The notes beneath the pieces are model-generated. The model made no database searches. It was not told where the DNA came from and worked only from the letters and a program-made list of their open reading frames with translations. Shown here piece by piece: positions 1-64,000 of a stretch of 64,000 nucleotides of DNA (the first letter of the stretch is position 1; each line of letters starts with the position of its first letter). The stretch is from Candidatus Poribacteria bacterium (lineage in GTDB: Bacteria > Poribacteria > WGA-4E > WGA-3G): contig JAAXHD010000315.1 in assembly GCA_012271015.1 (NCBI GenBank), positions 26,762-90,761 on the forward strand, written 5' to 3'. The position numbers were made by a program, and so were the translations under genes.

Positions 1-896
1 TCGGACCAATTCTCGCCATTATCGTCGCTTACCATTGCCCTGCCACTACCGAGTTCGCGGGGATAACGGTGGTCGTATGCCACAACAGCACTGTCATTGG
101 AAAGTCCAACTGCCGCACCGTGGCATTGTCCATGCACGCTGGTCAATTGACGGAGATTTGTCCATGTGCCGCCACCGTCTACCGAATCGGCGAGGAAAAC
201 AGTCTTGTTCGTGTGGGGTTGATCTGGCGGTCCCGGCTGATACCGAACAACTGCCAACAATCTTCCGGGGAATAGTTCTGCAATGTTGACTTCGTTGCCG
301 TAGTTCGATAAGAAGAAGCGGTTCGAGAAGGTGTGTCCATCATCGTCCGAAACGAAGACGTAAGTTGGGTTCGTCCCTTCGTAGAATGGATCGTCTCGTC
401 TTTTAATCGGTAGAAGGAGTGTGCCATCACTCAGTCGGGTTACACTTGAACCAGCGACGGTCTGCTTAAACGGCGTGACATCTATTTCGCTCGTTTGCTC
501 CCACGTTTGACCTTCATCATCAGACAGCCAAACAGTGATTGGTGATTCTTCACCCTGTTGACTCACATTGATTAATTGTCCGTGTCTATTGGCTTGCAAT
601 AACCACCCGTTGAAACCGAAGGCAGACGGATCTCTGTTGAGATGTTCCCAACGCTTGCCGCCATCCGTGGACTTGGAGATGATGGTCTGTTGCACCGCAT
701 AGATGGTGCTATCGGGAGCCAGAACGAAGTTCAATCCTTGGTAATGCGCCTGTGGGTCCAAAGGCATACGGGTTTTCTCTACTTCTACCTTATTCAGCAC
801 ACCGTCGCGGGCGTGTAGGATATAGTCACCCGCTTGCATCTCGCTTAATTGGCTTGGAGTGACGACAACGCCTCCCATGTTTTCGGTTGATAGCAT
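1..896 (-). CDS. BNR/Asp-box repeat protein (sialidase-like beta-propeller), C-terminus cut by window edge
   Basis: The frame stays open from ATG at 894-896 (AAGGAG about 8 nt upstream) to position 1, so it is missing from the ORF track. The translation carries five Asp-box motifs of S-x-D-x-G-x-T-W type (SKSTDGGKRW, LSDDEGQTW, VSDDDGHTF, DSVDGGGTW, VSDDNGENW). Confidence 0.7.
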   Translation of the reverse strand, partial: MLSTENMGGVVVTPSQLSEMQAGDYILHARDGVLNKVEVEKTRMPLDPQAHYQGLNFVLAPDSTIYAVQQTIISKSTDGGKRWEHLNRDPSAFGFNGWLLQANRHGQLINVSQQGEESPITVWLSDDEGQTWEQTSEIDVTPFKQTVAGSSVTRLSDGTLLLPIKRRDDPFYEGTNPTYVFVSDDDGHTFSNRFFLSNYGNEVNIAELFPGRLLAVVRYQPGPPDQPHTNKTVFLADSVDGGGTWTNLRQLTSVHGQCHGAAVGLSNDSAVVAYDHRYPRELGSGRAMVSDDNGENWS

Positions 897-1099
897 TTGC
901 AGAACTCCTTACTACAACGTGAATTCGATCAATAGTAATAGGCACACTCCGTGTGCCGTCACAGGGTTAAGTCACGTCAATATAGTAAATTTTTCTTGTC
1001 CAACGTGATGAATTATGACAAAATGTTGGTACACTCTACCCAACCAATTTACACTATCGTATCCTACAACGCAAGCCATATTTGAAGAAGGAAAAATGT

Positions 1100-1780
1100 A
1101 TGAATATATTTGATGCGATACGGAAACACTATAATGTATCAGGGGTCCACGCTACGACTGCCCCTGATAACCCAAGATCACAATTTGCCGTTGACAGATA
1201 CAAAAATCACCTACCTAAATTGATAAAGCCCGGCATGCGCGCATTAGATTTAGGATGCAATGCAGGGCGGTATACCTTTGCTATGGAAGAGATGGGAGCC
1301 ATAGCAACAGGTATTGACTTTGCAGAGATTCCACTCCGCCACGCAAAAGAGGTCGCACAGAAAAGAAAAAGCAGATGTCAATTCAATATCGGGAATATAG
1401 CAGCGCTACCTTACAAAGAGAATTCTTTCGACCTCGCGCTACTTCCGCAAAATAATGGTTACTTATCTTATCAGACGTTGGAGAGTTTAACAGTTCAGCT
1501 TAAAGAGATTCTATCGGATAACGGTATTTTCGTTGTCATTATGCACGATGAATTAGTCAAGAGAGCGGGTGAGGAAACCCTTTTAGAACGATATGATGTC
1601 CAGACGGGGCTGATGGAAGGACACATCACACTTCCCGGTAAAGGTGTTTACGCGGCACCATGGGTCTTTTGGACGGTTGCTTTTGCGAAGTACATTATCG
1701 AGAAGCACCTTGCTTTAGAAAAGGTAGAGCAAATAGAAGATAATAGATTTATGTTGGTGTTCTGTAATAAAAAGAAATGA
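1100..1780 (+). CDS. class I SAM-dependent methyltransferase
   Basis: SAM-binding motif I ALDLGCNAGRYT followed by acidic loop ATGIDF. The ORF-track start 1082 is TTG; ATG at 1100 follows AAGGA. Confidence 0.75.
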   Translation: MNIFDAIRKHYNVSGVHATTAPDNPRSQFAVDRYKNHLPKLIKPGMRALDLGCNAGRYTFAMEEMGAIATGIDFAEIPLRHAKEVAQKRKSRCQFNIGNIAALPYKENSFDLALLPQNNGYLSYQTLESLTVQLKEILSDNGIFVVIMHDELVKRAGEETLLERYDVQTGLMEGHITLPGKGVYAAPWVFWTVAFAKYIIEKHLALEKVEQIEDNRFMLVFCNKKK

Positions 1781-1783
1781 GGG

Positions 1784-2656
1784 TTAGCGCGCCTGACCAA
1801 TGTACAAGATGTGCGCTGCCATGTCCGCAATGGCGGGTTCTGATGCTGTTTCCAAGACCAACTCGACCCAACGTTTCCACTTTGCCGGGTCTTCTGCCAC
1901 CGTGTTGGTAGCTTCAGGTAATCCCGTTGAAAGTCCCTCACACCCCACCATTTCCAGTGTGATTAACCCACACGATTCAGCGAGCTGCTGAAGTTCAGAA
2001 GCCCGAAAAAAATGCCACAGACTGTCGCCAACAAGGTTATTCCCTTTTCCTTCCTGTATGAGTTCCGAGTACGCGGGTGTTATCAGTTCATAACTGAACC
2101 GACTGAGAACCGTCCGCAGCATTGCGAGATAACCCACAACGGCAATGCAGACGATCGCCCCAGGCTTGGCAACCCGAACCAATTCAGAGATTGCCTGTGT
2201 TCGTTCAGGTTCATCACTGATGTGCGTTAGCGGACCACCGAGACACAACACCGCATCAAAGTCATTCGTGTTAAAATCTGAGAGGTCTCGTATATCCCCA
2301 ACAACCGACGCAATTAATCGACTCGAAACAGATTTCGGTTCCAACTCGATTTTTTCTTCAGCAAAAGCCGTGTATGCTGGGTCAATATCCATAAGAACGA
2401 CATCATAGCCTGCCCGACAGAGTTCAAGTGCATAACGCCCTGGTCCGCCCCCTGCATCTAAAATCCTACCTGATTCAGGGAGGTATTGCCGAAGGTAATG
2501 CATTGTGACCAAAAACTCCAGCGAGTTATAAGCATCCTTTACAAGCCGATTCCATTCACCAGTTTCGACTTCATTTTTCCCTTTCATAAGTAAATCCTTA
2601 ATTTTTTCTGCTTGTTTGACATGATAGATTGTGGCAGAATAGCCGAGACGCTTCAT
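1784..2656 (-). CDS. class I SAM-dependent methyltransferase
   Basis: Motif I RILDAGGGPGRYALEL and motif II VVLMDIDP. The 60-aa N-terminal extension in the ORF track runs into the divergent gene, so the internal ATG at 2654-2656 (MKRLGYS...) is preferred. Confidence 0.75.
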   Translation of the reverse strand: MKRLGYSATIYHVKQAEKIKDLLMKGKNEVETGEWNRLVKDAYNSLEFLVTMHYLRQYLPESGRILDAGGGPGRYALELCRAGYDVVLMDIDPAYTAFAEEKIELEPKSVSSRLIASVVGDIRDLSDFNTNDFDAVLCLGGPLTHISDEPERTQAISELVRVAKPGAIVCIAVVGYLAMLRTVLSRFSYELITPAYSELIQEGKGNNLVGDSLWHFFRASELQQLAESCGLITLEMVGCEGLSTGLPEATNTVAEDPAKWKRWVELVLETASEPAIADMAAHILYIGQAR

Positions 2657-2709
2657 CTCAACACATCTACCATATTGATTGGTTATCCCAAAGCATAGGA
2701 GTTCTGTAA

Positions 2710-3462
2710 ATGCCACAACAAGACGCAATAGAACATCTCGAAACATTTGGTTACTGTCTGATTGAAGATGCGATTCCCGCCGCACAAGCGGATACGATGG
2801 CAGAGAAGTACTTCCAATTTCATCGCGATCCAGCAAATCGCGCTGCCTTCCAGGACCCGAACGATGACTTGTATCAAACCCTTTTCGGTGTGGTTAACCT
2901 CGATGAGATGTGTTGGGAGTGCATCGCACACCCGCAAGTCCTACAGGTCGTCCGCCATTTTCTCGGCGATAACGTACGATTGGGTGAAGCGTGTACGAAA
3001 TGGGTCAAGCCGCGTGCGCCACAGGGCGGTATCCATTCCGATTCGACACACGACTTGCCAGCGCGTCTACCTGAAACGCCGTGGATGATTAATTCGATCT
3101 GGATGATAACGGACTTTACCCTTGAGAACGGTGCGACGCTCATTGTGCCATTCAGTCATCGCGCCCGGCGGAGACCTTCGGCATCCGATATTGCAGAGAG
3201 TCATCCAGTGTCCGTTTGTGGACGACGGGGTTCCGTGTTATTATGGCACGGTGGGGCGTGGCACGGGCAAGGCGAGAACACAACCGACGACCAGCACCGT
3301 ATGGCGTTGAATATCGCCTACTATCCACCTTGGTGGAATCTTATGCGTGAGGGCGGTCATCAACCCGTTCTTCCTGAAACGTTTGAGCGAATGCCGGAGG
3401 AACTCCAAGCACTTGTGCGACACAAGGTAGCGAAACGACGTGCAGACATCTATGAGTTTTGA
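2710..3462 (+). CDS. phytanoyl-CoA dioxygenase (PhyH) family Fe(II)/2OG oxygenase
   Basis: N-terminal LETFGYCLIEDAI. H-x-D ligand block GGIHSDSTHD. Distal His block LLWHGGAWHGQGEN. Confidence 0.75.
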   Translation: MPQQDAIEHLETFGYCLIEDAIPAAQADTMAEKYFQFHRDPANRAAFQDPNDDLYQTLFGVVNLDEMCWECIAHPQVLQVVRHFLGDNVRLGEACTKWVKPRAPQGGIHSDSTHDLPARLPETPWMINSIWMITDFTLENGATLIVPFSHRARRRPSASDIAESHPVSVCGRRGSVLLWHGGAWHGQGENTTDDQHRMALNIAYYPPWWNLMREGGHQPVLPETFERMPEELQALVRHKVAKRRADIYEF

Positions 3463-3475
3463 GCTGGGTTGTGCT

Positions 3476-4729
3476 TCATTTCACCCGTTGTCCGGCTTGG
3501 AACACCGCAGTCACCCGACTAAACGCATTTACATCGTTTGTCGGATCAGTCTCAAAGGCGACGAGATCAGCGATTTTGCCCGGTGCGATAGTCCCAATCT
3601 CGTCTGTCATTCCTATCGCCTCGGCAGAAATACGGGTCGCTGAGATGAGTGCCTCTGCCGGTGTAAATCCGACTTGGACAAGCAGTTGTAAATCGTAGTC
3701 GAGATGACCGAAAGCGAGATGACCAACACCTGAATCGGTGCCGGGGACAATTCGGTCACGAAGGTCGTAGTCAAGCATACGTCGCATCACATCAAGGCGT
3801 CCTTCTGCGCGCGTTTCAAGTCGTTGCAATTCGGTTAATTCGTCAAGGGAAATGGTATCGGTGTCACGTTTCGCACGGAGATCAACAATGCGAGGATAAC
3901 CTGTCCATGCTTGAAGGGTTGGGCTAATCCAGATGCCGGATTCCGCCATCATCTCGGCAATTTTAGGATCAAACCGGAGTTCGCCATCTGGGTCGAGGAA
4001 TTCCGCATGCTCCATCAGATCTATGCCTGCCTCAACCGCTCGCACCATCGATTCTTTTGCCCGACAATGCGCCACCGTGAGCCGATGGAAATGGTGTGCC
4101 TCGTGAACGGCGGCATGCAACTCAGCAACTGAGTAGCTGGCGCGTCCGGGAATCGTTCCGGCGGTTCCCCCACCCGATGCCATAATCTTGATGTAATCTG
4201 CGCCTTCGTGAACCAAGCGACGAACTGAGCGTCGCATCTCTGCTTCACCATCTGCAGTCTCGTTACACATGTGGAAATGTCCGCCTGTGCAAGTGATCGG
4301 TCGTCCGCTCACCAAAGTACGGGGACCGGGAATATAACCGCGTTCAAGCCCTTCCTTGAGTGTAAATCCTACCTTGTTCCTCGCACCGTGTTCGCGAAGG
4401 GTCGTAATCCCTGCGGCGAGATGGCGTTGCAGATTCATTACACCGGTCAGCACCATCATCTCATCAGTTTCCGAGAACATTTGAACGTAGTTCCGACCAT
4501 CACCTGCGAGGCTCAGATGTGTATGACCATCAATGAGTCCCGGCGTGATGTACGCGTCCCCAAGGTCGATAACTTCCGCATCAGGTGGTGTCTGTTCCGC
4601 AATATCTTCGTGATGTCCAACGGCATCAATCCGGCCGTCAGTCACAAGAATCGCTTGGTCGTTTTTAGCGTATGTACTTATCCCATCAACGAGCCGGGCG
4701 GCTCGGATTTGAACAGTGTGATTTGGCAT
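3476..4729 (-). CDS. amidohydrolase-superfamily metal-dependent hydrolase
   Basis: H-x-H metal site in ITPGLIDGHTHLSL, later His/Asp blocks (VAHCRAKE, VPGTDSGV). Length of 417 aa is typical of the family. Confidence 0.75.
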   Translation of the reverse strand: MPNHTVQIRAARLVDGISTYAKNDQAILVTDGRIDAVGHHEDIAEQTPPDAEVIDLGDAYITPGLIDGHTHLSLAGDGRNYVQMFSETDEMMVLTGVMNLQRHLAAGITTLREHGARNKVGFTLKEGLERGYIPGPRTLVSGRPITCTGGHFHMCNETADGEAEMRRSVRRLVHEGADYIKIMASGGGTAGTIPGRASYSVAELHAAVHEAHHFHRLTVAHCRAKESMVRAVEAGIDLMEHAEFLDPDGELRFDPKIAEMMAESGIWISPTLQAWTGYPRIVDLRAKRDTDTISLDELTELQRLETRAEGRLDVMRRMLDYDLRDRIVPGTDSGVGHLAFGHLDYDLQLLVQVGFTPAEALISATRISAEAIGMTDEIGTIAPGKIADLVAFETDPTNDVNAFSRVTAVFQAGQRVK

Positions 4730-4761
4730 GAATCCTATCCCTTATAAATGTTTTGCTGATT

Positions 4762-5604
4762 TTAGACTTTCACAACAAATTCACATCCCTGTCGGAACCA
4801 TTCCCGTAGGATAGTGTCCTCATTGCAGGTCCGTTTCGCCTGCGAACCTGTTGCCCGCGAGAGATCTATTGTTGCCAAAACGATGTCATCTCCGAAAAAT
4901 CCTGCCTCTTTGATGACATTACCATCTGGATGCACGATCTTCGAATTGCCATGCGACGATCCGGGTGAGCGGATGTCATCGGGGTTTGCAGGTGTATTCG
5001 CCATCAGGAGATAGATACCGTTTTCCGTCGCCCGTGAGATCGGCATTGCGCGGTAAGCAGAGAGTTTATATTCCGATAGCAACCCCGCCTCACAAGAGCA
5101 GAAGATACAGAGTTGTGCTCCCATCGCCGCGGGTAACTTAACTAATTCTGGATAACGTACATCGTGACAGATGATAAAGCAACACGCAACACCAGCGAGT
5201 TCCACAATCGGTAGCGGACCGCGGTTGTTCGTGCACCACTTCTCCCCTGCGAGAAAGGTTTTGCCGTAACGGTATTTGAGGGTCCCTTGCTGATCGAAAA
5301 CCGCAAGGTCGTTGTGCCAATTCTCTCCATCGTGATGCGCGGATCCGACAATAACGGCTATTCCGTGCCGACGTGCGGCTTCGGCGATTTTTGCCTCTGC
5401 CTCTTTAAAAACCTGTGGCGAGATATGTTCCCAATAATCTGTCCGACAGCAGTAACCGAACAGACATCCCTCGGGGAACGCCGCAATCTGGATCTCCATC
5501 TCTGCACACGTTTCGATCTGCTGAAGCACTTTTGAGGTATTGGCGGAAACGTCTTCGCCCGTGAGCAGTTGACATGCCGCGATTTTAACGTGATCGTTAG
5601 CCAT
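4762..5604 (-). CDS. carbon-nitrogen hydrolase (nitrilase superfamily)
   Basis: Glu-Lys-Cys triad contexts IAAFPEG, YRYGKTFL, CCFIICHDVRYPE. Start moved to ATG 5602-5604 behind GGGAGG. Sits 32 nt upstream of the amidohydrolase gene on the same strand. Confidence 0.75.
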   Translation of the reverse strand: MANDHVKIAACQLLTGEDVSANTSKVLQQIETCAEMEIQIAAFPEGCLFGYCCRTDYWEHISPQVFKEAEAKIAEAARRHGIAVIVGSAHHDGENWHNDLAVFDQQGTLKYRYGKTFLAGEKWCTNNRGPLPIVELAGVACCFIICHDVRYPELVKLPAAMGAQLCIFCSCEAGLLSEYKLSAYRAMPISRATENGIYLLMANTPANPDDIRSPGSSHGNSKIVHPDGNVIKEAGFFGDDIVLATIDLSRATGSQAKRTCNEDTILREWFRQGCEFVVKV

Positions 5605-5760
5605 CTGAATGCCTCCCTTCTGTTTCTGCCATTTTAACATATCTATTTGTTTGATTCAAGTATGGCTGATGTTTAAAAATACGAAAACCAATTGACAGGT
5701 GCCAAGCAATTTGGTATAAGGATTAGGAATCCAGTACAAAGTCCGCGTAGGAGAGACATC

Positions 5761-6921
5761 ATGAAAATTACCGACATCAAACCGTACCCTGTTTGGGTGG
5801 GACACAGAAATCAACACATCGTCAAAGTGGAGACCGATGAAGGCATCTATGGTTGGGGCGAATCCGGACTTTCGAGTCGAGAATTGGCTGTCGCGGGAGC
5901 GGTTAAACACTATCGTGAATTCCTGATTGGACGCGATCCAATGCGGATCGGTGGATTGTGGCAGGAGATGTACCGGAGCCAGTATTTTGAGGGCGGTCGG
6001 GCATTGACCGGAGCGATCTCAGCGATCGACATTGCACTCCATGATATTGTCGGGAAGGCGTTGAACGTGCCGGTTTATCAACTGCTCGGTGGCAAGCAAC
6101 GCGACGCTGTTCCGTGCTTCGCAACGACGGGCGCAGCTACAGTTGAGGAATTAATTGCGAACGCGAATTTATTGCTTGAGAACGGGTGGAACGTCATCCG
6201 AACAAACGTGTTGCATCGTGCGAAGCCGGGTGAGGAGAACATTTTTGAGCCACGCGAGTCCATCAGCCTCGCGGCAGAGTGGTTGACGGCACTTCGAGAA
6301 GCCATCGGATCTGAACCTGTCCTCGGCATCGACTATCATCACCGGCTCAGCGTTGCGGAAGCGGCATCTTTTTGCCAACGTATGCCTTCTGGCACACTTG
6401 ACTTTTTGGAAGAACCGATCCGAGATGAGACCCCGGAGGCGTATGAATCCCTGCGGACGATGGTCGATGTCCCGTTCGCCATTGGCGAGGAATTTTCCAG
6501 TAAGTGGCAATTTCTCCCCTATCTGGAGCGCGGTATCACAAATTTTGCCCGACTTGACGTGTGCAATGTCGGTGGATTAACGGAATCGATGAAGGTTGCG
6601 AGCTTGGCTGAGACGCATTACATCGATCTGATGCCTCACAACCCATTGGGTCCCATCTGCACGGCGGCGACGGTTCATCTGGCGGCGGCTGTTCCCAATT
6701 TCGCTTGGTTAGAAATCCGAGTCTCCCCAACAGAAGCATCTGGGCATTATGATGAAGATCTGTTTCCCGTGCAACACCAGCTCGAAGGTGCGGTTATACC
6801 GGTACCGGACGGTCCCGGCTTGGGTGTTGAAGTTGATGAAGAGCTCGTAACGTCACAGACGTTCAAATTTGCGGAACCACCACATCTTCGCCGACGGGAT
6901 GGCTCACATACCAACTGGTAA
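5761..6921 (+). CDS. enolase-superfamily enzyme (mandelate racemase/muconate lactonizing family, sugar-acid dehydratase-like)
   Basis: MKITDIKPYPVW start, GWGE capping-domain block, acidic metal ligands in GIDYHH, LDFLEEP, AIGEE. Start moved to ATG 5761 behind AGGAGA. Confidence 0.8.
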   Translation: MKITDIKPYPVWVGHRNQHIVKVETDEGIYGWGESGLSSRELAVAGAVKHYREFLIGRDPMRIGGLWQEMYRSQYFEGGRALTGAISAIDIALHDIVGKALNVPVYQLLGGKQRDAVPCFATTGAATVEELIANANLLLENGWNVIRTNVLHRAKPGEENIFEPRESISLAAEWLTALREAIGSEPVLGIDYHHRLSVAEAASFCQRMPSGTLDFLEEPIRDETPEAYESLRTMVDVPFAIGEEFSSKWQFLPYLERGITNFARLDVCNVGGLTESMKVASLAETHYIDLMPHNPLGPICTAATVHLAAAVPNFAWLEIRVSPTEASGHYDEDLFPVQHQLEGAVIPVPDGPGLGVEVDEELVTSQTFKFAEPPHLRRRDGSHTNW

Positions 6922-7100
6922 ATATCAGCAGGCAAGTCGATTCACTCTTTTTGAAAAAATTCGGTTTAGAGCATTGGTTGGGTACGCTATTTTAGCATTT
7001 ATTGCGACTCTTCTTTTATTATTCACCTTTGGCGGTACTACATTCTGAAAACCGACTGGTAGGTGCCATACCTCATCGAATCTGATAACAGTAAAGATAA

Positions 7101-7934
7101 TCAATAATTTTTGATAAACAACTCTCTGCCTTTCGCAGCATTCCGTTGGCGATAATTGTTCATACCGTATTGCAATGTCCATTCCTGAATCTCAGCAAAA
7201 CTGAATAGATCCCTGATAACAGGCGAGTCGTCGTAAGTAATCAACCACTTGTGAGGACATTTCCGCATATTTTCAGCAAATTGCCAGTGGTCAAATGCGA
7301 CATGCAATTCACCTCGCACACCGTACAATCTCGATTCAGTTGCTTTCCAATAGGGTGGATCCAAAAAAATGAACACATCTTCACCGTCGTCGAAAAGTGG
7401 GTCAGTGTAATCTCGATTGGTTATTTTGATTTCGGAGAGGTGCGGGACGATATTCTTCACACGTTCAATAGAGGAGGATGTAAAACGTTTCTCATACGCG
7501 GATCGTGAATATCCACCAGAATCCACGACACCGGAAAAGGTAATACGATTCAATATAAAGAAACGGACTGCACGCTGGAACTCACAGAGCAGGTCTCGGT
7601 TCTGGTTTAGTTTATCTTTTGATTTTGTTAGTGCCTCAAATAGGGCGAGGCCGTCTGTAGTTGTTGTGTGCGTCTCTATGAGTGTTTCGACCAAGTCCGG
7701 GGCATTGTCTCTTACCTGTTTCCAGAAACAGTAGAGATCATAATTAAGATCGTTAATCCAATAGGACTGGATACGGTTCTGAAAGAGGCTTCGGATGGCA
7801 AAGAAGACAGAACCGCCACCGACGAAGGGCTCCCGAAATTCAGTCATATTCACCGGAATCCGCGGCAAAATCTGTTTTAGGGCTCTGGATTTACCCCCTG
7901 GATATCGGAGTGGACTTTTTGCTAATTTAGCCAT
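7101..7934 (-). CDS. D12-class (Dam-like) N6-adenine DNA methyltransferase
   Basis: PLRYPGGKSRAL N-terminus, SAM motif FVGGGSVFF, catalytic DPPY in FIFLDPPYW. Overlaps the upstream ORF by 8 nt. The region is visibly AT-richer than its flanks. Confidence 0.85.
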   Translation of the reverse strand: MAKLAKSPLRYPGGKSRALKQILPRIPVNMTEFREPFVGGGSVFFAIRSLFQNRIQSYWINDLNYDLYCFWKQVRDNAPDLVETLIETHTTTTDGLALFEALTKSKDKLNQNRDLLCEFQRAVRFFILNRITFSGVVDSGGYSRSAYEKRFTSSSIERVKNIVPHLSEIKITNRDYTDPLFDDGEDVFIFLDPPYWKATESRLYGVRGELHVAFDHWQFAENMRKCPHKWLITYDDSPVIRDLFSFAEIQEWTLQYGMNNYRQRNAAKGRELFIKNY

Positions 7935-9207
7935 GACGACCTGTTATCCATACCTGCAGTTTACTGTTTTGACTCGCTTCTTGATCGAGCAACACAATTC
8001 TTTTCTGGTGTGTTTGTGTCAGGCGATTTTCCGCGCAGAAGTTAAATATATTTTCTGACGTAGATGGTAAGAAAAGGCTGCCAATAAGATCACCTGTGAG
8101 TTTTAATCGGGTGATACATTGGATGTTTGTTCTCTGATCAATCGCTACTTCTTCCATATTCGCAAAAAGAATTAACTTGAATAAACCATCCTTGATGTCA
8201 TCTTCAGATGGTAGTTTTCCTGTGCTACTGTTTTTGGACTCTTGTACAACTAACTGACCACCTTCCCAATAAACTTCATCGGCAGTCAGATAGTACTGTC
8301 CACCAAGATAGTTTGAAATTTGGAAAACGCCTTTTGTATTTTCCTCAAGGGATTCTAAGATATGTGTTGTTACAGATTCTCTATGGGCAGCTTCAAATGA
8401 GCGTGGGAGGCTTGCTTCTTTGAAGGATCCTAAATTGAAACAACCGTCCGCTTTAAATTTTTCAAGCGTCTGGATATGGTTTTTTGGACTGTGAATGGCA
8501 ACGTTTTCTTTTTGAGATATTTTCTTATATCCATCAACTGCATTCAGATAAATTGACTCGAAGTCTTTCTCGAAGTGGGTCGTATTCCAGTGTAGGGCAC
8601 TCATCTGATACCGACTTATCTCAAACAATTTTTCACGCACGTTCTCAACGTTCAGAATCTGATTGGTAATTCGGTCAGTTGTACCTGCTTTTCTCTCTGC
8701 ATCCTCATACCATGTCAAAATGATATAGATGTTTAGGAGATTCATCCATGAAAATGTGATGAAGTTAATTCGATCATTGTTCTGTGTACCTGCTCCCTCA
8801 TCCTTAATGATTGGGATAACCGTAACTTTTTTCGTATTAAGATGATATGTGTTATAAATCCGTGCAAAAGGATACGAGCGCGTTCGTTTCGGCGAAACCC
8901 ATTTTAAAAAAGCGAGATTATTACCTGATGTTCCCAAGTCAATTAGTCTATAAGACTGTGCTTGATTTACATCAAATTGCGTTATATTGTACACATTGAG
9001 TGTTTCCGGGCTGAAACAAGGAGCGTATCTTACGTCCCTAACGAAACCTTTTAGAGAAAACGTCGCCACTATTAAATGCCTCCACTCGAAAAACTTATGG
9101 ACCCACTTCACGACATCCTTACGACTCATTAAAGTATAGCACGACCTACTTTCACTTTCAAGATGCCACTCGAAAATCTGAAAAAATCTCTTGACTTCTC
9201 GACTCAT
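7927..9207 (-). CDS. putative type II restriction endonuclease (PD-(D/E)XK-like), partner of the adjacent methyltransferase
   Basis: 426-aa ORF translationally coupled to the MTase. Candidate nuclease motif is D310 (LTADEV) followed 12 residues later by E323-S-K325 (VVQESK, nt 8233-8241). I recognised no other family signature. Confidence 0.45.
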   Translation of the reverse strand: MSREVKRFFQIFEWHLESESRSCYTLMSRKDVVKWVHKFFEWRHLIVATFSLKGFVRDVRYAPCFSPETLNVYNITQFDVNQAQSYRLIDLGTSGNNLAFLKWVSPKRTRSYPFARIYNTYHLNTKKVTVIPIIKDEGAGTQNNDRINFITFSWMNLLNIYIILTWYEDAERKAGTTDRITNQILNVENVREKLFEISRYQMSALHWNTTHFEKDFESIYLNAVDGYKKISQKENVAIHSPKNHIQTLEKFKADGCFNLGSFKEASLPRSFEAAHRESVTTHILESLEENTKGVFQISNYLGGQYYLTADEVYWEGGQLVVQESKNSSTGKLPSEDDIKDGLFKLILFANMEEVAIDQRTNIQCITRLKLTGDLIGSLFLPSTSENIFNFCAENRLTQTHQKRIVLLDQEASQNSKLQVWITGRHG

Positions 9208-9326
9208 AAGGGCTAAAATGTCCCTTAGGTATTTTTTTTACAAAATTCAGCCTTTTCAACCTTTTAACGTGAGTCGGAAATAGGAAAAACCGTCTGAAAC
9301 GGACAACACTAAGGCATGTCAAACCG

Positions 9327-10256
9327 ATGAAAACGCAATCAATCAGGTATGGAAAGAACGGTGGGGTCGAGATTATTGATATTGATGTATCCGATCCGCA
9401 AGCGGGTGAAGTGCAGGTTCAGAGTTCCGCATGTGGGATCTGTGCGTGGGACTTAGCAACCTTTCGTGACGGTGGTACAGCACCGCCCGGTCACGAAGGT
9501 GTTGGCTATGTCACAAAAGTTGGGCGCGGTGTCCGGGATTTTGAGGAAGGGATGCGTGTTACAGGCGCAGGGTTGGGATTCGACGGTATTAAGAATTGCA
9601 CAACCGACCGTATGTATGTACTCCCAGAATCAGACCTCGCCGACGAATATTGGATTGTTGAGCCAGTTTCATGTGTCGTAACGGGGCTGGACACTGCACC
9701 TTTGCTACCCGCTGACAACGTTGCAGTCATCGGGTGCGGTTTTATGGGGCTTATGTTCGTCCAGGCACTGAGCCAATTCTACACGCATGACCTTATCGCT
9801 ATTGATATCGTCGAAGATCGGTTGAACTTGGCGAAATCGCTTGGTGCGCAATTCGCGTATAATCCTAAAGAAGTTGATACTTCCGAACTGGTATCAGAAC
9901 TGAAGGCACGCCCAATTGACGTAATATTCGACTGTTCTGGCAAACCGCAAGGGTTAAATCTCGCGACGAAGATTGTTCGCAGAGGCGGACATATTAACCT
10001 CTTCGGTTGGATCCGAGAGGAAGTGACAATCAACGGTTCTGAGTGGCATGGCGGCGGGTTTAACTTGGTGAGTTCGTCACCGGGCGCAAAGATACGGGAT
10101 ACATTTCCACCAGCGATTCGGCTCCTCGAGCGTGGTCACATTGACCTAAGACCGCTTGTAACACACATCGTCCCACTGCAGGATTATCCGGCACTCCTCG
10201 AAGAAGCAACGGGTGGAGACGGAAGCTACATCAAAGGCATCGTGAAAGCGATGTAA
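9327..10256 (+). CDS. zinc-type medium-chain alcohol dehydrogenase/reductase
   Basis: CGICAWD and GHEGVGYVTKVG zinc-ligand blocks. Rossmann motif VAVIGCGFMGL. Confidence 0.8.
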   Translation: MKTQSIRYGKNGGVEIIDIDVSDPQAGEVQVQSSACGICAWDLATFRDGGTAPPGHEGVGYVTKVGRGVRDFEEGMRVTGAGLGFDGIKNCTTDRMYVLPESDLADEYWIVEPVSCVVTGLDTAPLLPADNVAVIGCGFMGLMFVQALSQFYTHDLIAIDIVEDRLNLAKSLGAQFAYNPKEVDTSELVSELKARPIDVIFDCSGKPQGLNLATKIVRRGGHINLFGWIREEVTINGSEWHGGGFNLVSSSPGAKIRDTFPPAIRLLERGHIDLRPLVTHIVPLQDYPALLEEATGGDGSYIKGIVKAM

Positions 10257-10270
10257 TGGAGTCCAGTATG

Positions 10271-10305
10271 AAGTTGGGTTTCAACTTCGTTTCAACCCAA
10301 CCTAC
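10271..10305. repeat. partial copy of the GTTGGGT repeat family plus small hairpin between convergent genes
   Basis: AAGTTG-ggttt-CAACTT hairpin (10271-10287) followed by CAACCCAACCTAC (10293-10305). This matches the right end of the element at 18046-18277. Confidence 0.5.
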
Positions 10306-10325
10306 AAGCTGCTGATTGCCATTTG

Positions 10326-11453
10326 TCATCCGAACAGATATTTTTCCACAACGTCTTCACGCACCGTGACGCCCAGTCCGGGGACATTTCGGATAGCGAC
10401 ATAACCCTCCGCTTGTACCCACGGATCGCTGACCAATTCATGCTGCATTGGGGATTCGTGGGGCTTAAAATCCGTACAATCCGCATGCGGTGAACTCGCG
10501 AGCATGTGCAGACTCGCCGCGGTATTCAAGGCACTACTCCATGAATGCGCACTGAACAGAAGATTCTCTGCCTCAACGAGTTTGATAACATGTCGACTGC
10601 CGGTAAGCCCATGGCAACGCCCCGGATCAATCTGTACGATATCGACACCACCCGACTGGATGAGCCGTTTGTAACTTTCGATATCCCACTCATCCTCACC
10701 TGTCCCGATGGGTGTCATGACCGCTGCCCGCAGCTGCGCATACGCGTCAAAGTTTTGGGGTGGTAGGGGTTGCTCAATCCATTTGAGTCGATAGGGTTCC
10801 AGATCCCGGAAGCGTTGAATCGCTGTTGGGACATCCCAAATGCGACGGTGACCGGGTGTATCAATGACAAACTCAAGTTCGTCCCCGATCACTTCACGCA
10901 CGCGACGAATCATCTCAACATCCCGCTGACGATCAAGACCGAATACCGCCTCTGGTCGCATTCCCCAACCGCCTTTAACGACGCGGTAGTTCTGTTCTCG
11001 CAACCCCCGAAATTCGTTGAGCGTCCAATCTAAGTCTTCCATATCGAAGATGATCGATGCCATTGCAACGATTTTGTCGTGGATCTGCCCCCCAAGGAGT
11101 TGGCAGGCAGGCAAGCCGAGTGCCTTGCCTTTTAAATCCCATAACGCCATATCCACAGCACTGACAGCGAATGCGGCGATGCCTTCAGGACCATACCACC
11201 AGATGTGGTCGATCATTTTATGCCAGTGCCGTTCCACATCTAAAGCATCTTCACCCGTAAGCATTGGTGCAAATCCCTGCTCAATTATTATCTTTGTTGC
11301 GAGTGTTGCTTCTCGAAACTGTGAGATACACTCCCCCCACCCCACGATACCGTCGTCGCTCTCCACGCGAGCGAGCGTGATGTAACGTTCGATACCTTTG
11401 TAGTGTGGCTCTGGATAGGCAAGTGGAAATGCCTGAATTTTTTTAATTTTCAT
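10326..11453 (-). CDS. enolase-superfamily enzyme (mandelate racemase/muconate lactonizing family)
   Basis: MKIKKIQAFPL, GWGEC, acidic ligand blocks VIDTPGH, WIEQPL, GTGEDEW. Its start overlaps the stop of the upstream gene by 11 nt. Confidence 0.8.
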   Translation of the reverse strand: MKIKKIQAFPLAYPEPHYKGIERYITLARVESDDGIVGWGECISQFREATLATKIIIEQGFAPMLTGEDALDVERHWHKMIDHIWWYGPEGIAAFAVSAVDMALWDLKGKALGLPACQLLGGQIHDKIVAMASIIFDMEDLDWTLNEFRGLREQNYRVVKGGWGMRPEAVFGLDRQRDVEMIRRVREVIGDELEFVIDTPGHRRIWDVPTAIQRFRDLEPYRLKWIEQPLPPQNFDAYAQLRAAVMTPIGTGEDEWDIESYKRLIQSGGVDIVQIDPGRCHGLTGSRHVIKLVEAENLLFSAHSWSSALNTAASLHMLASSPHADCTDFKPHESPMQHELVSDPWVQAEGYVAIRNVPGLGVTVREDVVEKYLFG

Positions 11454-13059
11454 TGATTGTTATTGGAATGTAATAGAACCCGAACATGATACACATCTCG
11501 TCTTCAGATGTTAATCCGTATTGGATGCGTGCATCTGTATCGTAGTTTGAATGGGTGCACTGGAAACGGAGTCCATCGCCTTGCGTAAATTTCAAGGGTG
11601 GATCGAACATATCAAGCGGTGCGTTATCGTAAGCGACGCTCCGATGTAATAACTCGCCTGTGGAAATCCGATAGATTTCAAAAAGTTCGCCGTGACGATG
11701 CATGTGGGAGGTCAGTTGAAAAACGTTGAGTTCTGTAACGTCTGGGTATCCGACTAGTCCCAACAGGCTTACCGTATTTGAAAAGAGCCACTCATCTTCG
11801 ATCACGCGGGTTGTTCCGGGGGGAACATCGATGTCTTTGTTAGACACAGCCAAACCTCTTGCTTCGTATTTCACTTCTTCTGGCGGAAGTGTGTAAAGGT
11901 TGACATAAGTTTCACCGATGAGGGTTTCTGTTCCGAGTAAATTGACGTAGTGTGAGTTCATGTCGAAGAGGGTGTCGCCTGCTATGCGGAGTGCTACACC
12001 TTCGGGGAATCGGATTGCGGTTTCAGCACGCTGCGATCCGATGACGGGTAAACGATCGAATTGCGCGACATGCCCGGTAGCTTGCGGGTTTTCTGGATTC
12101 ACAACTCTGAAAGTATCTTGTGGGTTGACACCTACGCCTGAGACGCTGCCTTTCTCAAGGAGCCCGCGCTGCAATCCGAGCCTTGTGGCGCGATAAAGGA
12201 TGAAATGATGACTGCCTGTTGGGTAGAAGATGTCAAAGCCGTTGATGAAAATATCACCTTGTGGAGGCTGTCCATTCTCATCGGTGATTTGGGTTGCGTA
12301 AAAGACTTCGCGTTCTGTTCCGGGTTGAATCTTAAAGGGGGGTAAATGGAGCTGATATCCCTGTCCGGGCGGTGGGGACGCGGGTGCTTCAAAAGTTTCC
12401 TCTGGGTCGCGAAGCACGGCGAGGTCTCCGATGCCGGCAAGTTTTTCTTTTTCAGGTGCGCCTGCGGCGATCCACGTCCGAATGGCTGCGATTTTTCCAT
12501 CATGGAGTCGGCCTGCAGCAAAGGGCATGCGTGCACCGAGCTCGGGGGTTGTCGGGCCCATGAGTTTGGTCAAAAGAAAACTGTTCTCTGGGGTGCCGGG
12601 GTCAACCAGCTTCATTCCTGCTGCCGCCGCGGCGGGGTTGCGAGGTGTTTTGCCAACTAAATTCTGATAGGAGTGATCATAGGCGAGATTCAAGCCACCG
12701 GCGTTTGCAGGCGTACCATGACAGGCAGAATTAACACAACTTTTATCGAAGATATAATCCTGTATTTCATGATAGGTAGAATCATCATATTTTGGTGTTT
12801 CGCCAAACCTGTTGCTGACGCGCACGAGGTCTAAGACATTGATATTTCCGTCTCGATTGACATCCGGATTGTGCTCAGCGTTATGGTCTACGGGGAGTCC
12901 GAAGGCAGCAGCGACAAACACCAAGTCTTGAATGTTGACGGTCCCGTCTTTGTTGACGTCTTCCAGAAGTGGGGAGGTGTCATCATGTCCGAATGTCGAA
13001 AAGAGTAAACCTGTTATGATAACAAGGGTAAGTGTCGTGTAAATCAATTGTTTTAGCAT
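11443..13059 (-). CDS. secreted/anchored copper type II monooxygenase-like (PHM/DBH-like) protein with dockerin-type repeats and a Cys-His heme-like motif
   Basis: N-terminal hydrophobic segment. Two dockerin-like repeats (DVNKDGTVNIQDLVFVAAAFG, DVNRDGNINVLDLVRVSNRFG). CVNSACHG followed by GGLNL...PGTPENSFL. C-terminal half has HH (GSHHFILY), H-x-H (SHMHRHG) and EMC (SEDEMCIMFGFYY), arranged as in the PHM copper sites. Confidence 0.5.
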   Translation of the reverse strand: MLKQLIYTTLTLVIITGLLFSTFGHDDTSPLLEDVNKDGTVNIQDLVFVAAAFGLPVDHNAEHNPDVNRDGNINVLDLVRVSNRFGETPKYDDSTYHEIQDYIFDKSCVNSACHGTPANAGGLNLAYDHSYQNLVGKTPRNPAAAAAGMKLVDPGTPENSFLLTKLMGPTTPELGARMPFAAGRLHDGKIAAIRTWIAAGAPEKEKLAGIGDLAVLRDPEETFEAPASPPPGQGYQLHLPPFKIQPGTEREVFYATQITDENGQPPQGDIFINGFDIFYPTGSHHFILYRATRLGLQRGLLEKGSVSGVGVNPQDTFRVVNPENPQATGHVAQFDRLPVIGSQRAETAIRFPEGVALRIAGDTLFDMNSHYVNLLGTETLIGETYVNLYTLPPEEVKYEARGLAVSNKDIDVPPGTTRVIEDEWLFSNTVSLLGLVGYPDVTELNVFQLTSHMHRHGELFEIYRISTGELLHRSVAYDNAPLDMFDPPLKFTQGDGLRFQCTHSNYDTDARIQYGLTSEDEMCIMFGFYYIPITINEN

Positions 13060-13116
13060 TGGATTTTAGCCTCCGAAAGTAATTTGAAGTCGGGTGCGTT
13101 TATTTTTTAAAATTAA

Positions 13117-13239
13117 TAGGACTTACGCCTGCTTCTTTTTTGTAGCGGAACCTGTTAGGGTGGGTTTCCACGAGAGTATTTGTATTTTTTTAAGGATCCC
13201 TCTCAAAGCGCGTGCTGCGATCAAAACTGCGTAAGTCCT
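13117..13239. repeat. MITE-like element, TAGGACTTACGC family (copy 1)
   Basis: Termini TAGGACTTACGC ... GCGTAAGTCCT are inverted repeats. The interior (TGTAGCGGAACCTGTTAGGGTGGG...GCGCGTGCTGCGATCAAAACT) is near-identical to the copy at 14731-14857. Confidence 0.7.
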
Positions 13240-13430
13240 GATTAACTTGGATTCTGTCCTATAAGGCGCAAACTATGGTAGATTTTAGAATGAATTGGAG
13301 ATTACGATTGGCGGGGTTAGGAACCTCGCCAGCAGCGGTAGAGTCCTATTGTTTTAGTGGTCCATTGAAATGCCTATCTATTTTTCGGATTCACTATAAA
13401 AGTTTGTGCTACAAATATGGAACCGACGCT

Positions 13431-14477
13431 TCATAATACTGCCATCTCCGCGTTTTCAAAATTTCGCTGGTAATATTTCATGTACTGTACCTTTTTCTCA
13501 AGTGCCTGAATGACAGCGATGCTGAAATTCACCTTCTCAAACTTCCGCGCGCTTCCTAACCCACCCGGGCTGAACAGATTAATCTCTATGAGCTTGTCTC
13601 CGACAATATCTAAACCGACGAGGAACATACCGTCTTGCACGAGTCTGGGACGTACCATTTCGGCAAGTTCAAGAATTGTACCAGTGATTTTCGCTTGTTG
13701 GAGTTCGCCACCTGCCTGGATGTTGCTCCGCATGTCGCCACCGGTGCGGACCCGATGGAAACAAGCATATTTACCGCGATACCGTAACGGCACGCCGTTC
13801 ATGAGAAACAGACGCGTGTCTCCCTCTTCGGCTGCGGGAAGGTATTCTTGGGCGATGACATATCCGTCCCGACTCACGGCATCAATCATCTGATTGATGT
13901 TGGGAAGGTCATCAGGTCTCATAAGAAAGACGCTTTGCCCCCCGGAGCCTTGTAGCGGTTTTAAGACGATTGTTCCGCCTTGTGCTTTCGCAAATGCTTT
14001 GATTTCGTCTCGGTCGCGGGTAATTAGGGTCCGGGGTCGGACTTGCTCAGGAAAGTACTGGAAGTACATTTTGTTGAGTGCTTTTGCGAGTCCGTTAGGG
14101 TCGTTAAGAACGATAACGCCTTTTTGCATGGCGACTCTTCCGAAAACGGTTCCCATATTTTGTGCCCAAGGTCGATTGACAGCATCGTCAACAGGGTTGT
14201 TGCGTAGCAACAAGACATCGAGTTCATCGACGGTAATACGCACTGTTTTTGCGCGCTCGCTTTGCAGGTCATTAAAGTAGGTTTGCAGCGACTTATAATT
14301 GCATCGGAGTGCCCTGCGTGCCCGTGCGCGGATATGTTCATCTGGATCGTAGGCGAGATCTCCGACGGGTATCATCCATGCTTGATGTCCCATGTTAGTT
14401 GCCTGCATGGCGAGTTGCGTTGTCGTGAACCCTGGGCGTTCGGTTTCTAATTTATTGATGATAAATCCAATTTTCAT
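13431..14477 (-). CDS. glutathione-synthetase-like ATP-grasp ligase
   Basis: MKIGFIINKLE... N-domain resembles the prokaryotic GshB N-terminus. C-terminal ATP-grasp blocks are GGTIVLKPLQGSGGQSVF and GLDIVGDKLIEINLFSPGG. The ORF-track start is TTG; ATG at 14475-14477 is preferred. Confidence 0.6.
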   Translation of the reverse strand: MKIGFIINKLETERPGFTTTQLAMQATNMGHQAWMIPVGDLAYDPDEHIRARARRALRCNYKSLQTYFNDLQSERAKTVRITVDELDVLLLRNNPVDDAVNRPWAQNMGTVFGRVAMQKGVIVLNDPNGLAKALNKMYFQYFPEQVRPRTLITRDRDEIKAFAKAQGGTIVLKPLQGSGGQSVFLMRPDDLPNINQMIDAVSRDGYVIAQEYLPAAEEGDTRLFLMNGVPLRYRGKYACFHRVRTGGDMRSNIQAGGELQQAKITGTILELAEMVRPRLVQDGMFLVGLDIVGDKLIEINLFSPGGLGSARKFEKVNFSIAVIQALEKKVQYMKYYQRNFENAEMAVL

Positions 14478-14730
14478 TGCGGTCAAATTTTGCTACTCCA
14501 GTCGACGAAATATCTTCTCAATTATGATAATATTTTTTCCCCCAAAAAATCAAGCAATAACACAACGCAAGTTCCACCTTTGAATATCACGCTGTTAGAT
14601 TGGGTTTCCTGTGGAACGTAAACTGAAAGTTTGCGTTACAAAGCACAGCAAATATGGTCTACTTGAACGTGCGATAAGTCGCACTCTTACGAGCATATCT
14701 CAAAATTCAAAGTAGCGTGGGGCTTATAAA

Positions 14731-14857
14731 TAGGACTTACGCCTGCTTCTCTTTTGTAGCAGAACCTGTTAGGTTGGGCCACGAGAGCATTTGTGCTTTC
14801 TTTTTTTAGGAGTCTCCCTCTCACAGCGCGTGCTGCGATCAAAACTGCGTAAGTCCT
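14731..14857. repeat. MITE-like element, TAGGACTTACGC family (copy 2, same orientation as copy 1)
   Basis: Same termini and interior as 13117-13239, with a few substitutions and indels. Confidence 0.7.
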
Positions 14858-14951
14858 GATAAATACAATTTTGTCTTACCCGACCGCGGATCTGGTAAAT
14901 TGGGGTTGCAAACCCCTCCCACGATTTATGAGATAGGTTATAGATGAAGCA

Positions 14952-16970
14952 CTACGGCCAAATTCCATACGTCGGTATATTAAACACCATGCCCAATATT
15001 GTCCACAGACTCCCAACGGTGAATTGCCCCAATATTAATCCCAGAAAGAACGGCATCGCCCTTCGATGGGCATTCCGTCCACCGTATTTCAGTAGAACCA
15101 ATTTCAGCACCCACACGATCCCTAAACTAAACCAGATGTAGTTGACCGCCCAACTCCCACACACGGCGGCATACGCTGCGGGATGGAAAGGGAACCAGAA
15201 AAACTTCATTCGCATCAACATAAGGAAAAGCGCGAACAACAAGCCAATTCCGGTAAACCCTAACGCCCAATAGTCCGGCGGAAGCGGATGTGCTAACCAT
15301 CTTTGCAGCTGCGTCCACGGTTCAGACCCGTATATGATTGGCACGCGGGACATCTCGTGTAAAGCACCGAGCCGATAGGGTATAGATATAAGTGCCCAAA
15401 ATTGCGAAACGATGCCGACAAACAGTGCAATAAGGATTGCAAATAGCATAAAACGACTCTGGATTCCTGACGTTGCGGCGAGTTTGAAACCTTCAAGTTG
15501 GTGGGGCATCGGATGCGAATCGAAGGTACGCGTAAAAAACCAGAAAAAAGAGAACATCGAAAGATTATTCGGTCCCAGCGGACGCGTGCCTAAAGCGGCA
15601 ACCATGACCCGTTCGGGGCCTGTATAGTGCAAGTCGTGCATTGGCGATCCGAGTTCGGCTCGCATTCGGGAAACCGCCGTTGAAAAGGCGAAATAGAGTC
15701 CAAAAAAGACGAGAATCGCCCAGAGCGACATACCCGCTCTCAAACAGAAAAAGGTCAGAAACGCGACACCAGCAATAAGTGCAAGGACAAGGATCAGGGG
15801 GGACATCGGTTTTTTAATTATACCTTGCGGTTCGTTCTGGCGAATGTGTGTCTTCACGGGACTCCCCGTAGATCCGCCCTCCACTTCGTTACGAGCTACA
15901 GATTGCGGGCTATTGTCATTAAGAAAGTCGGTTTTCGATCCCAGCAAACTCTGTAGGTAACGCCGACCTCTCCACAAGGCAATCAGGAAGATACCCATAT
16001 ACGCGCCAAATCCCTGATAGTTGACGTAAGGATACCCCGTCCCTTCCAAACCCATAATACTTCCAACGACCTGTTGCCCCTTCCACACCCAAAAGAAGAA
16101 CCATGTCGAAAACAGCAGATCCAACGGAATCAGAAATCCGATACCTAAAACAAAAGGGTAAATCCCCAATCGCAGCCACTCCATTGCGGCGAAGGGTTTC
16201 TCTGTGAATCTGAAACGGTATGCTTTCTCGTATACGGAGGGTATCGCAGGGAAAACGTGGTGGAGACCGTTAACGACATCGAGAGCCACTGTCAGTCCAA
16301 AAGCGAGCCACATCAGCCGATTCGTAAAGAAACCGTCGCTGGTCATCCGAGCCGGAAGTTGGATAATCGGATACGCCAGTTTCTCATCTTCCGTCCACGG
16401 TCTCCGCACGATGACGGTGATACAAACCATAACAAACAGCATGGTAAAGAGGAAGGCGGACCAATTCAGCACAGGTGTTAACCAACCCAACAGATGCTGC
16501 TTTGTGTGCAGCGTAGAATCTCCCTCATAGTAGCCCGAAAGAACGCCTTTGTCCGACACGGCAAGCCAACTCGGGATATACCGCCAAAACAGATCTTTCC
16601 AATCGTTTTCTGGCGTTGCGAACCAGAAAGCGTGCCCCAATGTGGAGACCAAAATCTCCATCATGCTATGTCCCGCAGTAGCCGATGCAACCGATAACAT
16701 CACATAGATGACCAGGAGTTCACCTTGAGATAGTACTAGTCGAGGCAGGAACCGCTTGAATACTTGGTTGAGCCCGATCAGCACAAGCACATTGAAAACA
16801 ACCGTAAAAATAAGCGAGACGATGGTAGGTTGTGCGGAATATTGGACGAGTTCAATATAGGTAATCCAATAACAATTGATCGGGATGAGCAGAAGTCCAA
16901 TGACTATAGACCGCCAGCCGACGGATGAGGGCGGTTTTGATGGGGATAGGGTCGATTTCGTGTGCGGCAT
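14952..16970 (-). CDS. large polytopic membrane protein of unknown function (paralog of 37964-39886)
   Basis: 672 aa, many hydrophobic spans. Shared blocks with the paralog: FATPENDWKDLFWRYIPSW vs FATPENEWRSLFFQYIPEW, YEG, FVMVC, QLP, and C-terminal FFLGLILGQFTVGSLW vs LFLGLILGEMTCAGLW. Confidence 0.7.
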   Translation of the reverse strand: MPHTKSTLSPSKPPSSVGWRSIVIGLLLIPINCYWITYIELVQYSAQPTIVSLIFTVVFNVLVLIGLNQVFKRFLPRLVLSQGELLVIYVMLSVASATAGHSMMEILVSTLGHAFWFATPENDWKDLFWRYIPSWLAVSDKGVLSGYYEGDSTLHTKQHLLGWLTPVLNWSAFLFTMLFVMVCITVIVRRPWTEDEKLAYPIIQLPARMTSDGFFTNRLMWLAFGLTVALDVVNGLHHVFPAIPSVYEKAYRFRFTEKPFAAMEWLRLGIYPFVLGIGFLIPLDLLFSTWFFFWVWKGQQVVGSIMGLEGTGYPYVNYQGFGAYMGIFLIALWRGRRYLQSLLGSKTDFLNDNSPQSVARNEVEGGSTGSPVKTHIRQNEPQGIIKKPMSPLILVLALIAGVAFLTFFCLRAGMSLWAILVFFGLYFAFSTAVSRMRAELGSPMHDLHYTGPERVMVAALGTRPLGPNNLSMFSFFWFFTRTFDSHPMPHQLEGFKLAATSGIQSRFMLFAILIALFVGIVSQFWALISIPYRLGALHEMSRVPIIYGSEPWTQLQRWLAHPLPPDYWALGFTGIGLLFALFLMLMRMKFFWFPFHPAAYAAVCGSWAVNYIWFSLGIVWVLKLVLLKYGGRNAHRRAMPFFLGLILGQFTVGSLWTILGMVFNIPTYGIWP

Positions 16971-17008
16971 TTCGGATCTGTTTTAGAAATCCTGATCCAT
17001 AAATAAAT

Positions 17009-17176
17009 GGGACTTACGCAATCCGCGTAGGTTGGGTAGAGCAGTGAATGACCAAGAATCCTTCAATTTACCAAGAAAAGCCTACTTTGCAATGACACAT
17101 TCATGAATATAAACACAGCGAAACCCAACAATCCAACGCCGCCCATGTGAGAATGTTTTGGGTTTTCACCTACGCG
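17009..17176. repeat. structured repeat, GTAGGTTGGGT family (copy 1), preceded by a solo GGGACTTACGC terminus
   Basis: 17009-17019 is a half terminus of the TAGGACTTACGC family. 17024-17176 has 9-bp terminal inverted repeats CGCGTAGGT/ACCTACGCG and an internal hairpin GAAACCCAACA...TGTTTTGGGTTTTC. Confidence 0.6.
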
Positions 17177-17177
17177 C

Positions 17178-17996
17178 TTATGTCAAACTCACGTTACTAC
17201 TATGCGAAAAAACCAATGGCAGATGTTCATCGTCCGCCAACACGTCGCCAGTCTTCAACTTCGCAAACACTTCATCGGGCAGCGCGCTTTTCTTCCCATT
17301 GAATGTGGCATCTTCCGGCATAAATAGCATTGCAAACGCACGACGGGGATGCGTCGTCATATTCGGTCCCGCCGCATGCGCGACCATCCCACTGATGAAC
17401 ACACCGGCTCCGGCTTTCATCTCAGCGGCGTAAGGTTCAATCTCCGCCCACTCTGGATATTCACGGAACAGTTCGCCGACTCCCGTCTGTCCGAGGATTC
17501 CACCAATTTCAAAGTTGCTCGTTTTGTGTGTACCGGGCAGAAAATACAAACAACCGTTCTGGACTGTTGTATCGTCGAGGGCTATCCAAAACATGATCGC
17601 TTGATGTGAATAGAATGGGTCATAAGGATTATCGACATGGAAGTTCGTTGGATTTGCCCAGGGTTGTTTAACCATGGCGTGGTCGTGATACAATCGCACG
17701 CCCGAAGTGCCAGCGATATCTGCTGCCAGTCTACCCAACTCAGGATCGAGAATCAACTGTTTAATCTTCTCGCTCGTCTTCCACAAATTGACGCATTGCA
17801 CGAAGACATTCTTGTAGTAATTGTCTTTTCCCTTCTGATTGTGGTAGGTATCATCACGCTTCATAAATTGCGCGACAGCCTCGTCAACAGCATCCTGCCA
17901 CGATGACAACTCGGCACCGTTCAAGAAATCGTCAATAACCAGAAACCCATTTTCACGGTAAAATTCAATCTGCTCACTCGTAACGTGTGTGTTCAT
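17178..17996 (-). CDS. phytanoyl-CoA dioxygenase (PhyH) family Fe(II)/2OG oxygenase
   Basis: IEFYRENGFLVIDDFL, H-x-D in TNFHVDNPYD, distal His in GMVAHAAGPN. The first 51 aa of the ORF-track translation lie inside a repeat element, so ATG at 17994-17996 (MNTHV...) is preferred. Confidence 0.8.
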   Translation of the reverse strand: MNTHVTSEQIEFYRENGFLVIDDFLNGAELSSWQDAVDEAVAQFMKRDDTYHNQKGKDNYYKNVFVQCVNLWKTSEKIKQLILDPELGRLAADIAGTSGVRLYHDHAMVKQPWANPTNFHVDNPYDPFYSHQAIMFWIALDDTTVQNGCLYFLPGTHKTSNFEIGGILGQTGVGELFREYPEWAEIEPYAAEMKAGAGVFISGMVAHAAGPNMTTHPRRAFAMLFMPEDATFNGKKSALPDEVFAKLKTGDVLADDEHLPLVFSHSSNVSLT

Positions 17997-18045
17997 TTTT
18001 TTTTGCCGATTACGTGAGTAAGAAAATAAAAATCCAAGTGTAAAC

Positions 18046-18277
18046 GTAGGTTGGGTAGAGCGGTGAAACTCCAAAAGCATTTTATTTCTACGGAGGATCC
18101 TACTTTTCAATGATCCGTGCATATGAATAGGTATAGCGAAACCCAACAATTTAAGTGCTATCGGTATAAGAATGTGTTGGGTTTCACTTGCCCTTTGGTG
18201 GTTTCAGGTTTATAGATGAACTTGAAGCCTATTTCTTTGTAAAATTTTTTAGTAGATTCCCGTTCAACCCAACCTAC
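18046..18277. repeat. structured repeat, GTAGGTTGGGT family (copy 2, direct orientation)
   Basis: 11-bp terminal inverted repeats GTAGGTTGGGT/ACCCAACCTAC. It shares CGTAGGTTGGGTAGAGCRGTGAA, CCTACTTTKCAATGA, AGCGAAACCCAACAAT and TGTTGGGTTTCAC blocks with 17024-17176. Confidence 0.6.
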
Positions 18278-18681
18278 ATAATGTGAGTTTGATAGAGGCG
18301 ATATTTTCCGCGGCTGACCCGGTAATATCTATCCTCCGAAGATTCGGGATGATAATGATGATCGCGTGAAGGGTGATTCACACAGTCTGAGATGATCTGA
18401 GCCTCCACGTTCCTCTCTTTGAAGTTAGGATACCTCCTCAAACAGACCGATTTAATATTTTGGTTTGTGAATACAACATTTTCATCTCCGTCTGTGAATT
18501 CCAGTACGGCCTGCCAAACAACCTCTTTTACCGGATGACCCGTCCAAAGTGCTGTACTGACATATCTACGAACGTGAAAACGGATGTCCGAACAATTCGG
18601 ATTCGACGGATGACGTACTTCTGGTGGCAATCTACCATAATGCTTATGTTTGATAAACTTGTTCCGGAAGGTCACGGTCAT
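18274..18681 (-). CDS. hypothetical protein
   Basis: 135-aa ORF in an AT-richer stretch. No family recognised. The C-terminal ...RYYRVSRGKYRLYQ is reminiscent of winged-helix tails, which is only an impression. Confidence 0.35.
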   Translation of the reverse strand: MTVTFRNKFIKHKHYGRLPPEVRHPSNPNCSDIRFHVRRYVSTALWTGHPVKEVVWQAVLEFTDGDENVVFTNQNIKSVCLRRYPNFKERNVEAQIISDCVNHPSRDHHYHPESSEDRYYRVSRGKYRLYQTHIM

Positions 18682-18819
18682 TAACAGAGGGCTTTCCTGC
18701 GTAGGTCTTGAATATTAATTCTGCCGCAATTTCTGGTGTAAAAGGCTTATCCTGATGTTCATAAGTTTTATTCATTATTTTTCATCCCTCTCATTCTGAC
18801 TACTGGAAGGTAATTGGAC

Positions 18820-21365
18820 CTACTTCAAGATAAGCATCCGCCGCGTCGCAGCGAAATCTCCTGCGGTAAGTGTGTAGAAATAGACACCACTTGCCACAGG
18901 CTCACCGAATTCGTTTCTACCATCCCAATACGCTGCACGGCTACGGCTCTCATACAGACCTGCGGGTTGATGTCCGAGTGCGAATCGTCGGACGATATAA
19001 CCATCGATCGCATAGATCGTTAACGTCACCTCTGCATCTTTGGCGAGTTGATACGGAATCCACGTCTCCGGATTGAACGGATTCGGATAGTTTGGCAAAA
19101 GGGCAGTCTCTTTCGGTATCAACGCTACGAGGAGTTGGTGTAAGAACAGGGTGCCGCGTTGTGCCTTTGTATCCATGAGGTCCAATTGCTGTGCCTGTGA
19201 CAACCAGAGTTTAACATCTGTTGCCGTGAGTATTCTAAGGCTTGGGGATGTAGAGAAGGTGCGGAGGTGCTATTGTCCAATGCACTCGCGACCAAAACGA
19301 GATCAGCAATATTGATGACACCATCACCGTTGACATCAGCAGCTTGACCCGTCTTCCCAAGATTTGAGGCGACTAATACCAAATCAGCGATGTTGACAGT
19401 GCCATCACCGTTTATATCTTCTTTGAGTCCGGTGGATTCCGTTACCTCCGCGTTCTCAACCTGTGGCACAAACGTCTCCCCTGTCCTGTTGGTTAGGAGC
19501 ACATCGGAAAGGGTCAAAATGGATGCCTTCACTGCGACGACTTCAAATGTAAGCGTTGCCAGAGTCCCGTCCCCATTGATTTCTCCAGCGAGAGACGCTG
19601 TGTTCAGCTTGACAAGACTACCCGCTACTTTCGGTTCCACAAAGAACGCACTCGCGGGCAGAAAATCACCATTGGTACTTGAGACATAGCGGAGTGCTGT
19701 CGTATCAAACGACACGGTTGCTTGATAGCCTGAGACATTTTCGCCGTTAGCGATTTTTAGGGACAACTTGAGTTGTTGACCGATATTAGGGGACTGTACA
19801 CTTATAGGCAAGAGACTCACCACTGTATTTGACGGGTCTCCTGTATCGCTATCAACAATTGGTTCAACAGACGGGGACGAAATTTTGTCCCTATTTTCTA
19901 AAAGGAAGTTGGCAATGAGTTCAGCAACAACCTTGCCTTTAGGATTTACCTCGTTAAAGGTTTGATAAACAATACCAATCCTTCCTCGATTACCATCTCG
20001 CACAATAACTGGATCCGCTCTGGTGGCTTGCGAGGTGCCTGTATTACTCGCAAGAACCTTTTCGGCAAACCAATCCCCGGTAAGTTCATCGAGGTGAAAA
20101 GCTCTATCGGATTTAAAATTTGTAAGACTTGGGGTAATCTCTTTGCCATCTTTCGTTACTACCATTGGCGTATTATTTTCCAACCCAAAGTCCCACATTG
20201 TGATATGTGGAATATCCATAATGTCTTGTAAAGTTTGGATACCGTTGTTGTCAACATAACCGAAGTAATCACCATGGTTAAGAATAGTATTTCCGTCAGT
20301 TGATTCAATCCAAATTTCTGCCACAGAACCGTCCGGTTGACTATTAGGAAACGGATAAATAGAAGTTGGTAGGATCCCGTAAAGAATTAAAACATCCACG
20401 TTACCATCTGAAGTTGTTTGAAGCATCCAGTTTCTAACAGCATCTTCGGTTTGAACGATTTCGGCTCGAATCCCTTTTGAATCAAGCAATTGCTTTGCCA
20501 TTTGAGATTGCCGATTGGCATCATCAAGACTCATCCAACTCACAGCCCCTGTATACATCAGAACCTCTATGTTAGACAAATCTTGTGAAATACTGTCCAT
20601 ATCGGCAGGCTCTTCTCCAGTGATAACATTAGGAGGTTCTTCTTGCAGAGTGATTTTTCTAAAAATCGGGCGACTATCTAATAGTACTGCTTCTTCCTTT
20701 AGCATCCGCATTCTATCACCCCATTCCTCAGTTGTATTACCCCATGCTACTACCCTACCATTTAATGATTCTGCTACATTATTATGTCCAGGATCAAGCG
20801 CAAATGCATGACCAAGTTCATGCGCAACTAATCCAAGATAATGATTAGGGAATTCTTTAATGTAATTCATGTTTACAGTAGCATTGCCACCCCATTTGCC
20901 AGCAAGCCATGTAAAACCCATACCTTGTGTACCTAGCAGATTCCTGTCCATCCGCACTCCTCCAACAACAATGAGATGCACATTATCACGAGAATTCCAA
21001 TTTTGCAGATTATTAAATTTGAAAGGAAACTCTGGCTCAATCAATTCTTTAAACATATCAAACATATCACTCCTGAAATAGTGATCGCCGTTATGCTTCG
21101 CATTAATAGTATGAATAATAAGGTTGTTATCTTTATCTGTTTCCAATGGAAATGTTTTATCAGTAAACCCATGTCGTGTCATTTCTGACTGATAATATTT
21201 CTGAATATCTTTCATTATTTTATCATGGTATTCATGATCTATGTCTGGAGCATCTGTTGGCTTAAAATATATAACATGAACATCGAATTTAGCAATGGAT
21301 GAAAGAGACGATACTGAAATTAATATTAGGATCAAAAACGTTAGCAGAAGTCGGAAGTGTTTCAT
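18820..21365 (-). pseudogene. frameshifted secreted zincin-like protein with cohesin-like module, two dockerin-like repeats and C-terminal sorting-type domain
   Basis: ORF 19125-21440 (signal peptide MKHFRLLLTFLILILISVSS from ATG 21363-21365; HELGHAF; cohesin-like GYQATVSFDTTALRYVS...GDGTLATLTFEV; DINGDGTVNIADLVLVASNLG, DVNGDGVINIADLVLVASAL) loses homology to its paralog 30215-32962 after ...ALDNSTSAP. The homologous tail (LWLSQAQQLD...LLPNYPNPFNPETWIPYQL...VYFYTLTAGDFAATRRMLILK) continues in another frame (ORF 18820-19203, open from 19269). The frame switch must lie in 19236-19269, which contains a GGGG run at 19244-19247. Confidence 0.65.
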
Positions 21366-21500
21366 GAAGGTTGCCTTTGTTAACGTGAGTTTGAAAATAA
21401 AAATTGAAGCGTCTTGTAGGTGTTTTATTCTGCAATCCACGTTTAATTATCAAACTCACGTTTTGTTACATATGAGAGTCTATCATAATTGTAAAAAACC

Positions 21501-22304
21501 TCAATCATAGTTACTCGGTCGATGATCACCGAGGAGCCGTCTCTGCTGAGAGTTCGCTTGCCCAAGGATAGATTCGTCAAACTGAAATTTGTTCAAATAA
21601 GGTGGGTATTTCTGTGTAATCATACGCATGGCATAGTGTACCTGCAAGAGGTAACGGGTTTCGTCACTCGTATTGGCAGAACCCCGATGCCAGACTTCAC
21701 TACGGAAAAGCACCACATCCCCCGCATTGCATAGGATACTCTCTTCGCCTCGATTGTTCCACTCGGTCGCCCCGTTTGGAGAACACCCAGAGAAATGGCT
21801 GCCCGGGACAAACTTCGTCGGTCCCAACTCCTCATACATATCATTGAGGTAGTAATGGGCGGTAGTGATGAAGATTGGGACTTTGACGCGTGGGTCGGAA
21901 CGAATCTCTGGGGGTAGACCAATCGGCAGCCAATCCGTGTGTAGCCCTTGATCCGGACGTCCGGGCCCTGTTATCCACGATTGCATACCGATACAGTGAC
22001 AATCCTCACCGTGTGCCGCCTCGGCGACTTCAATAATCGGTAATTTGTCAAGGAATTGAATATACAACGGATCCCGATTAAACGAGTTGTTGATGATTTT
22101 GTTGAGAAATGTGTCGCCATTTTGAGGCGTTTGATGCCGATCCAAGCACTCAGGGATCGCCTCTAATCGATCCATGGTGGCTCGCAACTCGGCGACTTCT
22201 TCAGCATTAAGCACACCGGGGAAATAAACATAACCATCCCTTTCAAGGGCTTCAACTTGGCTTTCTAAATCGTTGTAGGCTACGAGTGAGAGGGCTTTCG
22301 CCAT
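21501..22304 (-). CDS. phytanoyl-CoA dioxygenase (PhyH) family oxygenase, paralog A
   Basis: LERDGYVYFPGVLNAEEVAEL, GLHTDWLPI, FRSEVWHRGSANTS. AGGAGG lies 7 nt before the ATG. Confidence 0.8.
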   Translation of the reverse strand: MAKALSLVAYNDLESQVEALERDGYVYFPGVLNAEEVAELRATMDRLEAIPECLDRHQTPQNGDTFLNKIINNSFNRDPLYIQFLDKLPIIEVAEAAHGEDCHCIGMQSWITGPGRPDQGLHTDWLPIGLPPEIRSDPRVKVPIFITTAHYYLNDMYEELGPTKFVPGSHFSGCSPNGATEWNNRGEESILCNAGDVVLFRSEVWHRGSANTSDETRYLLQVHYAMRMITQKYPPYLNKFQFDESILGQANSQQRRLLGDHRPSNYD

Positions 22305-22798
22305 TTTTAGTCCTCCTTGAAGGTTTCAAAAATTGTCCAAGGTTTAGTAATTTAAGACGCACTGCTGGCTATCCAATCACCTGCATCCAGTAATGACACT
22401 CCTCAAATAGAAATACTAATCAATAGGAGAAATGCGGGTTTTATACCGATGGAGATTAAACGCGTTTTCATTGATACTCCTCTGTTAAAGTTTGTTAATC
22501 TAATGTGAGTTGGATAAGAAAAATATGGTAGAAAGATGCCCGCCATGAGTCGCCTCGGTAACGAACTATAAGAATTATACCACAACATCATAAGTCCTGT
22601 CAAAACTTCGCTGGAGGGTGCTGCAGGTATTAATTTGCTAAAACGTGAAAGATGTGTTAAACTTAAAATGATATGATTTCACTGGGGCAATAAACGGGTC
22701 CGTATCGCTAAAAAGCGATAGAGGTTTAGCGTTTAGCATAGAGAGCTATATTGCTTATACCCTAAAATGTATTATCGCATCTAAATTGTGTCTATCAA

Positions 22799-23122
22799 GT
22801 GAACATACAAATCATCCGTAACCGAATTTGCGAAGGCGATTATCTTATAAAACCCCATGCTGTCCAACATGCTCTGAAAGAGGGCTTTGAACGTAAACAC
22901 ATGGTTGAAGCGATTCTCAGTGGTACCATAATCGAAGAATATTTCGACGTACAGCGAGTCTTAATTTGTGGACATACCAGTTTAGACAACACCACAATTT
23001 ATTTGCATATTGTTTGTGAATATGTTGATCCTGTCTATGTTGAATTTGTGACAGCTTATATTCCCGATGAAGGGCAATGGGAACCGCCAGCCTTTAAGCG
23101 TCGGAGACGTAAAAAGAGATAA
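22799..23122 (+). CDS. DUF4258-like toxin candidate
   Basis: GTG start. The pattern IKPHAVQHALKEGFERKHMVEAILSGTIIEEY ... TTIYLHIVCEY ... VTAYIPDEGQWE ... KRRRRKKR matches the usual DUF4258 layout. It sits 3 nt before the next ORF. Confidence 0.55.
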   Translation: MNIQIIRNRICEGDYLIKPHAVQHALKEGFERKHMVEAILSGTIIEEYFDVQRVLICGHTSLDNTTIYLHIVCEYVDPVYVEFVTAYIPDEGQWEPPAFKRRRRKKR

Positions 23123-23125
23123 CTT

Positions 23126-23389
23126 ATGACCCCTAAACCATCCCCAGTTTGCACACAACATAATACAGAAAAAGTATGGCAACAGACCGTGTTTGAATAC
23201 AATGAGGATGGCATATCTGTCCGAGTCCAGAATGTCTGGGCATGGGTATGTCCGGAGGATGGCGAACCCTCTTTTACGCCGGAGACAATGGATGCACTGC
23301 TGGTCACGGTCAGAGAACTTGTTGATACCGCTAAACGTGCAAGACAGCGGAGTCCTGCACTAACTGAATACGCTGTTGCTGTTGGATAA
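23126..23389 (+). CDS. YgiT/MqsA-type zinc-ribbon antitoxin candidate (degenerate ligands)
   Basis: VCTQHN ... ISVRVQNVWAWVCPEDGEPSFTPETMDALLVTVRELVDTAKRAR follows the YgiT-type layout (knuckle, beta-hairpin, knuckle, helix). It has C-x2-H and C-x2-D in place of two C-x2-C pairs. Confidence 0.5.
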   Translation: MTPKPSPVCTQHNTEKVWQQTVFEYNEDGISVRVQNVWAWVCPEDGEPSFTPETMDALLVTVRELVDTAKRARQRSPALTEYAVAVG

Positions 23390-23453
23390 AATCGATTTTC
23401 TGGATGGATATAAACAAATCCAGCAAGGACCCACCTCAAATTATACGTTCCTT

Positions 23454-24257
23454 TCAATCGTAGTTACTGGGTCGATGGTCGCCCATGAGCCGCTTCTGTC
23501 GAGCGGTGGCTTGGGCGAGAATCGATGCATCGAACTGAAACTTATTCAGATAGGGCGGATACTTCTGTGTAATCATCCGCTGGGCATAGTGGACCTGCAT
23601 GAGATAACGGACTTCGGCACTCGTATTCGCAGAGCCACGATGCCAGACTTCACTACGGAAAAGCACCACATCCCCCGCATTGCATAGGATACTCTCTTCG
23701 CCTCGATTGTTCCACTCGGTCGCCCCGTTTGGAGAACACCCAGAGAAATGGCTGCCCGGGACAAACTTCGTCGGTCCCAACTCCTCATACATATCATTGA
23801 GGTAGTAATGGGCGGTAGTGATGAAGATTGGGACTTTGACGCGTGGGTCGGAACGAATCTCTGCCGGTAGGGAGATTGGCAGCCAATCGGTATGTAATCC
23901 CTGCTCCGGACGTCCGGGTCCCGTCAGCCACGAATGCATACCGATGCAATGGAAATCCTCACCGTGTGCCGCCTCGGCGACTTCAAAAACGGGGGATCTG
24001 TCAAGGAATTGGAGATACAAAGGGTCTCGATTAAACGAGTTGCTGATGAGCTTGTGGAGGAATGTGTCGCCATTTTGAGGTGTTTCGTCCCGATCGTGAG
24101 ACGCTGGAATTGCCTCTAATCGATCCATAGTGGCTCGCAATTCGGCGACTTCCTCAGCATCAAGCACACTCGGAAAATAGACATAACCATCCCTTTCAAG
24201 GGCTTCAACTTGGCTTTCTAAATCGCTGTAGGCAATCAGCGAAAGGGCTTTCGCCAT
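23454..24257 (-). CDS. phytanoyl-CoA dioxygenase (PhyH) family oxygenase, paralog B
   Basis: Same length and motifs as paralog A. Start moved to ATG 24255-24257 (MAKALSL..., AGGAG upstream), matching paralog A. Confidence 0.8.
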   Translation of the reverse strand: MAKALSLIAYSDLESQVEALERDGYVYFPSVLDAEEVAELRATMDRLEAIPASHDRDETPQNGDTFLHKLISNSFNRDPLYLQFLDRSPVFEVAEAAHGEDFHCIGMHSWLTGPGRPEQGLHTDWLPISLPAEIRSDPRVKVPIFITTAHYYLNDMYEELGPTKFVPGSHFSGCSPNGATEWNNRGEESILCNAGDVVLFRSEVWHRGSANTSAEVRYLMQVHYAQRMITQKYPPYLNKFQFDASILAQATARQKRLMGDHRPSNYD

Positions 24258-24304
24258 TTTTACTACTCCTTTCAAACGATAGCAACGGGTCACTGCTCAT
24301 CGCT

Positions 24305-24334
24305 ATGATATGTTAACCCCAACGAAGTTGTCAA
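24305..24334 (-). promoter_or_regulatory. candidate sigma-70 promoter of PhyH paralog B
   Basis: The minus strand reads TTGACA (24334-24329), an 18-nt spacer, then TATCAT (24310-24305), about 50 nt upstream of the ATG. Confidence 0.35.
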
Positions 24335-24414
24335 TGAAAAACGTGTCGGAGTTGGATTTCAAACACCGGGATTTCTTCTAAGGTCACCACAAAGCCATTA
24401 CCTCGATACCTCAA

Positions 24415-26580
24415 CTATACCGCCTTGAGTTTTCGCCATAGGGTTGTCCGACTGATCCCCAAACGTTGCGCAGCGAGTTGTGGCTTTCCATCGGACTCCT
24501 CCAAAACCCGTTGAACTAATTCACGTTCCAATGCCGCAAGTGGGTTGCTTTCCCTGAGTGCCTGCGTAACAATATCGTCTCTCGAGGAAATAAGGTCGAT
24601 CGGTAGATGTTGTTTTTCAATGCTGCCGCCCTGACATTTGACGAACGCGTGCTCTATAATATTTTCTAACTCTCGCACATTGCCGGGGTAAGTATAATCC
24701 ATTAAGATTTCAAGGGCATCGGGTGAGGTGCGATGAATCGGTTTCTGTGTCTGTTGACTGAATTTTTCGATGAAGTGCTCAATGAGGAGTGGGAGGTCAT
24801 CTCGTCTTTCACGTAGTGGCGGCGGGGTAATCGGGACGACGTTGAGCCTGTAGTATAAATCCTCGCGGAAACGCCCTGCATCAATTTCTGTTTTCAGGAT
24901 TCGATTTGTCGCTGCAATGACACGGACATCTACTTTCTTTGTCTCCGTTGAACCTACCATTTCATATTCGCCTTCTTGCAAGACGCGGAGCAACTTTGCT
25001 TGTGTCCCGAGACTTAACTCACCGATTTCATCAAGGAAAAGGGTGCCGCCATCCGCAGCAGCGAATCGTCCTTCGCGCGTTGCGATAGCATCGGTAAACG
25101 CCCCTCTGACATGTCCAAAGAGTTCACTCTCCAGTAAATTGTCAACCAAGCCAGCGCAATTGACGCGAATGAAGGGTTTTTTCGCCCTCTCGCTATTGTC
25201 GTGGATTGCGTGAGCGATCGGTTCTTTGCCGGTACCGCTTTCACCTTGAATCAGGACGGTCGTTTTCATGGGAGCAACGAGCCGAATTAACTCGAAAATC
25301 TCCCACATTTTCCGATTTTTTCCGATGAGATTCCCAAAGGAATGGCGCGCCTTGAGTTGGGCACTGAGTGCCTTTACCTCCGAGAGATCGCGCGCAAACC
25401 CCTGGATGAATTCTCCTTCGTCATGCGCAATTCGGATCGCACGAATTTCCAAGGATAAACGGTTTTTGTTTTTACGGGACAGTTTCGTTTGGAAAGTAAT
25501 AGGATTCCGTTGGTCGAGTCCTTTGAGCGTTTCGCGGATGCTTTGGAATTCATCAGGTGGCATTAGATCACACAGTGACAGATTGACGAGTTCTTGGTGT
25601 GTGTAACCGAGCCATGCACAGAAATTTTCGTTTACGGTAATAAACACTTCTGTGAGTGATGGGCAAATGAAAATTGCGTCGTTGGACATCTCAAAAAGTG
25701 TACGGTAGCGTTTGTTGTTTTCTGCAAGTTTGTCTGTCCAATTCCCTTTTTCAATAAGAATCGAGAGTTGTCCGGCAATCGGTTTAAGTCGCCCAATATG
25801 CGCCTCGGAGAATGCTCGGGGTTGTTCACTGGTGAAAAAGACGACCCCAATGGGTTTACCCTGCACTTTAAGGGGAAGCGTCAGATTTGAGCGCATCCCC
25901 TCTTGGACCATCAATCTTGTCCAGTTCGTCGGTCTTCTTGCGAGAATTTCCTTAAAATCGTCAATAATCCGCGCTTCACCTGAATTGAGGATAGGCTCAA
26001 GGCTTGACCCTTTGATCTTTGCTGAAAACCCGTTGTCCAGCAAGATTTTTCTGTTGGATTTCGTTTTGCACTGCACTAAATCACCGGAGGACTCGTCAAT
26101 GAGTGCTATTCCTAATCGGTTATGCGGCACTATGTTCTGAAGTCCAGCGTAGATATTCTCAAAGACTTCATCGAGTGTCTTTCCGAGCTGAATCTGCTCA
26201 AGGATTCCATAGATATGATCAGCTTCAACGGTTTGGTTGAGAACGGTATCTTCGAGCCTGTTGTTTACTGGAGCTTCAGGGGGAATTGCGATCTGAAGGG
26301 TATCTCCATGAACCCGGAGTGGGTAGGTTCGGAGATTCGGCGTGGTAATCGGACATCCACTTTTCAGATTGTATTGCCAACCGTGCCACGGACAGGTAAC
26401 GACTTCACCCGCCAGTGTTCCCTCATTGAGCGGTCCTCCCTGATGCGGACAGGTGTTATTGATCGCATAAAATTCTGTACCCGTGTTAAAGATTGCGATG
26501 TCTTCATCGTCCAATTTGATGACGATATTCTGTCCCGGTTCAACTGCAGATGTTTTAACGACATTAATCCACTTCACCAT
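24415..26580 (-). CDS. sigma-54-dependent enhancer-binding protein with N-terminal Rieske [2Fe-2S] domain (Rieske-GAF-PAS-AAA+-HTH)
   Basis: Rieske boxes NNTCPHQGGPL and VVTCPWHGWQY. GAF-like and PAS-like segments. AAA+ core with GESGTGKE, GAFTDA, DEIGEL. C-terminal AAQRLGISRTTLWRKLK. GGAGGG lies before the ATG. Confidence 0.8.
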   Translation of the reverse strand: MVKWINVVKTSAVEPGQNIVIKLDDEDIAIFNTGTEFYAINNTCPHQGGPLNEGTLAGEVVTCPWHGWQYNLKSGCPITTPNLRTYPLRVHGDTLQIAIPPEAPVNNRLEDTVLNQTVEADHIYGILEQIQLGKTLDEVFENIYAGLQNIVPHNRLGIALIDESSGDLVQCKTKSNRKILLDNGFSAKIKGSSLEPILNSGEARIIDDFKEILARRPTNWTRLMVQEGMRSNLTLPLKVQGKPIGVVFFTSEQPRAFSEAHIGRLKPIAGQLSILIEKGNWTDKLAENNKRYRTLFEMSNDAIFICPSLTEVFITVNENFCAWLGYTHQELVNLSLCDLMPPDEFQSIRETLKGLDQRNPITFQTKLSRKNKNRLSLEIRAIRIAHDEGEFIQGFARDLSEVKALSAQLKARHSFGNLIGKNRKMWEIFELIRLVAPMKTTVLIQGESGTGKEPIAHAIHDNSERAKKPFIRVNCAGLVDNLLESELFGHVRGAFTDAIATREGRFAAADGGTLFLDEIGELSLGTQAKLLRVLQEGEYEMVGSTETKKVDVRVIAATNRILKTEIDAGRFREDLYYRLNVVPITPPPLRERRDDLPLLIEHFIEKFSQQTQKPIHRTSPDALEILMDYTYPGNVRELENIIEHAFVKCQGGSIEKQHLPIDLISSRDDIVTQALRESNPLAALERELVQRVLEESDGKPQLAAQRLGISRTTLWRKLKAV

Positions 26581-26621
26581 TTCCCTCCATGCGTGAACGG
26601 GATTCGTTATCTATAGGTTAC

Positions 26622-26650
26622 AGACTATCACACAGTAACGCGAATGTCAA
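26622..26650 (-). promoter_or_regulatory. candidate sigma-70 promoter of the enhancer-binding protein gene
   Basis: The minus strand reads TTGACA (26650-26645), a 17-nt spacer, then TAGTCT (26627-26622), about 40 nt upstream of the ATG at 26580. Confidence 0.4.
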
Positions 26651-26656
26651 GAGTTT

Positions 26657-26681
26657 TGTTTCAAAAATGAAAATTGTTTCA
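26657..26681. promoter_or_regulatory. candidate upstream activator site 1
   Basis: TGTTTCA-aaaa-TGAAAAT (one mismatch from a perfect palindrome), immediately followed by a third TGTTTCA half-site. Confidence 0.4.
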
Positions 26682-26732
26682 TTTGTGCAATAACCTTTAT
26701 TTCTAAGACCCCTAAGCAATTCGCTTGGGTTT

Positions 26733-26750
26733 TGTTTCAGATTTGAAACA
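26733..26750. promoter_or_regulatory. candidate upstream activator site 2
   Basis: Perfect palindrome TGTTTCA-gatt-TGAAACA, about 80 bp upstream of the -24 element. Confidence 0.45.
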
Positions 26751-26825
26751 CATCGGTAAAATCTGGAATTTCGTTTTAACCCGTAAAACGTTGATATATC
26801 TCAATTATGTAAGAACCTAAACACT

Positions 26826-26840
26826 TGGCACCAAACTTGC
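26826..26840 (+). promoter_or_regulatory. sigma-54 (-24/-12) promoter
   Basis: Exact TGGCAC-N5-TTGC (TGGCACcaaacTTGC), about 85 nt upstream of the ATG at 26927 and divergent from a sigma-54 activator gene. Confidence 0.7.
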
Positions 26841-26926
26841 TACCTTATTGCTAAAGACAAAAGATAGTTAACCCGATTTTGAGTTAGACGATAAGGTTTA
26901 ACTCAAAACTTCAGGAGGATCTAAAA

Positions 26927-27337
26927 ATGAGCCGTTATCTTGAACACGCCAACATGACCGTGAATGACCTTGAAAAAGCAATTGATTTCCTAACAACCGC
27001 CTTTCCAGATTTTCGCGTCAGGGGTGGTGGTGATAATGCGAACGGAACGAAATGGTGTCACCTTGGGACTGACGATTTTTACATTGCATTGTCAGACCGC
27101 ACGCATCCCTTCACAGGTGAGCGGGAAGGGACCTATGTGAACCATCTCGGTTTTGCTGTCGATGACGCTGAAGGTATCCGGGAACGTATGTTGGCTGCCG
27201 GATATAAAGAAGGTTACAAAGTCGGACCCCATCCTTACCGAAAACGGATCTATTTCATTGATGCGGATGGTTTTGAATGGGAGTTCGTCGAGTACTTCAC
27301 GGATGATCCAGCGAAACGGAACGATTATTCACAGTGA
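26927..27337 (+). CDS. VOC (glyoxalase/bleomycin-resistance/extradiol dioxygenase fold) protein
   Basis: LEHANMTVNDLEKAIDFL, VNHLGFAVDD, IYFIDADGFEWEFVEY. AGGAGG lies before the ATG. Confidence 0.7.
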   Translation: MSRYLEHANMTVNDLEKAIDFLTTAFPDFRVRGGGDNANGTKWCHLGTDDFYIALSDRTHPFTGEREGTYVNHLGFAVDDAEGIRERMLAAGYKEGYKVGPHPYRKRIYFIDADGFEWEFVEYFTDDPAKRNDYSQ

Positions 27338-27374
27338 AAATAAATTCTGTTCTGGATGCAGTGCTTATTAAAAC

Positions 27375-27414
27375 TTGTAGGGTTCAGGCATGGTGCTTGC
27401 CCTACAAATTTTTT
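27375..27414 (+). terminator. rho-independent terminator
   Basis: 8-bp stem TTGTAGGG / CCCTACAA with a 17-nt loop, followed by ATTTTTT, 38 nt after the VOC stop codon. Confidence 0.6.
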
Positions 27415-27470
27415 GCTGCTGTGCTGGATATTCTAAGGGAATGTGTGTGGAATTTAATGACCTATTTGGC

Positions 27471-29288
27471 TCATTCTTCGTCAATAGACCAGGTACAGTT
27501 GATATTATTGTTCTTGTAAAATCGCTTTAGGGCTGACTTATCAAACCATAGCTGCATCTCTTTGCCTACAATATGCCCGACACTGCTCACCTTGAGATAA
27601 AGGCCACCCGCTGTCCAGCCGGGTATGATGTCGTAGCGTCCGGTTTGTGCGGCGTAGATGCTCAGCAGTGCCAGCGGCTCCATCGCATCAAGGTTTGCTG
27701 TTTTATGAGTGTCCTGCAGAATCTCAATCACGGTTTTTCCTTCATGAGACTCCTGCAATTCTGGTTTATCCATGACCTTGCTATAGAGGGTAAAATCATC
27801 TTCAAGCGTAAATAGACCGCTATCGGCGTGTTGTCTACCTTGAAGCAGATTGTCCCCGATTCGCTCCGCCATCGCCAGAAATTCTGTCTTCGGCTCTATA
27901 CGGTACAGATCCACCAGCGCGAAGATATAAGCGGGTTCTAAGGCAGTTGTGTCAAAATTCAACGAGGATTGACTGTTTTTGTCAGCCCCGATATCTCCGA
28001 TTCCGAAGGCTTTAAACATCGTGCGTAGGTAGTCCCTGAACGCACTTTTGCCTCCAGAAACCCGATAGCCGCGGGCACAAACGGAGGTAAAGAGCGATGT
28101 AATGTTTTGCGGCAGAAATGCGCCGCCTTCTTTCGCGCCAAAGTAAAGCTTCTCTATCCTGAAGGGTCCCTTTATCCGAAAACCTGTCAGATCCGTCCCA
28201 TCAATAACAATGCTTTTCAGCGTATTGTTTTTCGGATCGTAGGAAGCGTTTAAAAAGCCGATGATGTGTTGCTCAACTGCCTCTTTGATGTGCGCCATTT
28301 CACCGATCCGTCCGTACTTTTCAGCATTCTCTACGATTGTCAGCATACCCATCATCTGGGTAATGGTGTGGTTCAACTGATTGCCGACATAGACCCTCGG
28401 CTCGGTCGCTTGCGGATACTTTCTGCCGAATACGTTAAGCCCGCGTTTGTCACTTTGCGGATGCACCAGATTGGGCCAGATCCCGGTCTCTGGATCCCGC
28501 TGTTGTATAATCAGATTTAAGAGGCGTTCGCCCCAAATCCGCGGTGCCTCCTCCTGCTTTTGATAACCCAAACTGTAAGCGGCATAAGCCAGATCTAATG
28601 CCACACTGATAAACGAGAGATCCGTACTGATTTCGGGTGCCTTGTACCCGTCCCAGGGTCTGTTCCAAGTGTTGGCGTGATCGACCTGTTTTCTGAAATC
28701 GCCGTGTCGGTTGTAGTGTAAGGCATCCCAATCCTTGATATTCGCTTCCCAAATCCCTTTCATCAGCATCTCGCCGCGGTCCGAGTCCACGGCTCTCAAC
28801 AATTCCCAGTAAGGATATACGTCCTCTATTTCGTGGACAACGCCCTTCATCCCGTACCTATTCCCAGTTACTAAGTCGACATATCCGTGCCCTCCCCAAT
28901 GCAGAACGCCGCTTTCTGGATACCAGTAGTTATTGAACATGTATTCGGCGGCTTCTCCGGCGGCGTGGACATATTTGCCATCCCCAGTGAACTGACTTAA
29001 AGAAGATAGTAACCGCATTAGGTTTTGCTGGTTTTGAAAGAAACTCCAGACCGCGGGTTTTGGCTCGGTACCTGTGCGGTGTGATGTCATAGATCTGGGT
29101 GCCTTCAAATGATCGGTATGAAGGCAGTCAGCAAAGAACGGCATATTTTTCCCACTGTATCTATCCCTTCCATATTGTATCGCCGTATCTGCGAAAAGAC
29201 TAGCGGCTTTTAGAAAGCGGTTATCGTCTATTTCGTTGGGACGCAATCGGTTTCTGCCGATCCACCGATCCAAGCGATTACGGTTCAT
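27471..29288 (-). CDS. conserved-looking hypothetical protein (605 aa, Trp/Tyr-rich, possibly an alpha-toroid carbohydrate-active fold)
   Basis: Long uninterrupted ORF with GGAGG before the ATG. No catalytic signature recognised, so the fold suggestion is only an impression from composition. Confidence 0.4.
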   Translation of the reverse strand: MNRNRLDRWIGRNRLRPNEIDDNRFLKAASLFADTAIQYGRDRYSGKNMPFFADCLHTDHLKAPRSMTSHRTGTEPKPAVWSFFQNQQNLMRLLSSLSQFTGDGKYVHAAGEAAEYMFNNYWYPESGVLHWGGHGYVDLVTGNRYGMKGVVHEIEDVYPYWELLRAVDSDRGEMLMKGIWEANIKDWDALHYNRHGDFRKQVDHANTWNRPWDGYKAPEISTDLSFISVALDLAYAAYSLGYQKQEEAPRIWGERLLNLIIQQRDPETGIWPNLVHPQSDKRGLNVFGRKYPQATEPRVYVGNQLNHTITQMMGMLTIVENAEKYGRIGEMAHIKEAVEQHIIGFLNASYDPKNNTLKSIVIDGTDLTGFRIKGPFRIEKLYFGAKEGGAFLPQNITSLFTSVCARGYRVSGGKSAFRDYLRTMFKAFGIGDIGADKNSQSSLNFDTTALEPAYIFALVDLYRIEPKTEFLAMAERIGDNLLQGRQHADSGLFTLEDDFTLYSKVMDKPELQESHEGKTVIEILQDTHKTANLDAMEPLALLSIYAAQTGRYDIIPGWTAGGLYLKVSSVGHIVGKEMQLWFDKSALKRFYKNNNINCTWSIDEE

Positions 29289-29542
29289 ACAGCCTCCATT
29301 CTACCTCTTTGACTACAGCGCGTCTCATAAATAACCCCAGTTGCTACTTAATAAATTGTAGATGTTTTACACAGTTTTCCTTTATTTCCAAGATGTATTC
29401 GTTTGTAGTCCAGCGATTCATCGCCTATTTTTGTAGTATGGGAAGAAAACGGCTCGGGCTTTCCCACCCTACCTGAAGGACGGATCTGTAGTAAAAAAAA
29501 AAGTGAATTTTTTTACAATGAAATCGGACAAAGTAAACGAAA

Positions 29543-29675
29543 TAGGACTTACGCATTTACTCTTAAAGTCCCCCTGATAAGGGGGATTTAGGGGGTTAAA
29601 GATAACGAAGTACTCTCAGTGCGAGGCATTTTTAGCAAAATATACCGTTTTTCTGTTCAATCTGCGTAAGTCCTA
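29543..29675. repeat. MITE-like element, TAGGACTTACGC family (copy with unrelated interior)
   Basis: Perfect 12-bp terminal inverted repeats TAGGACTTACGC / GCGTAAGTCCTA. The interior differs from copies 1 and 2 and holds a TCCCCC-tgataa-GGGGGA hairpin. Confidence 0.65.
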
Positions 29676-29744
29676 CGAAAATCTAAATTGAACGTTTAAT
29701 TGTTAAAAGATTAAAATCTATATTGCAAAAAAAAAGAGAAAAAA

Positions 29745-30086
29745 ATGACAACCCAAATTCGCGAAGAAAAAGGCATTTCGATTTTGCGACCGAGTGGGAA
29801 GATCGTAGGATCCGCCGTATCAGACTTACGAGAGACACTTTTACCGAAGATAGAGGATTCCGATGCCGCGCGCGTCCTCCTCAACTTTGAAAATGTCCGC
29901 ATGATTGATAGTTCAGGGCTCGGGGTGCTCATAGAAGCACATACCGTCGCAAAACGTAGGAACGGTCGCATCGGTGCTATTCATATTGGAAAACACATTA
30001 AGAATCTGGTTGTTGTGCATCGGCTTATTCATATCTTTGAACATTTCGATGACGAGGCAGAGGCGGTTTCGGCACTGTCCGACTAA
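29745..30086 (+). CDS. STAS-domain anti-sigma-factor antagonist (SpoIIAA-like)
   Basis: ISILRPSGKIVG..., conserved phospho-serine context MIDSSGLGVLIEAH, length 113 aa. Confidence 0.7.
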   Translation: MTTQIREEKGISILRPSGKIVGSAVSDLRETLLPKIEDSDAARVLLNFENVRMIDSSGLGVLIEAHTVAKRRNGRIGAIHIGKHIKNLVVVHRLIHIFEHFDDEAEAVSALSD

Positions 30087-30112
30087 AACTTAACATTCAA
30101 CGAAACCTGAAA

Positions 30113-30137
30113 AAGGGGTGGTTTTACCATCCCTTTT
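30113..30137. terminator. hairpin terminator between convergent genes
   Basis: AAGGGGTGG-tttta-CCATCCCTT (one G-T pair) followed by a T run. Confidence 0.5.
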
Positions 30138-30214
30138 CTGGTTCTGGAATTAGTGGTGAGGTCTTGTAATTCCCAAATGCGTTAAGTGATAGAGCGGAAC
30201 GGTCTAAGGCCTTT

Positions 30215-32962
30215 CTATTTCTCAATTAGCATCTTTCGCGTTCCTGTGAAATCATCTGCTGTTAGTGTGTAAAAGTAAAGACCACTCGCCACGGACTCAC
30301 CCATATCATTTCTACCATCCCAATACGCTGCGCGGCTACGGCTTTGATAGATGCCAGCAGCCATTGGTCCCAATGCTAATGTCCGAACCAATGCCCCGTT
30401 TATAGCGTAGATACGCAAGGTGACCTCAGCAGGGACCGACAACTGATATGGTATCCACGTTTCTGGATTGAATGGGTTCGGATAGTTGGCAAGCAAAACC
30501 GTCTCTTTTGGAAGGAGTGATGTTAGGAGGCGTTGGAGGTTAGCAATTCCGTGTTGGAACAGCATCGAACCGTCATTCTGAGCGTGCGCCAAGCCTATCC
30601 ACTGCTGAATCACCTCAGGATCGAGTCGAATGTCTTTCACAAAAACGGAAGGTGCGGCGGTCCCCGTTGATTCGCCGAGGTGTTGGGCTACAATAACGAG
30701 ATCTAAGATATTGATAATCCCATCACCGTTTATATCAACTCGCGGGCTAGAGGATACAGTGTCGCCTAAATGCTGCGCGACCAGCACCAGATCCAAAATG
30801 TTCGTTTGGCTATCTGCATTGACATCCCAGGTCGGTAGCATCGATCTGGATGCCATCGTAATTGATGTCGTATACACAGCCTTGCTTTCAAACCCAAAAA
30901 ATCCGCTCCAACCGCCCCAGAACTCGTAAACAGCAACGAGTAATATATTGGTGCCCCGTTTGAGGACGACAGGGAACGCATCCTGGTAATCATTCGCCCC
31001 TCGATCAATAGAATTGTTGTGAACCAAATTTCCGTTAAGCCAGACCTTGACAGCATCATCGCTCCCGACGTACATAGTTGTGTTCTGCTCTTGTGGGGAA
31101 TCCAAAGCAATATAACCATAAGCAACATGGTTTTCTATATTGCCGTGCCCCAAACCAATGGCATTCACCATCTCATTAATGTTATTTTCGCCTATGGCGG
31201 AGAGGTTTCCGACTGTCCAAACCCTGTTTCCTACCGCATCTCCAACAGTTGTCCCATTGGTGGCAACTCGCTCTTCTGTAACCGCCCCCTGACTTGCTGA
31301 GGACAGCCAATCTATTCCCGAGGCGGCAGCCCGTGCGCCCCCCACTCTTCCTGTAGGTGCAATCATCCACAACCAGGGTCCCTCGATTTTTGGACCTGGT
31401 GTCTTTGACTTTGCCACAGTCGCCCCTTTAATTTCCATCACTGTATAAACTGCGTCTTTGTGAAAACCGAAAAAGCCGCTCCACTCACCCCAATTCTCAT
31501 AGACCGCGACCAATAAGACATTTTCGTCCGCTCTGAGTGTTACGGGGAAATGGTCCTGGTAATCCTCACTGGCTCGGTCTACAGGCTTGTCATGGACCAA
31601 TTCACCGTTGAGCCAGACTTTCACGGCATCATCGCTACCAACAAACATCCGTGTATTCTGCTTTTTGGGGGATTTCAGCTTAAGCGAGCCGTATATCACC
31701 GCTTTGTCTATAGCCCCAATCCCTGAACCTATAGTGCGTGCTACCTCTGTGAGGTTATCCTTGCCTATGGGGGCGATTGTGCCGGGGGCCCAGACGTTGT
31801 TTCCGACGGAATCTCCCGATGTTGCTCCCTTGGTAGCAATTTCTATCTCTGTTACTGCGGCATTGGTTGCTTCTGATAGATAATCTATCCCAGAAGCAGC
31901 GGCAGCAGCACCGCCGCGCCATCCTGTGGGGACAATTGTCCACAGCCAAGGCCCCTCTATTTTGGCACCTGTAATGGCGAATTCCTCGATCGAAAAACTT
32001 TTTCCGGTATAGTTTCCAAAGGTATCTATTACCCGTAGCCCAACCTGAGACACACCTCGAACGGTTAACTCCGTGGTAACAAAGTCAAAAGTGCTGGTTT
32101 TGTTGCCCTTTAGAGATCGGCACGCAAGCAATTCTGGCTGGTCGACAGCCCCGGGGACAGCAGTCGTGTTTACGTTCAACTGTGCTTGGAAGAGTCCATC
32201 GGGATCGCTGACTTTAAAACGAAAGCGGATCGCATCGGAAGGTTCTGTTTTTGCTTTTAGCATCTCAATCACAGTGGGGCGATCGCCTTGTTTGTTCCCA
32301 GCATTGAAGTAAGGATGGACATTTAACCATTCGGCAGCACATGCCGAGAATATCCCACGGTGGTACCCGTAAGACATGATGTAGTCATCTGACCTGAAAT
32401 CATGTGCCAATCCGAAGTTGTGCCCAAGTTCATGTGCTACGAGTGCAATATCCAAATCTCCGGTAACACAGTGGCCGGAAGCAGGAATTAGCGAGTATCC
32501 TCCACCGATTTCGCCGTGTACATTCGTCGCCTGTCCGCAGGTGTTCCCATCATCAAAGGCTTCACTGGTGAGTTCGATAACAATCAAGTATATATTTTTT
32601 GAGGCATCAAACTGCTTAGCAAGTTCCGCTGTGACTTTATTAGTGGTCTCGTGACGATAGTATGTGCTTGCAAACTGTCCGTTGAAGCGATGCACAATCG
32701 TTTTGTTATTGTTACCGGTTTCAATTGTAAAGGTTTTTCGTTTGTGTCCGTGGCGTTGCATCTCATTGGCATAAAGCTGCTGCACATTTTTTAATAACAC
32801 ATCTAATTCCTTGTTGATGTTTTGCTGCGGCGTTGCATCGCTTGGAAGGAAATAGATAAGCCGGACGGTACGTTTGGGCGTGGTGTTTTGTGCCATGCTG
32901 TATGGTAAAAATATAACAATAGAAAATAAAAGGGTGAGTAGGAAAAATAACACGGTTTTCAT
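30215..32962 (-). CDS. secreted metzincin-like zinc protease with tandem beta-sandwich-like modules, dockerin-like repeats and C-terminal sorting-type domain
   Basis: Signal peptide MKTVLFFLLTLLFSIVIFLPYSMA from ATG 32960-32962 (AAGGAGG upstream). HELGHNFGLAHD is the HExxHxxGxxHD signature. Two modules of about 170 aa both start IEGPWLW and end WSGFFGF. Dockerin-like DVNADSQTNILDLVLVAQHLG and DINGDGIINILDLVIVAQHLG. Tail is LLANYPNPFNPETWIPYQL...LYFYTLTADDFTGTRKMLIEK. Confidence 0.7.
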   Translation of the reverse strand: MKTVLFFLLTLLFSIVIFLPYSMAQNTTPKRTVRLIYFLPSDATPQQNINKELDVLLKNVQQLYANEMQRHGHKRKTFTIETGNNNKTIVHRFNGQFASTYYRHETTNKVTAELAKQFDASKNIYLIVIELTSEAFDDGNTCGQATNVHGEIGGGYSLIPASGHCVTGDLDIALVAHELGHNFGLAHDFRSDDYIMSYGYHRGIFSACAAEWLNVHPYFNAGNKQGDRPTVIEMLKAKTEPSDAIRFRFKVSDPDGLFQAQLNVNTTAVPGAVDQPELLACRSLKGNKTSTFDFVTTELTVRGVSQVGLRVIDTFGNYTGKSFSIEEFAITGAKIEGPWLWTIVPTGWRGGAAAAASGIDYLSEATNAAVTEIEIATKGATSGDSVGNNVWAPGTIAPIGKDNLTEVARTIGSGIGAIDKAVIYGSLKLKSPKKQNTRMFVGSDDAVKVWLNGELVHDKPVDRASEDYQDHFPVTLRADENVLLVAVYENWGEWSGFFGFHKDAVYTVMEIKGATVAKSKTPGPKIEGPWLWMIAPTGRVGGARAAASGIDWLSSASQGAVTEERVATNGTTVGDAVGNRVWTVGNLSAIGENNINEMVNAIGLGHGNIENHVAYGYIALDSPQEQNTTMYVGSDDAVKVWLNGNLVHNNSIDRGANDYQDAFPVVLKRGTNILLVAVYEFWGGWSGFFGFESKAVYTTSITMASRSMLPTWDVNADSQTNILDLVLVAQHLGDTVSSSPRVDINGDGIINILDLVIVAQHLGESTGTAAPSVFVKDIRLDPEVIQQWIGLAHAQNDGSMLFQHGIANLQRLLTSLLPKETVLLANYPNPFNPETWIPYQLSVPAEVTLRIYAINGALVRTLALGPMAAGIYQSRSRAAYWDGRNDMGESVASGLYFYTLTADDFTGTRKMLIEK

Positions 32963-33178
32963 GAAAACCTCCTTATTGGCAGGAAGCGGGTTTGGGAAAC
33001 TCTGCAACATTCTATACCGACTCTGGTGGAACGCAATCAGAAACGTCATCACCTCGCTTGGATGCAGCCTCCACGGATGTGTAAGTTGTTGCGATTTGCT
33101 CCTTCGGATCGACTAGCAGATGAAGGTCGAAATTAGTTAATGGAAAACTCAACGGCTTTGCGTTCGCGTCCAAAACTA

Positions 33179-34561
33179 CTAATCGCGTTTGCTTTTCGTC
33201 CATGCCATAACAGCGGCTCCGAACACGGCAAAACCAAAGAACGTGAAGGGCATCTGCCAGAGAAGAAAACTCATGTGCGTATGGATGTATGAGTGTGCCT
33301 TGAAGATGACATACCACGATAAAGGTGCCAGAATCGAAAACCACGTCGTCCAGATTAATGCGATATCCCGCTGCCGTTGCTTTGCCATCATTTTGTGGCT
33401 CCGCAAAAACAGCAGCATAGACATCACCATAAAAAGAGCGATGAGGTAAACATAGCGGATTTTCAACAGGAAATCAGAGACGAAGGTGTTCGTGTGGGAT
33501 AGATAGTTGTTAAGATCAAAGAAAATACCGTTCACGTAAGTGACGACCACCCCGATCGTTCCAGCCTCTAAACTAACAGCATACACCTCCGGATAGTCTT
33601 GTGGTTCTGCATAGGTTCGTTTACCAAAAGACCAGAGCACATGCCCAACGCCATCCATGAATCCATCCTTGGCAGCACCGATCTGGAAACATAGCATTAT
33701 GAGACTGAAAAAAATTGCTATGCCTGATCCGATTCCAGCTGCAAGCGTCCACTTCAGGTATTGGTGCCTACGCCACTTGTCGAGAACGGCATAATAGATA
33801 CAAGGTGTTACCATCATCACCAAGGTGGTTGTGATATACTCGAAGCCGTTGATGAAACACTTAACGAGCACCGAGATAAAGATTAGGAGACCAAACCTGA
33901 TAAACTGACGGTTCGATGGAACGCTGTGGCGTTTAAGGAGGTACAAGACAACGATCATCGGCAGATAGAACGCCCATAGACTCCACCAAAGATTTTTGCC
34001 AAAGACTGTCAACCATTGGGAGAGTACCGCCGAACCCACGACGAAGATCGCGACCCATCCGCCAAATTCCTCATAGAACCAGCCTACAATCACGGTCAAC
34101 GTGATTGCCGAGAGAAGAGCCGTTAGCACATAGAATGACCATAACTTGATTTGGGGTGATAGCGGAATGAATCTATCGAATAGACTGAAAATTATTCCTT
34201 GCCCCCCAGTTTGTGACATGTACGGTGAAAATTTATCAAAGGAGTGCCCGTTAAGATAGGCGGAATATTGGTTGTCAATCTGGTTTGAAGTTATCCATTT
34301 CTGCTGAATATCAGCAATTCCCGCCCCCGTCAATCCCCCTACCGAGAAGATGCCGTCTTGGCGAGATTTGACCATTCTTCCTATAATAAGACTTTCAGTG
34401 TCTCGCTGATGCGTGTCAAACCATTGCTGTTCAGCGACATGCCATAAGTTAAATAAAAACCCGAAAAACAAGAGTCCGATTGATACTGCCCAAATGGATA
34501 TCTTCCTTGCACGCTCTGATTGACTGAACTGAAATATCCGTATATCTCGATAATTTGCCAT
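33179..34561 (-). CDS. polytopic membrane protein of unknown function
   Basis: 460 aa with about 10 or more hydrophobic spans. No family recognised. Confidence 0.5.
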   Translation of the reverse strand: MANYRDIRIFQFSQSERARKISIWAVSIGLLFFGFLFNLWHVAEQQWFDTHQRDTESLIIGRMVKSRQDGIFSVGGLTGAGIADIQQKWITSNQIDNQYSAYLNGHSFDKFSPYMSQTGGQGIIFSLFDRFIPLSPQIKLWSFYVLTALLSAITLTVIVGWFYEEFGGWVAIFVVGSAVLSQWLTVFGKNLWWSLWAFYLPMIVVLYLLKRHSVPSNRQFIRFGLLIFISVLVKCFINGFEYITTTLVMMVTPCIYYAVLDKWRRHQYLKWTLAAGIGSGIAIFFSLIMLCFQIGAAKDGFMDGVGHVLWSFGKRTYAEPQDYPEVYAVSLEAGTIGVVVTYVNGIFFDLNNYLSHTNTFVSDFLLKIRYVYLIALFMVMSMLLFLRSHKMMAKQRQRDIALIWTTWFSILAPLSWYVIFKAHSYIHTHMSFLLWQMPFTFFGFAVFGAAVMAWTKSKRD

Positions 34562-34769
34562 AGTAATTCTGCCCTATAGCACCCGCCCTTTGGGTACCCG
34601 CGAGTTCAGAGACCATTGTGGAACTTTCTAAAATTCCATTTCAATCTAACCCAAAACGCGTTTGCATAAATCTATTGAATGTGCGACAATGTCAAGAGTT
34701 TAACAGATTTTTAAACTTGATGTCTACTCATTTTTATTACGATCAGTCAGCTTTCTGAACCCATAGATT

Positions 34770-35594
34770 ATGGAAGGAAACCCAATGATGCGTCTAATAT
34801 TAATTGCCTTCAGTATCTTGTGCTGCCTTGCCATGTTTGTGAAACACAGCGATGCTGAAATCGATCCGACAACTGCCGCTGGCGTGTGGCTCTTTAATGA
34901 GACGGATGGGGACACGGCATCCGACTCCTCTGGAAACGGTAACGATGGCACGCTGCAGGGCGACCCGGAATGGGTCCCCGATGGCAAATTTGGCAACGCC
35001 CTGGAATTGGATGGTGCAGGTGATTATGTGAGCGTCCCTGACCATAAAACTTTGGATACCGAACTCAGTGAGGCACTCTCAATCGTCATCTGGGTTCAAG
35101 GCACTTATAGACCCAACGACTGGCATGGGTTGGTGACAAAAGCACAAGGATGGCAAGTCGATATGTGTTACCTGTTGCAACGGGCTGCTAATGGCAAATT
35201 CGAGTTTGCTCCTTTCGGGGAAGCAGGCAATACCGTCTGGACAGCATCCAACATCCTACCCAAAGATGGCACATGGTATCATGTGGCTGGTGTCTATACC
35301 GGTGAAGAAGCACAGATTTACGTTGATGGCGTGCTTTCTGGCACGCGTGTTTTTTCTGCGGAGATTGCCGACACGAACGCGCCTGTGGTCATTGGAACTA
35401 ATTACCCAACCGGCATTCAGCCAGTGGATGGTTTTATCGATGAAGCTGCGATTTTTAGTGTTGCTTTGGAAGAAGAGGATATCAACGCCATAATGAAGGA
35501 CGGCTTGGAAGAGACACTCGGTATATTGGCTGTCGAACCTTCAGACAAATTGGCTTTGACTTGGGGCGATTTAAAAGTCGGTAACGATAAGTAA
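34770..35594 (+). CDS. secreted LamG (concanavalin-A-like lectin/glucanase fold) protein
   Basis: Signal peptide, then WLFNETDGDTASDSSGNGNDGTLQGDPEWVPDGKFGNALELDGAGDYVSVPD, typical of Laminin_G_3-type domains. An alternative ATG at 34785 is possible. Confidence 0.7.
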   Translation: MEGNPMMRLILIAFSILCCLAMFVKHSDAEIDPTTAAGVWLFNETDGDTASDSSGNGNDGTLQGDPEWVPDGKFGNALELDGAGDYVSVPDHKTLDTELSEALSIVIWVQGTYRPNDWHGLVTKAQGWQVDMCYLLQRAANGKFEFAPFGEAGNTVWTASNILPKDGTWYHVAGVYTGEEAQIYVDGVLSGTRVFSAEIADTNAPVVIGTNYPTGIQPVDGFIDEAAIFSVALEEEDINAIMKDGLEETLGILAVEPSDKLALTWGDLKVGNDK

Positions 35595-35660
35595 TGCCTC
35601 CGCTGAGTTGATGACGGATCCGCTGGTACAATCCGGTGCGACACAAGGTGTTTTTTATTG

Positions 35661-35712
35661 ATGCTATCCCTGACCATTCGTGGTTTCGTACTGGAACGGT
35701 CAGTGATAGCAT
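35661..35712. terminator. long hairpin between convergent genes
   Basis: 15-bp arms ATGCTATCCCTGACC / GGTCAGTGATAGCAT (one mismatch) with a 22-nt loop. A T-rich run lies just upstream. Confidence 0.35.
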
Positions 35713-35740
35713 GCCATTCAGGATTCAGTCGAAAGGCCGA

Positions 35741-37483
35741 TTACCCGCGTTTTTCACCGGGTTTTCGCCGATGCTTTGATGCATAACCATCCCCTTCTGG
35801 ATCGTAGGAAACGGACACCTGTCCACCTTCCACAACCAGCCGCGGTACAGTTCGATGGCGCCCATCCCGTTCAGGTCCTCGCATGACAGAGAATTGCGCC
35901 TCGGTCATATCTTCCACTATATCACCCCACCGGTCTTGCGGATCAATCACACCACCGCCCCAATTGACATTTTTCGACTGATACTTAATCAATACCCCGC
36001 GTCTGGGGATTGGATTCTTCCACGCTAAGGCACCGTGTGTGCAACCGCCGTCCATAAAAAAGAGAACGTCCCCGGCTTTCATAGTGGGTTGTACGACCAA
36101 ACCCATGGTATCATCACACGTCCGAATCCCGTGAGGCATGGCGTACTGGGTTTTATGCGACCCGGGCACACAGGCAAAACCGCCCAATCCCGGCTCAACA
36201 TCGCGCAATTGCCACGTAATGGTTACAGTCTCGGCATAACTGCGTCCGTTCTTAAAATAATAACCGCGTGATGGCGTCATCGGCTCATTTCCATCGTGGA
36301 GCGAGTGCCCCGATGTCCCTTGAACGGCACAGAACACGGTCGCCCCAGTCGTGCGGTAACCGCTACCGCCCATCCAATTCAGTCGATGCACCACAGCCGG
36401 GTGCGCAATCATACGACGGAATGGGGCATTATAGGGTTCGGGTAAGTCTAACAAGCCCGGCAGGAGCGGTCGTCCTGTCCCAGCCTGACTTATCGATCCC
36501 CTTGCCAATTCCTCGCCTACGACAATACGATCTTGGAATTTATCCACCGCCTCATTGGCTTCTGCGAGCCACTGCTCATCCATCACGCCACGCACTACTA
36601 CATACCCATTCAGATCCCAAAAGTAGAACTCTTTCTCATCAATTCCCGAATCTGGATCGCGGATATAAATTGATGGATGAATGATGGACGAATCTTCCTC
36701 TACCCACGTCTCTTCGCCGTCTGTATTTAACACCGGCGGCGGATTTGAACCTTTAAACCCAGGGATATACATGACCGCCTTTTGTTCAGGCGTTGCTTCA
36801 TCCACCCATCCCGGCAAAGACTCGGTACCTGAGTGAGGTCCAACAGGATTAGACTGAACCGCTGCACGTGCGGCATACCAGTAGGATAACAACCTTTTCG
36901 ATTCACCTTTCCAGGGTCGAACGCCTTGGAGCGTAGGCACGGCAAGTAAAAACAGATCCCCTGCCTTTAGTTCCGGCTGCACCACCACGCCCATATCATC
37001 AACACCGTTCGCTAAATCATCTGGCGTTTGAACATTGCTCTTGTGGCTCGCCTGAATGACAACCAATCCACCGTCCCCTTCTGCGACATCATCCAATGCC
37101 CAGATTGCTTTCACGCCCTGACAACTCCGCCGACCGTTTTGTTGGCGATACGCTTGGGACGGATTCCTCGGTTCATCGCCGCCAACGAGTGTTGAACCCA
37201 TTTCACCTTCTCGATCTCCCAACAATCGAGGGGCTTGATCGAGTCGAAAGCCGTGTCCGATGATCTGATTCAAATACCACACCAATTTGGGATGTACCAG
37301 TAGGTCGCGAAACAATTCGCGGTGCTGACGGGACCCGCCTAACAGCATCTCACTTTCACTGACTTCATCTAATGCCTCGTTGAGTGCCGCCACCTCCTCT
37401 TGACTGAGAACACCCGGAATGTGTAGGTAGCCTGCCACATCAAAAGCATAATTCTCTTCATTGCTCATGACTTCATTGTCCAT
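35741..37483 (-). CDS. fusion of two PhyH-like double-stranded beta-helix domains (N-terminal copy degenerate)
   Basis: Two homologous halves (FDVAGYLHIPGVLSQEEVAALNEAL and WDLNGYVVVRGVMDEQWLAEANEAV). The C-domain has HSLHDGNEP and GGCTHGALAW, whereas the N-domain has STLVGGDEP and VPTLQGVRPW at the aligned positions. AGGAGGG lies before the ATG. Confidence 0.7.
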   Translation of the reverse strand: MDNEVMSNEENYAFDVAGYLHIPGVLSQEEVAALNEALDEVSESEMLLGGSRQHRELFRDLLVHPKLVWYLNQIIGHGFRLDQAPRLLGDREGEMGSTLVGGDEPRNPSQAYRQQNGRRSCQGVKAIWALDDVAEGDGGLVVIQASHKSNVQTPDDLANGVDDMGVVVQPELKAGDLFLLAVPTLQGVRPWKGESKRLLSYWYAARAAVQSNPVGPHSGTESLPGWVDEATPEQKAVMYIPGFKGSNPPPVLNTDGEETWVEEDSSIIHPSIYIRDPDSGIDEKEFYFWDLNGYVVVRGVMDEQWLAEANEAVDKFQDRIVVGEELARGSISQAGTGRPLLPGLLDLPEPYNAPFRRMIAHPAVVHRLNWMGGSGYRTTGATVFCAVQGTSGHSLHDGNEPMTPSRGYYFKNGRSYAETVTITWQLRDVEPGLGGFACVPGSHKTQYAMPHGIRTCDDTMGLVVQPTMKAGDVLFFMDGGCTHGALAWKNPIPRRGVLIKYQSKNVNWGGGVIDPQDRWGDIVEDMTEAQFSVMRGPERDGRHRTVPRLVVEGGQVSVSYDPEGDGYASKHRRKPGEKRG

Positions 37484-37776
37484 CTGTCCCTCCTGTTACC
37501 AGCGGACGGTCAATAAGATGTTACCGATTTGCAATATCAACACGTATTCGCGATGCTTCGCGATAGCGACGGGAATGTTATGTATTGCATTGCCTCCAAT
37601 GCAATAACATTTTTCAGTAGTAGTATTATCGCATAGTTCCGCTGCTTGATCAATACCCAATTTCCACACAGGATGTCAGAAATCGGAATATTTTTGCTTA
37701 AGAAACATCCAAGCAAACACCGTGTTTCCCTGTCTCCAAGAGAATTGAACACCTCTACAGCGAAGGTATTCCGCTA

Positions 37777-37805
37777 TTGCACTTTTCTGTGCATTCCCGT
37801 ATAAT
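37777..37805 (+). promoter_or_regulatory. candidate sigma-70 promoter of the membrane-protein/GH32 operon
   Basis: TTGCAC, a 17-nt spacer, then TATAAT. This implies a leader of about 150 nt. Confidence 0.5.
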
Positions 37806-37877
37806 GCAACTCGGTATAATAACAAAACCGCATGAGACTTCTACAACTCAAGGTTGGAAACATTAAACTAAGCTCGT

Positions 37878-37963
37878 AGCCTGCAACACCGGCGCAGGCG
37901 GTTCTACGGAGAGGCACTTCATTCATCAAACCGACCTGACCGAACCGCAAGGAATAATTAAAA
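37878..37963 (+). promoter_or_regulatory. conserved 86-nt leader, copy 1 (candidate cis-regulatory RNA)
   Basis: It ends at the ATG of 37964. 80 of 86 positions are identical to 50209-50294 by manual alignment. Contains the stem GCCTGC-N9-GCAGGC, and GCGGTTC is complementary to GAACCGC next to the AAGGAA ribosome-binding site. Confidence 0.5.
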
Positions 37964-39886
37964 ATGACGAAAAGGGCGTTGGTTATCGGCATCGTCTTGG
38001 CTGTTTTAGAATGTTTGATCGCACCCTACAACGATTTTGTCATTCGTAACACCTTTCTGGCGGGTGGCCATTTTCCGCTTGCCCCATTTTTTGTCCTGAC
38101 TGTCTTAGCATTGGTTGCTAATTCCATCCTACGATCTCTACATCCCAAACTCGCGCTCTCCGCCCAAGAACTCGTCATTATCTGGTGTATCATGATTGCC
38201 GTTGCGGGTATCCCGTCATCGGGGATGATGCGAGACGCCTTGTCGGCTTTCGCGGCTTACCACTATTTTGCTACCCCAGAGAACGAATGGAGATCGCTTT
38301 TCTTTCAATATATCCCCGAATGGCGTGTCGTGCGAGATGAAGGCGCGATTGTCTCGTTCTATGAAGGCGTATCCGTTGGCGAGCGGATCCCTTGGGGTGC
38401 GTGGCTGAAACCGCTCTCCGTGTGGGCGTTGTATATTTTAACCGCCTATTTCGTTATGGTGTGCCTTGCTGTGCTCCTCCGAAAACAGTGGGTCGAGTAT
38501 GAGAGATGCACGTTTCCACTCGTTCAACTGCCTGTAGAAATCTCCGTGCATCGGTCAGGCGTTGTCAATTCATTCTTCAAAAGTAGAAAAATGTGGCTCG
38601 GGTTCGCTATACCGGCGTTTGTTCATACCCTGAACGGGCTTCAGGCGTACTTCCCGACCCTGCCACATATCCCTATCAGAATTTGGCTTGACCCATTTCT
38701 CGTCGGTAGACCGCTCAACGCCTTGAGACCCTTTCAGATCGTTATATTGATGTCAATGGTCGGATTTAGCTACCTGCTCACACTTGAGGTCGCATTCAGT
38801 CTCTGGTTTTTCTTTTTGTTTTTCAAACTACAATGTCTCATCGGCAGTATGCTCGGTTTCCTAATAACGAAGGGTCCGGGTGTAAAATGGACGGCGTATT
38901 CGTTCAGTGCCGCGCAGGAAGCGGGCGCGTGTCTGACGCTCGCTGGCTTTGCCATCTTCAAAGCCAGAGGACATATCAAGCAGTTGTTCTTAAGCGGCTT
39001 TGGACACAGATCCCCTCAACCTGATACCCAGAGTGAACCGATGCCCGCTGGATTGACAGTCCTCGGACTGATCGGAGGTTTGTTGCTGTTGATATACCTC
39101 AGCGTCTTGATGGGAATGTCGCTCGGATTTGCGGTGCTCTTTGTGATTTTCTCGGCAGGTGTGTTTATCGCCTTGACATGGCAGATTATCAACGGCGGTA
39201 TCCCTTTTATCAATCCCTCGTTTTCACCGCAAAGTTTTTTCCTCACAACACTTGGAACGGCACATATAACCCCTTCAACGACAACGTGGCTGTTCATGCA
39301 ACCCACCGGATTAACCTCACACCTGAGAGAATTTATGATGCCGAATGTGATGAACGGACTGAAGGCAGCGGATACGGTCAGAGCCAACCGGCGCAACCTC
39401 CTGATGGCGATGGGAGTGGCGATGGTGCTGGGGTTGTTTGTCTCATATTATTCCGTGCTGAAAGTCAGTTACCAACACGGCGCGTTATTCGTGCATACGG
39501 GCGGTAGCGGCGGGGTCCGATGGTTGAGTGCCGTCCTTACCAGTCCTCCGATGGGAACAGACTGGACGAATACCGGTTTTACGCTTTTCGGAAGTGCGTT
39601 TACAATCGGGTTGATGTGGATGCGAAAAGTATTTGTGTGGTGGCCCCTCCATCCAATCGGATATACAATGTTAAGCTCATGGGCGTCGTTTAAGTTATGG
39701 TTTTCCATCATGCTCGGTTATTTTCTGAAATATGGTGTCGTGAAATATGGGGGACTCAGGGCGTATAGGGAGGCACGTCCACTATTTCTCGGACTGATCC
39801 TCGGTGAGATGACTTGCGCCGGACTCTGGTCGATCGTTGGGATGATCACCGGGGTCCAAACCGGCTACCGCATCCTACTGGATTGA
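37964..39886 (+). CDS. large polytopic membrane protein of unknown function (paralog of 14952-16970), candidate transporter
   Basis: 640 aa, many hydrophobic spans, conserved blocks shared with the paralog. The GH32 gene follows 50 nt downstream on the same strand. Confidence 0.7.
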   Translation: MTKRALVIGIVLAVLECLIAPYNDFVIRNTFLAGGHFPLAPFFVLTVLALVANSILRSLHPKLALSAQELVIIWCIMIAVAGIPSSGMMRDALSAFAAYHYFATPENEWRSLFFQYIPEWRVVRDEGAIVSFYEGVSVGERIPWGAWLKPLSVWALYILTAYFVMVCLAVLLRKQWVEYERCTFPLVQLPVEISVHRSGVVNSFFKSRKMWLGFAIPAFVHTLNGLQAYFPTLPHIPIRIWLDPFLVGRPLNALRPFQIVILMSMVGFSYLLTLEVAFSLWFFFLFFKLQCLIGSMLGFLITKGPGVKWTAYSFSAAQEAGACLTLAGFAIFKARGHIKQLFLSGFGHRSPQPDTQSEPMPAGLTVLGLIGGLLLLIYLSVLMGMSLGFAVLFVIFSAGVFIALTWQIINGGIPFINPSFSPQSFFLTTLGTAHITPSTTTWLFMQPTGLTSHLREFMMPNVMNGLKAADTVRANRRNLLMAMGVAMVLGLFVSYYSVLKVSYQHGALFVHTGGSGGVRWLSAVLTSPPMGTDWTNTGFTLFGSAFTIGLMWMRKVFVWWPLHPIGYTMLSSWASFKLWFSIMLGYFLKYGVVKYGGLRAYREARPLFLGLILGEMTCAGLWSIVGMITGVQTGYRILLD

Positions 39887-39936
39887 GAAATGAAAGTTTC
39901 GTAGACGTGTGAAAATCCACACAAAGGAAGGTGCGC

Positions 39937-41427
39937 ATGCGTACGTATGATGATTTTTTAATGGAGTCGTATCAAATCAGAGAAAAGATGGTCGCCGATA
40001 AATTGCGACCGAAATATCACTTCTTACCCCCACACGGTCGTTGGAACGACATCAACGGTGCGGTCTTCTTCAACGGTAGGTATCATCTCGGCTACTTACA
40101 AAAGATAAGAAACGGTCCCGATGAGAGAGACTTTTCGAGTTGGCAGCACATTTCGAGTCGGGATCTGCTGCATTGGCAATATCACACAGCATACCTTGAT
40201 GAGCCGCTCGAACGGAAAAAGGGTGATTATTTTAATAGCGGCGACATCATGGACGGGATGGAAATCCCGACGATTATTACCAATATGCCCAGAAGAGGGA
40301 TCTGTATCTATCAATGTCACGATGCCGATCTCTCGCACTGGACACCGTTGGCAGAAAATCCAGTGATCCCAATCGATACGAGCGAATTTCCCGAGTGCGT
40401 GATCTTTGACCCAAGTGGCTGGAAAGAGGGGGACACCTACTACGCCCTCATCGGAAATAAAAACCATCGTCCCGGCTATGAAGGCGACTCGACGAGTCTG
40501 TTTAAGTCCAAGGACCTCAAGCAGTGGACTTACATCGGTCCCTTCTATAAATCCTCGCGCAGATGGACAGCAGAAATCGAAGATTGCGCCTGCTCCGACT
40601 TCTTCCATTTTGGGGAGAAATGGATGCTACTGATGCACACCCATCATCCCTTCAATAAATGCCAGTATTACATCGGACACTACGAAAATGAGACCTTCTA
40701 TCCGGAAGTTAACGGACAATTGAGCCATCTCGGCAGTATGCTCTCCGGTCCCGAAACCCTCATTGACGACAAAGACAGACGCCTCTTTTGGGGATGGATC
40801 GCCGACGCACGCAACGCAGACGAATACGGCTGGCAGAGCATTATGACGCTGCCATGGTACCTGAAACCGACCTCGGAAAACCGTCTCACTATCGAACCGG
40901 CTTCAGAGTTACAATCCTTGAGATACAATCCATGTCACGTCGAAGATCTGTTTGTAGAAGCAGGACAGGAGATTCCCCTTGACAGGCTTGCTTCAGACTG
41001 TATGGAACTGAAACTGACGATAGAACTGCATGCCGCGCAGCGATTTGGATTGAAATTGCTCTGTTCGCCAGATTGTGAGGAAGAAACGGTGATTTGTTAC
41101 GGTGTGAAACAGCAAGCCTTTGTTGTTGACTTTGAAAATGCAAGCAATGATAAGACGCTTTCATACCGTTGCGGACGTGAAGTGTTAGAATCCGGAAGTT
41201 TCAAGCAAACCGTACCCTTTACGTTGGGAAGCGACCAAGTCCTTGAACTCGATATTTTTGTCGACAGATCAGTTATTGAAATGTTTGTCAACTCAGAGTT
41301 GTGCGTTGTCCAACGGGTTTATCCTATGCGACCTGATAGCAAAGAGGTACGGTTGTTTTGTGAAGGTAGTCGGATCGCGGTCAGAAATATCTTCAAATGG
41401 GAAATGGATGCAACCAACCCCTGGTGA
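39937..41427 (+). CDS. glycoside hydrolase family 32-like (beta-fructofuranosidase/fructanase-like), cytoplasmic
   Basis: RWNDINGAVFFNGRYHLGYL (WMNDPNG-type block), FDPSGW (RDP-type block), IEDCACSDFF (EC-type block). No signal peptide. ATG 39937 follows AAGGAAGG; the ORF-track start 39931 is GTG. Confidence 0.7.
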   Translation: MRTYDDFLMESYQIREKMVADKLRPKYHFLPPHGRWNDINGAVFFNGRYHLGYLQKIRNGPDERDFSSWQHISSRDLLHWQYHTAYLDEPLERKKGDYFNSGDIMDGMEIPTIITNMPRRGICIYQCHDADLSHWTPLAENPVIPIDTSEFPECVIFDPSGWKEGDTYYALIGNKNHRPGYEGDSTSLFKSKDLKQWTYIGPFYKSSRRWTAEIEDCACSDFFHFGEKWMLLMHTHHPFNKCQYYIGHYENETFYPEVNGQLSHLGSMLSGPETLIDDKDRRLFWGWIADARNADEYGWQSIMTLPWYLKPTSENRLTIEPASELQSLRYNPCHVEDLFVEAGQEIPLDRLASDCMELKLTIELHAAQRFGLKLLCSPDCEEETVICYGVKQQAFVVDFENASNDKTLSYRCGREVLESGSFKQTVPFTLGSDQVLELDIFVDRSVIEMFVNSELCVVQRVYPMRPDSKEVRLFCEGSRIAVRNIFKWEMDATNPW

Positions 41428-41435
41428 CATTTTAG

Positions 41436-41485
41436 CTACAAATACCATACATAAGGCCCGGACCTGTCCGGCAAACTATCTCTGC
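41436..41485 (-). pseudogene. relic of a sulfatase 3' end
   Basis: The minus strand reads GAGATAGTTTGCCGGACAGGTCCGGGCCTTATGTATGGTATTTGTAG. It aligns with the last 16 codons of the sulfatase at 48653-50077 (GAGATGGTTCGCCGGACAGGTCCCGGTCCTTATGCGTGGTGTTTATAG), with a 1-nt deletion. Confidence 0.45.
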
Positions 41486-41563
41486 ATAGGGTAAAATAAA
41501 AAATTCGGTTTCATTTTCTTCTTCCTTTCATGGTGATAAACACGTGGGCACTAACTACTATAC

Positions 41564-41609
41564 ACGCCTCCGGTGTTAGGGTCAAGACGCCTCCGGTGTT
41601 AGGGTCAAG
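41564..41609. repeat. perfect 2 x 23-bp tandem direct repeat
   Basis: ACGCCTCCGGTGTTAGGGTCAAG occurs twice back to back, upstream of the efflux operon. Confidence 0.8.
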
Positions 41610-41668
41610 GCGATAGCGGAACGCTGTGCATTTTCCAAGATGTCGAGGACAATTTCCAAATTTTTTCC

Positions 41669-41698
41669 TTGATATATTTGGGCGAAATATGTTATAGT
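41669..41698 (+). promoter_or_regulatory. candidate sigma-70 promoter of the efflux operon
   Basis: TTGATA, an 18-nt spacer, then TATAGT. This would give a leader of about 260 nt. Confidence 0.35.
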
Positions 41699-41757
41699 AG
41701 AATGAATGGGTCGTTCCTGCGTTATCAAGATAACCTAAGTTGCCACTCTGTAGCATA

Positions 41758-41797
41758 AACTTTGCGTTTGTGCCTGTGAAGACGCAAACGCAAAGTT
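41758..41797. other. 13-bp perfect hairpin inside a short inverted-repeat-bounded segment
   Basis: AACTTTGCGTTTG-N14-CAAACGCAAAGTT. It lies between ATAACCTAAGTTGC (41730-41743) and its imperfect inverse GCAACTTGGGTTAA (41874-41887). Confidence 0.6.
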
Positions 41798-41967
41798 CGA
41801 TCTACAAAAATGATCCCGATCCGAAACCCTTTTTGATGAAAACTCGGTATGGATATCTAAAATTTTGGAACTAGCAACTTGGGTTAAGATAGACTTTCGC
41901 CATTATTTAGCCTAAACTTTCATTTTCGTTAAAACTTGCACCCAAATTATTTTCTGCGGAGGTGTAT

Positions 41968-43374
41968 ATGTTTAGAAAATACCTCGGATTTAGTGTTGTC
42001 CTATTGCTTAAAACACTTGGCTTAATTCTTGTGCCTGGCCCTGATTGGGGTACAGCGTCGGCACAAGAATCTGTGCAAACTTTCACCCTTACTCAAAGCA
42101 TCAGCCACGCCTTGAACAGCAGTCCTGAATTTCAAGTTGCTCAGCAAGATGTGGAACTTGCCTCCGAAAAAGTCAAGGAAGCCCGCGCAGCATTGCTTCC
42201 CCAACTGACCTTAGATGGGAATTACACATTCAATGGTGACCTACCGACGACTGTGTTAGCTGGAGATTTTCTGACGGAGCTTAGCGGTCCTCCGTCCCCA
42301 GACGATTCAGCAAGTGAAAGCGCGAACGCAACCGACGCGGATCCGCTCGAAATTGAGTTGGGAGCTAAACACAATTTTCAAGGGCACGCACAAGTGACGT
42401 ATCCTCTCTTTACGTGGGGCCGACTCGGCAACATCTATCGGCAGGCAGTCTTGCAAAAGCAGGCAGCTGAAAGAGCGTTGGAAGCAGTTCAACTCAATAT
42501 TGAACTCAATGTTCGCGAAGCATTCCATAGCATGCTGTTAACAGAAGCCTTAGTTGAGGTCGCGAAGCAATCCTTGGCTCAAGTTGAAAGACGCTACGAA
42601 CTTACACAAGAACAGAAAACTATAGGCACCACAACACGATTAGAGGTAATCCGAGCAAACGTCCAAGTGGTCAATACTCGATCTCAGTTGATTCAAGCCA
42701 GGAACCAGCGCAAACTTGCCGAAGAAAACCTCAAAGTGGCACTTGGACTTTCGCTTGACCAAACTCTCTCCATCGACGGTCAGCTGCAGACTGATCTCAA
42801 GCAGGTGAACATTGATCGTGCTCTCACAACGGCACTCGAGCAGCGTCCCGAGATCCATCACATTGAAATCCAAGAACAGATCGGTGAAAAACAGATTAAG
42901 GTCGCCAAAGCCGGAAATAAGCCTATGCTTTCCACATTTGGGAACTACGTTTTCAGTGACAATGAGCGTCAATCGCTTGATACCTCTTGGAGTGTCGGCG
43001 TAGCGATTCAGATTCCGATTTTCGATGGGTTTGTAACACGATCGCAGGTTAACCAAGCGCGCGTGAGCCTTGACCAGATTCGAACGAGTAAAGACCAACT
43101 TCTTGATCGTATCAAACTTGAGACGAAATCTGCCGTTTTTGATCTCGAAGAAGCGCAGAAACTGATTGAGGCACAAGAGGGACTTGTCGAAGAAGCAGGG
43201 GAAGGATTGCGGATTGCGAATGTTCAATACGAAGAAGGATTGATCACAGGTGTTGAATTGACAGACATTGAATTGTCCTATACACAAGCACAAGTCAATC
43301 GTCTACAAGCCATTCATGACTACATCATTGCCGTTGCCCGGTTAGAACGTGCAATCGGCACGAGGCTCGAATAG
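41968..43374 (+). CDS. TolC-family outer-membrane efflux protein
   Basis: Signal peptide, then two OEP-type repeats (LTQSISHALNSSPEFQVAQQDVELA..., LPQLTLDGNYTF...). ATG 41968 follows GGAGG. Confidence 0.8.
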   Translation: MFRKYLGFSVVLLLKTLGLILVPGPDWGTASAQESVQTFTLTQSISHALNSSPEFQVAQQDVELASEKVKEARAALLPQLTLDGNYTFNGDLPTTVLAGDFLTELSGPPSPDDSASESANATDADPLEIELGAKHNFQGHAQVTYPLFTWGRLGNIYRQAVLQKQAAERALEAVQLNIELNVREAFHSMLLTEALVEVAKQSLAQVERRYELTQEQKTIGTTTRLEVIRANVQVVNTRSQLIQARNQRKLAEENLKVALGLSLDQTLSIDGQLQTDLKQVNIDRALTTALEQRPEIHHIEIQEQIGEKQIKVAKAGNKPMLSTFGNYVFSDNERQSLDTSWSVGVAIQIPIFDGFVTRSQVNQARVSLDQIRTSKDQLLDRIKLETKSAVFDLEEAQKLIEAQEGLVEEAGEGLRIANVQYEEGLITGVELTDIELSYTQAQVNRLQAIHDYIIAVARLERAIGTRLE

Positions 43375-43394
43375 TCGGTGCAAGGAGAAAACAG

Positions 43395-44987
43395 GTGCAA
43401 CAAAACGGAATTCAAAACTTTATCTTACTATTGTGGTTGGGGCTAGGGGTGTTGGGTTTTGACTATACTTACGCCCAAGAAATTTCAAAGCCTAAGCCGG
43501 TCAGAGTTGCTACGCCACAACGGGGCACAATTGAAGAGAAAATCACTTATACCGGAAATTTGGAAGCCGATGCGACGATCGAAATTTACGCTAATATCTC
43601 CGGGAAACTGGTTGCATTGAAGGTCAATGAGGGCGATCGAGTCAACAAAGGTTCTCTTCTCGCAGAGATTGACTCACGCGAACTGCGTATTGCGTTGAAA
43701 CAGGCACAAGCGGGATTAAAAATAGCAGAGTCCCAACTTTCAACGATTAAAGCGACCGCACAAATTAATGTCGAAACGCAAGTGAAAGCCGCTTATGCAT
43801 CGCTCGACTCGGCAAGGGTACAAGTGGAACAAGCGCAAGCATTGGCGCGTGCCCAGGTAACATCTCAGTTTGAACAAGCCGCGGCTAGCGTCACCGCTGC
43901 CGAAGCGAATCTAAAAAAGGTGTTGGCAGGCTCAAGAAATCAAGAAGTCCAACAGGCAAAAGCGGCAGTTTCCGGGGCAAAGGCGGAGTTGAAAAACGCA
44001 CAAGTTAACTTTGATCGCATGCAAAAACTCCATGAGAAGGAGGCAATCAGCGATCAAGATTTGGACAACGCCAGAGCACAACTTGACGGTGCCAAAGCAC
44101 AATACGAAAGTCTGGTTGAGCAGTTAAGCCTAATTGAAGAGGGAACGAGGCAGGAAGATATCATTGCAGCCGAAGCCCAACTCTCTCAAGTACAAGCATC
44201 ACTAGGCCTTGCTCGTGCCATGGTAGATACCCAGGATTGGAAAACACAAATCGCATTGGCACACTCTCAACTCAGGCAAGCAGAAGCGAGTTTACTCTCT
44301 TCCCAAAAACTGCTCGACATTCACGCCTGGGAATACGACATCGCCGCCGCGCAAGCACAATTCGATCAAGCAAGCGAACAGGTTGCCCTTGCCAGAAAGC
44401 GGCTTTCTGATGCAACGATAACCTCCCCTATAGACGGCATCGTGGTGAATCGAGATGCCGATATCGGGGATTACGCAGCAGCCGCGGGGACTCCGGGTGG
44501 GAATCCGATACTTACGATCGTCAAAATGGATGTCGTCAAGGCGGTTTTTACTGTCTCTGAAACTGACCTGAGCAACGTCGCAGTTCCGACTGCAGTCAGT
44601 ATTGCCACGGGGCAACAGCACCTCAAGGGAAAAATCGATTTCATCAGCCCGATTGTGGCCCCTGAAAACCGCACTGTAACCGTCAAGGCAGAGATTCCAA
44701 ATTCGGAGTATCGACTCAAGCCAGGCATGTTCGTGGAAGTCAACATAGACCTTTCAGGCCCTGATGAAACCCTACTTCTCCCTCGCGAAGCCGTTTTAGA
44801 CATCCAAGGGAAGGTCGGACATATTTTCATCGCAATAGATGGCAAGGCGCAGCAACAGCCTGTTAAAATAGGACTCACGTGGGGCGAAAGCATTTCAATT
44901 ATTGAAGGTCTCACCGATTCTACACCCGTGATTATCAGTGGGCATCGACAACTCACAGACGGGACCGAAATTTTAATTGTGAAATAA
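43395..44987 (+). CDS. RND/HlyD-type periplasmic adaptor (membrane fusion protein) with extended coiled coil
   Basis: Lipoyl-like KVNEGDRVNKGSLLAEID. A very long Ala/Gln-rich hairpin. ITSPIDGIVV beta-barrel block. GTG start behind AAGGAG. Confidence 0.8.
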   Translation: MQQNGIQNFILLLWLGLGVLGFDYTYAQEISKPKPVRVATPQRGTIEEKITYTGNLEADATIEIYANISGKLVALKVNEGDRVNKGSLLAEIDSRELRIALKQAQAGLKIAESQLSTIKATAQINVETQVKAAYASLDSARVQVEQAQALARAQVTSQFEQAAASVTAAEANLKKVLAGSRNQEVQQAKAAVSGAKAELKNAQVNFDRMQKLHEKEAISDQDLDNARAQLDGAKAQYESLVEQLSLIEEGTRQEDIIAAEAQLSQVQASLGLARAMVDTQDWKTQIALAHSQLRQAEASLLSSQKLLDIHAWEYDIAAAQAQFDQASEQVALARKRLSDATITSPIDGIVVNRDADIGDYAAAAGTPGGNPILTIVKMDVVKAVFTVSETDLSNVAVPTAVSIATGQQHLKGKIDFISPIVAPENRTVTVKAEIPNSEYRLKPGMFVEVNIDLSGPDETLLLPREAVLDIQGKVGHIFIAIDGKAQQQPVKIGLTWGESISIIEGLTDSTPVIISGHRQLTDGTEILIVK

Positions 44988-45019
44988 CCCAAGGTTGAAA
45001 ATATAAGGAAATTTACGAC

Positions 45020-48000
45020 ATGAACCTCACAAAAATTTGTGTTGAACACCCCGTCCTCGCAGTCATGCTCAATCTCGTGTTTATATTCCTCGGCATCGTT
45101 TCGTTTGCAACGTTGTCCATGGACCTCTTCCCGCAAGTTGATGTTCCGATGGTGACGGTAAGGACTGTCTGGCCGGGGGCAGCCCCGAAGGAGATTGAAA
45201 GTCAAATTACCAAAGAGATTGAAGATGCCGTCGCTACAATTAGTGGTATCGAAAGCATTGAGTCCTACTCTCTTGATAGCGTCTCAATTGTTACGATTAC
45301 CTTTGAGTTCGGTACCGATGTCAATTTTGCCCACATTGATGTGAAAGACAAAGTTGATGCAATTGTTTCTGAGTTGCCCGATGACGCGGATCCACCGATC
45401 GCTGAAAAACTAGATCTCGGAGCCTCTCCAATCATGGAGTTAATGCTTACAGGGAACCGACCTCTGCAGGATTTGCATGCGTTAGCAGATGGCGAAGTGA
45501 AGGATACCTTATCACGGGTGACAGGTGTCGCGAGCGTTGATATTGTCGGTGGCGAACAGCGGGAGATCCAGGTAAATCTCTCCAAAGAACGGTTGACAGG
45601 GTATGGGCTTTCGATCACGGATGTCGTACAAGCGGTAGGAACCGGCAATATATCGATTCCCGCCGGGCGAATCACACAATCGAAAGATGAATTTACTGTT
45701 CGGATGGAAGGGGAATTCACAAGCCTTAGCGAATTATGGCATTTAGACATTTTTCTTCCGTCAGGTGGGTCAGTCAAATTAGGGGAACTCGCATCCGTTG
45801 ATGATACGCTAGCGGAGAAACGGATGACCGCTCGCTATAGTGGTCAAGAAGGTGTTTCGCTCAGTATTGTTAAACTCAGCGGGGCCCAACCCATTGAACT
45901 CGTGGATGATGTCCGTAAAGCAATCATCGCACTTGAGACACAGCTTCCAGCGGATGTGGAAATTCAAGTCGTCAAGGACGAGTCAGTCAGCATAGTAGAT
46001 TCAGTGAATGACGTTCAGACAAACATCATTATCGGGGTCATCCTAACTTCAATCGTCCTCTATCTGTTTCTCCACAATCTGCGAATGACAATTATCGTTG
46101 CGATTGTGATGCCAGCGTGTATCCTTTCAGCGTTCCTACTGATGGGGGCGTTCGGATTTACGTTAAACATTATGTCAATGCTCGGCCTCGGACTCTCTAT
46201 TGGGACGCTTGTTGTCAATGCCATTGTCATCTTAGAAAATGTGACGCGACGGCTGGATGCCGGCGAGCCTGCAAAGATTGCAGCCATCGAAGGCACCCAA
46301 GAGGTTACTGTCGCCGTAATCGGTTCAACGCTGACAAACATCTTCGTTTTCATTCCGATTGCATATATGTCCGGGATGGTTGGCGCATTTTTTATAGAGT
46401 TCGGACTGACAGTCGTTTTCGCCACGATCTTTTCCCTCTGGATGTCGTTTACGATGACCCCAATGTTAGCTGCCGCCCTGCTTAAACCGAAGGCGGCGGA
46501 TCATATCCCGAATCCTTTTTTTCGACTTTGGAATCGCGGTATGGAGTCGTTAGAACGCTACTACGCCAGGGTCCTGGATTGGTCGCTCCGATATCTCTGG
46601 GTCAACGTAGCGGGAGCAATTCTTCTCATCGTCGGATCACTCTTTTTATTTCCTACGTTGGGCATCGAATTTATCCCGGAGTCCAACGGGGATTTCATTA
46701 CTGTGAGTGTAGAACTCGCTCCCGGTACGACATTAGCCGAGACGGATGAGATGCTGTCGGAGATGGAGGCACTCTTGCAAAGCTCCCCTGGAGTCAAAGA
46801 TGTCTTGACAAAAATTGGGAAAAGTGGCAGAACTAACGCGGGGGTCGAGTACGCCGAGATGTTAGTCGTCCTGCCCAAAGGGCATAAAAAGCACATCCTT
46901 GAAGTTAATAATGAACTCCGGACGGCCTTGGAAGGTAAATTTCCCGGAGTTGTTCGGCAGCAGACGTTACCCGGGGTCGGCGGACTTCCCGGGGGGGCAG
47001 ACATCACAATTGAGGTGTTGGGAAATGAAACGGAGAAACTGATTGAAATTACCAACCACGTCAAAAACATCGTAGATACCATGCCCGGATTGGTGGAGAC
47101 AAGAACGACTGTCCGGACCGGCAAACCCGAAATGACCTTTCTGCCTGATAGAAACCGGCTCAAAGATTACGGCATAACGGTATCAGAGATCGGGCAGCTC
47201 CTCAACTACAGTATCACAGGTGCAATCGCATCCACATACCAAGAAGGGGACGAAGACTACGACATTCGGATTCAACTGGCAAAGACCGACCTGAATATCG
47301 CTGAACAAGTTGACCGTATCCTGCTCCGAACCCAAAAAGGATTAGTTCCATTGTCTGCATTGGGATCGCTGGTCGAACGTTCGGGTGAAACGCGAATTAT
47401 GCGCGCCGACAAACAGCGGATGTTTGTCGTCGACGCAAACATCATTAAAGGTTCCCTTGGGGAAGTCACCGGCGCAATTCAACAACAGGTTAATCAAATG
47501 GCGTTACCCCCCGGTTATCAAATTCGGATGGGCGGCGATGCTGAACAGCAAGTCGAGTCCTTTCAGGCGATTGCCATCGCCTTAGTTCAAGCGATCCTCC
47601 TGACCTACATGTTACTTGCTGCACTCTTAGGCTCTTACCTGCACTCCTTTACAATTATGTTGACGCTCCCCCTTGGATTCGTTGGGGCAGTGTTGTCAAT
47701 GTCGATCCTCGGATTGACCCTTAATATGTTTTCCCTTCTGGCAATCGTCATGCTAGTTGGGATTGTCGTCAACGACGCAATTTTGCTACTCGAGCAGACC
47801 CGCATCTTTCGAGAGCAAGGCATGCCAATCAAGGAGGCACTCGTGAAGGCAGGCCCCCTCAAATTACGGACGATTATCATGACCAATTTGACCATCATCG
47901 TCAGTATGTACCCACAGACGCTCGGAGATCAAGGGACAGCAATTATGCGGGCAACCTTAGCGGGGGTCGAAATCGGCGGGATTATCGTGCAAACACTCTG

Positions 48001-48076
48001 TACGCTGACCGTCATCCCTGTGCTTTACATGATTCTCGATCGGTTTTCTATGCGCAGATACAGCGCAGATACATAA
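45020..48076 (+). CDS. RND efflux permease (AcrB/HAE1-like)
   Basis: 1018 aa with a 12-TM layout and two large periplasmic loops. Typical N-terminus MNLTKICVEHPVLAVMLNL. Confidence 0.85.
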   Translation: MNLTKICVEHPVLAVMLNLVFIFLGIVSFATLSMDLFPQVDVPMVTVRTVWPGAAPKEIESQITKEIEDAVATISGIESIESYSLDSVSIVTITFEFGTDVNFAHIDVKDKVDAIVSELPDDADPPIAEKLDLGASPIMELMLTGNRPLQDLHALADGEVKDTLSRVTGVASVDIVGGEQREIQVNLSKERLTGYGLSITDVVQAVGTGNISIPAGRITQSKDEFTVRMEGEFTSLSELWHLDIFLPSGGSVKLGELASVDDTLAEKRMTARYSGQEGVSLSIVKLSGAQPIELVDDVRKAIIALETQLPADVEIQVVKDESVSIVDSVNDVQTNIIIGVILTSIVLYLFLHNLRMTIIVAIVMPACILSAFLLMGAFGFTLNIMSMLGLGLSIGTLVVNAIVILENVTRRLDAGEPAKIAAIEGTQEVTVAVIGSTLTNIFVFIPIAYMSGMVGAFFIEFGLTVVFATIFSLWMSFTMTPMLAAALLKPKAADHIPNPFFRLWNRGMESLERYYARVLDWSLRYLWVNVAGAILLIVGSLFLFPTLGIEFIPESNGDFITVSVELAPGTTLAETDEMLSEMEALLQSSPGVKDVLTKIGKSGRTNAGVEYAEMLVVLPKGHKKHILEVNNELRTALEGKFPGVVRQQTLPGVGGLPGGADITIEVLGNETEKLIEITNHVKNIVDTMPGLVETRTTVRTGKPEMTFLPDRNRLKDYGITVSEIGQLLNYSITGAIASTYQEGDEDYDIRIQLAKTDLNIAEQVDRILLRTQKGLVPLSALGSLVERSGETRIMRADKQRMFVVDANIIKGSLGEVTGAIQQQVNQMALPPGYQIRMGGDAEQQVESFQAIAIALVQAILLTYMLLAALLGSYLHSFTIMLTLPLGFVGAVLSMSILGLTLNMFSLLAIVMLVGIVVNDAILLLEQTRIFREQGMPIKEALVKAGPLKLRTIIMTNLTIIVSMYPQTLGDQGTAIMRATLAGVEIGGIIVQTLCTLTVIPVLYMILDRFSMRRYSADT

Positions 48077-48131
48077 GTGTCTACACGACCAGCAGCGAAT
48101 GTAATAGGAAGTCTGGAGGTGAATGTGAATT

Positions 48132-48593
48132 ATGCAGGTAACCAAAGATTCTCATAGCAGATTAGGACCTCGGCGGGCAGTGAAAGAGACGTTTCTGCTG
48201 TGTGTCGTGTTTCTCATCGCCCTTACCCTCTTTTTCGTGACCCTCCACTTTATCGCTGCCAAAGAAGCAGACCACGAGTTGGAAAAACGACCGCGGGGAT
48301 TACTCTTAGGCTGGTTAACGACGATTACAATCGGTCTCCTCCTGGGAAGAGCTCGACAGGAGAGAGCTATTCCATTGCCTAAATCGCTCGTTGTTATTCG
48401 GGAATCACTCCAAGCTGCTATGTTGTTACTTTTTTTTGCATTCCTCTCTTACGGCTCCTACTTCGTATACACATCGAGAGCGTTGATTGTCCATCGTCCT
48501 TGGGGCCTTCTGATTGGATGGTTCGCCTTTTTAGTGTTCATTGTATTCTTTGTGAAAACCAGGCATCTCATTTGCTCTGTGCGCCGTAAATAA
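48132..48593 (+). CDS. small membrane protein of unknown function
   Basis: 153 aa with four hydrophobic spans. Directly downstream of the RND gene, with GGAGGTG upstream. Confidence 0.45.
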   Translation: MQVTKDSHSRLGPRRAVKETFLLCVVFLIALTLFFVTLHFIAAKEADHELEKRPRGLLLGWLTTITIGLLLGRARQERAIPLPKSLVVIRESLQAAMLLLFFAFLSYGSYFVYTSRALIVHRPWGLLIGWFAFLVFIVFFVKTRHLICSVRRK

Positions 48594-48652
48594 CCAGAAA
48601 TTGCGAGTTGCCATGGTCCGATTTACTGCTTATTCGGTTAGTGAGGTTCTGG

Positions 48653-50077
48653 CTATAAACACCACGCATAAGGACCGGGACCTGTCCGGCGAACCATCTC
48701 AGCGATCTGCTGACGCATCTGAGTGATACGGTTTTGATGTTCCGGACGATTGGCAACGTTTTGCATTTCACCCGGGTCGGTTTTTAGGTCATACAGTTCA
48801 TCAATATCGAATCGGTTCCGAATATATTTCCAGTGCCCCTCGACGATCATCATACAAGCCGCCAACTCTTCAGGTTCATTTGCGTTGTGATAGATGGCAT
48901 CGAGGCTGGCAATTTCAGCGAAAATCGGTTGGTACTCAGGTTCTCGTCCGTTCAAAATCGCTTCTGCGACGGATCGCCCATCAATCAGCGTCTCTGGTGC
49001 CTGCCCCGCGAAACCCAGCAAGGTCGGCATCAGATCCACACCTGCCAGAGGGGTCGTGACTCGAAAACCAGGCGGCAGATGGTTCTGCCATGAGAGCAGA
49101 CACGGCACCCGCACCGAAGCCTCATACATCAAACACTTCTCAGTGTAGCCGTGGTCGCCGAGCAACTCGCCGTGATCACTCATGAAGACGACAACCGTAT
49201 TTGTTCCCTCAAGGGCATTCAGTAGGCGTCCGACTTGGTTGTCGATGTGTGTAATTAAGGCATAGTAGTAGGTCATCATTCGACGAAATTCAGCGTCACT
49301 GACCGTCGAAGGGATACGGAATTTTCCGCGCTTTTGAAATTCGGGCTTCCCATCAAGTGGATCACGCAACGAAGCGGATAGGGGCATATCTTCCTCACGA
49401 TAGCGTTCGGGTAGGTCCGGCGGCACCAAGACAAGAGGGTGTGGGTCTTTGATACTCGCAAATAGGAAGAACGGGGCATCCTCTTGTTGTTGAACAAATT
49501 CGAGCGAACGGTCAATTGTCCAAGTTGTGCGTTGCTGTCGAGGGTCATTGATCGTGCCGAATGCAAGAATATTTCCGTATTGCGTCATGCCGGGTGCCCC
49601 TGAGCGATAGAGGTTTTCAACCCCTTCCGCATTAAAATAATCAAACAGCGGGTCTGGATAGTCTCCGAGATAACGATAGGTGCACCAAAAATCAGAAAAT
49701 CCGTGTTGTGGGCGGTGGTCGTCTCCCAGATGCCACGGTCCAACGATACCACAACGATAGCCAGCACGTTTGAGCACATCCCCAATCGTGATGCGGTCGT
49801 GAGGTAGATAGCCGCCGAACTCGTCCATTCTTTTAGGTCCGTAATTCCGCAGTTGTAAATGCGCATGCGGATAGAGTCCAGTCAACCAACTTGCGCGTGC
49901 GGGTGAGCAGACCGGCGATGCACAGTAAGCGTTTTCAAAGCAGATGCCGCTCGCTGCTAACTGATCTAGATGGGGTGTTTGAACGACTGGACTGCCAGCG
50001 AACCCGGCAGCGTCCCACCGCATCTGATCACACATAATGAGTACGATATTGGGTCGAGAGGTTGTTGTGCTACCCAT
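48653..50077 (-). CDS. Cys-type sulfatase (arylsulfatase family)
   Basis: PNIVLIMCDQMRWD. Formylglycine motif C-x-P-x-R in SPVCSPARASWLTGLYPH. DHGELLGDHG. Confidence 0.85.
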   Translation of the reverse strand: MGSTTTSRPNIVLIMCDQMRWDAAGFAGSPVVQTPHLDQLAASGICFENAYCASPVCSPARASWLTGLYPHAHLQLRNYGPKRMDEFGGYLPHDRITIGDVLKRAGYRCGIVGPWHLGDDHRPQHGFSDFWCTYRYLGDYPDPLFDYFNAEGVENLYRSGAPGMTQYGNILAFGTINDPRQQRTTWTIDRSLEFVQQQEDAPFFLFASIKDPHPLVLVPPDLPERYREEDMPLSASLRDPLDGKPEFQKRGKFRIPSTVSDAEFRRMMTYYYALITHIDNQVGRLLNALEGTNTVVVFMSDHGELLGDHGYTEKCLMYEASVRVPCLLSWQNHLPPGFRVTTPLAGVDLMPTLLGFAGQAPETLIDGRSVAEAILNGREPEYQPIFAEIASLDAIYHNANEPEELAACMMIVEGHWKYIRNRFDIDELYDLKTDPGEMQNVANRPEHQNRITQMRQQIAEMVRRTGPGPYAWCL

Positions 50078-50208
50078 CTTTTTTTAATTTTACCTCGCGG
50101 AGTTATGAACGGAGTTGCTTACTTCACAAGAAACACCCAAGCAAAACCCTTCCATCACATTATGGGCTTATGGTTTTGTTTTATCTTTAATTCTGTACCC
50201 AAAGCAGC

Positions 50209-50294
50209 AGCCTGCAACAACGGCGCAGGCGGATATACGGAGAGGCACTTCATCCATCAAACCGAACTGACCGAACCGCAAGGAAAAATTAAAA
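50209..50294 (+). promoter_or_regulatory. conserved 86-nt leader, copy 2 (orphan)
   Basis: 80 of 86 positions identical to 37878-37963. It is followed only by an 8-codon ORF (ATG 50299), and the 3' end of a minus-strand gene abuts it at 50297. Confidence 0.45.
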
Positions 50295-50296
50295 TA

Positions 50297-50680
50297 TTAT
50301 GGCGCGAAACTCGATCGCAGTTTGATGCCCCAGCGTCCCGATTCGTAGGTTAAAACGTAGAGCGATTCGTAGGAAGCAATGATCGTACCATCGGCGCGAT
50401 AACGTGTGAATTGTGTGTCAACATGGACTTTGGAGTCTGAGATATGGACAATATTGCGTCTGTCCCAACCACTATGGTGCCACCCTCTTGCGGTCAGGTT
50501 CTTTCTTATTCTCTCGACATCTTGCTCACCCGGTTCGTTGAGGACTCGCATGTTGCCAGAAGCGAGACGGTAGTGCGGAAAGTGGAACATTTTCTCCCAT
50601 ACAACTGTGTCAAGACGATTAAATGCCGCCATCCACGTGTCAAGAACCTCTATGATTTCAGTTTCGATTTTTTCTTTCAT
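50297..50680 (-). CDS. NTF2/SnoaL-like fold protein
   Basis: 127 aa. IIEVLDTWMAAFNRLD... is typical of SnoaL/DUF4440-like cone-shaped domains. Confidence 0.5.
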   Translation of the reverse strand: MKEKIETEIIEVLDTWMAAFNRLDTVVWEKMFHFPHYRLASGNMRVLNEPGEQDVERIRKNLTARGWHHSGWDRRNIVHISDSKVHVDTQFTRYRADGTIIASYESLYVLTYESGRWGIKLRSSFAP

Positions 50681-50793
50681 TGTTGATTCCTCAAATAGAT
50701 ATTACCAAACGCCCACTATTCTATCAAAAATCTCCTATACATACAAGTGGACAATTCTCGACGAAAGTTAGGGGTATTAATACGGCGACCAGT

Positions 50794-51933
50794 TTATCGT
50801 TGACTCTCTTTGACAGCGCGTTCAAAGGCGCAGAGCAGACTTTGGATATCCTGACGTAATACGGTTGGATTCACAGTCAGCATGATACGTCCGGCGTGAT
50901 CGCCCTCTGATGGAGATATAGATACCGAATGTTTCTTAAGCACCTCGACGAAACGTGTACTATCAACATCTGATTCTAACTTCAGTGGAAATATATTAGA
51001 ACCGTGCTCAAAAGGTTCAACAGTGATGCTCTCCAGCGCGTTGATTGTCTCAAAAAGGACGCTTGCCCGCGTCATTGCAAGATTGAAACGTTCTTCAAAC
51101 CCATCTATGCCCTGAAGTGCCAACGCCGCCGCAAAGTTTGCTGATGCCAACCCGCCGCCAAACATACGACGGTCGTGATACAATCCATCCATGAACTCAG
51201 CCGTGCCTGCTAATATCGCCCCGAACGGTGCTCCAAAATATTTGTACAGCGACACGTACACTGTATCAAACAACGCCGCATAATCCGCGGGTGGAATGCC
51301 GGTCGCGCCTGACATCATGTAGAGCCTCGCGCCATCAAGATGGCTCCCAATCTGTCTGTCTCGACAGTAGTCCATTACCGCCTTCATTTCGTCAAACGGC
51401 ATAATCCTCCCCAATTGGCGGCGCACAGGGCTTTCGACCATCACTGCCCCAACCGGATTGATGACTCTTCCGCTCTCTGCTTGCTCTACTGTGGTTCTCA
51501 AGGTCTCGAGTGTAAAATAGGGGTCCCCCTTTGCCAAGGGTATAAGGTTTATGTTACTCAGCCGCGTTACACAATCGCCACTATCATTGTAGAGATGACT
51601 TTGCTCCTGGACGATCGCACGCGGTTTGATACCGCAGAGTTTTCGAATAGCAAGATGGTTGGTGAGTGTACCCGTCGGCATAAAGACTGCCGCCTCCTTG
51701 CCCAACATTTCAGCGCATTTTTTTTCAAGCTCTTCCACATTGCCACCAAGGGAATAGGAATCTTCTTTAAGCGTAAACTCTTGGTCGAACTCAGCAAGCC
51801 GCTGTAGCATCATTGAAGGCGTTTTCGGTTCTCCGTCCCCTCGAAAAATAACGGTGTTGCTCGGGGCAACATCACGGATAGGCGTCGTATCTAATCGGAG
51901 CAATTGGGTAGCATGGCGGTTCGTTGTTTGCAT
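50794..51933 (-). CDS. PLP-dependent threonine-aldolase-like (beta-eliminating lyase family) enzyme
   Basis: DSYSLGGNVEELEKKCAEMLGKEAAVFMPTGTLTNHLA, HLDGARL, PLP-lysine context VSLYKYFGAPFG. Start moved to ATG 51931-51933 behind AAGGAGGTG. Confidence 0.65.
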   Translation of the reverse strand: MQTTNRHATQLLRLDTTPIRDVAPSNTVIFRGDGEPKTPSMMLQRLAEFDQEFTLKEDSYSLGGNVEELEKKCAEMLGKEAAVFMPTGTLTNHLAIRKLCGIKPRAIVQEQSHLYNDSGDCVTRLSNINLIPLAKGDPYFTLETLRTTVEQAESGRVINPVGAVMVESPVRRQLGRIMPFDEMKAVMDYCRDRQIGSHLDGARLYMMSGATGIPPADYAALFDTVYVSLYKYFGAPFGAILAGTAEFMDGLYHDRRMFGGGLASANFAAALALQGIDGFEERFNLAMTRASVLFETINALESITVEPFEHGSNIFPLKLESDVDSTRFVEVLKKHSVSISPSEGDHAGRIMLTVNPTVLRQDIQSLLCAFERAVKESQR

Positions 51934-52088
51934 CAAAATCACCTCCTTAAGAAGTTTCCTGTACATATCATATCACTTTTTTGCAAGATTGTAAAAAGTT
52001 GTCGCTTCCTTTCTCCAAATCGGATATACTGCTACAGAATCTCAATTCGGTAAGGTAAAATTAAAATTCCGCAAGGAAAGTTTAAAAA

Positions 52089-53441
52089 ATGAACATTGTC
52101 TTTCTATTTTCAGATGAACACGCCAGGGCTGTGATGGGGAATAGCGGGCATCCGAGTATCCGAACCTCTCATCTTGACCGTCTTGCCGAACAGAGTTACA
52201 CCTTCGACAACGCCTATTGCAATTATCCAATCTGTACGCCTTCACGTTTATCAATGCTCACCGGGCGTTATCCGCATCAAATTGGAGCATGGGATTTGGG
52301 CGTAATTCCGGATCGGCAGTACCCAACGTGGGGGGATTACTTGACGGAGGCGGACTATGAGACCGTCTTGTGCGGACGGACGCACTTCAACGGAACCGAC
52401 CGGCTCCACGGTTTCTCGCATCGCTTGCTGGACGATCTGCCTCGATGGTGTAACAGAAATGGAAGACCGCCACGGCGCACCGCTGACGCACGTCGCGGTT
52501 CTAATTCACACGTCACCGAATGCGGACCCGGAGACCACGAACATACACGATACGACAGAAACGTCACAGACTTAGCTGTGGATTTCCTTCGCGAAAAAGC
52601 CGCGTCACCGGACGACAAACCGTTCCTACTCTACTGCGGATTCATGCACCCACACTTCCCACTGATCGCACCGCCCGAATTCTTTTCACTGTATGATCCA
52701 GACACACTCGAATTACCTGCGACATGGAACGAACCGCTCGAATCTCAACATCCGATCATCCAACACCACCGTTGGGCATGGCGGAACGACATCCCACCCC
52801 CTGAAAGTGTTGTGCGTTGTGCGTTAGCCTCGTACTACGCCCTTGTCTCGGCTCTCGATGCGCAAATTGGAAGGATACTTGAAGCGATTGACACGTCGTC
52901 CTTACACGAGAATACGGTTGTCATCTATACCAGCGATCACGGCGAGATGGCGGGACACCACGGCATCTGGCAGAAGCAGTGTTTCTATGAACCAGCGGTA
53001 AGCGTGCCGTTGATGCTTCGCCTACCTTCAGGTGAGAACGGTCGCGTGGCAGACAACGTCTCTTTAGTGGATGTCTTACCGACTTTGTTGGAGATTGCTG
53101 ATTTGGAGACACCTTCTGATCTACCGGGCGACAGCCTGCTGGGGATAGCACGACAGAAAGCACAGGAAACAACGCGCGCCGTCTTTTCAGAGTACCATCA
53201 CATGGGTATGCTTAATGCTGGCTTCATGCTCAAGCGTGGGGATTACAAATTGTGTTATTACGTCAGAAGTGAACCGCAACTGTTCAACGTGGGCATTGAT
53301 CCGTTGGAGAACGATGACTTGGCATTGAAGTCTGAATATACGACGATACGTAATGAAATGGAAGTGTCCCTACGCGCAGTGGTCAATCCAGAGCAAGAGG
53401 ATGCTCGGGCCAAAGAGAATCAAAGAATACGGAGAGCGTAG
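52089..53441 (+). CDS. Cys-type sulfatase
   Basis: MNIVFLFSDEH. C-x-P-x-R in YPICTPSRLSMLTGRYPH. YTSDHGEMAGHHG. Confidence 0.85.
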   Translation: MNIVFLFSDEHARAVMGNSGHPSIRTSHLDRLAEQSYTFDNAYCNYPICTPSRLSMLTGRYPHQIGAWDLGVIPDRQYPTWGDYLTEADYETVLCGRTHFNGTDRLHGFSHRLLDDLPRWCNRNGRPPRRTADARRGSNSHVTECGPGDHEHTRYDRNVTDLAVDFLREKAASPDDKPFLLYCGFMHPHFPLIAPPEFFSLYDPDTLELPATWNEPLESQHPIIQHHRWAWRNDIPPPESVVRCALASYYALVSALDAQIGRILEAIDTSSLHENTVVIYTSDHGEMAGHHGIWQKQCFYEPAVSVPLMLRLPSGENGRVADNVSLVDVLPTLLEIADLETPSDLPGDSLLGIARQKAQETTRAVFSEYHHMGMLNAGFMLKRGDYKLCYYVRSEPQLFNVGIDPLENDDLALKSEYTTIRNEMEVSLRAVVNPEQEDARAKENQRIRRA

Positions 53442-53447
53442 GTTGTT

Positions 53448-54509
53448 TTACACCTCTCCATCCCAATAACTTAGGCTTGGATCCTTACGATAAATCTTCC
53501 CAACGACATAGGGTAAGACCTTATTAGAATCCGGATATTCGCTCACATCGTGCGGCGTGGTCGTCCCGAGGATGAATAACGTGACTGGAGCGTCGCTGCT
53601 ATTTACAAACTTATGGGCACCGATGGTGCCCGGTGGAAATGCAAGGAAATCGCCCTCACTGACTTTCACATCGCCTCGGGGGGTTTTGAGCGTGCAGGCA
53701 CCCTCCATAACGTAGCACATCTCCTCCCCGAAATTGTGGAAATGCATCGGGAAACTCATCTTACCGGGTTGCAATCGAATCACGCGATACCCTAAATTTT
53801 TGCCACCGATGAGCGGGTCGATGTCTTTGTCCTCGAAATCGTAAGGGTGTGGTGCATTCTTATGCTGCCACGCAATTTCATCGATATGAATGCGGTTGAT
53901 GTAGATGTCGCGCCGGGCCTGCAGGCAGTCAATAAGGTGTTGGCGCGCATCTTTAAAAATGGAGTGGCCGTCACCGACAAGAATAGTATTGAATCGGAGT
54001 GCCAAGATCTTGCGCAGTTCGAGTGCAGCTTTCGGCGGATCGCTGAGTTTACTATCAGCGAGCAGCGTTAGCGCGCCCATCGGTTCACCTACCACGAGAT
54101 CTCCGAACAGGACGGCTTGTTTCTCTGGAAAATAGAGGGCGATTTCGCCGGGACTTTTCCCGTGCTTGAGATGGATGGCGTGTAAACCCGGAACAATCGC
54201 CTCACGGTCCTGAACCGTTCGGGTCGGTGTGATGTCCAACGCTTCGGCATCGGCTTCATGCACAACCACGTCGGCACCTGTCCATTCCTGAAAGACGGCG
54301 GCTTCGCGCTCATGATCGGCGTTGGTCAGAATGATCGACTGTGCGCCGCCGAGTGCTTTCAGGTGTTCTCGGTCATCATCGGACATTGGAACCGGATCTA
54401 TCAGGATATTTCCGTCTGGACGCACCCATAAATGTCCGTTAAAGTCTACCTGTCGGTCTCGACTAAAGATCCCCCAACTGTATATATCTTCAAAAATCAG
54501 GCGTTTCAT
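53448..54509 (-). CDS. metallo-beta-lactamase-fold-like domain fused to a C-terminal cupin
   Basis: The N-half resembles the MBL fold (SIILTNADHEREA, GLHAIHLKHGKSPGE, FGDLVVG), but the HxHxDH box is reduced to NADH. The C-half has cupin motifs FPMHFHNFGEEMCYVMEG and GDFLAFPPGTIGAHKF. Confidence 0.45.
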   Translation of the reverse strand: MKRLIFEDIYSWGIFSRDRQVDFNGHLWVRPDGNILIDPVPMSDDDREHLKALGGAQSIILTNADHEREAAVFQEWTGADVVVHEADAEALDITPTRTVQDREAIVPGLHAIHLKHGKSPGEIALYFPEKQAVLFGDLVVGEPMGALTLLADSKLSDPPKAALELRKILALRFNTILVGDGHSIFKDARQHLIDCLQARRDIYINRIHIDEIAWQHKNAPHPYDFEDKDIDPLIGGKNLGYRVIRLQPGKMSFPMHFHNFGEEMCYVMEGACTLKTPRGDVKVSEGDFLAFPPGTIGAHKFVNSSDAPVTLFILGTTTPHDVSEYPDSNKVLPYVVGKIYRKDPSLSYWDGEV

Positions 54510-54511
54510 TG

Positions 54512-55039
54512 TTATTTTTCCTTTGAGACGAATCCGTAGACCTCAAGCTCGTGTATGAAGGCTCTACCCAACGCTATCTGCGGTACAATTGCACCACGCC
54601 TCGGATCATACCGACTGGCTTTCTTTTCATCATCGGTAGTAGCACTGATGTAGATGCGGATTGCTTCTGTCACAACACCACTGAACCGCATTTCAAGGAC
54701 TGGACTATCGTTGTTCTGAATCTGCAGTATGGCACGCCAACGTCCGTCCCCTTCCAATTTCTCGTAGATCATGGCGTTTATAATATTGGTCCCGCGTATG
54801 GTAATCCGATGAATCGCCTTTTGTGTCGGCAGGTTTAGGTGAATCCACCGTCCATCGGCGTATCCCCTTGTTTTCGCATCGCCATCTATCATTTCTGGTG
54901 AAGTGCAGGTGACCCCTTCTGTGACGGCGTAGTTGTAAAGTTCCTGCGGTTCAAAAATCATCCGCAGCACCTTGGACTGGCATCCCAAGAGGACTGTAAC
55001 CGCGCAAATTGCTGGAAAGATAAAGAGGTAACGTCGCAT
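54512..55039 (-). CDS. lipoprotein with jelly-roll (discoidin-like) appearance
   Basis: Lipobox VLLGC. 175 aa. Its stop is 2 nt from the start of the downstream gene. Confidence 0.4.
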   Translation of the reverse strand: MRRYLFIFPAICAVTVLLGCQSKVLRMIFEPQELYNYAVTEGVTCTSPEMIDGDAKTRGYADGRWIHLNLPTQKAIHRITIRGTNIINAMIYEKLEGDGRWRAILQIQNNDSPVLEMRFSGVVTEAIRIYISATTDDEKKASRYDPRRGAIVPQIALGRAFIHELEVYGFVSKEK

Positions 55040-55188
55040 CTTTTCCCTCGCTTGATGTTTTCGCTTTTCAAAATACTATACCACGTTTCCATTTTTCTTT
55101 AAAGCGGAATTTTAGGAAAGGCGTTGTTTTAAAACTGCATTCCACATATAATGCAGTATCTGGATTTATAAGGAAAAGGAGAAGCAGC

Positions 55189-56226
55189 ATGTATAAAAGT
55201 GCGATTTTAGGGTGTCGAGGACGTGCTCGCGGGCACGCACGCGCATACCAACACGTCAAGGGTGGCAAACTTGCCGCTATTTGCGACATGCAGGAAGATC
55301 TGCTCAACGATTTCGGGGATGAATTCGGCATTGATGCTCGCTATACCGATCTCGATGAAATGCTTTCAAAGGAGAAACCCGATCTTCTGCACATCGTTAC
55401 CGCGCCCGTACTACGCGGGAGTAACAAACGCATTCGCTACCCACTGATGAACCAAGCCTCTGAACACGGCGTGCCTGCAGCGATCGTTGAAAAACCGATT
55501 GCCGTGGAGAGTGAAGACTGGCGGCAGATTTCCGAGCTTGCCCAACGCACCGAAACGAAGTTCGTCGTTAACACACAACTCAATTTCCATCCACAGAATC
55601 TTGCCCTCAAGCGTGATGTCGCAGAAGGCAAAATCGGTGCGATTAAGTTCATTGAGGCAAGCGCGCGCAACCCACCCGTCGACCAAGCACCACACGTCCT
55701 ACAACTCGTGTCGTCCTATATCGACAATTCGCGACCCGTGAAAGTACAAGGGCAGATCTCCGGTGCGGGACAACTCGATTCCGCGCAACCCTCGCCTGCG
55801 AATGCCACAGCACTTGTGACCTACGCAAACGGCGTGCAAACTTCAGTCGCATTTGGACCCGAGATGGCACCACGTGTGCTACCTGATACTTCAAATAACA
55901 GACACAAACGGGTCTGCGTCTTCGGTGAAAAAGGGTTCGTCCACTGGCGGTTTGAGAGTTGGGAACGAAATCTACCCGGAAGCGGATATGAAGGCGGCGA
56001 TCTCAACTACGGCGCACAAGATGTCATTGCCCAAGGTGGACTCACAGACGCAGTATTCAAATGGCTTGACGATGAGAGTCAGGTGCATCCAACACACCTG
56101 AAGCAATCTCTTGCTGAATTCAACCTATTGTTGGGAATTTACTATAGCGGTTTGACGAACACTGTCGTTGAATTGCCGTTTGATCCACCAGACGGGATGA
56201 TTGACATGTTCAGAGAACGACTTTAA
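55189..56226 (+). CDS. Gfo/Idh/MocA-family oxidoreductase
   Basis: N-terminal Rossmann segment SAILGCRGRARGHARAY. Length and layout are typical. AAGGAG lies before the ATG. Confidence 0.65.
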   Translation: MYKSAILGCRGRARGHARAYQHVKGGKLAAICDMQEDLLNDFGDEFGIDARYTDLDEMLSKEKPDLLHIVTAPVLRGSNKRIRYPLMNQASEHGVPAAIVEKPIAVESEDWRQISELAQRTETKFVVNTQLNFHPQNLALKRDVAEGKIGAIKFIEASARNPPVDQAPHVLQLVSSYIDNSRPVKVQGQISGAGQLDSAQPSPANATALVTYANGVQTSVAFGPEMAPRVLPDTSNNRHKRVCVFGEKGFVHWRFESWERNLPGSGYEGGDLNYGAQDVIAQGGLTDAVFKWLDDESQVHPTHLKQSLAEFNLLLGIYYSGLTNTVVELPFDPPDGMIDMFRERL

Positions 56227-56278
56227 AGGGAGTAGGCACGCTCCGACGTGCCGTTCACTTGTAGAAAAGGAACCCTTC

Positions 56279-57430
56279 GTGAACAATATCATCTACATGG
56301 ACAACCATGCAACAACGCCAATTGCACCGGAAGTGTTAGAAGCGATGATGCCTTACCTCACGACGAACTTTGGCAACGCTTCCAGCACACACCCGTTCGG
56401 TGTTCCGGCGAAGGAAGCTGTGGAAAAGGCGCGCCAACAGGTCGCTGAACTACTCGGTTGTTCAGGTGAGGAGATCGTCTTTACCAGTGGTGCCACCGAA
56501 TCGGACAATCTCGCTGTTAGGGGGATCGCCTACGCCTGTAGGGAGCAAGGGAACCACATCATCACAAGCACGGCGGAGCATCACGCAATTCTCGATACAT
56601 GCCATGCTTTGGCGACAGAGGGATTTGAAACCACGTATCTGCCGGTGGACAAATATGGGATGGTAAGTCCTGACGACGTGGAAGCTGCGATTACACCGAG
56701 AACGATCCTGATGAGTTTTATGTACGCAAACAATGAGATCGGCACAATAAACCCGATCACCGATATTGCCGCTATTGCTGCCAAACACGGCGTGCCTTTC
56801 CATTCGGATGCCGTGCAAGGCATCGGACAATTACTGTCAAATATGGAGATGCTCGGCGTAGATCTCGCATCCCTGACAGCGCACAAGATTTATGGACCGA
56901 AAGGGATCGGTGCGCTTTACATCCGTCGAAATAGTTCTCGACCGCATTCGCTTTTCTACGGCGGCGGACAGGAAGATGGTGTCCGCCCCGGCACGTTGAA
57001 CGTCGCGGGGATTGTTGGCTTAGGAGCGGCGTGTGATCTTGCTAAAAACTACATGGAGACAGGAAAAAACTGCGTGGCGACCCTGCGGGACTCACTTCAT
57101 CAGAAGTTAAACGCTCGTTTGAAGGACATTCATCTCAACGGACACCCCGAACAGCGGCTACCGGGCAATCTGAATCTCTGTTTTGCGGGTGTACAGAGCC
57201 ACGCTCTATTGATGGGGCTTAAGAGTGTCGCGGTGTCAACTGGATCGGCATGTGATTCTGAATCGGTGACGGCATCACACGTCTTGGTTGCGATGGGGAT
57301 TCCAAATGAACTGGCGGTGACTGCTGTCCGTTTCGGTTTAGGACGCTACAACACCGCGGAAGAAGTTGACGTTGTCGTCGATGAGGTCGTAAGGATTGTT
57401 AACCGGTTACGTGAATTATCAGGTAATTGA
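56279..57430 (+). CDS. cysteine desulfurase (NifS/IscS-like, class V aminotransferase fold)
   Basis: IYMDNHATTP, PLP-lysine SLTAHKIYGPKG, catalytic Cys STGSACDSE. The start is uncertain: GTG 56279 is preferred over ORF-track 56201, which overlaps the upstream gene, and ATG 56297 is also possible. Confidence 0.8.
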   Translation: MNNIIYMDNHATTPIAPEVLEAMMPYLTTNFGNASSTHPFGVPAKEAVEKARQQVAELLGCSGEEIVFTSGATESDNLAVRGIAYACREQGNHIITSTAEHHAILDTCHALATEGFETTYLPVDKYGMVSPDDVEAAITPRTILMSFMYANNEIGTINPITDIAAIAAKHGVPFHSDAVQGIGQLLSNMEMLGVDLASLTAHKIYGPKGIGALYIRRNSSRPHSLFYGGGQEDGVRPGTLNVAGIVGLGAACDLAKNYMETGKNCVATLRDSLHQKLNARLKDIHLNGHPEQRLPGNLNLCFAGVQSHALLMGLKSVAVSTGSACDSESVTASHVLVAMGIPNELAVTAVRFGLGRYNTAEEVDVVVDEVVRIVNRLRELSGN

Positions 57431-57448
57431 TGCGTACAAGGAGAATTT

Positions 57449-59524
57449 ATGCTGACCGTTGAAGAACTCATTGCTTGCGGATTGGAAACAGGAGAGGCAT
57501 CGAAAATAGCCGAAGCCGTCAATCGGATATTGGAGACGCAATCGCCGACTGCCTCTTGGTACGAAATTTCACGCTACATTCTCACGCCACACCACCCGTT
57601 CGCACTCCACCAACTGCTTTATGAGACGACGTATGCCAACTTTGATCGCGCAGCATACGGACCACCGCCTGCCTGGTTTCCTACCAACGAAGACATCACG
57701 GCAGCAAATATCACCCGTTTAATGGCAGAATTACACATCAAAACCTATTCCGAATTCCACGCTTGGTCAGTTGCCAATCGCGATACATTTTGGCAGATGA
57801 TGATCGATGTATTGGACGTTAAGACGACATCTACAAACACGGATGCTCAACAAGGAGCGACAGGTATCGCAACGAACCTCTCGACACTTAACATCGTTGA
57901 GAGTTGTTTCAGTGCACCTCCCGATGTCATCGCGATTGTTACGCAACGAGAGAACGATGAGGAATTGGCACGGTTCACCTACCACGAACTGGAGTTGCTT
58001 ACCAATCGAGTCGCGAACGGACTCGTCGAAATCGGTATAGAGCCAGGCGATGCGGTGGCAGTCGACATGCCGATGAGTGCTGAATCTGTCGCCATCTATC
58101 TGGGGATCGTCAAAGCCGGATGTGCTGTTGTAGGCATCGCCGATAGTTTTGCCCCAGACGAGATAGCCACCCGCCTCCGTATCGGTAATGCCAAAGCAAT
58201 CTTTACACAGGATTATATCAACAGGGCAGGTAAACGCCTCCCGTTATATGAGAAAGTGATCGCCGCAAATGCACCAAAAGCGATTGTATTTAGGACAGCT
58301 TGCAAGCTAAATCTTGCTATAGAAAAACCGTGTGAAGACGATGACGGGGTCGCACGGATCCAACGCCAAGACGATATGACATGGGATGACTTCCTGAGTG
58401 ACACGGATACCTTTACCGCCGTTCCGTGCCATCCTGATGCCCATACCAATATCCTCTTTTCCTCCGGGACCACTGGCGAACCGAAGGCAATTCCTTGGAC
58501 GCATACGACTCCGATCAAATGCGCGGCAGATGCCTACCTACACCACGATATTCACATCAACGACGTGTTGGTATGGCACACAAACCTCGGTTGGATGATG
58601 GGGCCGTGGCTCATCTACGCCAGCCTTATTAATAAAGCCACCATCGCCCTATATGACGGTGTGCCGACGGGACGCGACTTCGGCGTTTTTGTCCAGAACG
58701 CGAAAGTAAGCATGCTCGGTGTCGTACCTACCCTCGTCCGCGCATGGAAAAATACAGAATGTATGCACGGACTGGACTGGCGCGCGATCCGAGCCTTCAG
58801 TTCAACAGGTGAATGTTCTAATCCAGAGGAGATGCTATACCTCATGTCCTTAGCGGGTTATAAACCCGTGATAGAATATTGCGGCGGCACCGAAATCGGA
58901 GGGGGTTATGTCACCGGTACGCGGGTACAACCCGCTGCGCCTTCGACCTTTACAACACCAGCACTCGGCTCGGATTTCCTACTTTATGATGACCATGGAA
59001 ATCCCTCCGATAACGGTGAAGTTTTCATCGTTCCGCCCTCTCTTGGTCTCTCCACGAGTTTGCTCAATGCTGACCACGATGAAGTCTACTTTGCAGGGAC
59101 CCCGCGTCCCGATCTGCGCCGCCACGGCGACGCAATCGAAAGGTTAGGCAAGAGATTTGAAAACGAGCCACGGTTTGCAGGAATTAAATATCGGGTTCAC
59201 GGACGCGTTGACGATACGATGAACTTGAGTGGGATCAAGGTGAGTTCGGCAGAGATTGAAGAAGTGCTTAACGTCGTTGATGGGATACAGGAGACAGCGG
59301 CGGTCGCTGTTTCACCGGAAGACGGCGGTCCCAGCCGACTCGTCATCTATACCGTGCTGATAGCACCGGAATCTGGGGGACCAGCAAAACAGGAGGTTCA
59401 TGATACGCTGCAAGTCGCGCTCTCCCAACATCTCAACCCGCTGTTCAGAATCCACGATGTCGTTATAGTGGACGCGTTGCCACGAACAGCCTCTAATAAG
59501 GTGATGCGTCGGTTGCTGCGTTAG
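57449..59524 (+). CDS. adenylate-forming acyl/acetyl-CoA-synthetase-like ligase
   Basis: AMP-binding motif ILFSSGTTGEPKAI. Later blocks are EYCGGTEIGG and SGIKVSSAEIEE, with C-terminal LPRTASNKVMRR. AAGGAG lies before the ATG, 18 nt after the previous stop. Confidence 0.75.
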   Translation: MLTVEELIACGLETGEASKIAEAVNRILETQSPTASWYEISRYILTPHHPFALHQLLYETTYANFDRAAYGPPPAWFPTNEDITAANITRLMAELHIKTYSEFHAWSVANRDTFWQMMIDVLDVKTTSTNTDAQQGATGIATNLSTLNIVESCFSAPPDVIAIVTQRENDEELARFTYHELELLTNRVANGLVEIGIEPGDAVAVDMPMSAESVAIYLGIVKAGCAVVGIADSFAPDEIATRLRIGNAKAIFTQDYINRAGKRLPLYEKVIAANAPKAIVFRTACKLNLAIEKPCEDDDGVARIQRQDDMTWDDFLSDTDTFTAVPCHPDAHTNILFSSGTTGEPKAIPWTHTTPIKCAADAYLHHDIHINDVLVWHTNLGWMMGPWLIYASLINKATIALYDGVPTGRDFGVFVQNAKVSMLGVVPTLVRAWKNTECMHGLDWRAIRAFSSTGECSNPEEMLYLMSLAGYKPVIEYCGGTEIGGGYVTGTRVQPAAPSTFTTPALGSDFLLYDDHGNPSDNGEVFIVPPSLGLSTSLLNADHDEVYFAGTPRPDLRRHGDAIERLGKRFENEPRFAGIKYRVHGRVDDTMNLSGIKVSSAEIEEVLNVVDGIQETAAVAVSPEDGGPSRLVIYTVLIAPESGGPAKQEVHDTLQVALSQHLNPLFRIHDVVIVDALPRTASNKVMRRLLR

Positions 59525-59617
59525 CAAAATAGTAGTCAGCCAATATGTAGAAATTTGACCTTTTTCTAATAGCATGCTACTATTTTGGCAATTCACGTCA
59601 ATAAATGGAGTCGCACC

Positions 59618-60835
59618 ATGCAAGAGAAACAATTCAAAGTTAGAGCGGCGCACTGTGATTATCGTGCAACGGAGGAGGAGATTTATCAAACACTCCGCCG
59701 TATTACCGATCCGCTCACCCGCGCTTGGAAACCGATTGAGACCGCCAAGAAGGTGGTCATGAAATTCAATATGATGAAACCGGCTGAGCGCATTATCTAC
59801 TTTGAGGGGCGCCGCCGAGAATTGGTAGACGATGCGGTTTGCCGCGCCGTGTTACGATTAATCAAGGAACATACCACAGCGCAACTGGTCGCTACCGACA
59901 CGAACCCCTATACCCACGGGCATCGAATGCCTCCCGGTTTCAACTATGAATACCTTCTGAAAGAATTCGACGTACAGTTCGTTGATTCCAATCTGCCACC
60001 GTTTAAGGTCTACGATGTCCCCGGCGGCGGTTCAATGTTCGACCGATATACGCTGAGTTCGTGTTTTGACGATGCGGACGCAGTCGTCTCTGTAGCGAAG
60101 ATGAAAAATCATGCCTTCATGGGCATCACCTTGTGCACCAAAAACCTGTTCGGATTGCCACCGATGCTTCTCCCAGAAGGCAGGACACGCAGCTATTACC
60201 ATCATCTCATCCGACTCTCCTACGTACTCCCGGATCTGGCACTCATCACGAAACCGTGCCTCAATATCATTGATGCATTGACGGGACAGTGGGGACGCGA
60301 ATGGGGCGGCGAAGGCAGAATCTGTAACGCACTCATCGCCGGGGATCATCCGATCTCTACTGACACCGTTGGTATGCACTTGATGGGACACGATCCACAG
60401 TCCGACTGGCCCACACCGCCTTTCAAGCGCGATCGGAACCATATTCTCATCGCGGCACAGCGCGGATACGGCACTGTCAACTTGGATGAGATCGATTGGG
60501 AGAGCGAAGTCAAGGCGCCGCTGGCGGAATTTGATTCCGTGGAAACGGATACGCCAGAGACGGTCGCTAACTGGCGGCGAACAACGTGTGAGCAGGGATT
60601 GGTTTATCTCGAAAACCAGAAGGACCTGATTGACCGGTATCGTAACAACTTCATCTATATGCAAGGTGGCGAAGTCGTTTGGAGCGGACCGGATCCATCG
60701 AATCTCGGTAGCCGTCGACAGTTGAGCGGCGAAAAGAAGGATAGCGCACTTTGGTTGAAACTTGTCGATGCTGAAGAGCACGAAGGCGAACGGTTCAACG
60801 TCTATGAGGAATGTCTGAAACCCTTCGCGGCGTAA
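59618..60835 (+). CDS. DUF362-like protein
   Basis: KVVMKFNMMKP and ADAVVSVAKMKNHAFMGITLCTKNLFG follow the DUF362 pattern. The ORF-track start is TTG; ATG 59618 is preferred. Confidence 0.55.
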   Translation: MQEKQFKVRAAHCDYRATEEEIYQTLRRITDPLTRAWKPIETAKKVVMKFNMMKPAERIIYFEGRRRELVDDAVCRAVLRLIKEHTTAQLVATDTNPYTHGHRMPPGFNYEYLLKEFDVQFVDSNLPPFKVYDVPGGGSMFDRYTLSSCFDDADAVVSVAKMKNHAFMGITLCTKNLFGLPPMLLPEGRTRSYYHHLIRLSYVLPDLALITKPCLNIIDALTGQWGREWGGEGRICNALIAGDHPISTDTVGMHLMGHDPQSDWPTPPFKRDRNHILIAAQRGYGTVNLDEIDWESEVKAPLAEFDSVETDTPETVANWRRTTCEQGLVYLENQKDLIDRYRNNFIYMQGGEVVWSGPDPSNLGSRRQLSGEKKDSALWLKLVDAEEHEGERFNVYEECLKPFAA

Positions 60836-60882
60836 ATCCGACTTCCTTAGATCCGGTAGGTGTGGAATGTAATACAAGGAAC

Positions 60883-60910
60883 GGATTTAGTCTATTCCCA
60901 GACTAAATCC
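60883..60910. other. 11-bp perfect hairpin
   Basis: GGATTTAGTCT-attccc-AGACTAAATCC, 48 nt after the DUF362 stop. No T run follows. Confidence 0.5.
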
Positions 60911-60930
60911 CCTAACTGCCCCGGTACCTC

Positions 60931-60958
60931 TTAGAAAATTATTGAATTAATTTTCTAA
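60931..60958. promoter_or_regulatory. AT-rich 11-bp perfect inverted repeat (candidate operator)
   Basis: TTAGAAAATTA-ttgaat-TAATTTTCTAA, 38 nt upstream of the PhyH ATG at 60996. Confidence 0.35.
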
Positions 60959-60995
60959 CTTTTATTCAACCTCGCCTATTGAAGGAGATCGCAAA

Positions 60996-61748
60996 ATGGG
61001 TATCACCGAAGCGGACAAAAAGCAATTGGACGAACAGGGATGCATCGTCATCTCAGATGTGCTTTCCGACAAGGAGATTGAAGTCTACAGAGCCGATATA
61101 CTCCGGTTGGCGGAAGAGGAAAAGCAGAACGGATTGGCGCGTCAACATACCGACGGACATGGACAACACGTCCGTTGGTTAGTCAACAAAGGTGAGATGT
61201 ACGAGAGGCTTGTTGCGCGCCCCAAAGTGATGCCCTACTTTGAACATCTGCTCGGTCCCGACTACACCCTCAGCACCCTCACTTCTAACATTATTGATCC
61301 CGGCGCGCCGGACGGTGGCTACCACGTCGATAGCGTGCTTGGGTCGATGCCGGAGCCGCTACCCAGTTTTCCGTTGGTCGCCAACAGTCTCTGGTTGCTC
61401 GACGATTTCACACCAGAGAACGGTGGCACTCGTCATGTGCCGGGCATCCATCTTCAACGGATCAAGCCCCCTCCGGGTACAACCCACCATCCCGAAGAGG
61501 TTCGGCTTTCTGCACCGAAAGGCTCCGTGTTTCTCTTTAATGGTGCAATCTGGCACTCCGCGGGTGCCAATAAAACCGATCGACAGCGTATTGCGCTAAT
61601 CTGTTTTTGTTGCCGTTCTTTTGTCAAACCGATGTTCGATTTCGTGCATCACCTCAAGCCAGAGGTCGTCGAACGCGCCACCCCAACCATGCGCCGTATC
61701 TACGGCTTCGATTCCCAACCCCAACCTCCGGATCAACCGACGCAATAA
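60996..61748 (+). CDS. phytanoyl-CoA dioxygenase (PhyH) family oxygenase
   Basis: LDEQGCIVISDVLSDKEIEVY, H-x-D in GGYHVDSVL, distal His in NGAIWHSAGANKTD. GAAGGAG lies before the ATG. Confidence 0.8.
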   Translation: MGITEADKKQLDEQGCIVISDVLSDKEIEVYRADILRLAEEEKQNGLARQHTDGHGQHVRWLVNKGEMYERLVARPKVMPYFEHLLGPDYTLSTLTSNIIDPGAPDGGYHVDSVLGSMPEPLPSFPLVANSLWLLDDFTPENGGTRHVPGIHLQRIKPPPGTTHHPEEVRLSAPKGSVFLFNGAIWHSAGANKTDRQRIALICFCCRSFVKPMFDFVHHLKPEVVERATPTMRRIYGFDSQPQPPDQPTQ

Positions 61749-61893
61749 TTGAATTTTTCTGAAAAACGGAAATGAGAACAGAATACCGTATCACTTGCCG
61801 AATATCAGCAATATGAAATGCAACCTCAATATAAGAAATTGCTGGCGAGGTTTCCCAATCTCACCGGCGGAGAGCAGGGCGAAAATTTTCGGA

Positions 61894-62676
61894 TTAGTAC
61901 CGCTCAATCATCGACCGCTTTAGCGTTCCCCATGTTACTGCAAGTTTGCCTGATGCCTCGACCGCCAATGCCGCCCGCATATCCATCGTAATGCCCTGGA
62001 TCTCATCTTCGGTGAGTGCCTGATTGAACATTGCCACCTCATCCAGCACGCCTGACCAGAAATCGCCTCTCGGATTCCCCCAACGTCCGATTCGGACGGG
62101 TTCCGTATTGTGATCCGGCGGGATTTCGGTCTTGGTTTCGCCCTCCATTACACCATCAAAATACGCCCGTAGGAACGTGCCATCAAAGGTCGCAGCGACG
62201 TGATGCCATTTCCCATCGGCAGCGACTGTCTTGCTGAAGGCGGTCTTCCATGCACCGGCAGTGGTGTAGTTCACGCCGAGCAACTTTGTATTACCCGCAA
62301 CGAATATCCCATAATTCCTAGGGTTCCCAGCAACGGGTTCCTTTCCTATCACGGTTTGCCAGAGACCGGTTGGTTCCGTTTTGATCCACGCCGATAGTGT
62401 GTATTCGGTGAGATCGAAATCGGCGTGATGTGGAATTTCCACAATATTTCCTTTCCCATCGAATTCGAGTGCCATTCCTATTTTTCCCTGAACCCATTTC
62501 GCGCCCTGAATATCGCCATCATGCCCATTTCCAGACGCATCTTTCGCGACACCGCCTTGGTTCTCGTCGAAAAGCCAGGTGCCGACGAGTGCGTCTTCCA
62601 AGACATCTGCCACACTGATGCCAGTGCCATACAGCAGTACCATCAATAGCATCACAGGTGATTTCCAAGCAATCAT
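61894..62676 (-). CDS. secreted LamG (concanavalin-A-like) protein, paralog of 34770-35594
   Basis: Signal peptide, then WLFDENQGGVAKDASGNGHDGDIQGAKWVQGKIGMALEFDGKGNIVEIPH. Shared tail LAVEASGKLAVTWGTLK vs LAVEPSDKLALTWGDLK. Confidence 0.7.
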   Translation of the reverse strand: MIAWKSPVMLLMVLLYGTGISVADVLEDALVGTWLFDENQGGVAKDASGNGHDGDIQGAKWVQGKIGMALEFDGKGNIVEIPHHADFDLTEYTLSAWIKTEPTGLWQTVIGKEPVAGNPRNYGIFVAGNTKLLGVNYTTAGAWKTAFSKTVAADGKWHHVAATFDGTFLRAYFDGVMEGETKTEIPPDHNTEPVRIGRWGNPRGDFWSGVLDEVAMFNQALTEDEIQGITMDMRAALAVEASGKLAVTWGTLKRSMIERY

Positions 62677-62897
62677 TATTACATCCTCCTCTATTTAGAC
62701 CAAAAACCAGTAAAGTGAAGACAAGTTTTTTTGCTCAAATTCGACAGATGTCACATGTCCTAATGCCGGGTGTGGACGCTTCTGGTGATACATCTGTCCA
62801 ATAAAATGACCGATACGGGCTTTCGCTTCGATTATATTATCATAACCTAAGTTGCTACGGACAGGATTTTAGGCGTGCAGACCCCATTTTTAATCGA

Positions 62898-63020
62898 TAG
62901 GACTTACGCAAGGGCTCTTTTGTAGCATAACCCATTAGGTTGCGCCCTGAGAACGTCTGTGTTTTTTGAGAGTCTATCCTCCTAAGGGAGCGTCATATCA
63001 TCAAAATCTCGGAAGTCCTA
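62898..63020. repeat. MITE-like element, TAGGACTTACGC family (degenerate right end)
   Basis: Left end TAGGACTTACGC, right end CGGAAGTCCTA. The interior block CTTTTGTAGCATAACCCATTAGGTTG is related to copies 1 and 2. Confidence 0.55.
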
Positions 63021-63239
63021 TAAAAAACGAATGGCAACACGAATAAGGAGCGGATCGGTATCAAAATGTGTGTTGCTATCCCTCTGTAAACTTTTTTCTC
63101 ACCTTGAGCGTTTATGATAAAAACGAGAAACAAGTGGACCTGTATTCGTAAGGGTCTTATTCACAAAACCACGAATTCCCCATAGAAGACTCCTGATAGC
63201 GACTCAAAAGGAGATGTTGAAATCAGAACCCTGAGTTTG

Positions 63240-63698
63240 ATGAAAATCCTAACCCTCCTGGGGTTAGTGCTGTTCGGTTTAGACGCTCCCATAGGGGCAG
63301 ATCCCTGTGACACCCCCTCAAATGGGGTACAAGAGAATATCTTGGGCATCGTTGAAGTCTATGACCTGGGTTACCATATGAACTCCTACACGCAAAGCAG
63401 TCATCGCATGACGATTGAAAATCGGACTGACCATGCGGTGGAGTATAAATATGAATGTAGCCACGTTGTTGTGATAGACGATGCGAATGATAACATCATC
63501 GTTGCTGATGCGACACAGGAGTTTGGACCGCATACTGTGAAGCCAGGGGAGACGGAATGGCATCTTAAGACACGGACTGCGTCTCTACACAATGTGAGGC
63601 GTAATGAAGACTACATTCTGAAAACTTACACAGCACTGCGTGTTACCGGCGGTCCCTCCTGGGGTATCTGTAGAGAATACGGATTTAGACACGAGTAG
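63240..63698 (+). CDS. secreted hypothetical protein
   Basis: Signal-peptide-like MKILTLLGLVLFGLDAPIGA. No family recognised. Confidence 0.4.
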   Translation: MKILTLLGLVLFGLDAPIGADPCDTPSNGVQENILGIVEVYDLGYHMNSYTQSSHRMTIENRTDHAVEYKYECSHVVVIDDANDNIIVADATQEFGPHTVKPGETEWHLKTRTASLHNVRRNEDYILKTYTALRVTGGPSWGICREYGFRHE

Positions 63699-63842
63699 GG
63701 ATTGTCTTAGTAGATTATAGGATTCCTTAAAACAGGCGAGGTCTCCCTTGATGCCCTCATTGGGGCAGAAACCTCGCCTCCCACACAGAGAACGTTTTCG
63801 GTTGTAATCCACTGAACTGTCTTAGATAAGGAGTGTTTTAAA

Positions 63843-64000
63843 ATGTATAAACTTTGGATAGTTACAGGCTTCTTTTTGATAGTGTCCACGTTCGCCGTGG
63901 CAGATATTGCCTTCCTTTCAGATAGAGATGGAAAGAGCAATGTGTATGTGATGAACGATGACGGCAGCAATGTTCGCCAAATCACACATACCCCCTTTAG
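63843..64000 (+). CDS. PD40/TolB-like beta-propeller repeat protein, N-terminal fragment (runs off window)
   Basis: ATG 63843 behind AAGGAG. The translation MYKLWIVTGFFLIVSTFAVADIAFLSDRDGKSNVYVMNDDGSNVRQITHTPF is a signal peptide plus the first PD40 repeat. Confidence 0.6.
   Translation, partial: MYKLWIVTGFFLIVSTFAVADIAFLSDRDGKSNVYVMNDDGSNVRQITHTPF

Follow-up and report, generated by a model that had tools for sequence, protein, structure and literature searches.

Several bacterial enhancer-binding proteins sense metals or iron–sulfur clusters through their N-terminal regions, with precedents described for OrpR (PMC8359166), PexR (PMC12754779) and NorR (PMC2941729). OrpR (DVU2106) of Desulfovibrio vulgaris Hildenborough carries a redox-sensitive [4Fe-4S] cluster; its activity as a sigma-54 activator has been proven, and its loop is the GAFTDA variant (PMC8359166, PMC4641369). 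In NorR and PexR, NO or H2O2 is detected by a mononuclear metal site within the GAF domain (PMC2941729, PMC12754779). The DmpR/XylR-type activators combine sensor, AAA+ motor and HTH_8 domain on one chain and act on a divergent target through upstream activating sequences, as the regulator discussed here is predicted to do, but their sensor is a V4R/XylR_N domain binding aromatic effectors. In SoxR, it is the one-electron redox state of a [2Fe-2S] cluster, and not cluster loss, that gates a neighbouring divergent gene. SoxR belongs to the MerR family, carries a four-Cys cluster and acts at sigma-70 promoters via DNA distortion, and its fold and mechanism are unrelated to those of the regulator described below.

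The window, i.e., the whole 64-kb stretch of DNA analysed here, derives from Candidatus Poribacteria, a lineage of sponge symbionts. It encodes a regulator for which Pfam returns a significant match for each domain across 24415-26580(-) (Table 1). This agrees throughout with a preliminary description of the 721-aa protein, which had read a Rieske start, GAF- and PAS-like segments, a sigma-54 AAA+ core and a Fis-type HTH from the sequence, and the motifs on which that reading was based (NNTCPHQGGPL, VVTCPWHGWQY, GESGTGKE, GAFTDA and DEIGEL) were all found again in the ORF. A start-codon comparison indicates that the GTG at 26577 may be the true start codon, since the ATG is absent from orthologs. 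Walker A (GESGTGKE), Walker B (DEIGEL) and the putative arginine-finger position (FREDLYYRLN) are conserved in the 36 aligned family members, and judging from these motifs the AAA+ motor is competent. The best Foldseek matches of the core are ZraR (1ojl), NtrC1 and FleQ, with TM-scores of at least 0.9, and the core also matches 6iy8, a DmpR/XylR-type structure. The sigma-54-contact loop reads GAFTDA here and in the clade in which the regulator adjoins a vicinal oxygen chelate (VOC)-fold gene, and GAFTGA, GAYTGA or GAFSGA in the remaining family; the GAFTDA variant is thus common to this protein and OrpR. With an AAA+ motor, a sigma-54 loop, and an HTH accompanied by upstream dyads to which it is predicted to bind, the protein has the make-up of an enhancer-binding protein.

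Table 1. Features of the regulator–VOC locus (positions are those of the window).
Feature	Position	Strand	Basis or remark
PhyH-family dioxygenase gene, downstream of regulator	23454..24334	(-)	Pfam PhyH
Regulator gene, 721 aa	24415..26580	(-)	ORF and Pfam: Rieske–GAF–PAS–sigma-54 AAA+–lid–HTH_8
AAA+ lid, aa 590-668, and Fis-type HTH_8, aa 681-720	24421..24813	(-)	Pfam AAA_lid_14, E 9.8e-27; HTH_8, E 1.9e-11
Sigma-54 interaction AAA+ core, aa 418-584	24829..25329	(-)	Pfam Sigma54_activat, E 3.8e-69
PAS domain, aa 296-404	25369..25695	(-)	Pfam PAS_9 at 300-401, E 5e-13
GAF domain, aa 134-277	25750..26181	(-)	Pfam GAF_2, E 8.8e-13
Variable linker, predicted disordered, aa 100-120	26221..26283	(-)	AF2 pLDDT <50 at residues 102-120; joins Rieske to GAF
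Rieske [2Fe-2S] module (cluster predicted), aa 3-99	26284..26574	(-)	Pfam Rieske at 3-85, E 1.7e-19
Regulator sigma-70-type promoter, TTGACA-N17-(TG)nTAGTCT	26622..26650	(-)	-35 at 26645-26650, -10 at 26622-26627
Dyad UAS-C, TGTTTCA-N4-TGAAAAT	26657..26674	.	6 bp from regulator -35
Dyad UAS-B, TGTTTCA-N4-TGCAATA	26675..26692	.	abuts UAS-C
Dyad UAS-A, perfect TGTTTCA-N4-TGAAACA	26733..26750	.	centre ~85 bp upstream of -24 element
IHF-consensus-like site TATCAACGTTTTA, tentative	26784..26796	(-)	between UAS-A and promoter; exact match to WATCAANNNNTTR
Sigma-54 promoter, TGGCAC-N5-TTGC	26826..26840	(+)	exact match, 86 nt 5' of VOC ATG
5'-UTR hairpin of VOC gene	26872..26915	(+)	directly before ribosome-binding site; -19.3 kcal/mol, z -3.1
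VOC gene, 136 aa, VOC-fold metalloenzyme	26927..27337	(+)	Pfam Glyoxalase PF00903, E 2.7e-11
Intrinsic VOC terminator, hairpin and U run	about 27370..27414	(+)	88-nt stretch, -26.2 kcal/mol, z -2.4

The N-terminal module scores 70 bits against the Pfam Rieske cut-off of 20.3, and its candidate cluster ligands are C44 and H46 (C44-P-H46) and C63 and H66 (C63-P-W-H66). Among the 36 aligned members, C44 and C63 are invariant and H46 and H66 are kept in 35, down to 51% identity, so that the Rieske assignment proposed in the preliminary description holds across homologs. The best solved relatives in a PDB sequence search are CarAc (1vck, 2.1e-14) and the NDO ferredoxin (2qpz), with the ligands aligned; like these proteins and BphF, which it matches in fold and length, the module has the two ligand boxes but no disulfide Cys pair. 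A high-potential bc1/b6f-type Rieske protein was considered and rejected, as the boxes CPHQGG and CPWHGW lack the disulfide Cys; without a second Cys pair the module is therefore of the low-potential ferredoxin/dioxygenase type. It shares fold, boxes and 40-51% identity with a widespread, uncharacterised family of stand-alone Rieske ferredoxins of ~101 aa (CxHRGGPL...VTCPWHGWQY) present in Nitrospirota, Acidobacteriota and Planctomycetota. Whereas stand-alone Rieske ferredoxins are free electron carriers, the module is here covalently joined to a transcription activator. The AF2 model of the module is all-beta with a pLDDT of 70-88 and presents it as a separate folded unit on a disordered tether. 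Mean pairwise identity is 0.57 in the module versus 0.19 in the linker, and the module is under selection.

The arrangement thus differs from that of OrpR, in which the [4Fe-4S] cluster is Cys-ligated and lies within the PAS domain, while the candidate 2Cys/2His [2Fe-2S] cluster described here would reside in a separate Rieske module before GAF and PAS. An OrpR-type Cys cluster in the PAS domain was rejected: Cys306 is retained in 29/36 and Cys321 in 31/36 members, whereas a cluster held by Cys ligands would require fuller conservation, and the Rieske ligands are the sole invariant Cys of the sensory region. NorR and PexR carry a metal site in their GAF domain and lack a Rieske module (PMC2941729, PMC12754779); inspection of the GAF domain of the Poribacteria regulator revealed no identifiable metal or ligand site. 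When the GAF-PAS region was compared with solved structures, only PAS sensor domains (3bwl and 2r78, matching the PAS region) and no GAF relative were recovered.

That the Rieske cluster acts as a sensor, and what it might sense, are matters of interpretation, and the strongest competing view is that the protein is a working sigma-54 activator in which GAF and/or PAS reads a small ligand or metal, as in NorR, PexR and FhlA, with the Rieske module tuning the response or docking a partner or electron donor. The GAF domain is the most conserved of the sensory domains (mean pairwise identity 0.70), and well-studied relatives sense via GAF (PMC12754779, PMC2941729). Moreover, a clean in-frame 339-bp deletion in genome L025 removes the Rieske module and leaves the remainder of the gene, the dyads, the promoter and the VOC gene in place, which indicates at the sequence level that the module is separable from the regulator. 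In P0173, the Rieske site is degenerate and the other parts of the regulator are retained. At least some function must therefore be possible without the module, and the main signal may be carried by GAF or PAS. On the other hand, retention of the four ligands in 35 members and a rate of evolution threefold slower than that of the adjoining linker would be difficult to account for if the module had no role that depends on a cofactor, and the GAF domain lacks both a solved relative and a recognisable site. We therefore regard sensing by GAF and/or PAS, with an accessory Rieske module, as unlikely but as an explanation to be taken seriously.

Regulator and VOC gene are separated by a divergent spacer of 346 bp (26581-26926). 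The preliminary description had placed an exact TGGCAC-N5-TTGC at 26826-26840, about 85 nt before the VOC ATG; the element was read again at this position, and the distance is 86 nt, with transcription predicted to start near 26851-26853. It is the single exact match in the window, but at least one match also occurred in 11/100 shuffles, and its weight therefore rests on position and conservation and not on the count. Upstream of it lie three 18-bp dyads, with their centres at distances of 85-162 bp. Two had been recognised before: the palindrome at 26733-26750 is indeed perfect, whereas that at 26657-26674 carries two mismatches and not one, and the sequence at 26675-26681, correctly read but taken for a mere extra half-site, forms the left arm of a third dyad (26675-26692), and this dyad shows better preservation in orthologs. 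Dyad matches with up to two mismatches number four in the window versus 0.43 expected, a count reached in 0/100 shuffles, and three of the four fall inside 94 bp. The regulator promoter TTGACA-N17-TAGTCT, also proposed previously, is present on the (-) strand; its -10 is weak (3/6 positions agree with TATAAT, with an upstream TG), which is why a generic promoter scan omitted it. The IHF-like site is invariant at 8/13 positions in the aligned spacers, but as a match alone it is weak, because the window holds 10 such matches versus 3.4 expected.

In 11 aligned orthologous spacers, 11/15 positions of the sigma-54 promoter are invariant, compared with 1/30 just downstream of the -12 element; the corresponding figures are 13/18, 14/18 and 12/18 for UAS-A, UAS-B and UAS-C, and 6/6 and 4/6 for the -35 and -10 of the regulator promoter. 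The conservation of palindromes and -24/-12 element, which the earlier reading had proposed to check, extends to related loci, since both occur in identical layout at 23/23 loci of the clades with 66-93% identity. The -24/-12 element is exact in 16/19 VOC-clade loci and reads TGGCAT in the 66% clade, and UAS-A is found in every VOC-clade locus. The layout of promoter and dyads is retained even though clades differ in their target gene, the target being the VOC gene here and an SDR or Rieske-domain proteins of ~590-630 aa in deeper clades.

The product of the VOC gene is modelled by AF2 with a pLDDT of 91.9, and its best Foldseek matches are GlxI, FosX and GloA2 (18-26% identity; probability 1.00 to GlxI and FosX), so that sequence and model both place it in the VOC superfamily. 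H7, H73 and E119 are invariant in the subfamily. Two more specific identities were rejected. Glyoxalase I (GloA equivalog) is scored at 22.5 versus a cut-off of 165 and at 16.5 versus 120 by NCBIfam, and of its H/E/H/E ligand set, the site of the second Glu is not conserved in the subfamily. For the fosfomycin enzymes FosA/B/X, the FosBx1 score is 18.4 versus a cut-off of 290 and the likeness (21-26% identity) is at the level of the fold only. The closest relatives carry just the name 'VOC family protein', and a role in 'detoxification' may be conjectured. The 5'-UTR hairpin is a local feature, not a conserved one, as orthologous UTRs vary in length (59-270 nt) and fold. The hairpin and T run said to close the gene (27375-27414) are missing from the list of a generic terminator scan, but the calculated fold agrees with a terminator whose hairpin covers about 27370-27412 and ends in the U run. 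The VOC gene is monocistronic here because the next gene, 27471..29288(-), is convergent. The suggestion of a one-gene regulon is accordingly right for the present locus but not for sister genomes, in which an M24/creatinase-like or cupin gene is inserted between the conserved promoter and VOC. On the other side of the regulator, the PhyH gene has its own sigma-70-like promoter (24334->24305, 11/12 matches in a promoter scan) and probably lies outside the regulon, with PhyH–regulator synteny kept in most VOC-clade loci.

These neighbours bear on a further possibility, namely that the protein is bifunctional and its Rieske module an electron carrier tethered to the regulator, feeding neighbouring oxygenase-type enzymes such as the Rieske-domain proteins or PhyH. 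The module reproduces the stand-alone ferredoxin in full, and Rieske-domain proteins of ~600 aa adjoin the regulator in deeper clades. However, the VOC-clade target is not a Rieske-dependent oxygenase, PhyH-family enzymes use 2-oxoglutarate and not ferredoxin, no conserved reductase gene lies near the examined loci, and the low copy number of regulators fits a sensor better than a metabolic carrier. An electron-carrying function thus appears improbable. An assembly or frameshift fusion, or chance -24/-12 and dyad matches in an AT-rich spacer, is effectively refuted at the sequence level and has a negligible probability: many database relatives are indeed short fragments of 167-520 aa, and the exact promoter sequence does arise in the shuffles mentioned above, but the fragments stem from long-read assemblies of low coverage, where adjacent genes are broken up as well, the frame is intact at 15 independent genome loci and in ~50 clusters, and the cis elements are conserved in place and sequence at 23 loci while the flanking spacer varies freely.

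Those 15 loci are among 19 species-representative Poribacteria genome loci examined, and the ~50 protein clusters comprise proteins of 712-743 aa with 51-93% identity. The family is present in public databases under generic names, e.g. 'sigma 54-interacting transcriptional regulator', and its edge is sharp, with scores falling from 770 to 458 bits; a protein-cluster search found no full-length match outside the Poribacteria family. No RpoN box was detected in the 1.18 Mb of DNA scanned, and a literature search found no paper addressing rpoN in Poribacteria. In line with the earlier remark that a Rieske input on an enhancer-binding protein is not a characterised architecture, literature searches combining Rieske, enhancer-binding protein and sigma-54, as well as wider ones, found no such protein.

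Taken as a whole, the locus is best explained, with reasonable though not high confidence, by a single-component sigma-54 enhancer-binding protein whose signal is read partly through the Rieske cluster. A complete Rieske-type [2Fe-2S] ferredoxin of ~100 aa is fused via a flexible linker ahead of GAF-PAS, the AAA+ motor and a Fis-type HTH. In the proposed mechanism, regulator dimers are predicted to bind the three dyads, T(G/A)TTTCA-N4-TGAAACA, and ring assembly and ATP use would then open the divergent -24/-12 promoter, which would drive one gene here, that of a VOC-fold metalloenzyme with a predicted 2-His-1-Glu site. As in NorR, PexR and OrpR, the AAA+ domain is most likely restrained by the N-terminal sensory region as long as no signal is present; autoinhibition of this kind would be shared with NorR and PexR, which likewise have dyad repeats ahead of a sigma-54 promoter (PMC2941729, PMC12754779). 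The signal would be read, at least partly, via the oxidation state or integrity of the cluster. The UAS-B/UAS-C pair adjoins the sigma-70 promoter of the regulator and probably mediates autoregulation too, a proposed counterpart to the action of PexR on a sigma-A promoter (PMC12754779).

The resemblance to OrpR extends over several levels. Both are single-component enhancer-binding proteins with an Fe-S-bearing N-terminal sensory region (the Rieske cluster being predicted here), and both have a divergent adjoining target, at least two dedicated binding sites (predicted here), IHF involvement (tentative here) and a tiny regulon. They differ in phylum and setting, the Poribacteria host being aerobic and sponge-associated and its regulator known from sequence alone. 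The Poribacteria regulator may work like OrpR though it is not an OrpR-type member, and its Rieske–GAF–PAS–AAA+ fusion is, as judged from the databases searched, specific to Candidatus Poribacteria.

The divergent pair formed by the 721-aa regulator and the VOC gene belongs to a Rieske-activator system that is real, conserved and lineage-specific. The order of domains claimed in the preliminary description, Rieske, GAF, PAS, sigma-54 AAA+ core and Fis-type HTH, is borne out by Pfam throughout, and its remark that a Rieske input on an enhancer-binding protein is uncharacterized agrees with the searchable literature, in which we found no paper joining the two. In NCBIfam, NifA, NorR, AtoC and similar models matched partially, below cut-off and via the AAA+ core only, and the regulator is therefore a member of no named equivalog. 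When one genome per species was scanned with the regulator as query, essentially the whole protein was matched in 18 species-representative Poribacteria genomes (66-92% identity), and a 19th, carrying locus L025, covers residues 118-721 only; outside Candidatus Poribacteria, matches in the same scan covered at most the Rieske domain or the AAA+ region. Complete Poribacteria chromosomes with the locus include OZ246979.1, OY762722.1, OZ220722.1 and OY764016.1. The frame is intact with a CPWHGW box in 15 loci, and CPWHEW is found instead in three further members, which form part of the 66% clade (clades are named by identity to the window regulator). Among 5.8 billion protein clusters searched, ~50, with lengths of 712-743 aa and 51-93% identity, share the full set of Rieske, GAF, PAS, Sigma54_activat and HTH_8. 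Source names seen among them were no more specific than 'hypothetical protein', 'PAS domain S-box-containing protein' and 'sigma 54-interacting transcriptional regulator'; the fall in score from 770 to 458 bits indicates a sharply bounded family. Two protein searches turned up no Rieske–activator fusion of separate origin outside the phylum (a word-based search could miss distant ones). Pieces of 167-520 aa dominated the first protein search, but intact 720-aa versions are common, and the fragments come from low-coverage long-read assemblies in which neighboring genes are split too; they are sequencing artefacts and no sign of a pseudogene family.

Of the four Rieske ligands, the two cysteines (C44 and C63) are present in every one of 36 aligned family members, and the two histidines (H46 and H66) in 35. 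Neither ligand box has the extra disulfide cysteine of bc1-type proteins, which places the module in the ferredoxin/oxygenase class, and the closest solved structures, CarAc (1vck, 2.1e-14) and the NDO ferredoxin (2qpz), agree with this class and align at the ligands. Mean pairwise identity is 0.57 in the Rieske module, similar to the 0.52 of PAS, and 0.19 in the 20-residue linker that follows the Rieske module. The AlphaFold model, with a pLDDT of 70-90 in all domains and below 50 in the linkers at residues 102-120, 282-298 and 405-419, fits a Rieske domain that is a tethered, independent module. Its nearest non-fused relatives are free Rieske ferredoxins of ~101 aa with the same VTCPWHGWQY box (40-51% identity) from Nitrospirota, Acidobacteriota, Myxococcota and Planctomycetota, and these comparisons suggest that a small ferredoxin was captured in its entirety. 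That the module was copied from a neighboring target enzyme is not supported, as identity to the targets' Rieske domains is 25-38%, compared with 40-51% to the free ferredoxins of other phyla.

In the motor, Walker A, Walker B and FREDLYYRLN, which lies at the putative arginine-finger position, are kept across the 36-member alignment, and the Foldseek relatives of the AAA+ core are ZraR, NtrC1, FleQ, FlrC and DmpR. At the sigma-54 contact loop, the VOC clade (the 89-93% clade that includes the window) has GAFTDA, and the rest of the family has GAFTGA, GAYTGA or GAFSGA. GAFTDA is also the loop of DVU2106 (OrpR), among the variants that retain activity (PMC4641369), and OrpR is a sigma-54 activator by experiment (PMC8359166); the variant is thus no argument against function.

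Features of the regulator, the spacer and the divergent genes (positions without a locus name are those of the window; invariant positions counted over 11 co-linear spacers)
Feature	Position	Strand	Details
Regulator ORF	24415..26580	-	721 aa, six Pfam domains in order
Rieske domain	regulator aa 3-85		Pfam E 1.7e-19; Rieske_2 also matches, E 3.3e-12
GAF_2 domain	regulator aa 134-277		Pfam
PAS_9 domain	regulator aa 300-401		Pfam
Sigma54_activat domain	regulator aa 418-584		Pfam E 3.8e-69
AAA_lid_14	regulator aa 590-668		Pfam
HTH_8	regulator aa 681-720		Pfam
Spacer, regulator/VOC	26581-26926		346 bp
Regulator promoter	26622-26650	opposite to VOC	TTGACA-N17-TAGTCT
-35 hexamer (regulator)			invariant 6/6
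UAS-C	26657-26674		18-bp dyad abutting UAS-B; invariant 12/18
UAS-B	26675-26692		18-bp dyad abutting UAS-C; invariant 14/18
UAS-A	26733-26750		perfect TGTTTCA-N4-TGAAACA; invariant 13/18
Sigma-54 promoter (-24/-12)	26826-26840	+	TGGCAC-N5-TTGC, sole exact match in window; invariant 11/15
30 bp just downstream of -12			invariant 1/30
VOC gene	26927..27337	+	136 aa, Glyoxalase E 2.7e-11, GGAGG ribosome-binding site
Rieske protein, 589-631 aa	L019 3530-7500; one ~600-aa protein at 5722-7500	-	
Rieske protein, 589-631 aa	L017 5576-7471	-	
Rieske protein, 589-631 aa	L085 3619-5388	-	
Rieske protein, 589-631 aa	L087 5007-6824	-	
Rieske protein, 589-631 aa	L004 1191-5067	-	

The spacer holds both promoters that had been proposed from inspection, the exact -24/-12 element facing the VOC gene and the regulator promoter on the other strand. 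Of the palindromes, the perfect one (UAS-A) stands as described, UAS-C has two mismatches instead of the one described, and the supposed extra half-site next to the latter belongs to a full third dyad, UAS-B. The 66-93% clades keep this layout in 23 loci, comprising all 19 of the VOC clade, the 81% locus and those of the 66% clade, and -24/-12 is there on the same strand as the divergent gene. In almost all loci UAS-A lies ~75-90 bp upstream of -24/-12, and in most the abutting pair, UAS-B at ~-113 and UAS-C at ~-95 from the regulator start, adjoins the -35 hexamer. The 66% clade has the promoter TGGCAT-N5-TTGC and dyads that are recognizably the same, and in the clades at 53-57%, which are GC-rich, the operator has drifted. 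Between UAS-A and the promoter, the stretch 26784-26796 (TATCAACGTTTTA) matches the IHF consensus exactly and is fairly conserved, and is taken only as a lead because such matches are common in the window. A dyad-like sequence at 9001-9018, considered as a second regulon member, lies inside an ORF with no sigma-54-like site within ~2 kb and is attributed to chance.

Small inverted-repeat elements of ~118-270 bp interrupt the spacer of several genomes between UAS-A and UAS-B and leave every site untouched. Across insertions UAS-A remains with the sigma-54 promoter and UAS-B/C with the regulator promoter, which suggests a division of labor: UAS-A would be the proximal enhancer, and UAS-B/C may provide both extra assembly sites (three dimers making a hexamer) and an autoregulatory operator. 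The inserts of ~118-200 bp, located at 5765-5882 in L001, 7653-7769 in L018 and 7781-7877 in L024, with similar ones in L007 and L016, end in the inverted repeat GGACTTACGCA...TGCGTAAATCC, and their common GC-rich hairpin core is found again elsewhere in Poribacteria loci. A further insert, of ~600 bp, separates the IHF-like site from UAS-A in L023 (~7150-7830); it has a strong sigma-70-like promoter (TTGACA-N17-TATAAT) and sets the enhancer and the sigma-54 promoter almost 700 bp apart.

In the window a strong hairpin and U run end the VOC gene and the following gene is convergent, and the transcription unit is therefore, as had been claimed, locally a single gene. The VOC subfamily is compact (541 representative clusters at E <= 1e-3, best 57% identity). 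H7, H73, E119, P27 and Y109 are invariant, the first three predicting a 2-His-1-Glu metal site, and the model is confident (pLDDT 91.9). Structural neighbors in Foldseek are glyoxalase I, GloA2, FosX/A/B, TnmS1 and L-DOPA dioxygenase, at 18-26% identity; the curated NCBIfam cut-offs for GloA and FosB were missed by a wide margin, and none of NCBIfam, a PDB sequence search, Foldseek and the cluster names resolved the function below the superfamily level, the source names being generic. A role in detoxification is a guess. The organism makes glutathione, as a glutathione synthetase gene, gshB, lies 12 kb away at 13431-14486(-), which would be relevant to a thiol-dependent VOC enzyme. A stable hairpin (-19.3 kcal/mol, z -3.1) in the VOC 5' UTR, at 26872-26915(+), is partly paired to the ribosome-binding site, but neither length nor fold is kept in orthologous UTRs, and a conserved regulatory RNA was rejected.

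Four genes of the PhyH family (Fe/2-oxoglutarate dioxygenases) lie in the 64 kb, at 17178-18149(-), 21501-22304(-), 23454-24293(-) and 35741-37483(-), and two of them are close paralogs directly downstream of the regulator. The adjacent PhyH gene is unlikely to be part of the sigma-54 regulon, as it is downstream of the regulator, has its own strong sigma-70-like promoter and adjoins the regulator in the VOC clade only. Between the two paralogs sit genes for a DUF4258 protein (22799-23122(+)) and an 87-aa Cys-containing protein without Pfam match (23126-23389(+)), a pair that looks like a toxin-antitoxin insertion. Dockerin and/or cohesin domains occur in three large proteins (11443-13059(-), 19125-21440(-) and 30215-33052(-)), one with a Cu2 monooxygenase and another with a reprolysin-like metallopeptidase domain, and a 113-aa STAS-domain protein of the anti-sigma-factor-antagonist type is encoded at 29745-30086(+), just past a pectate-lyase-like gene.

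The target changes between clades, and the regulator stays the same. The divergent gene is always VOC in the 89-93% clade, where operon cargo is variable, with an M24/creatinase-like 372-aa gene (L013, L014 and L024) or a small cupin gene of 129 aa (L009 and L020) between promoter and VOC. The genes divergent from the regulator in the 81%, 66%, 57% and 53% clades code for proteins of 589-631 aa, in two paralogous types, with an N-terminal Rieske domain followed by ~480 residues for which no Pfam family and no solved structure was matched by sequence. This protein family is abundant in Poribacteria and extends to Latescibacteria. The neighbor in the 63% clade is a short-chain dehydrogenase. The Rieske-domain enzyme is thus the deepest and most frequent partner of the regulator, and the VOC association is a recent rewiring. 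For rpoN, the RpoN box was not found in the 1.18 Mb of DNA examined and no relevant literature on rpoN in Poribacteria was found; that -24/-12 is strictly conserved between clades whose targets differ supports its presence indirectly.

Signal input in enhancer-binding proteins is modular, and to our knowledge few of them, OrpR, VnfA, NorR and PexR, use metal or Fe-S centers. Such sensing is known, but in OrpR, PexR and NorR it employs folds and ligands different from those of the Rieske module. By analogy with these three proteins, the AAA+ domain is probably held back by the N-terminal sensory region, either from assembly or from contact with sigma-54. The trigger would be a change in the Rieske cluster, whether its oxidation or reduction by one electron or its damage or loss, which would be passed through GAF-PAS to release the motor, and the released motor would open the -24/-12 promoter, acting from the dyads. 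In the main rival explanation GAF or PAS carries the signal and Rieske only modulates it. This explanation draws some support from the high conservation of GAF and from two natural Rieske-less variants. The first is the L025 ortholog (7971-9815, chromosome OZ246958.1), in which a clean in-frame 339-bp deletion, corresponding to window 26242-26580, takes out exactly the Rieske module and linker and leaves promoter, dyads and VOC intact, providing a ready-made natural control allele. The second is P0173, a 712-aa family member from Candidatus Poribacteria (52-53% identity), whose Rieske domain has decayed, with the His ligands gone and a deletion in box II, and whose GAF, PAS, AAA+ and HTH domains are intact. 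A PDB sequence search with the GAF-PAS region, made to look for a GAF ligand site, returned PAS sensor domains only and zero GAF structures.

Returning to Rieske gating, we tentatively propose, as a possibility rated somewhat below an even chance, that the regulator is the first transcription factor with a true Rieske-type (2 Cys / 2 His) [2Fe-2S] sensory cofactor, that a free ~100-aa Rieske ferredoxin was captured in front of a GAF-PAS enhancer-binding protein, that the product, since the deepest clades face ~600-aa enzymes that start with a Rieske domain, may read the charge state of the electron-donor pool feeding its targets, and that it was later rewired onto VOC in the sponge-associated clade. 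Rieske clusters have exposed His ligands, proton-coupled redox chemistry and a tunable potential, properties absent from the four-Cys clusters that known Fe-S regulators carry, and a Rieske-gated activator would therefore add new sensing chemistry and, if true, possibly a compact genetically encoded redox sensor. Poribacteria are dominant symbionts of sponges; as far as we know, they are uncultured and hardly any work has addressed their gene regulation. The host is uncultured and the system is tractable in a surrogate: being small and self-contained, with one regulator, one target and ~200 bp of control DNA, it can be rebuilt in E. coli or Pseudomonas without host culture, and it offers a first regulatory handle on Poribacteria.
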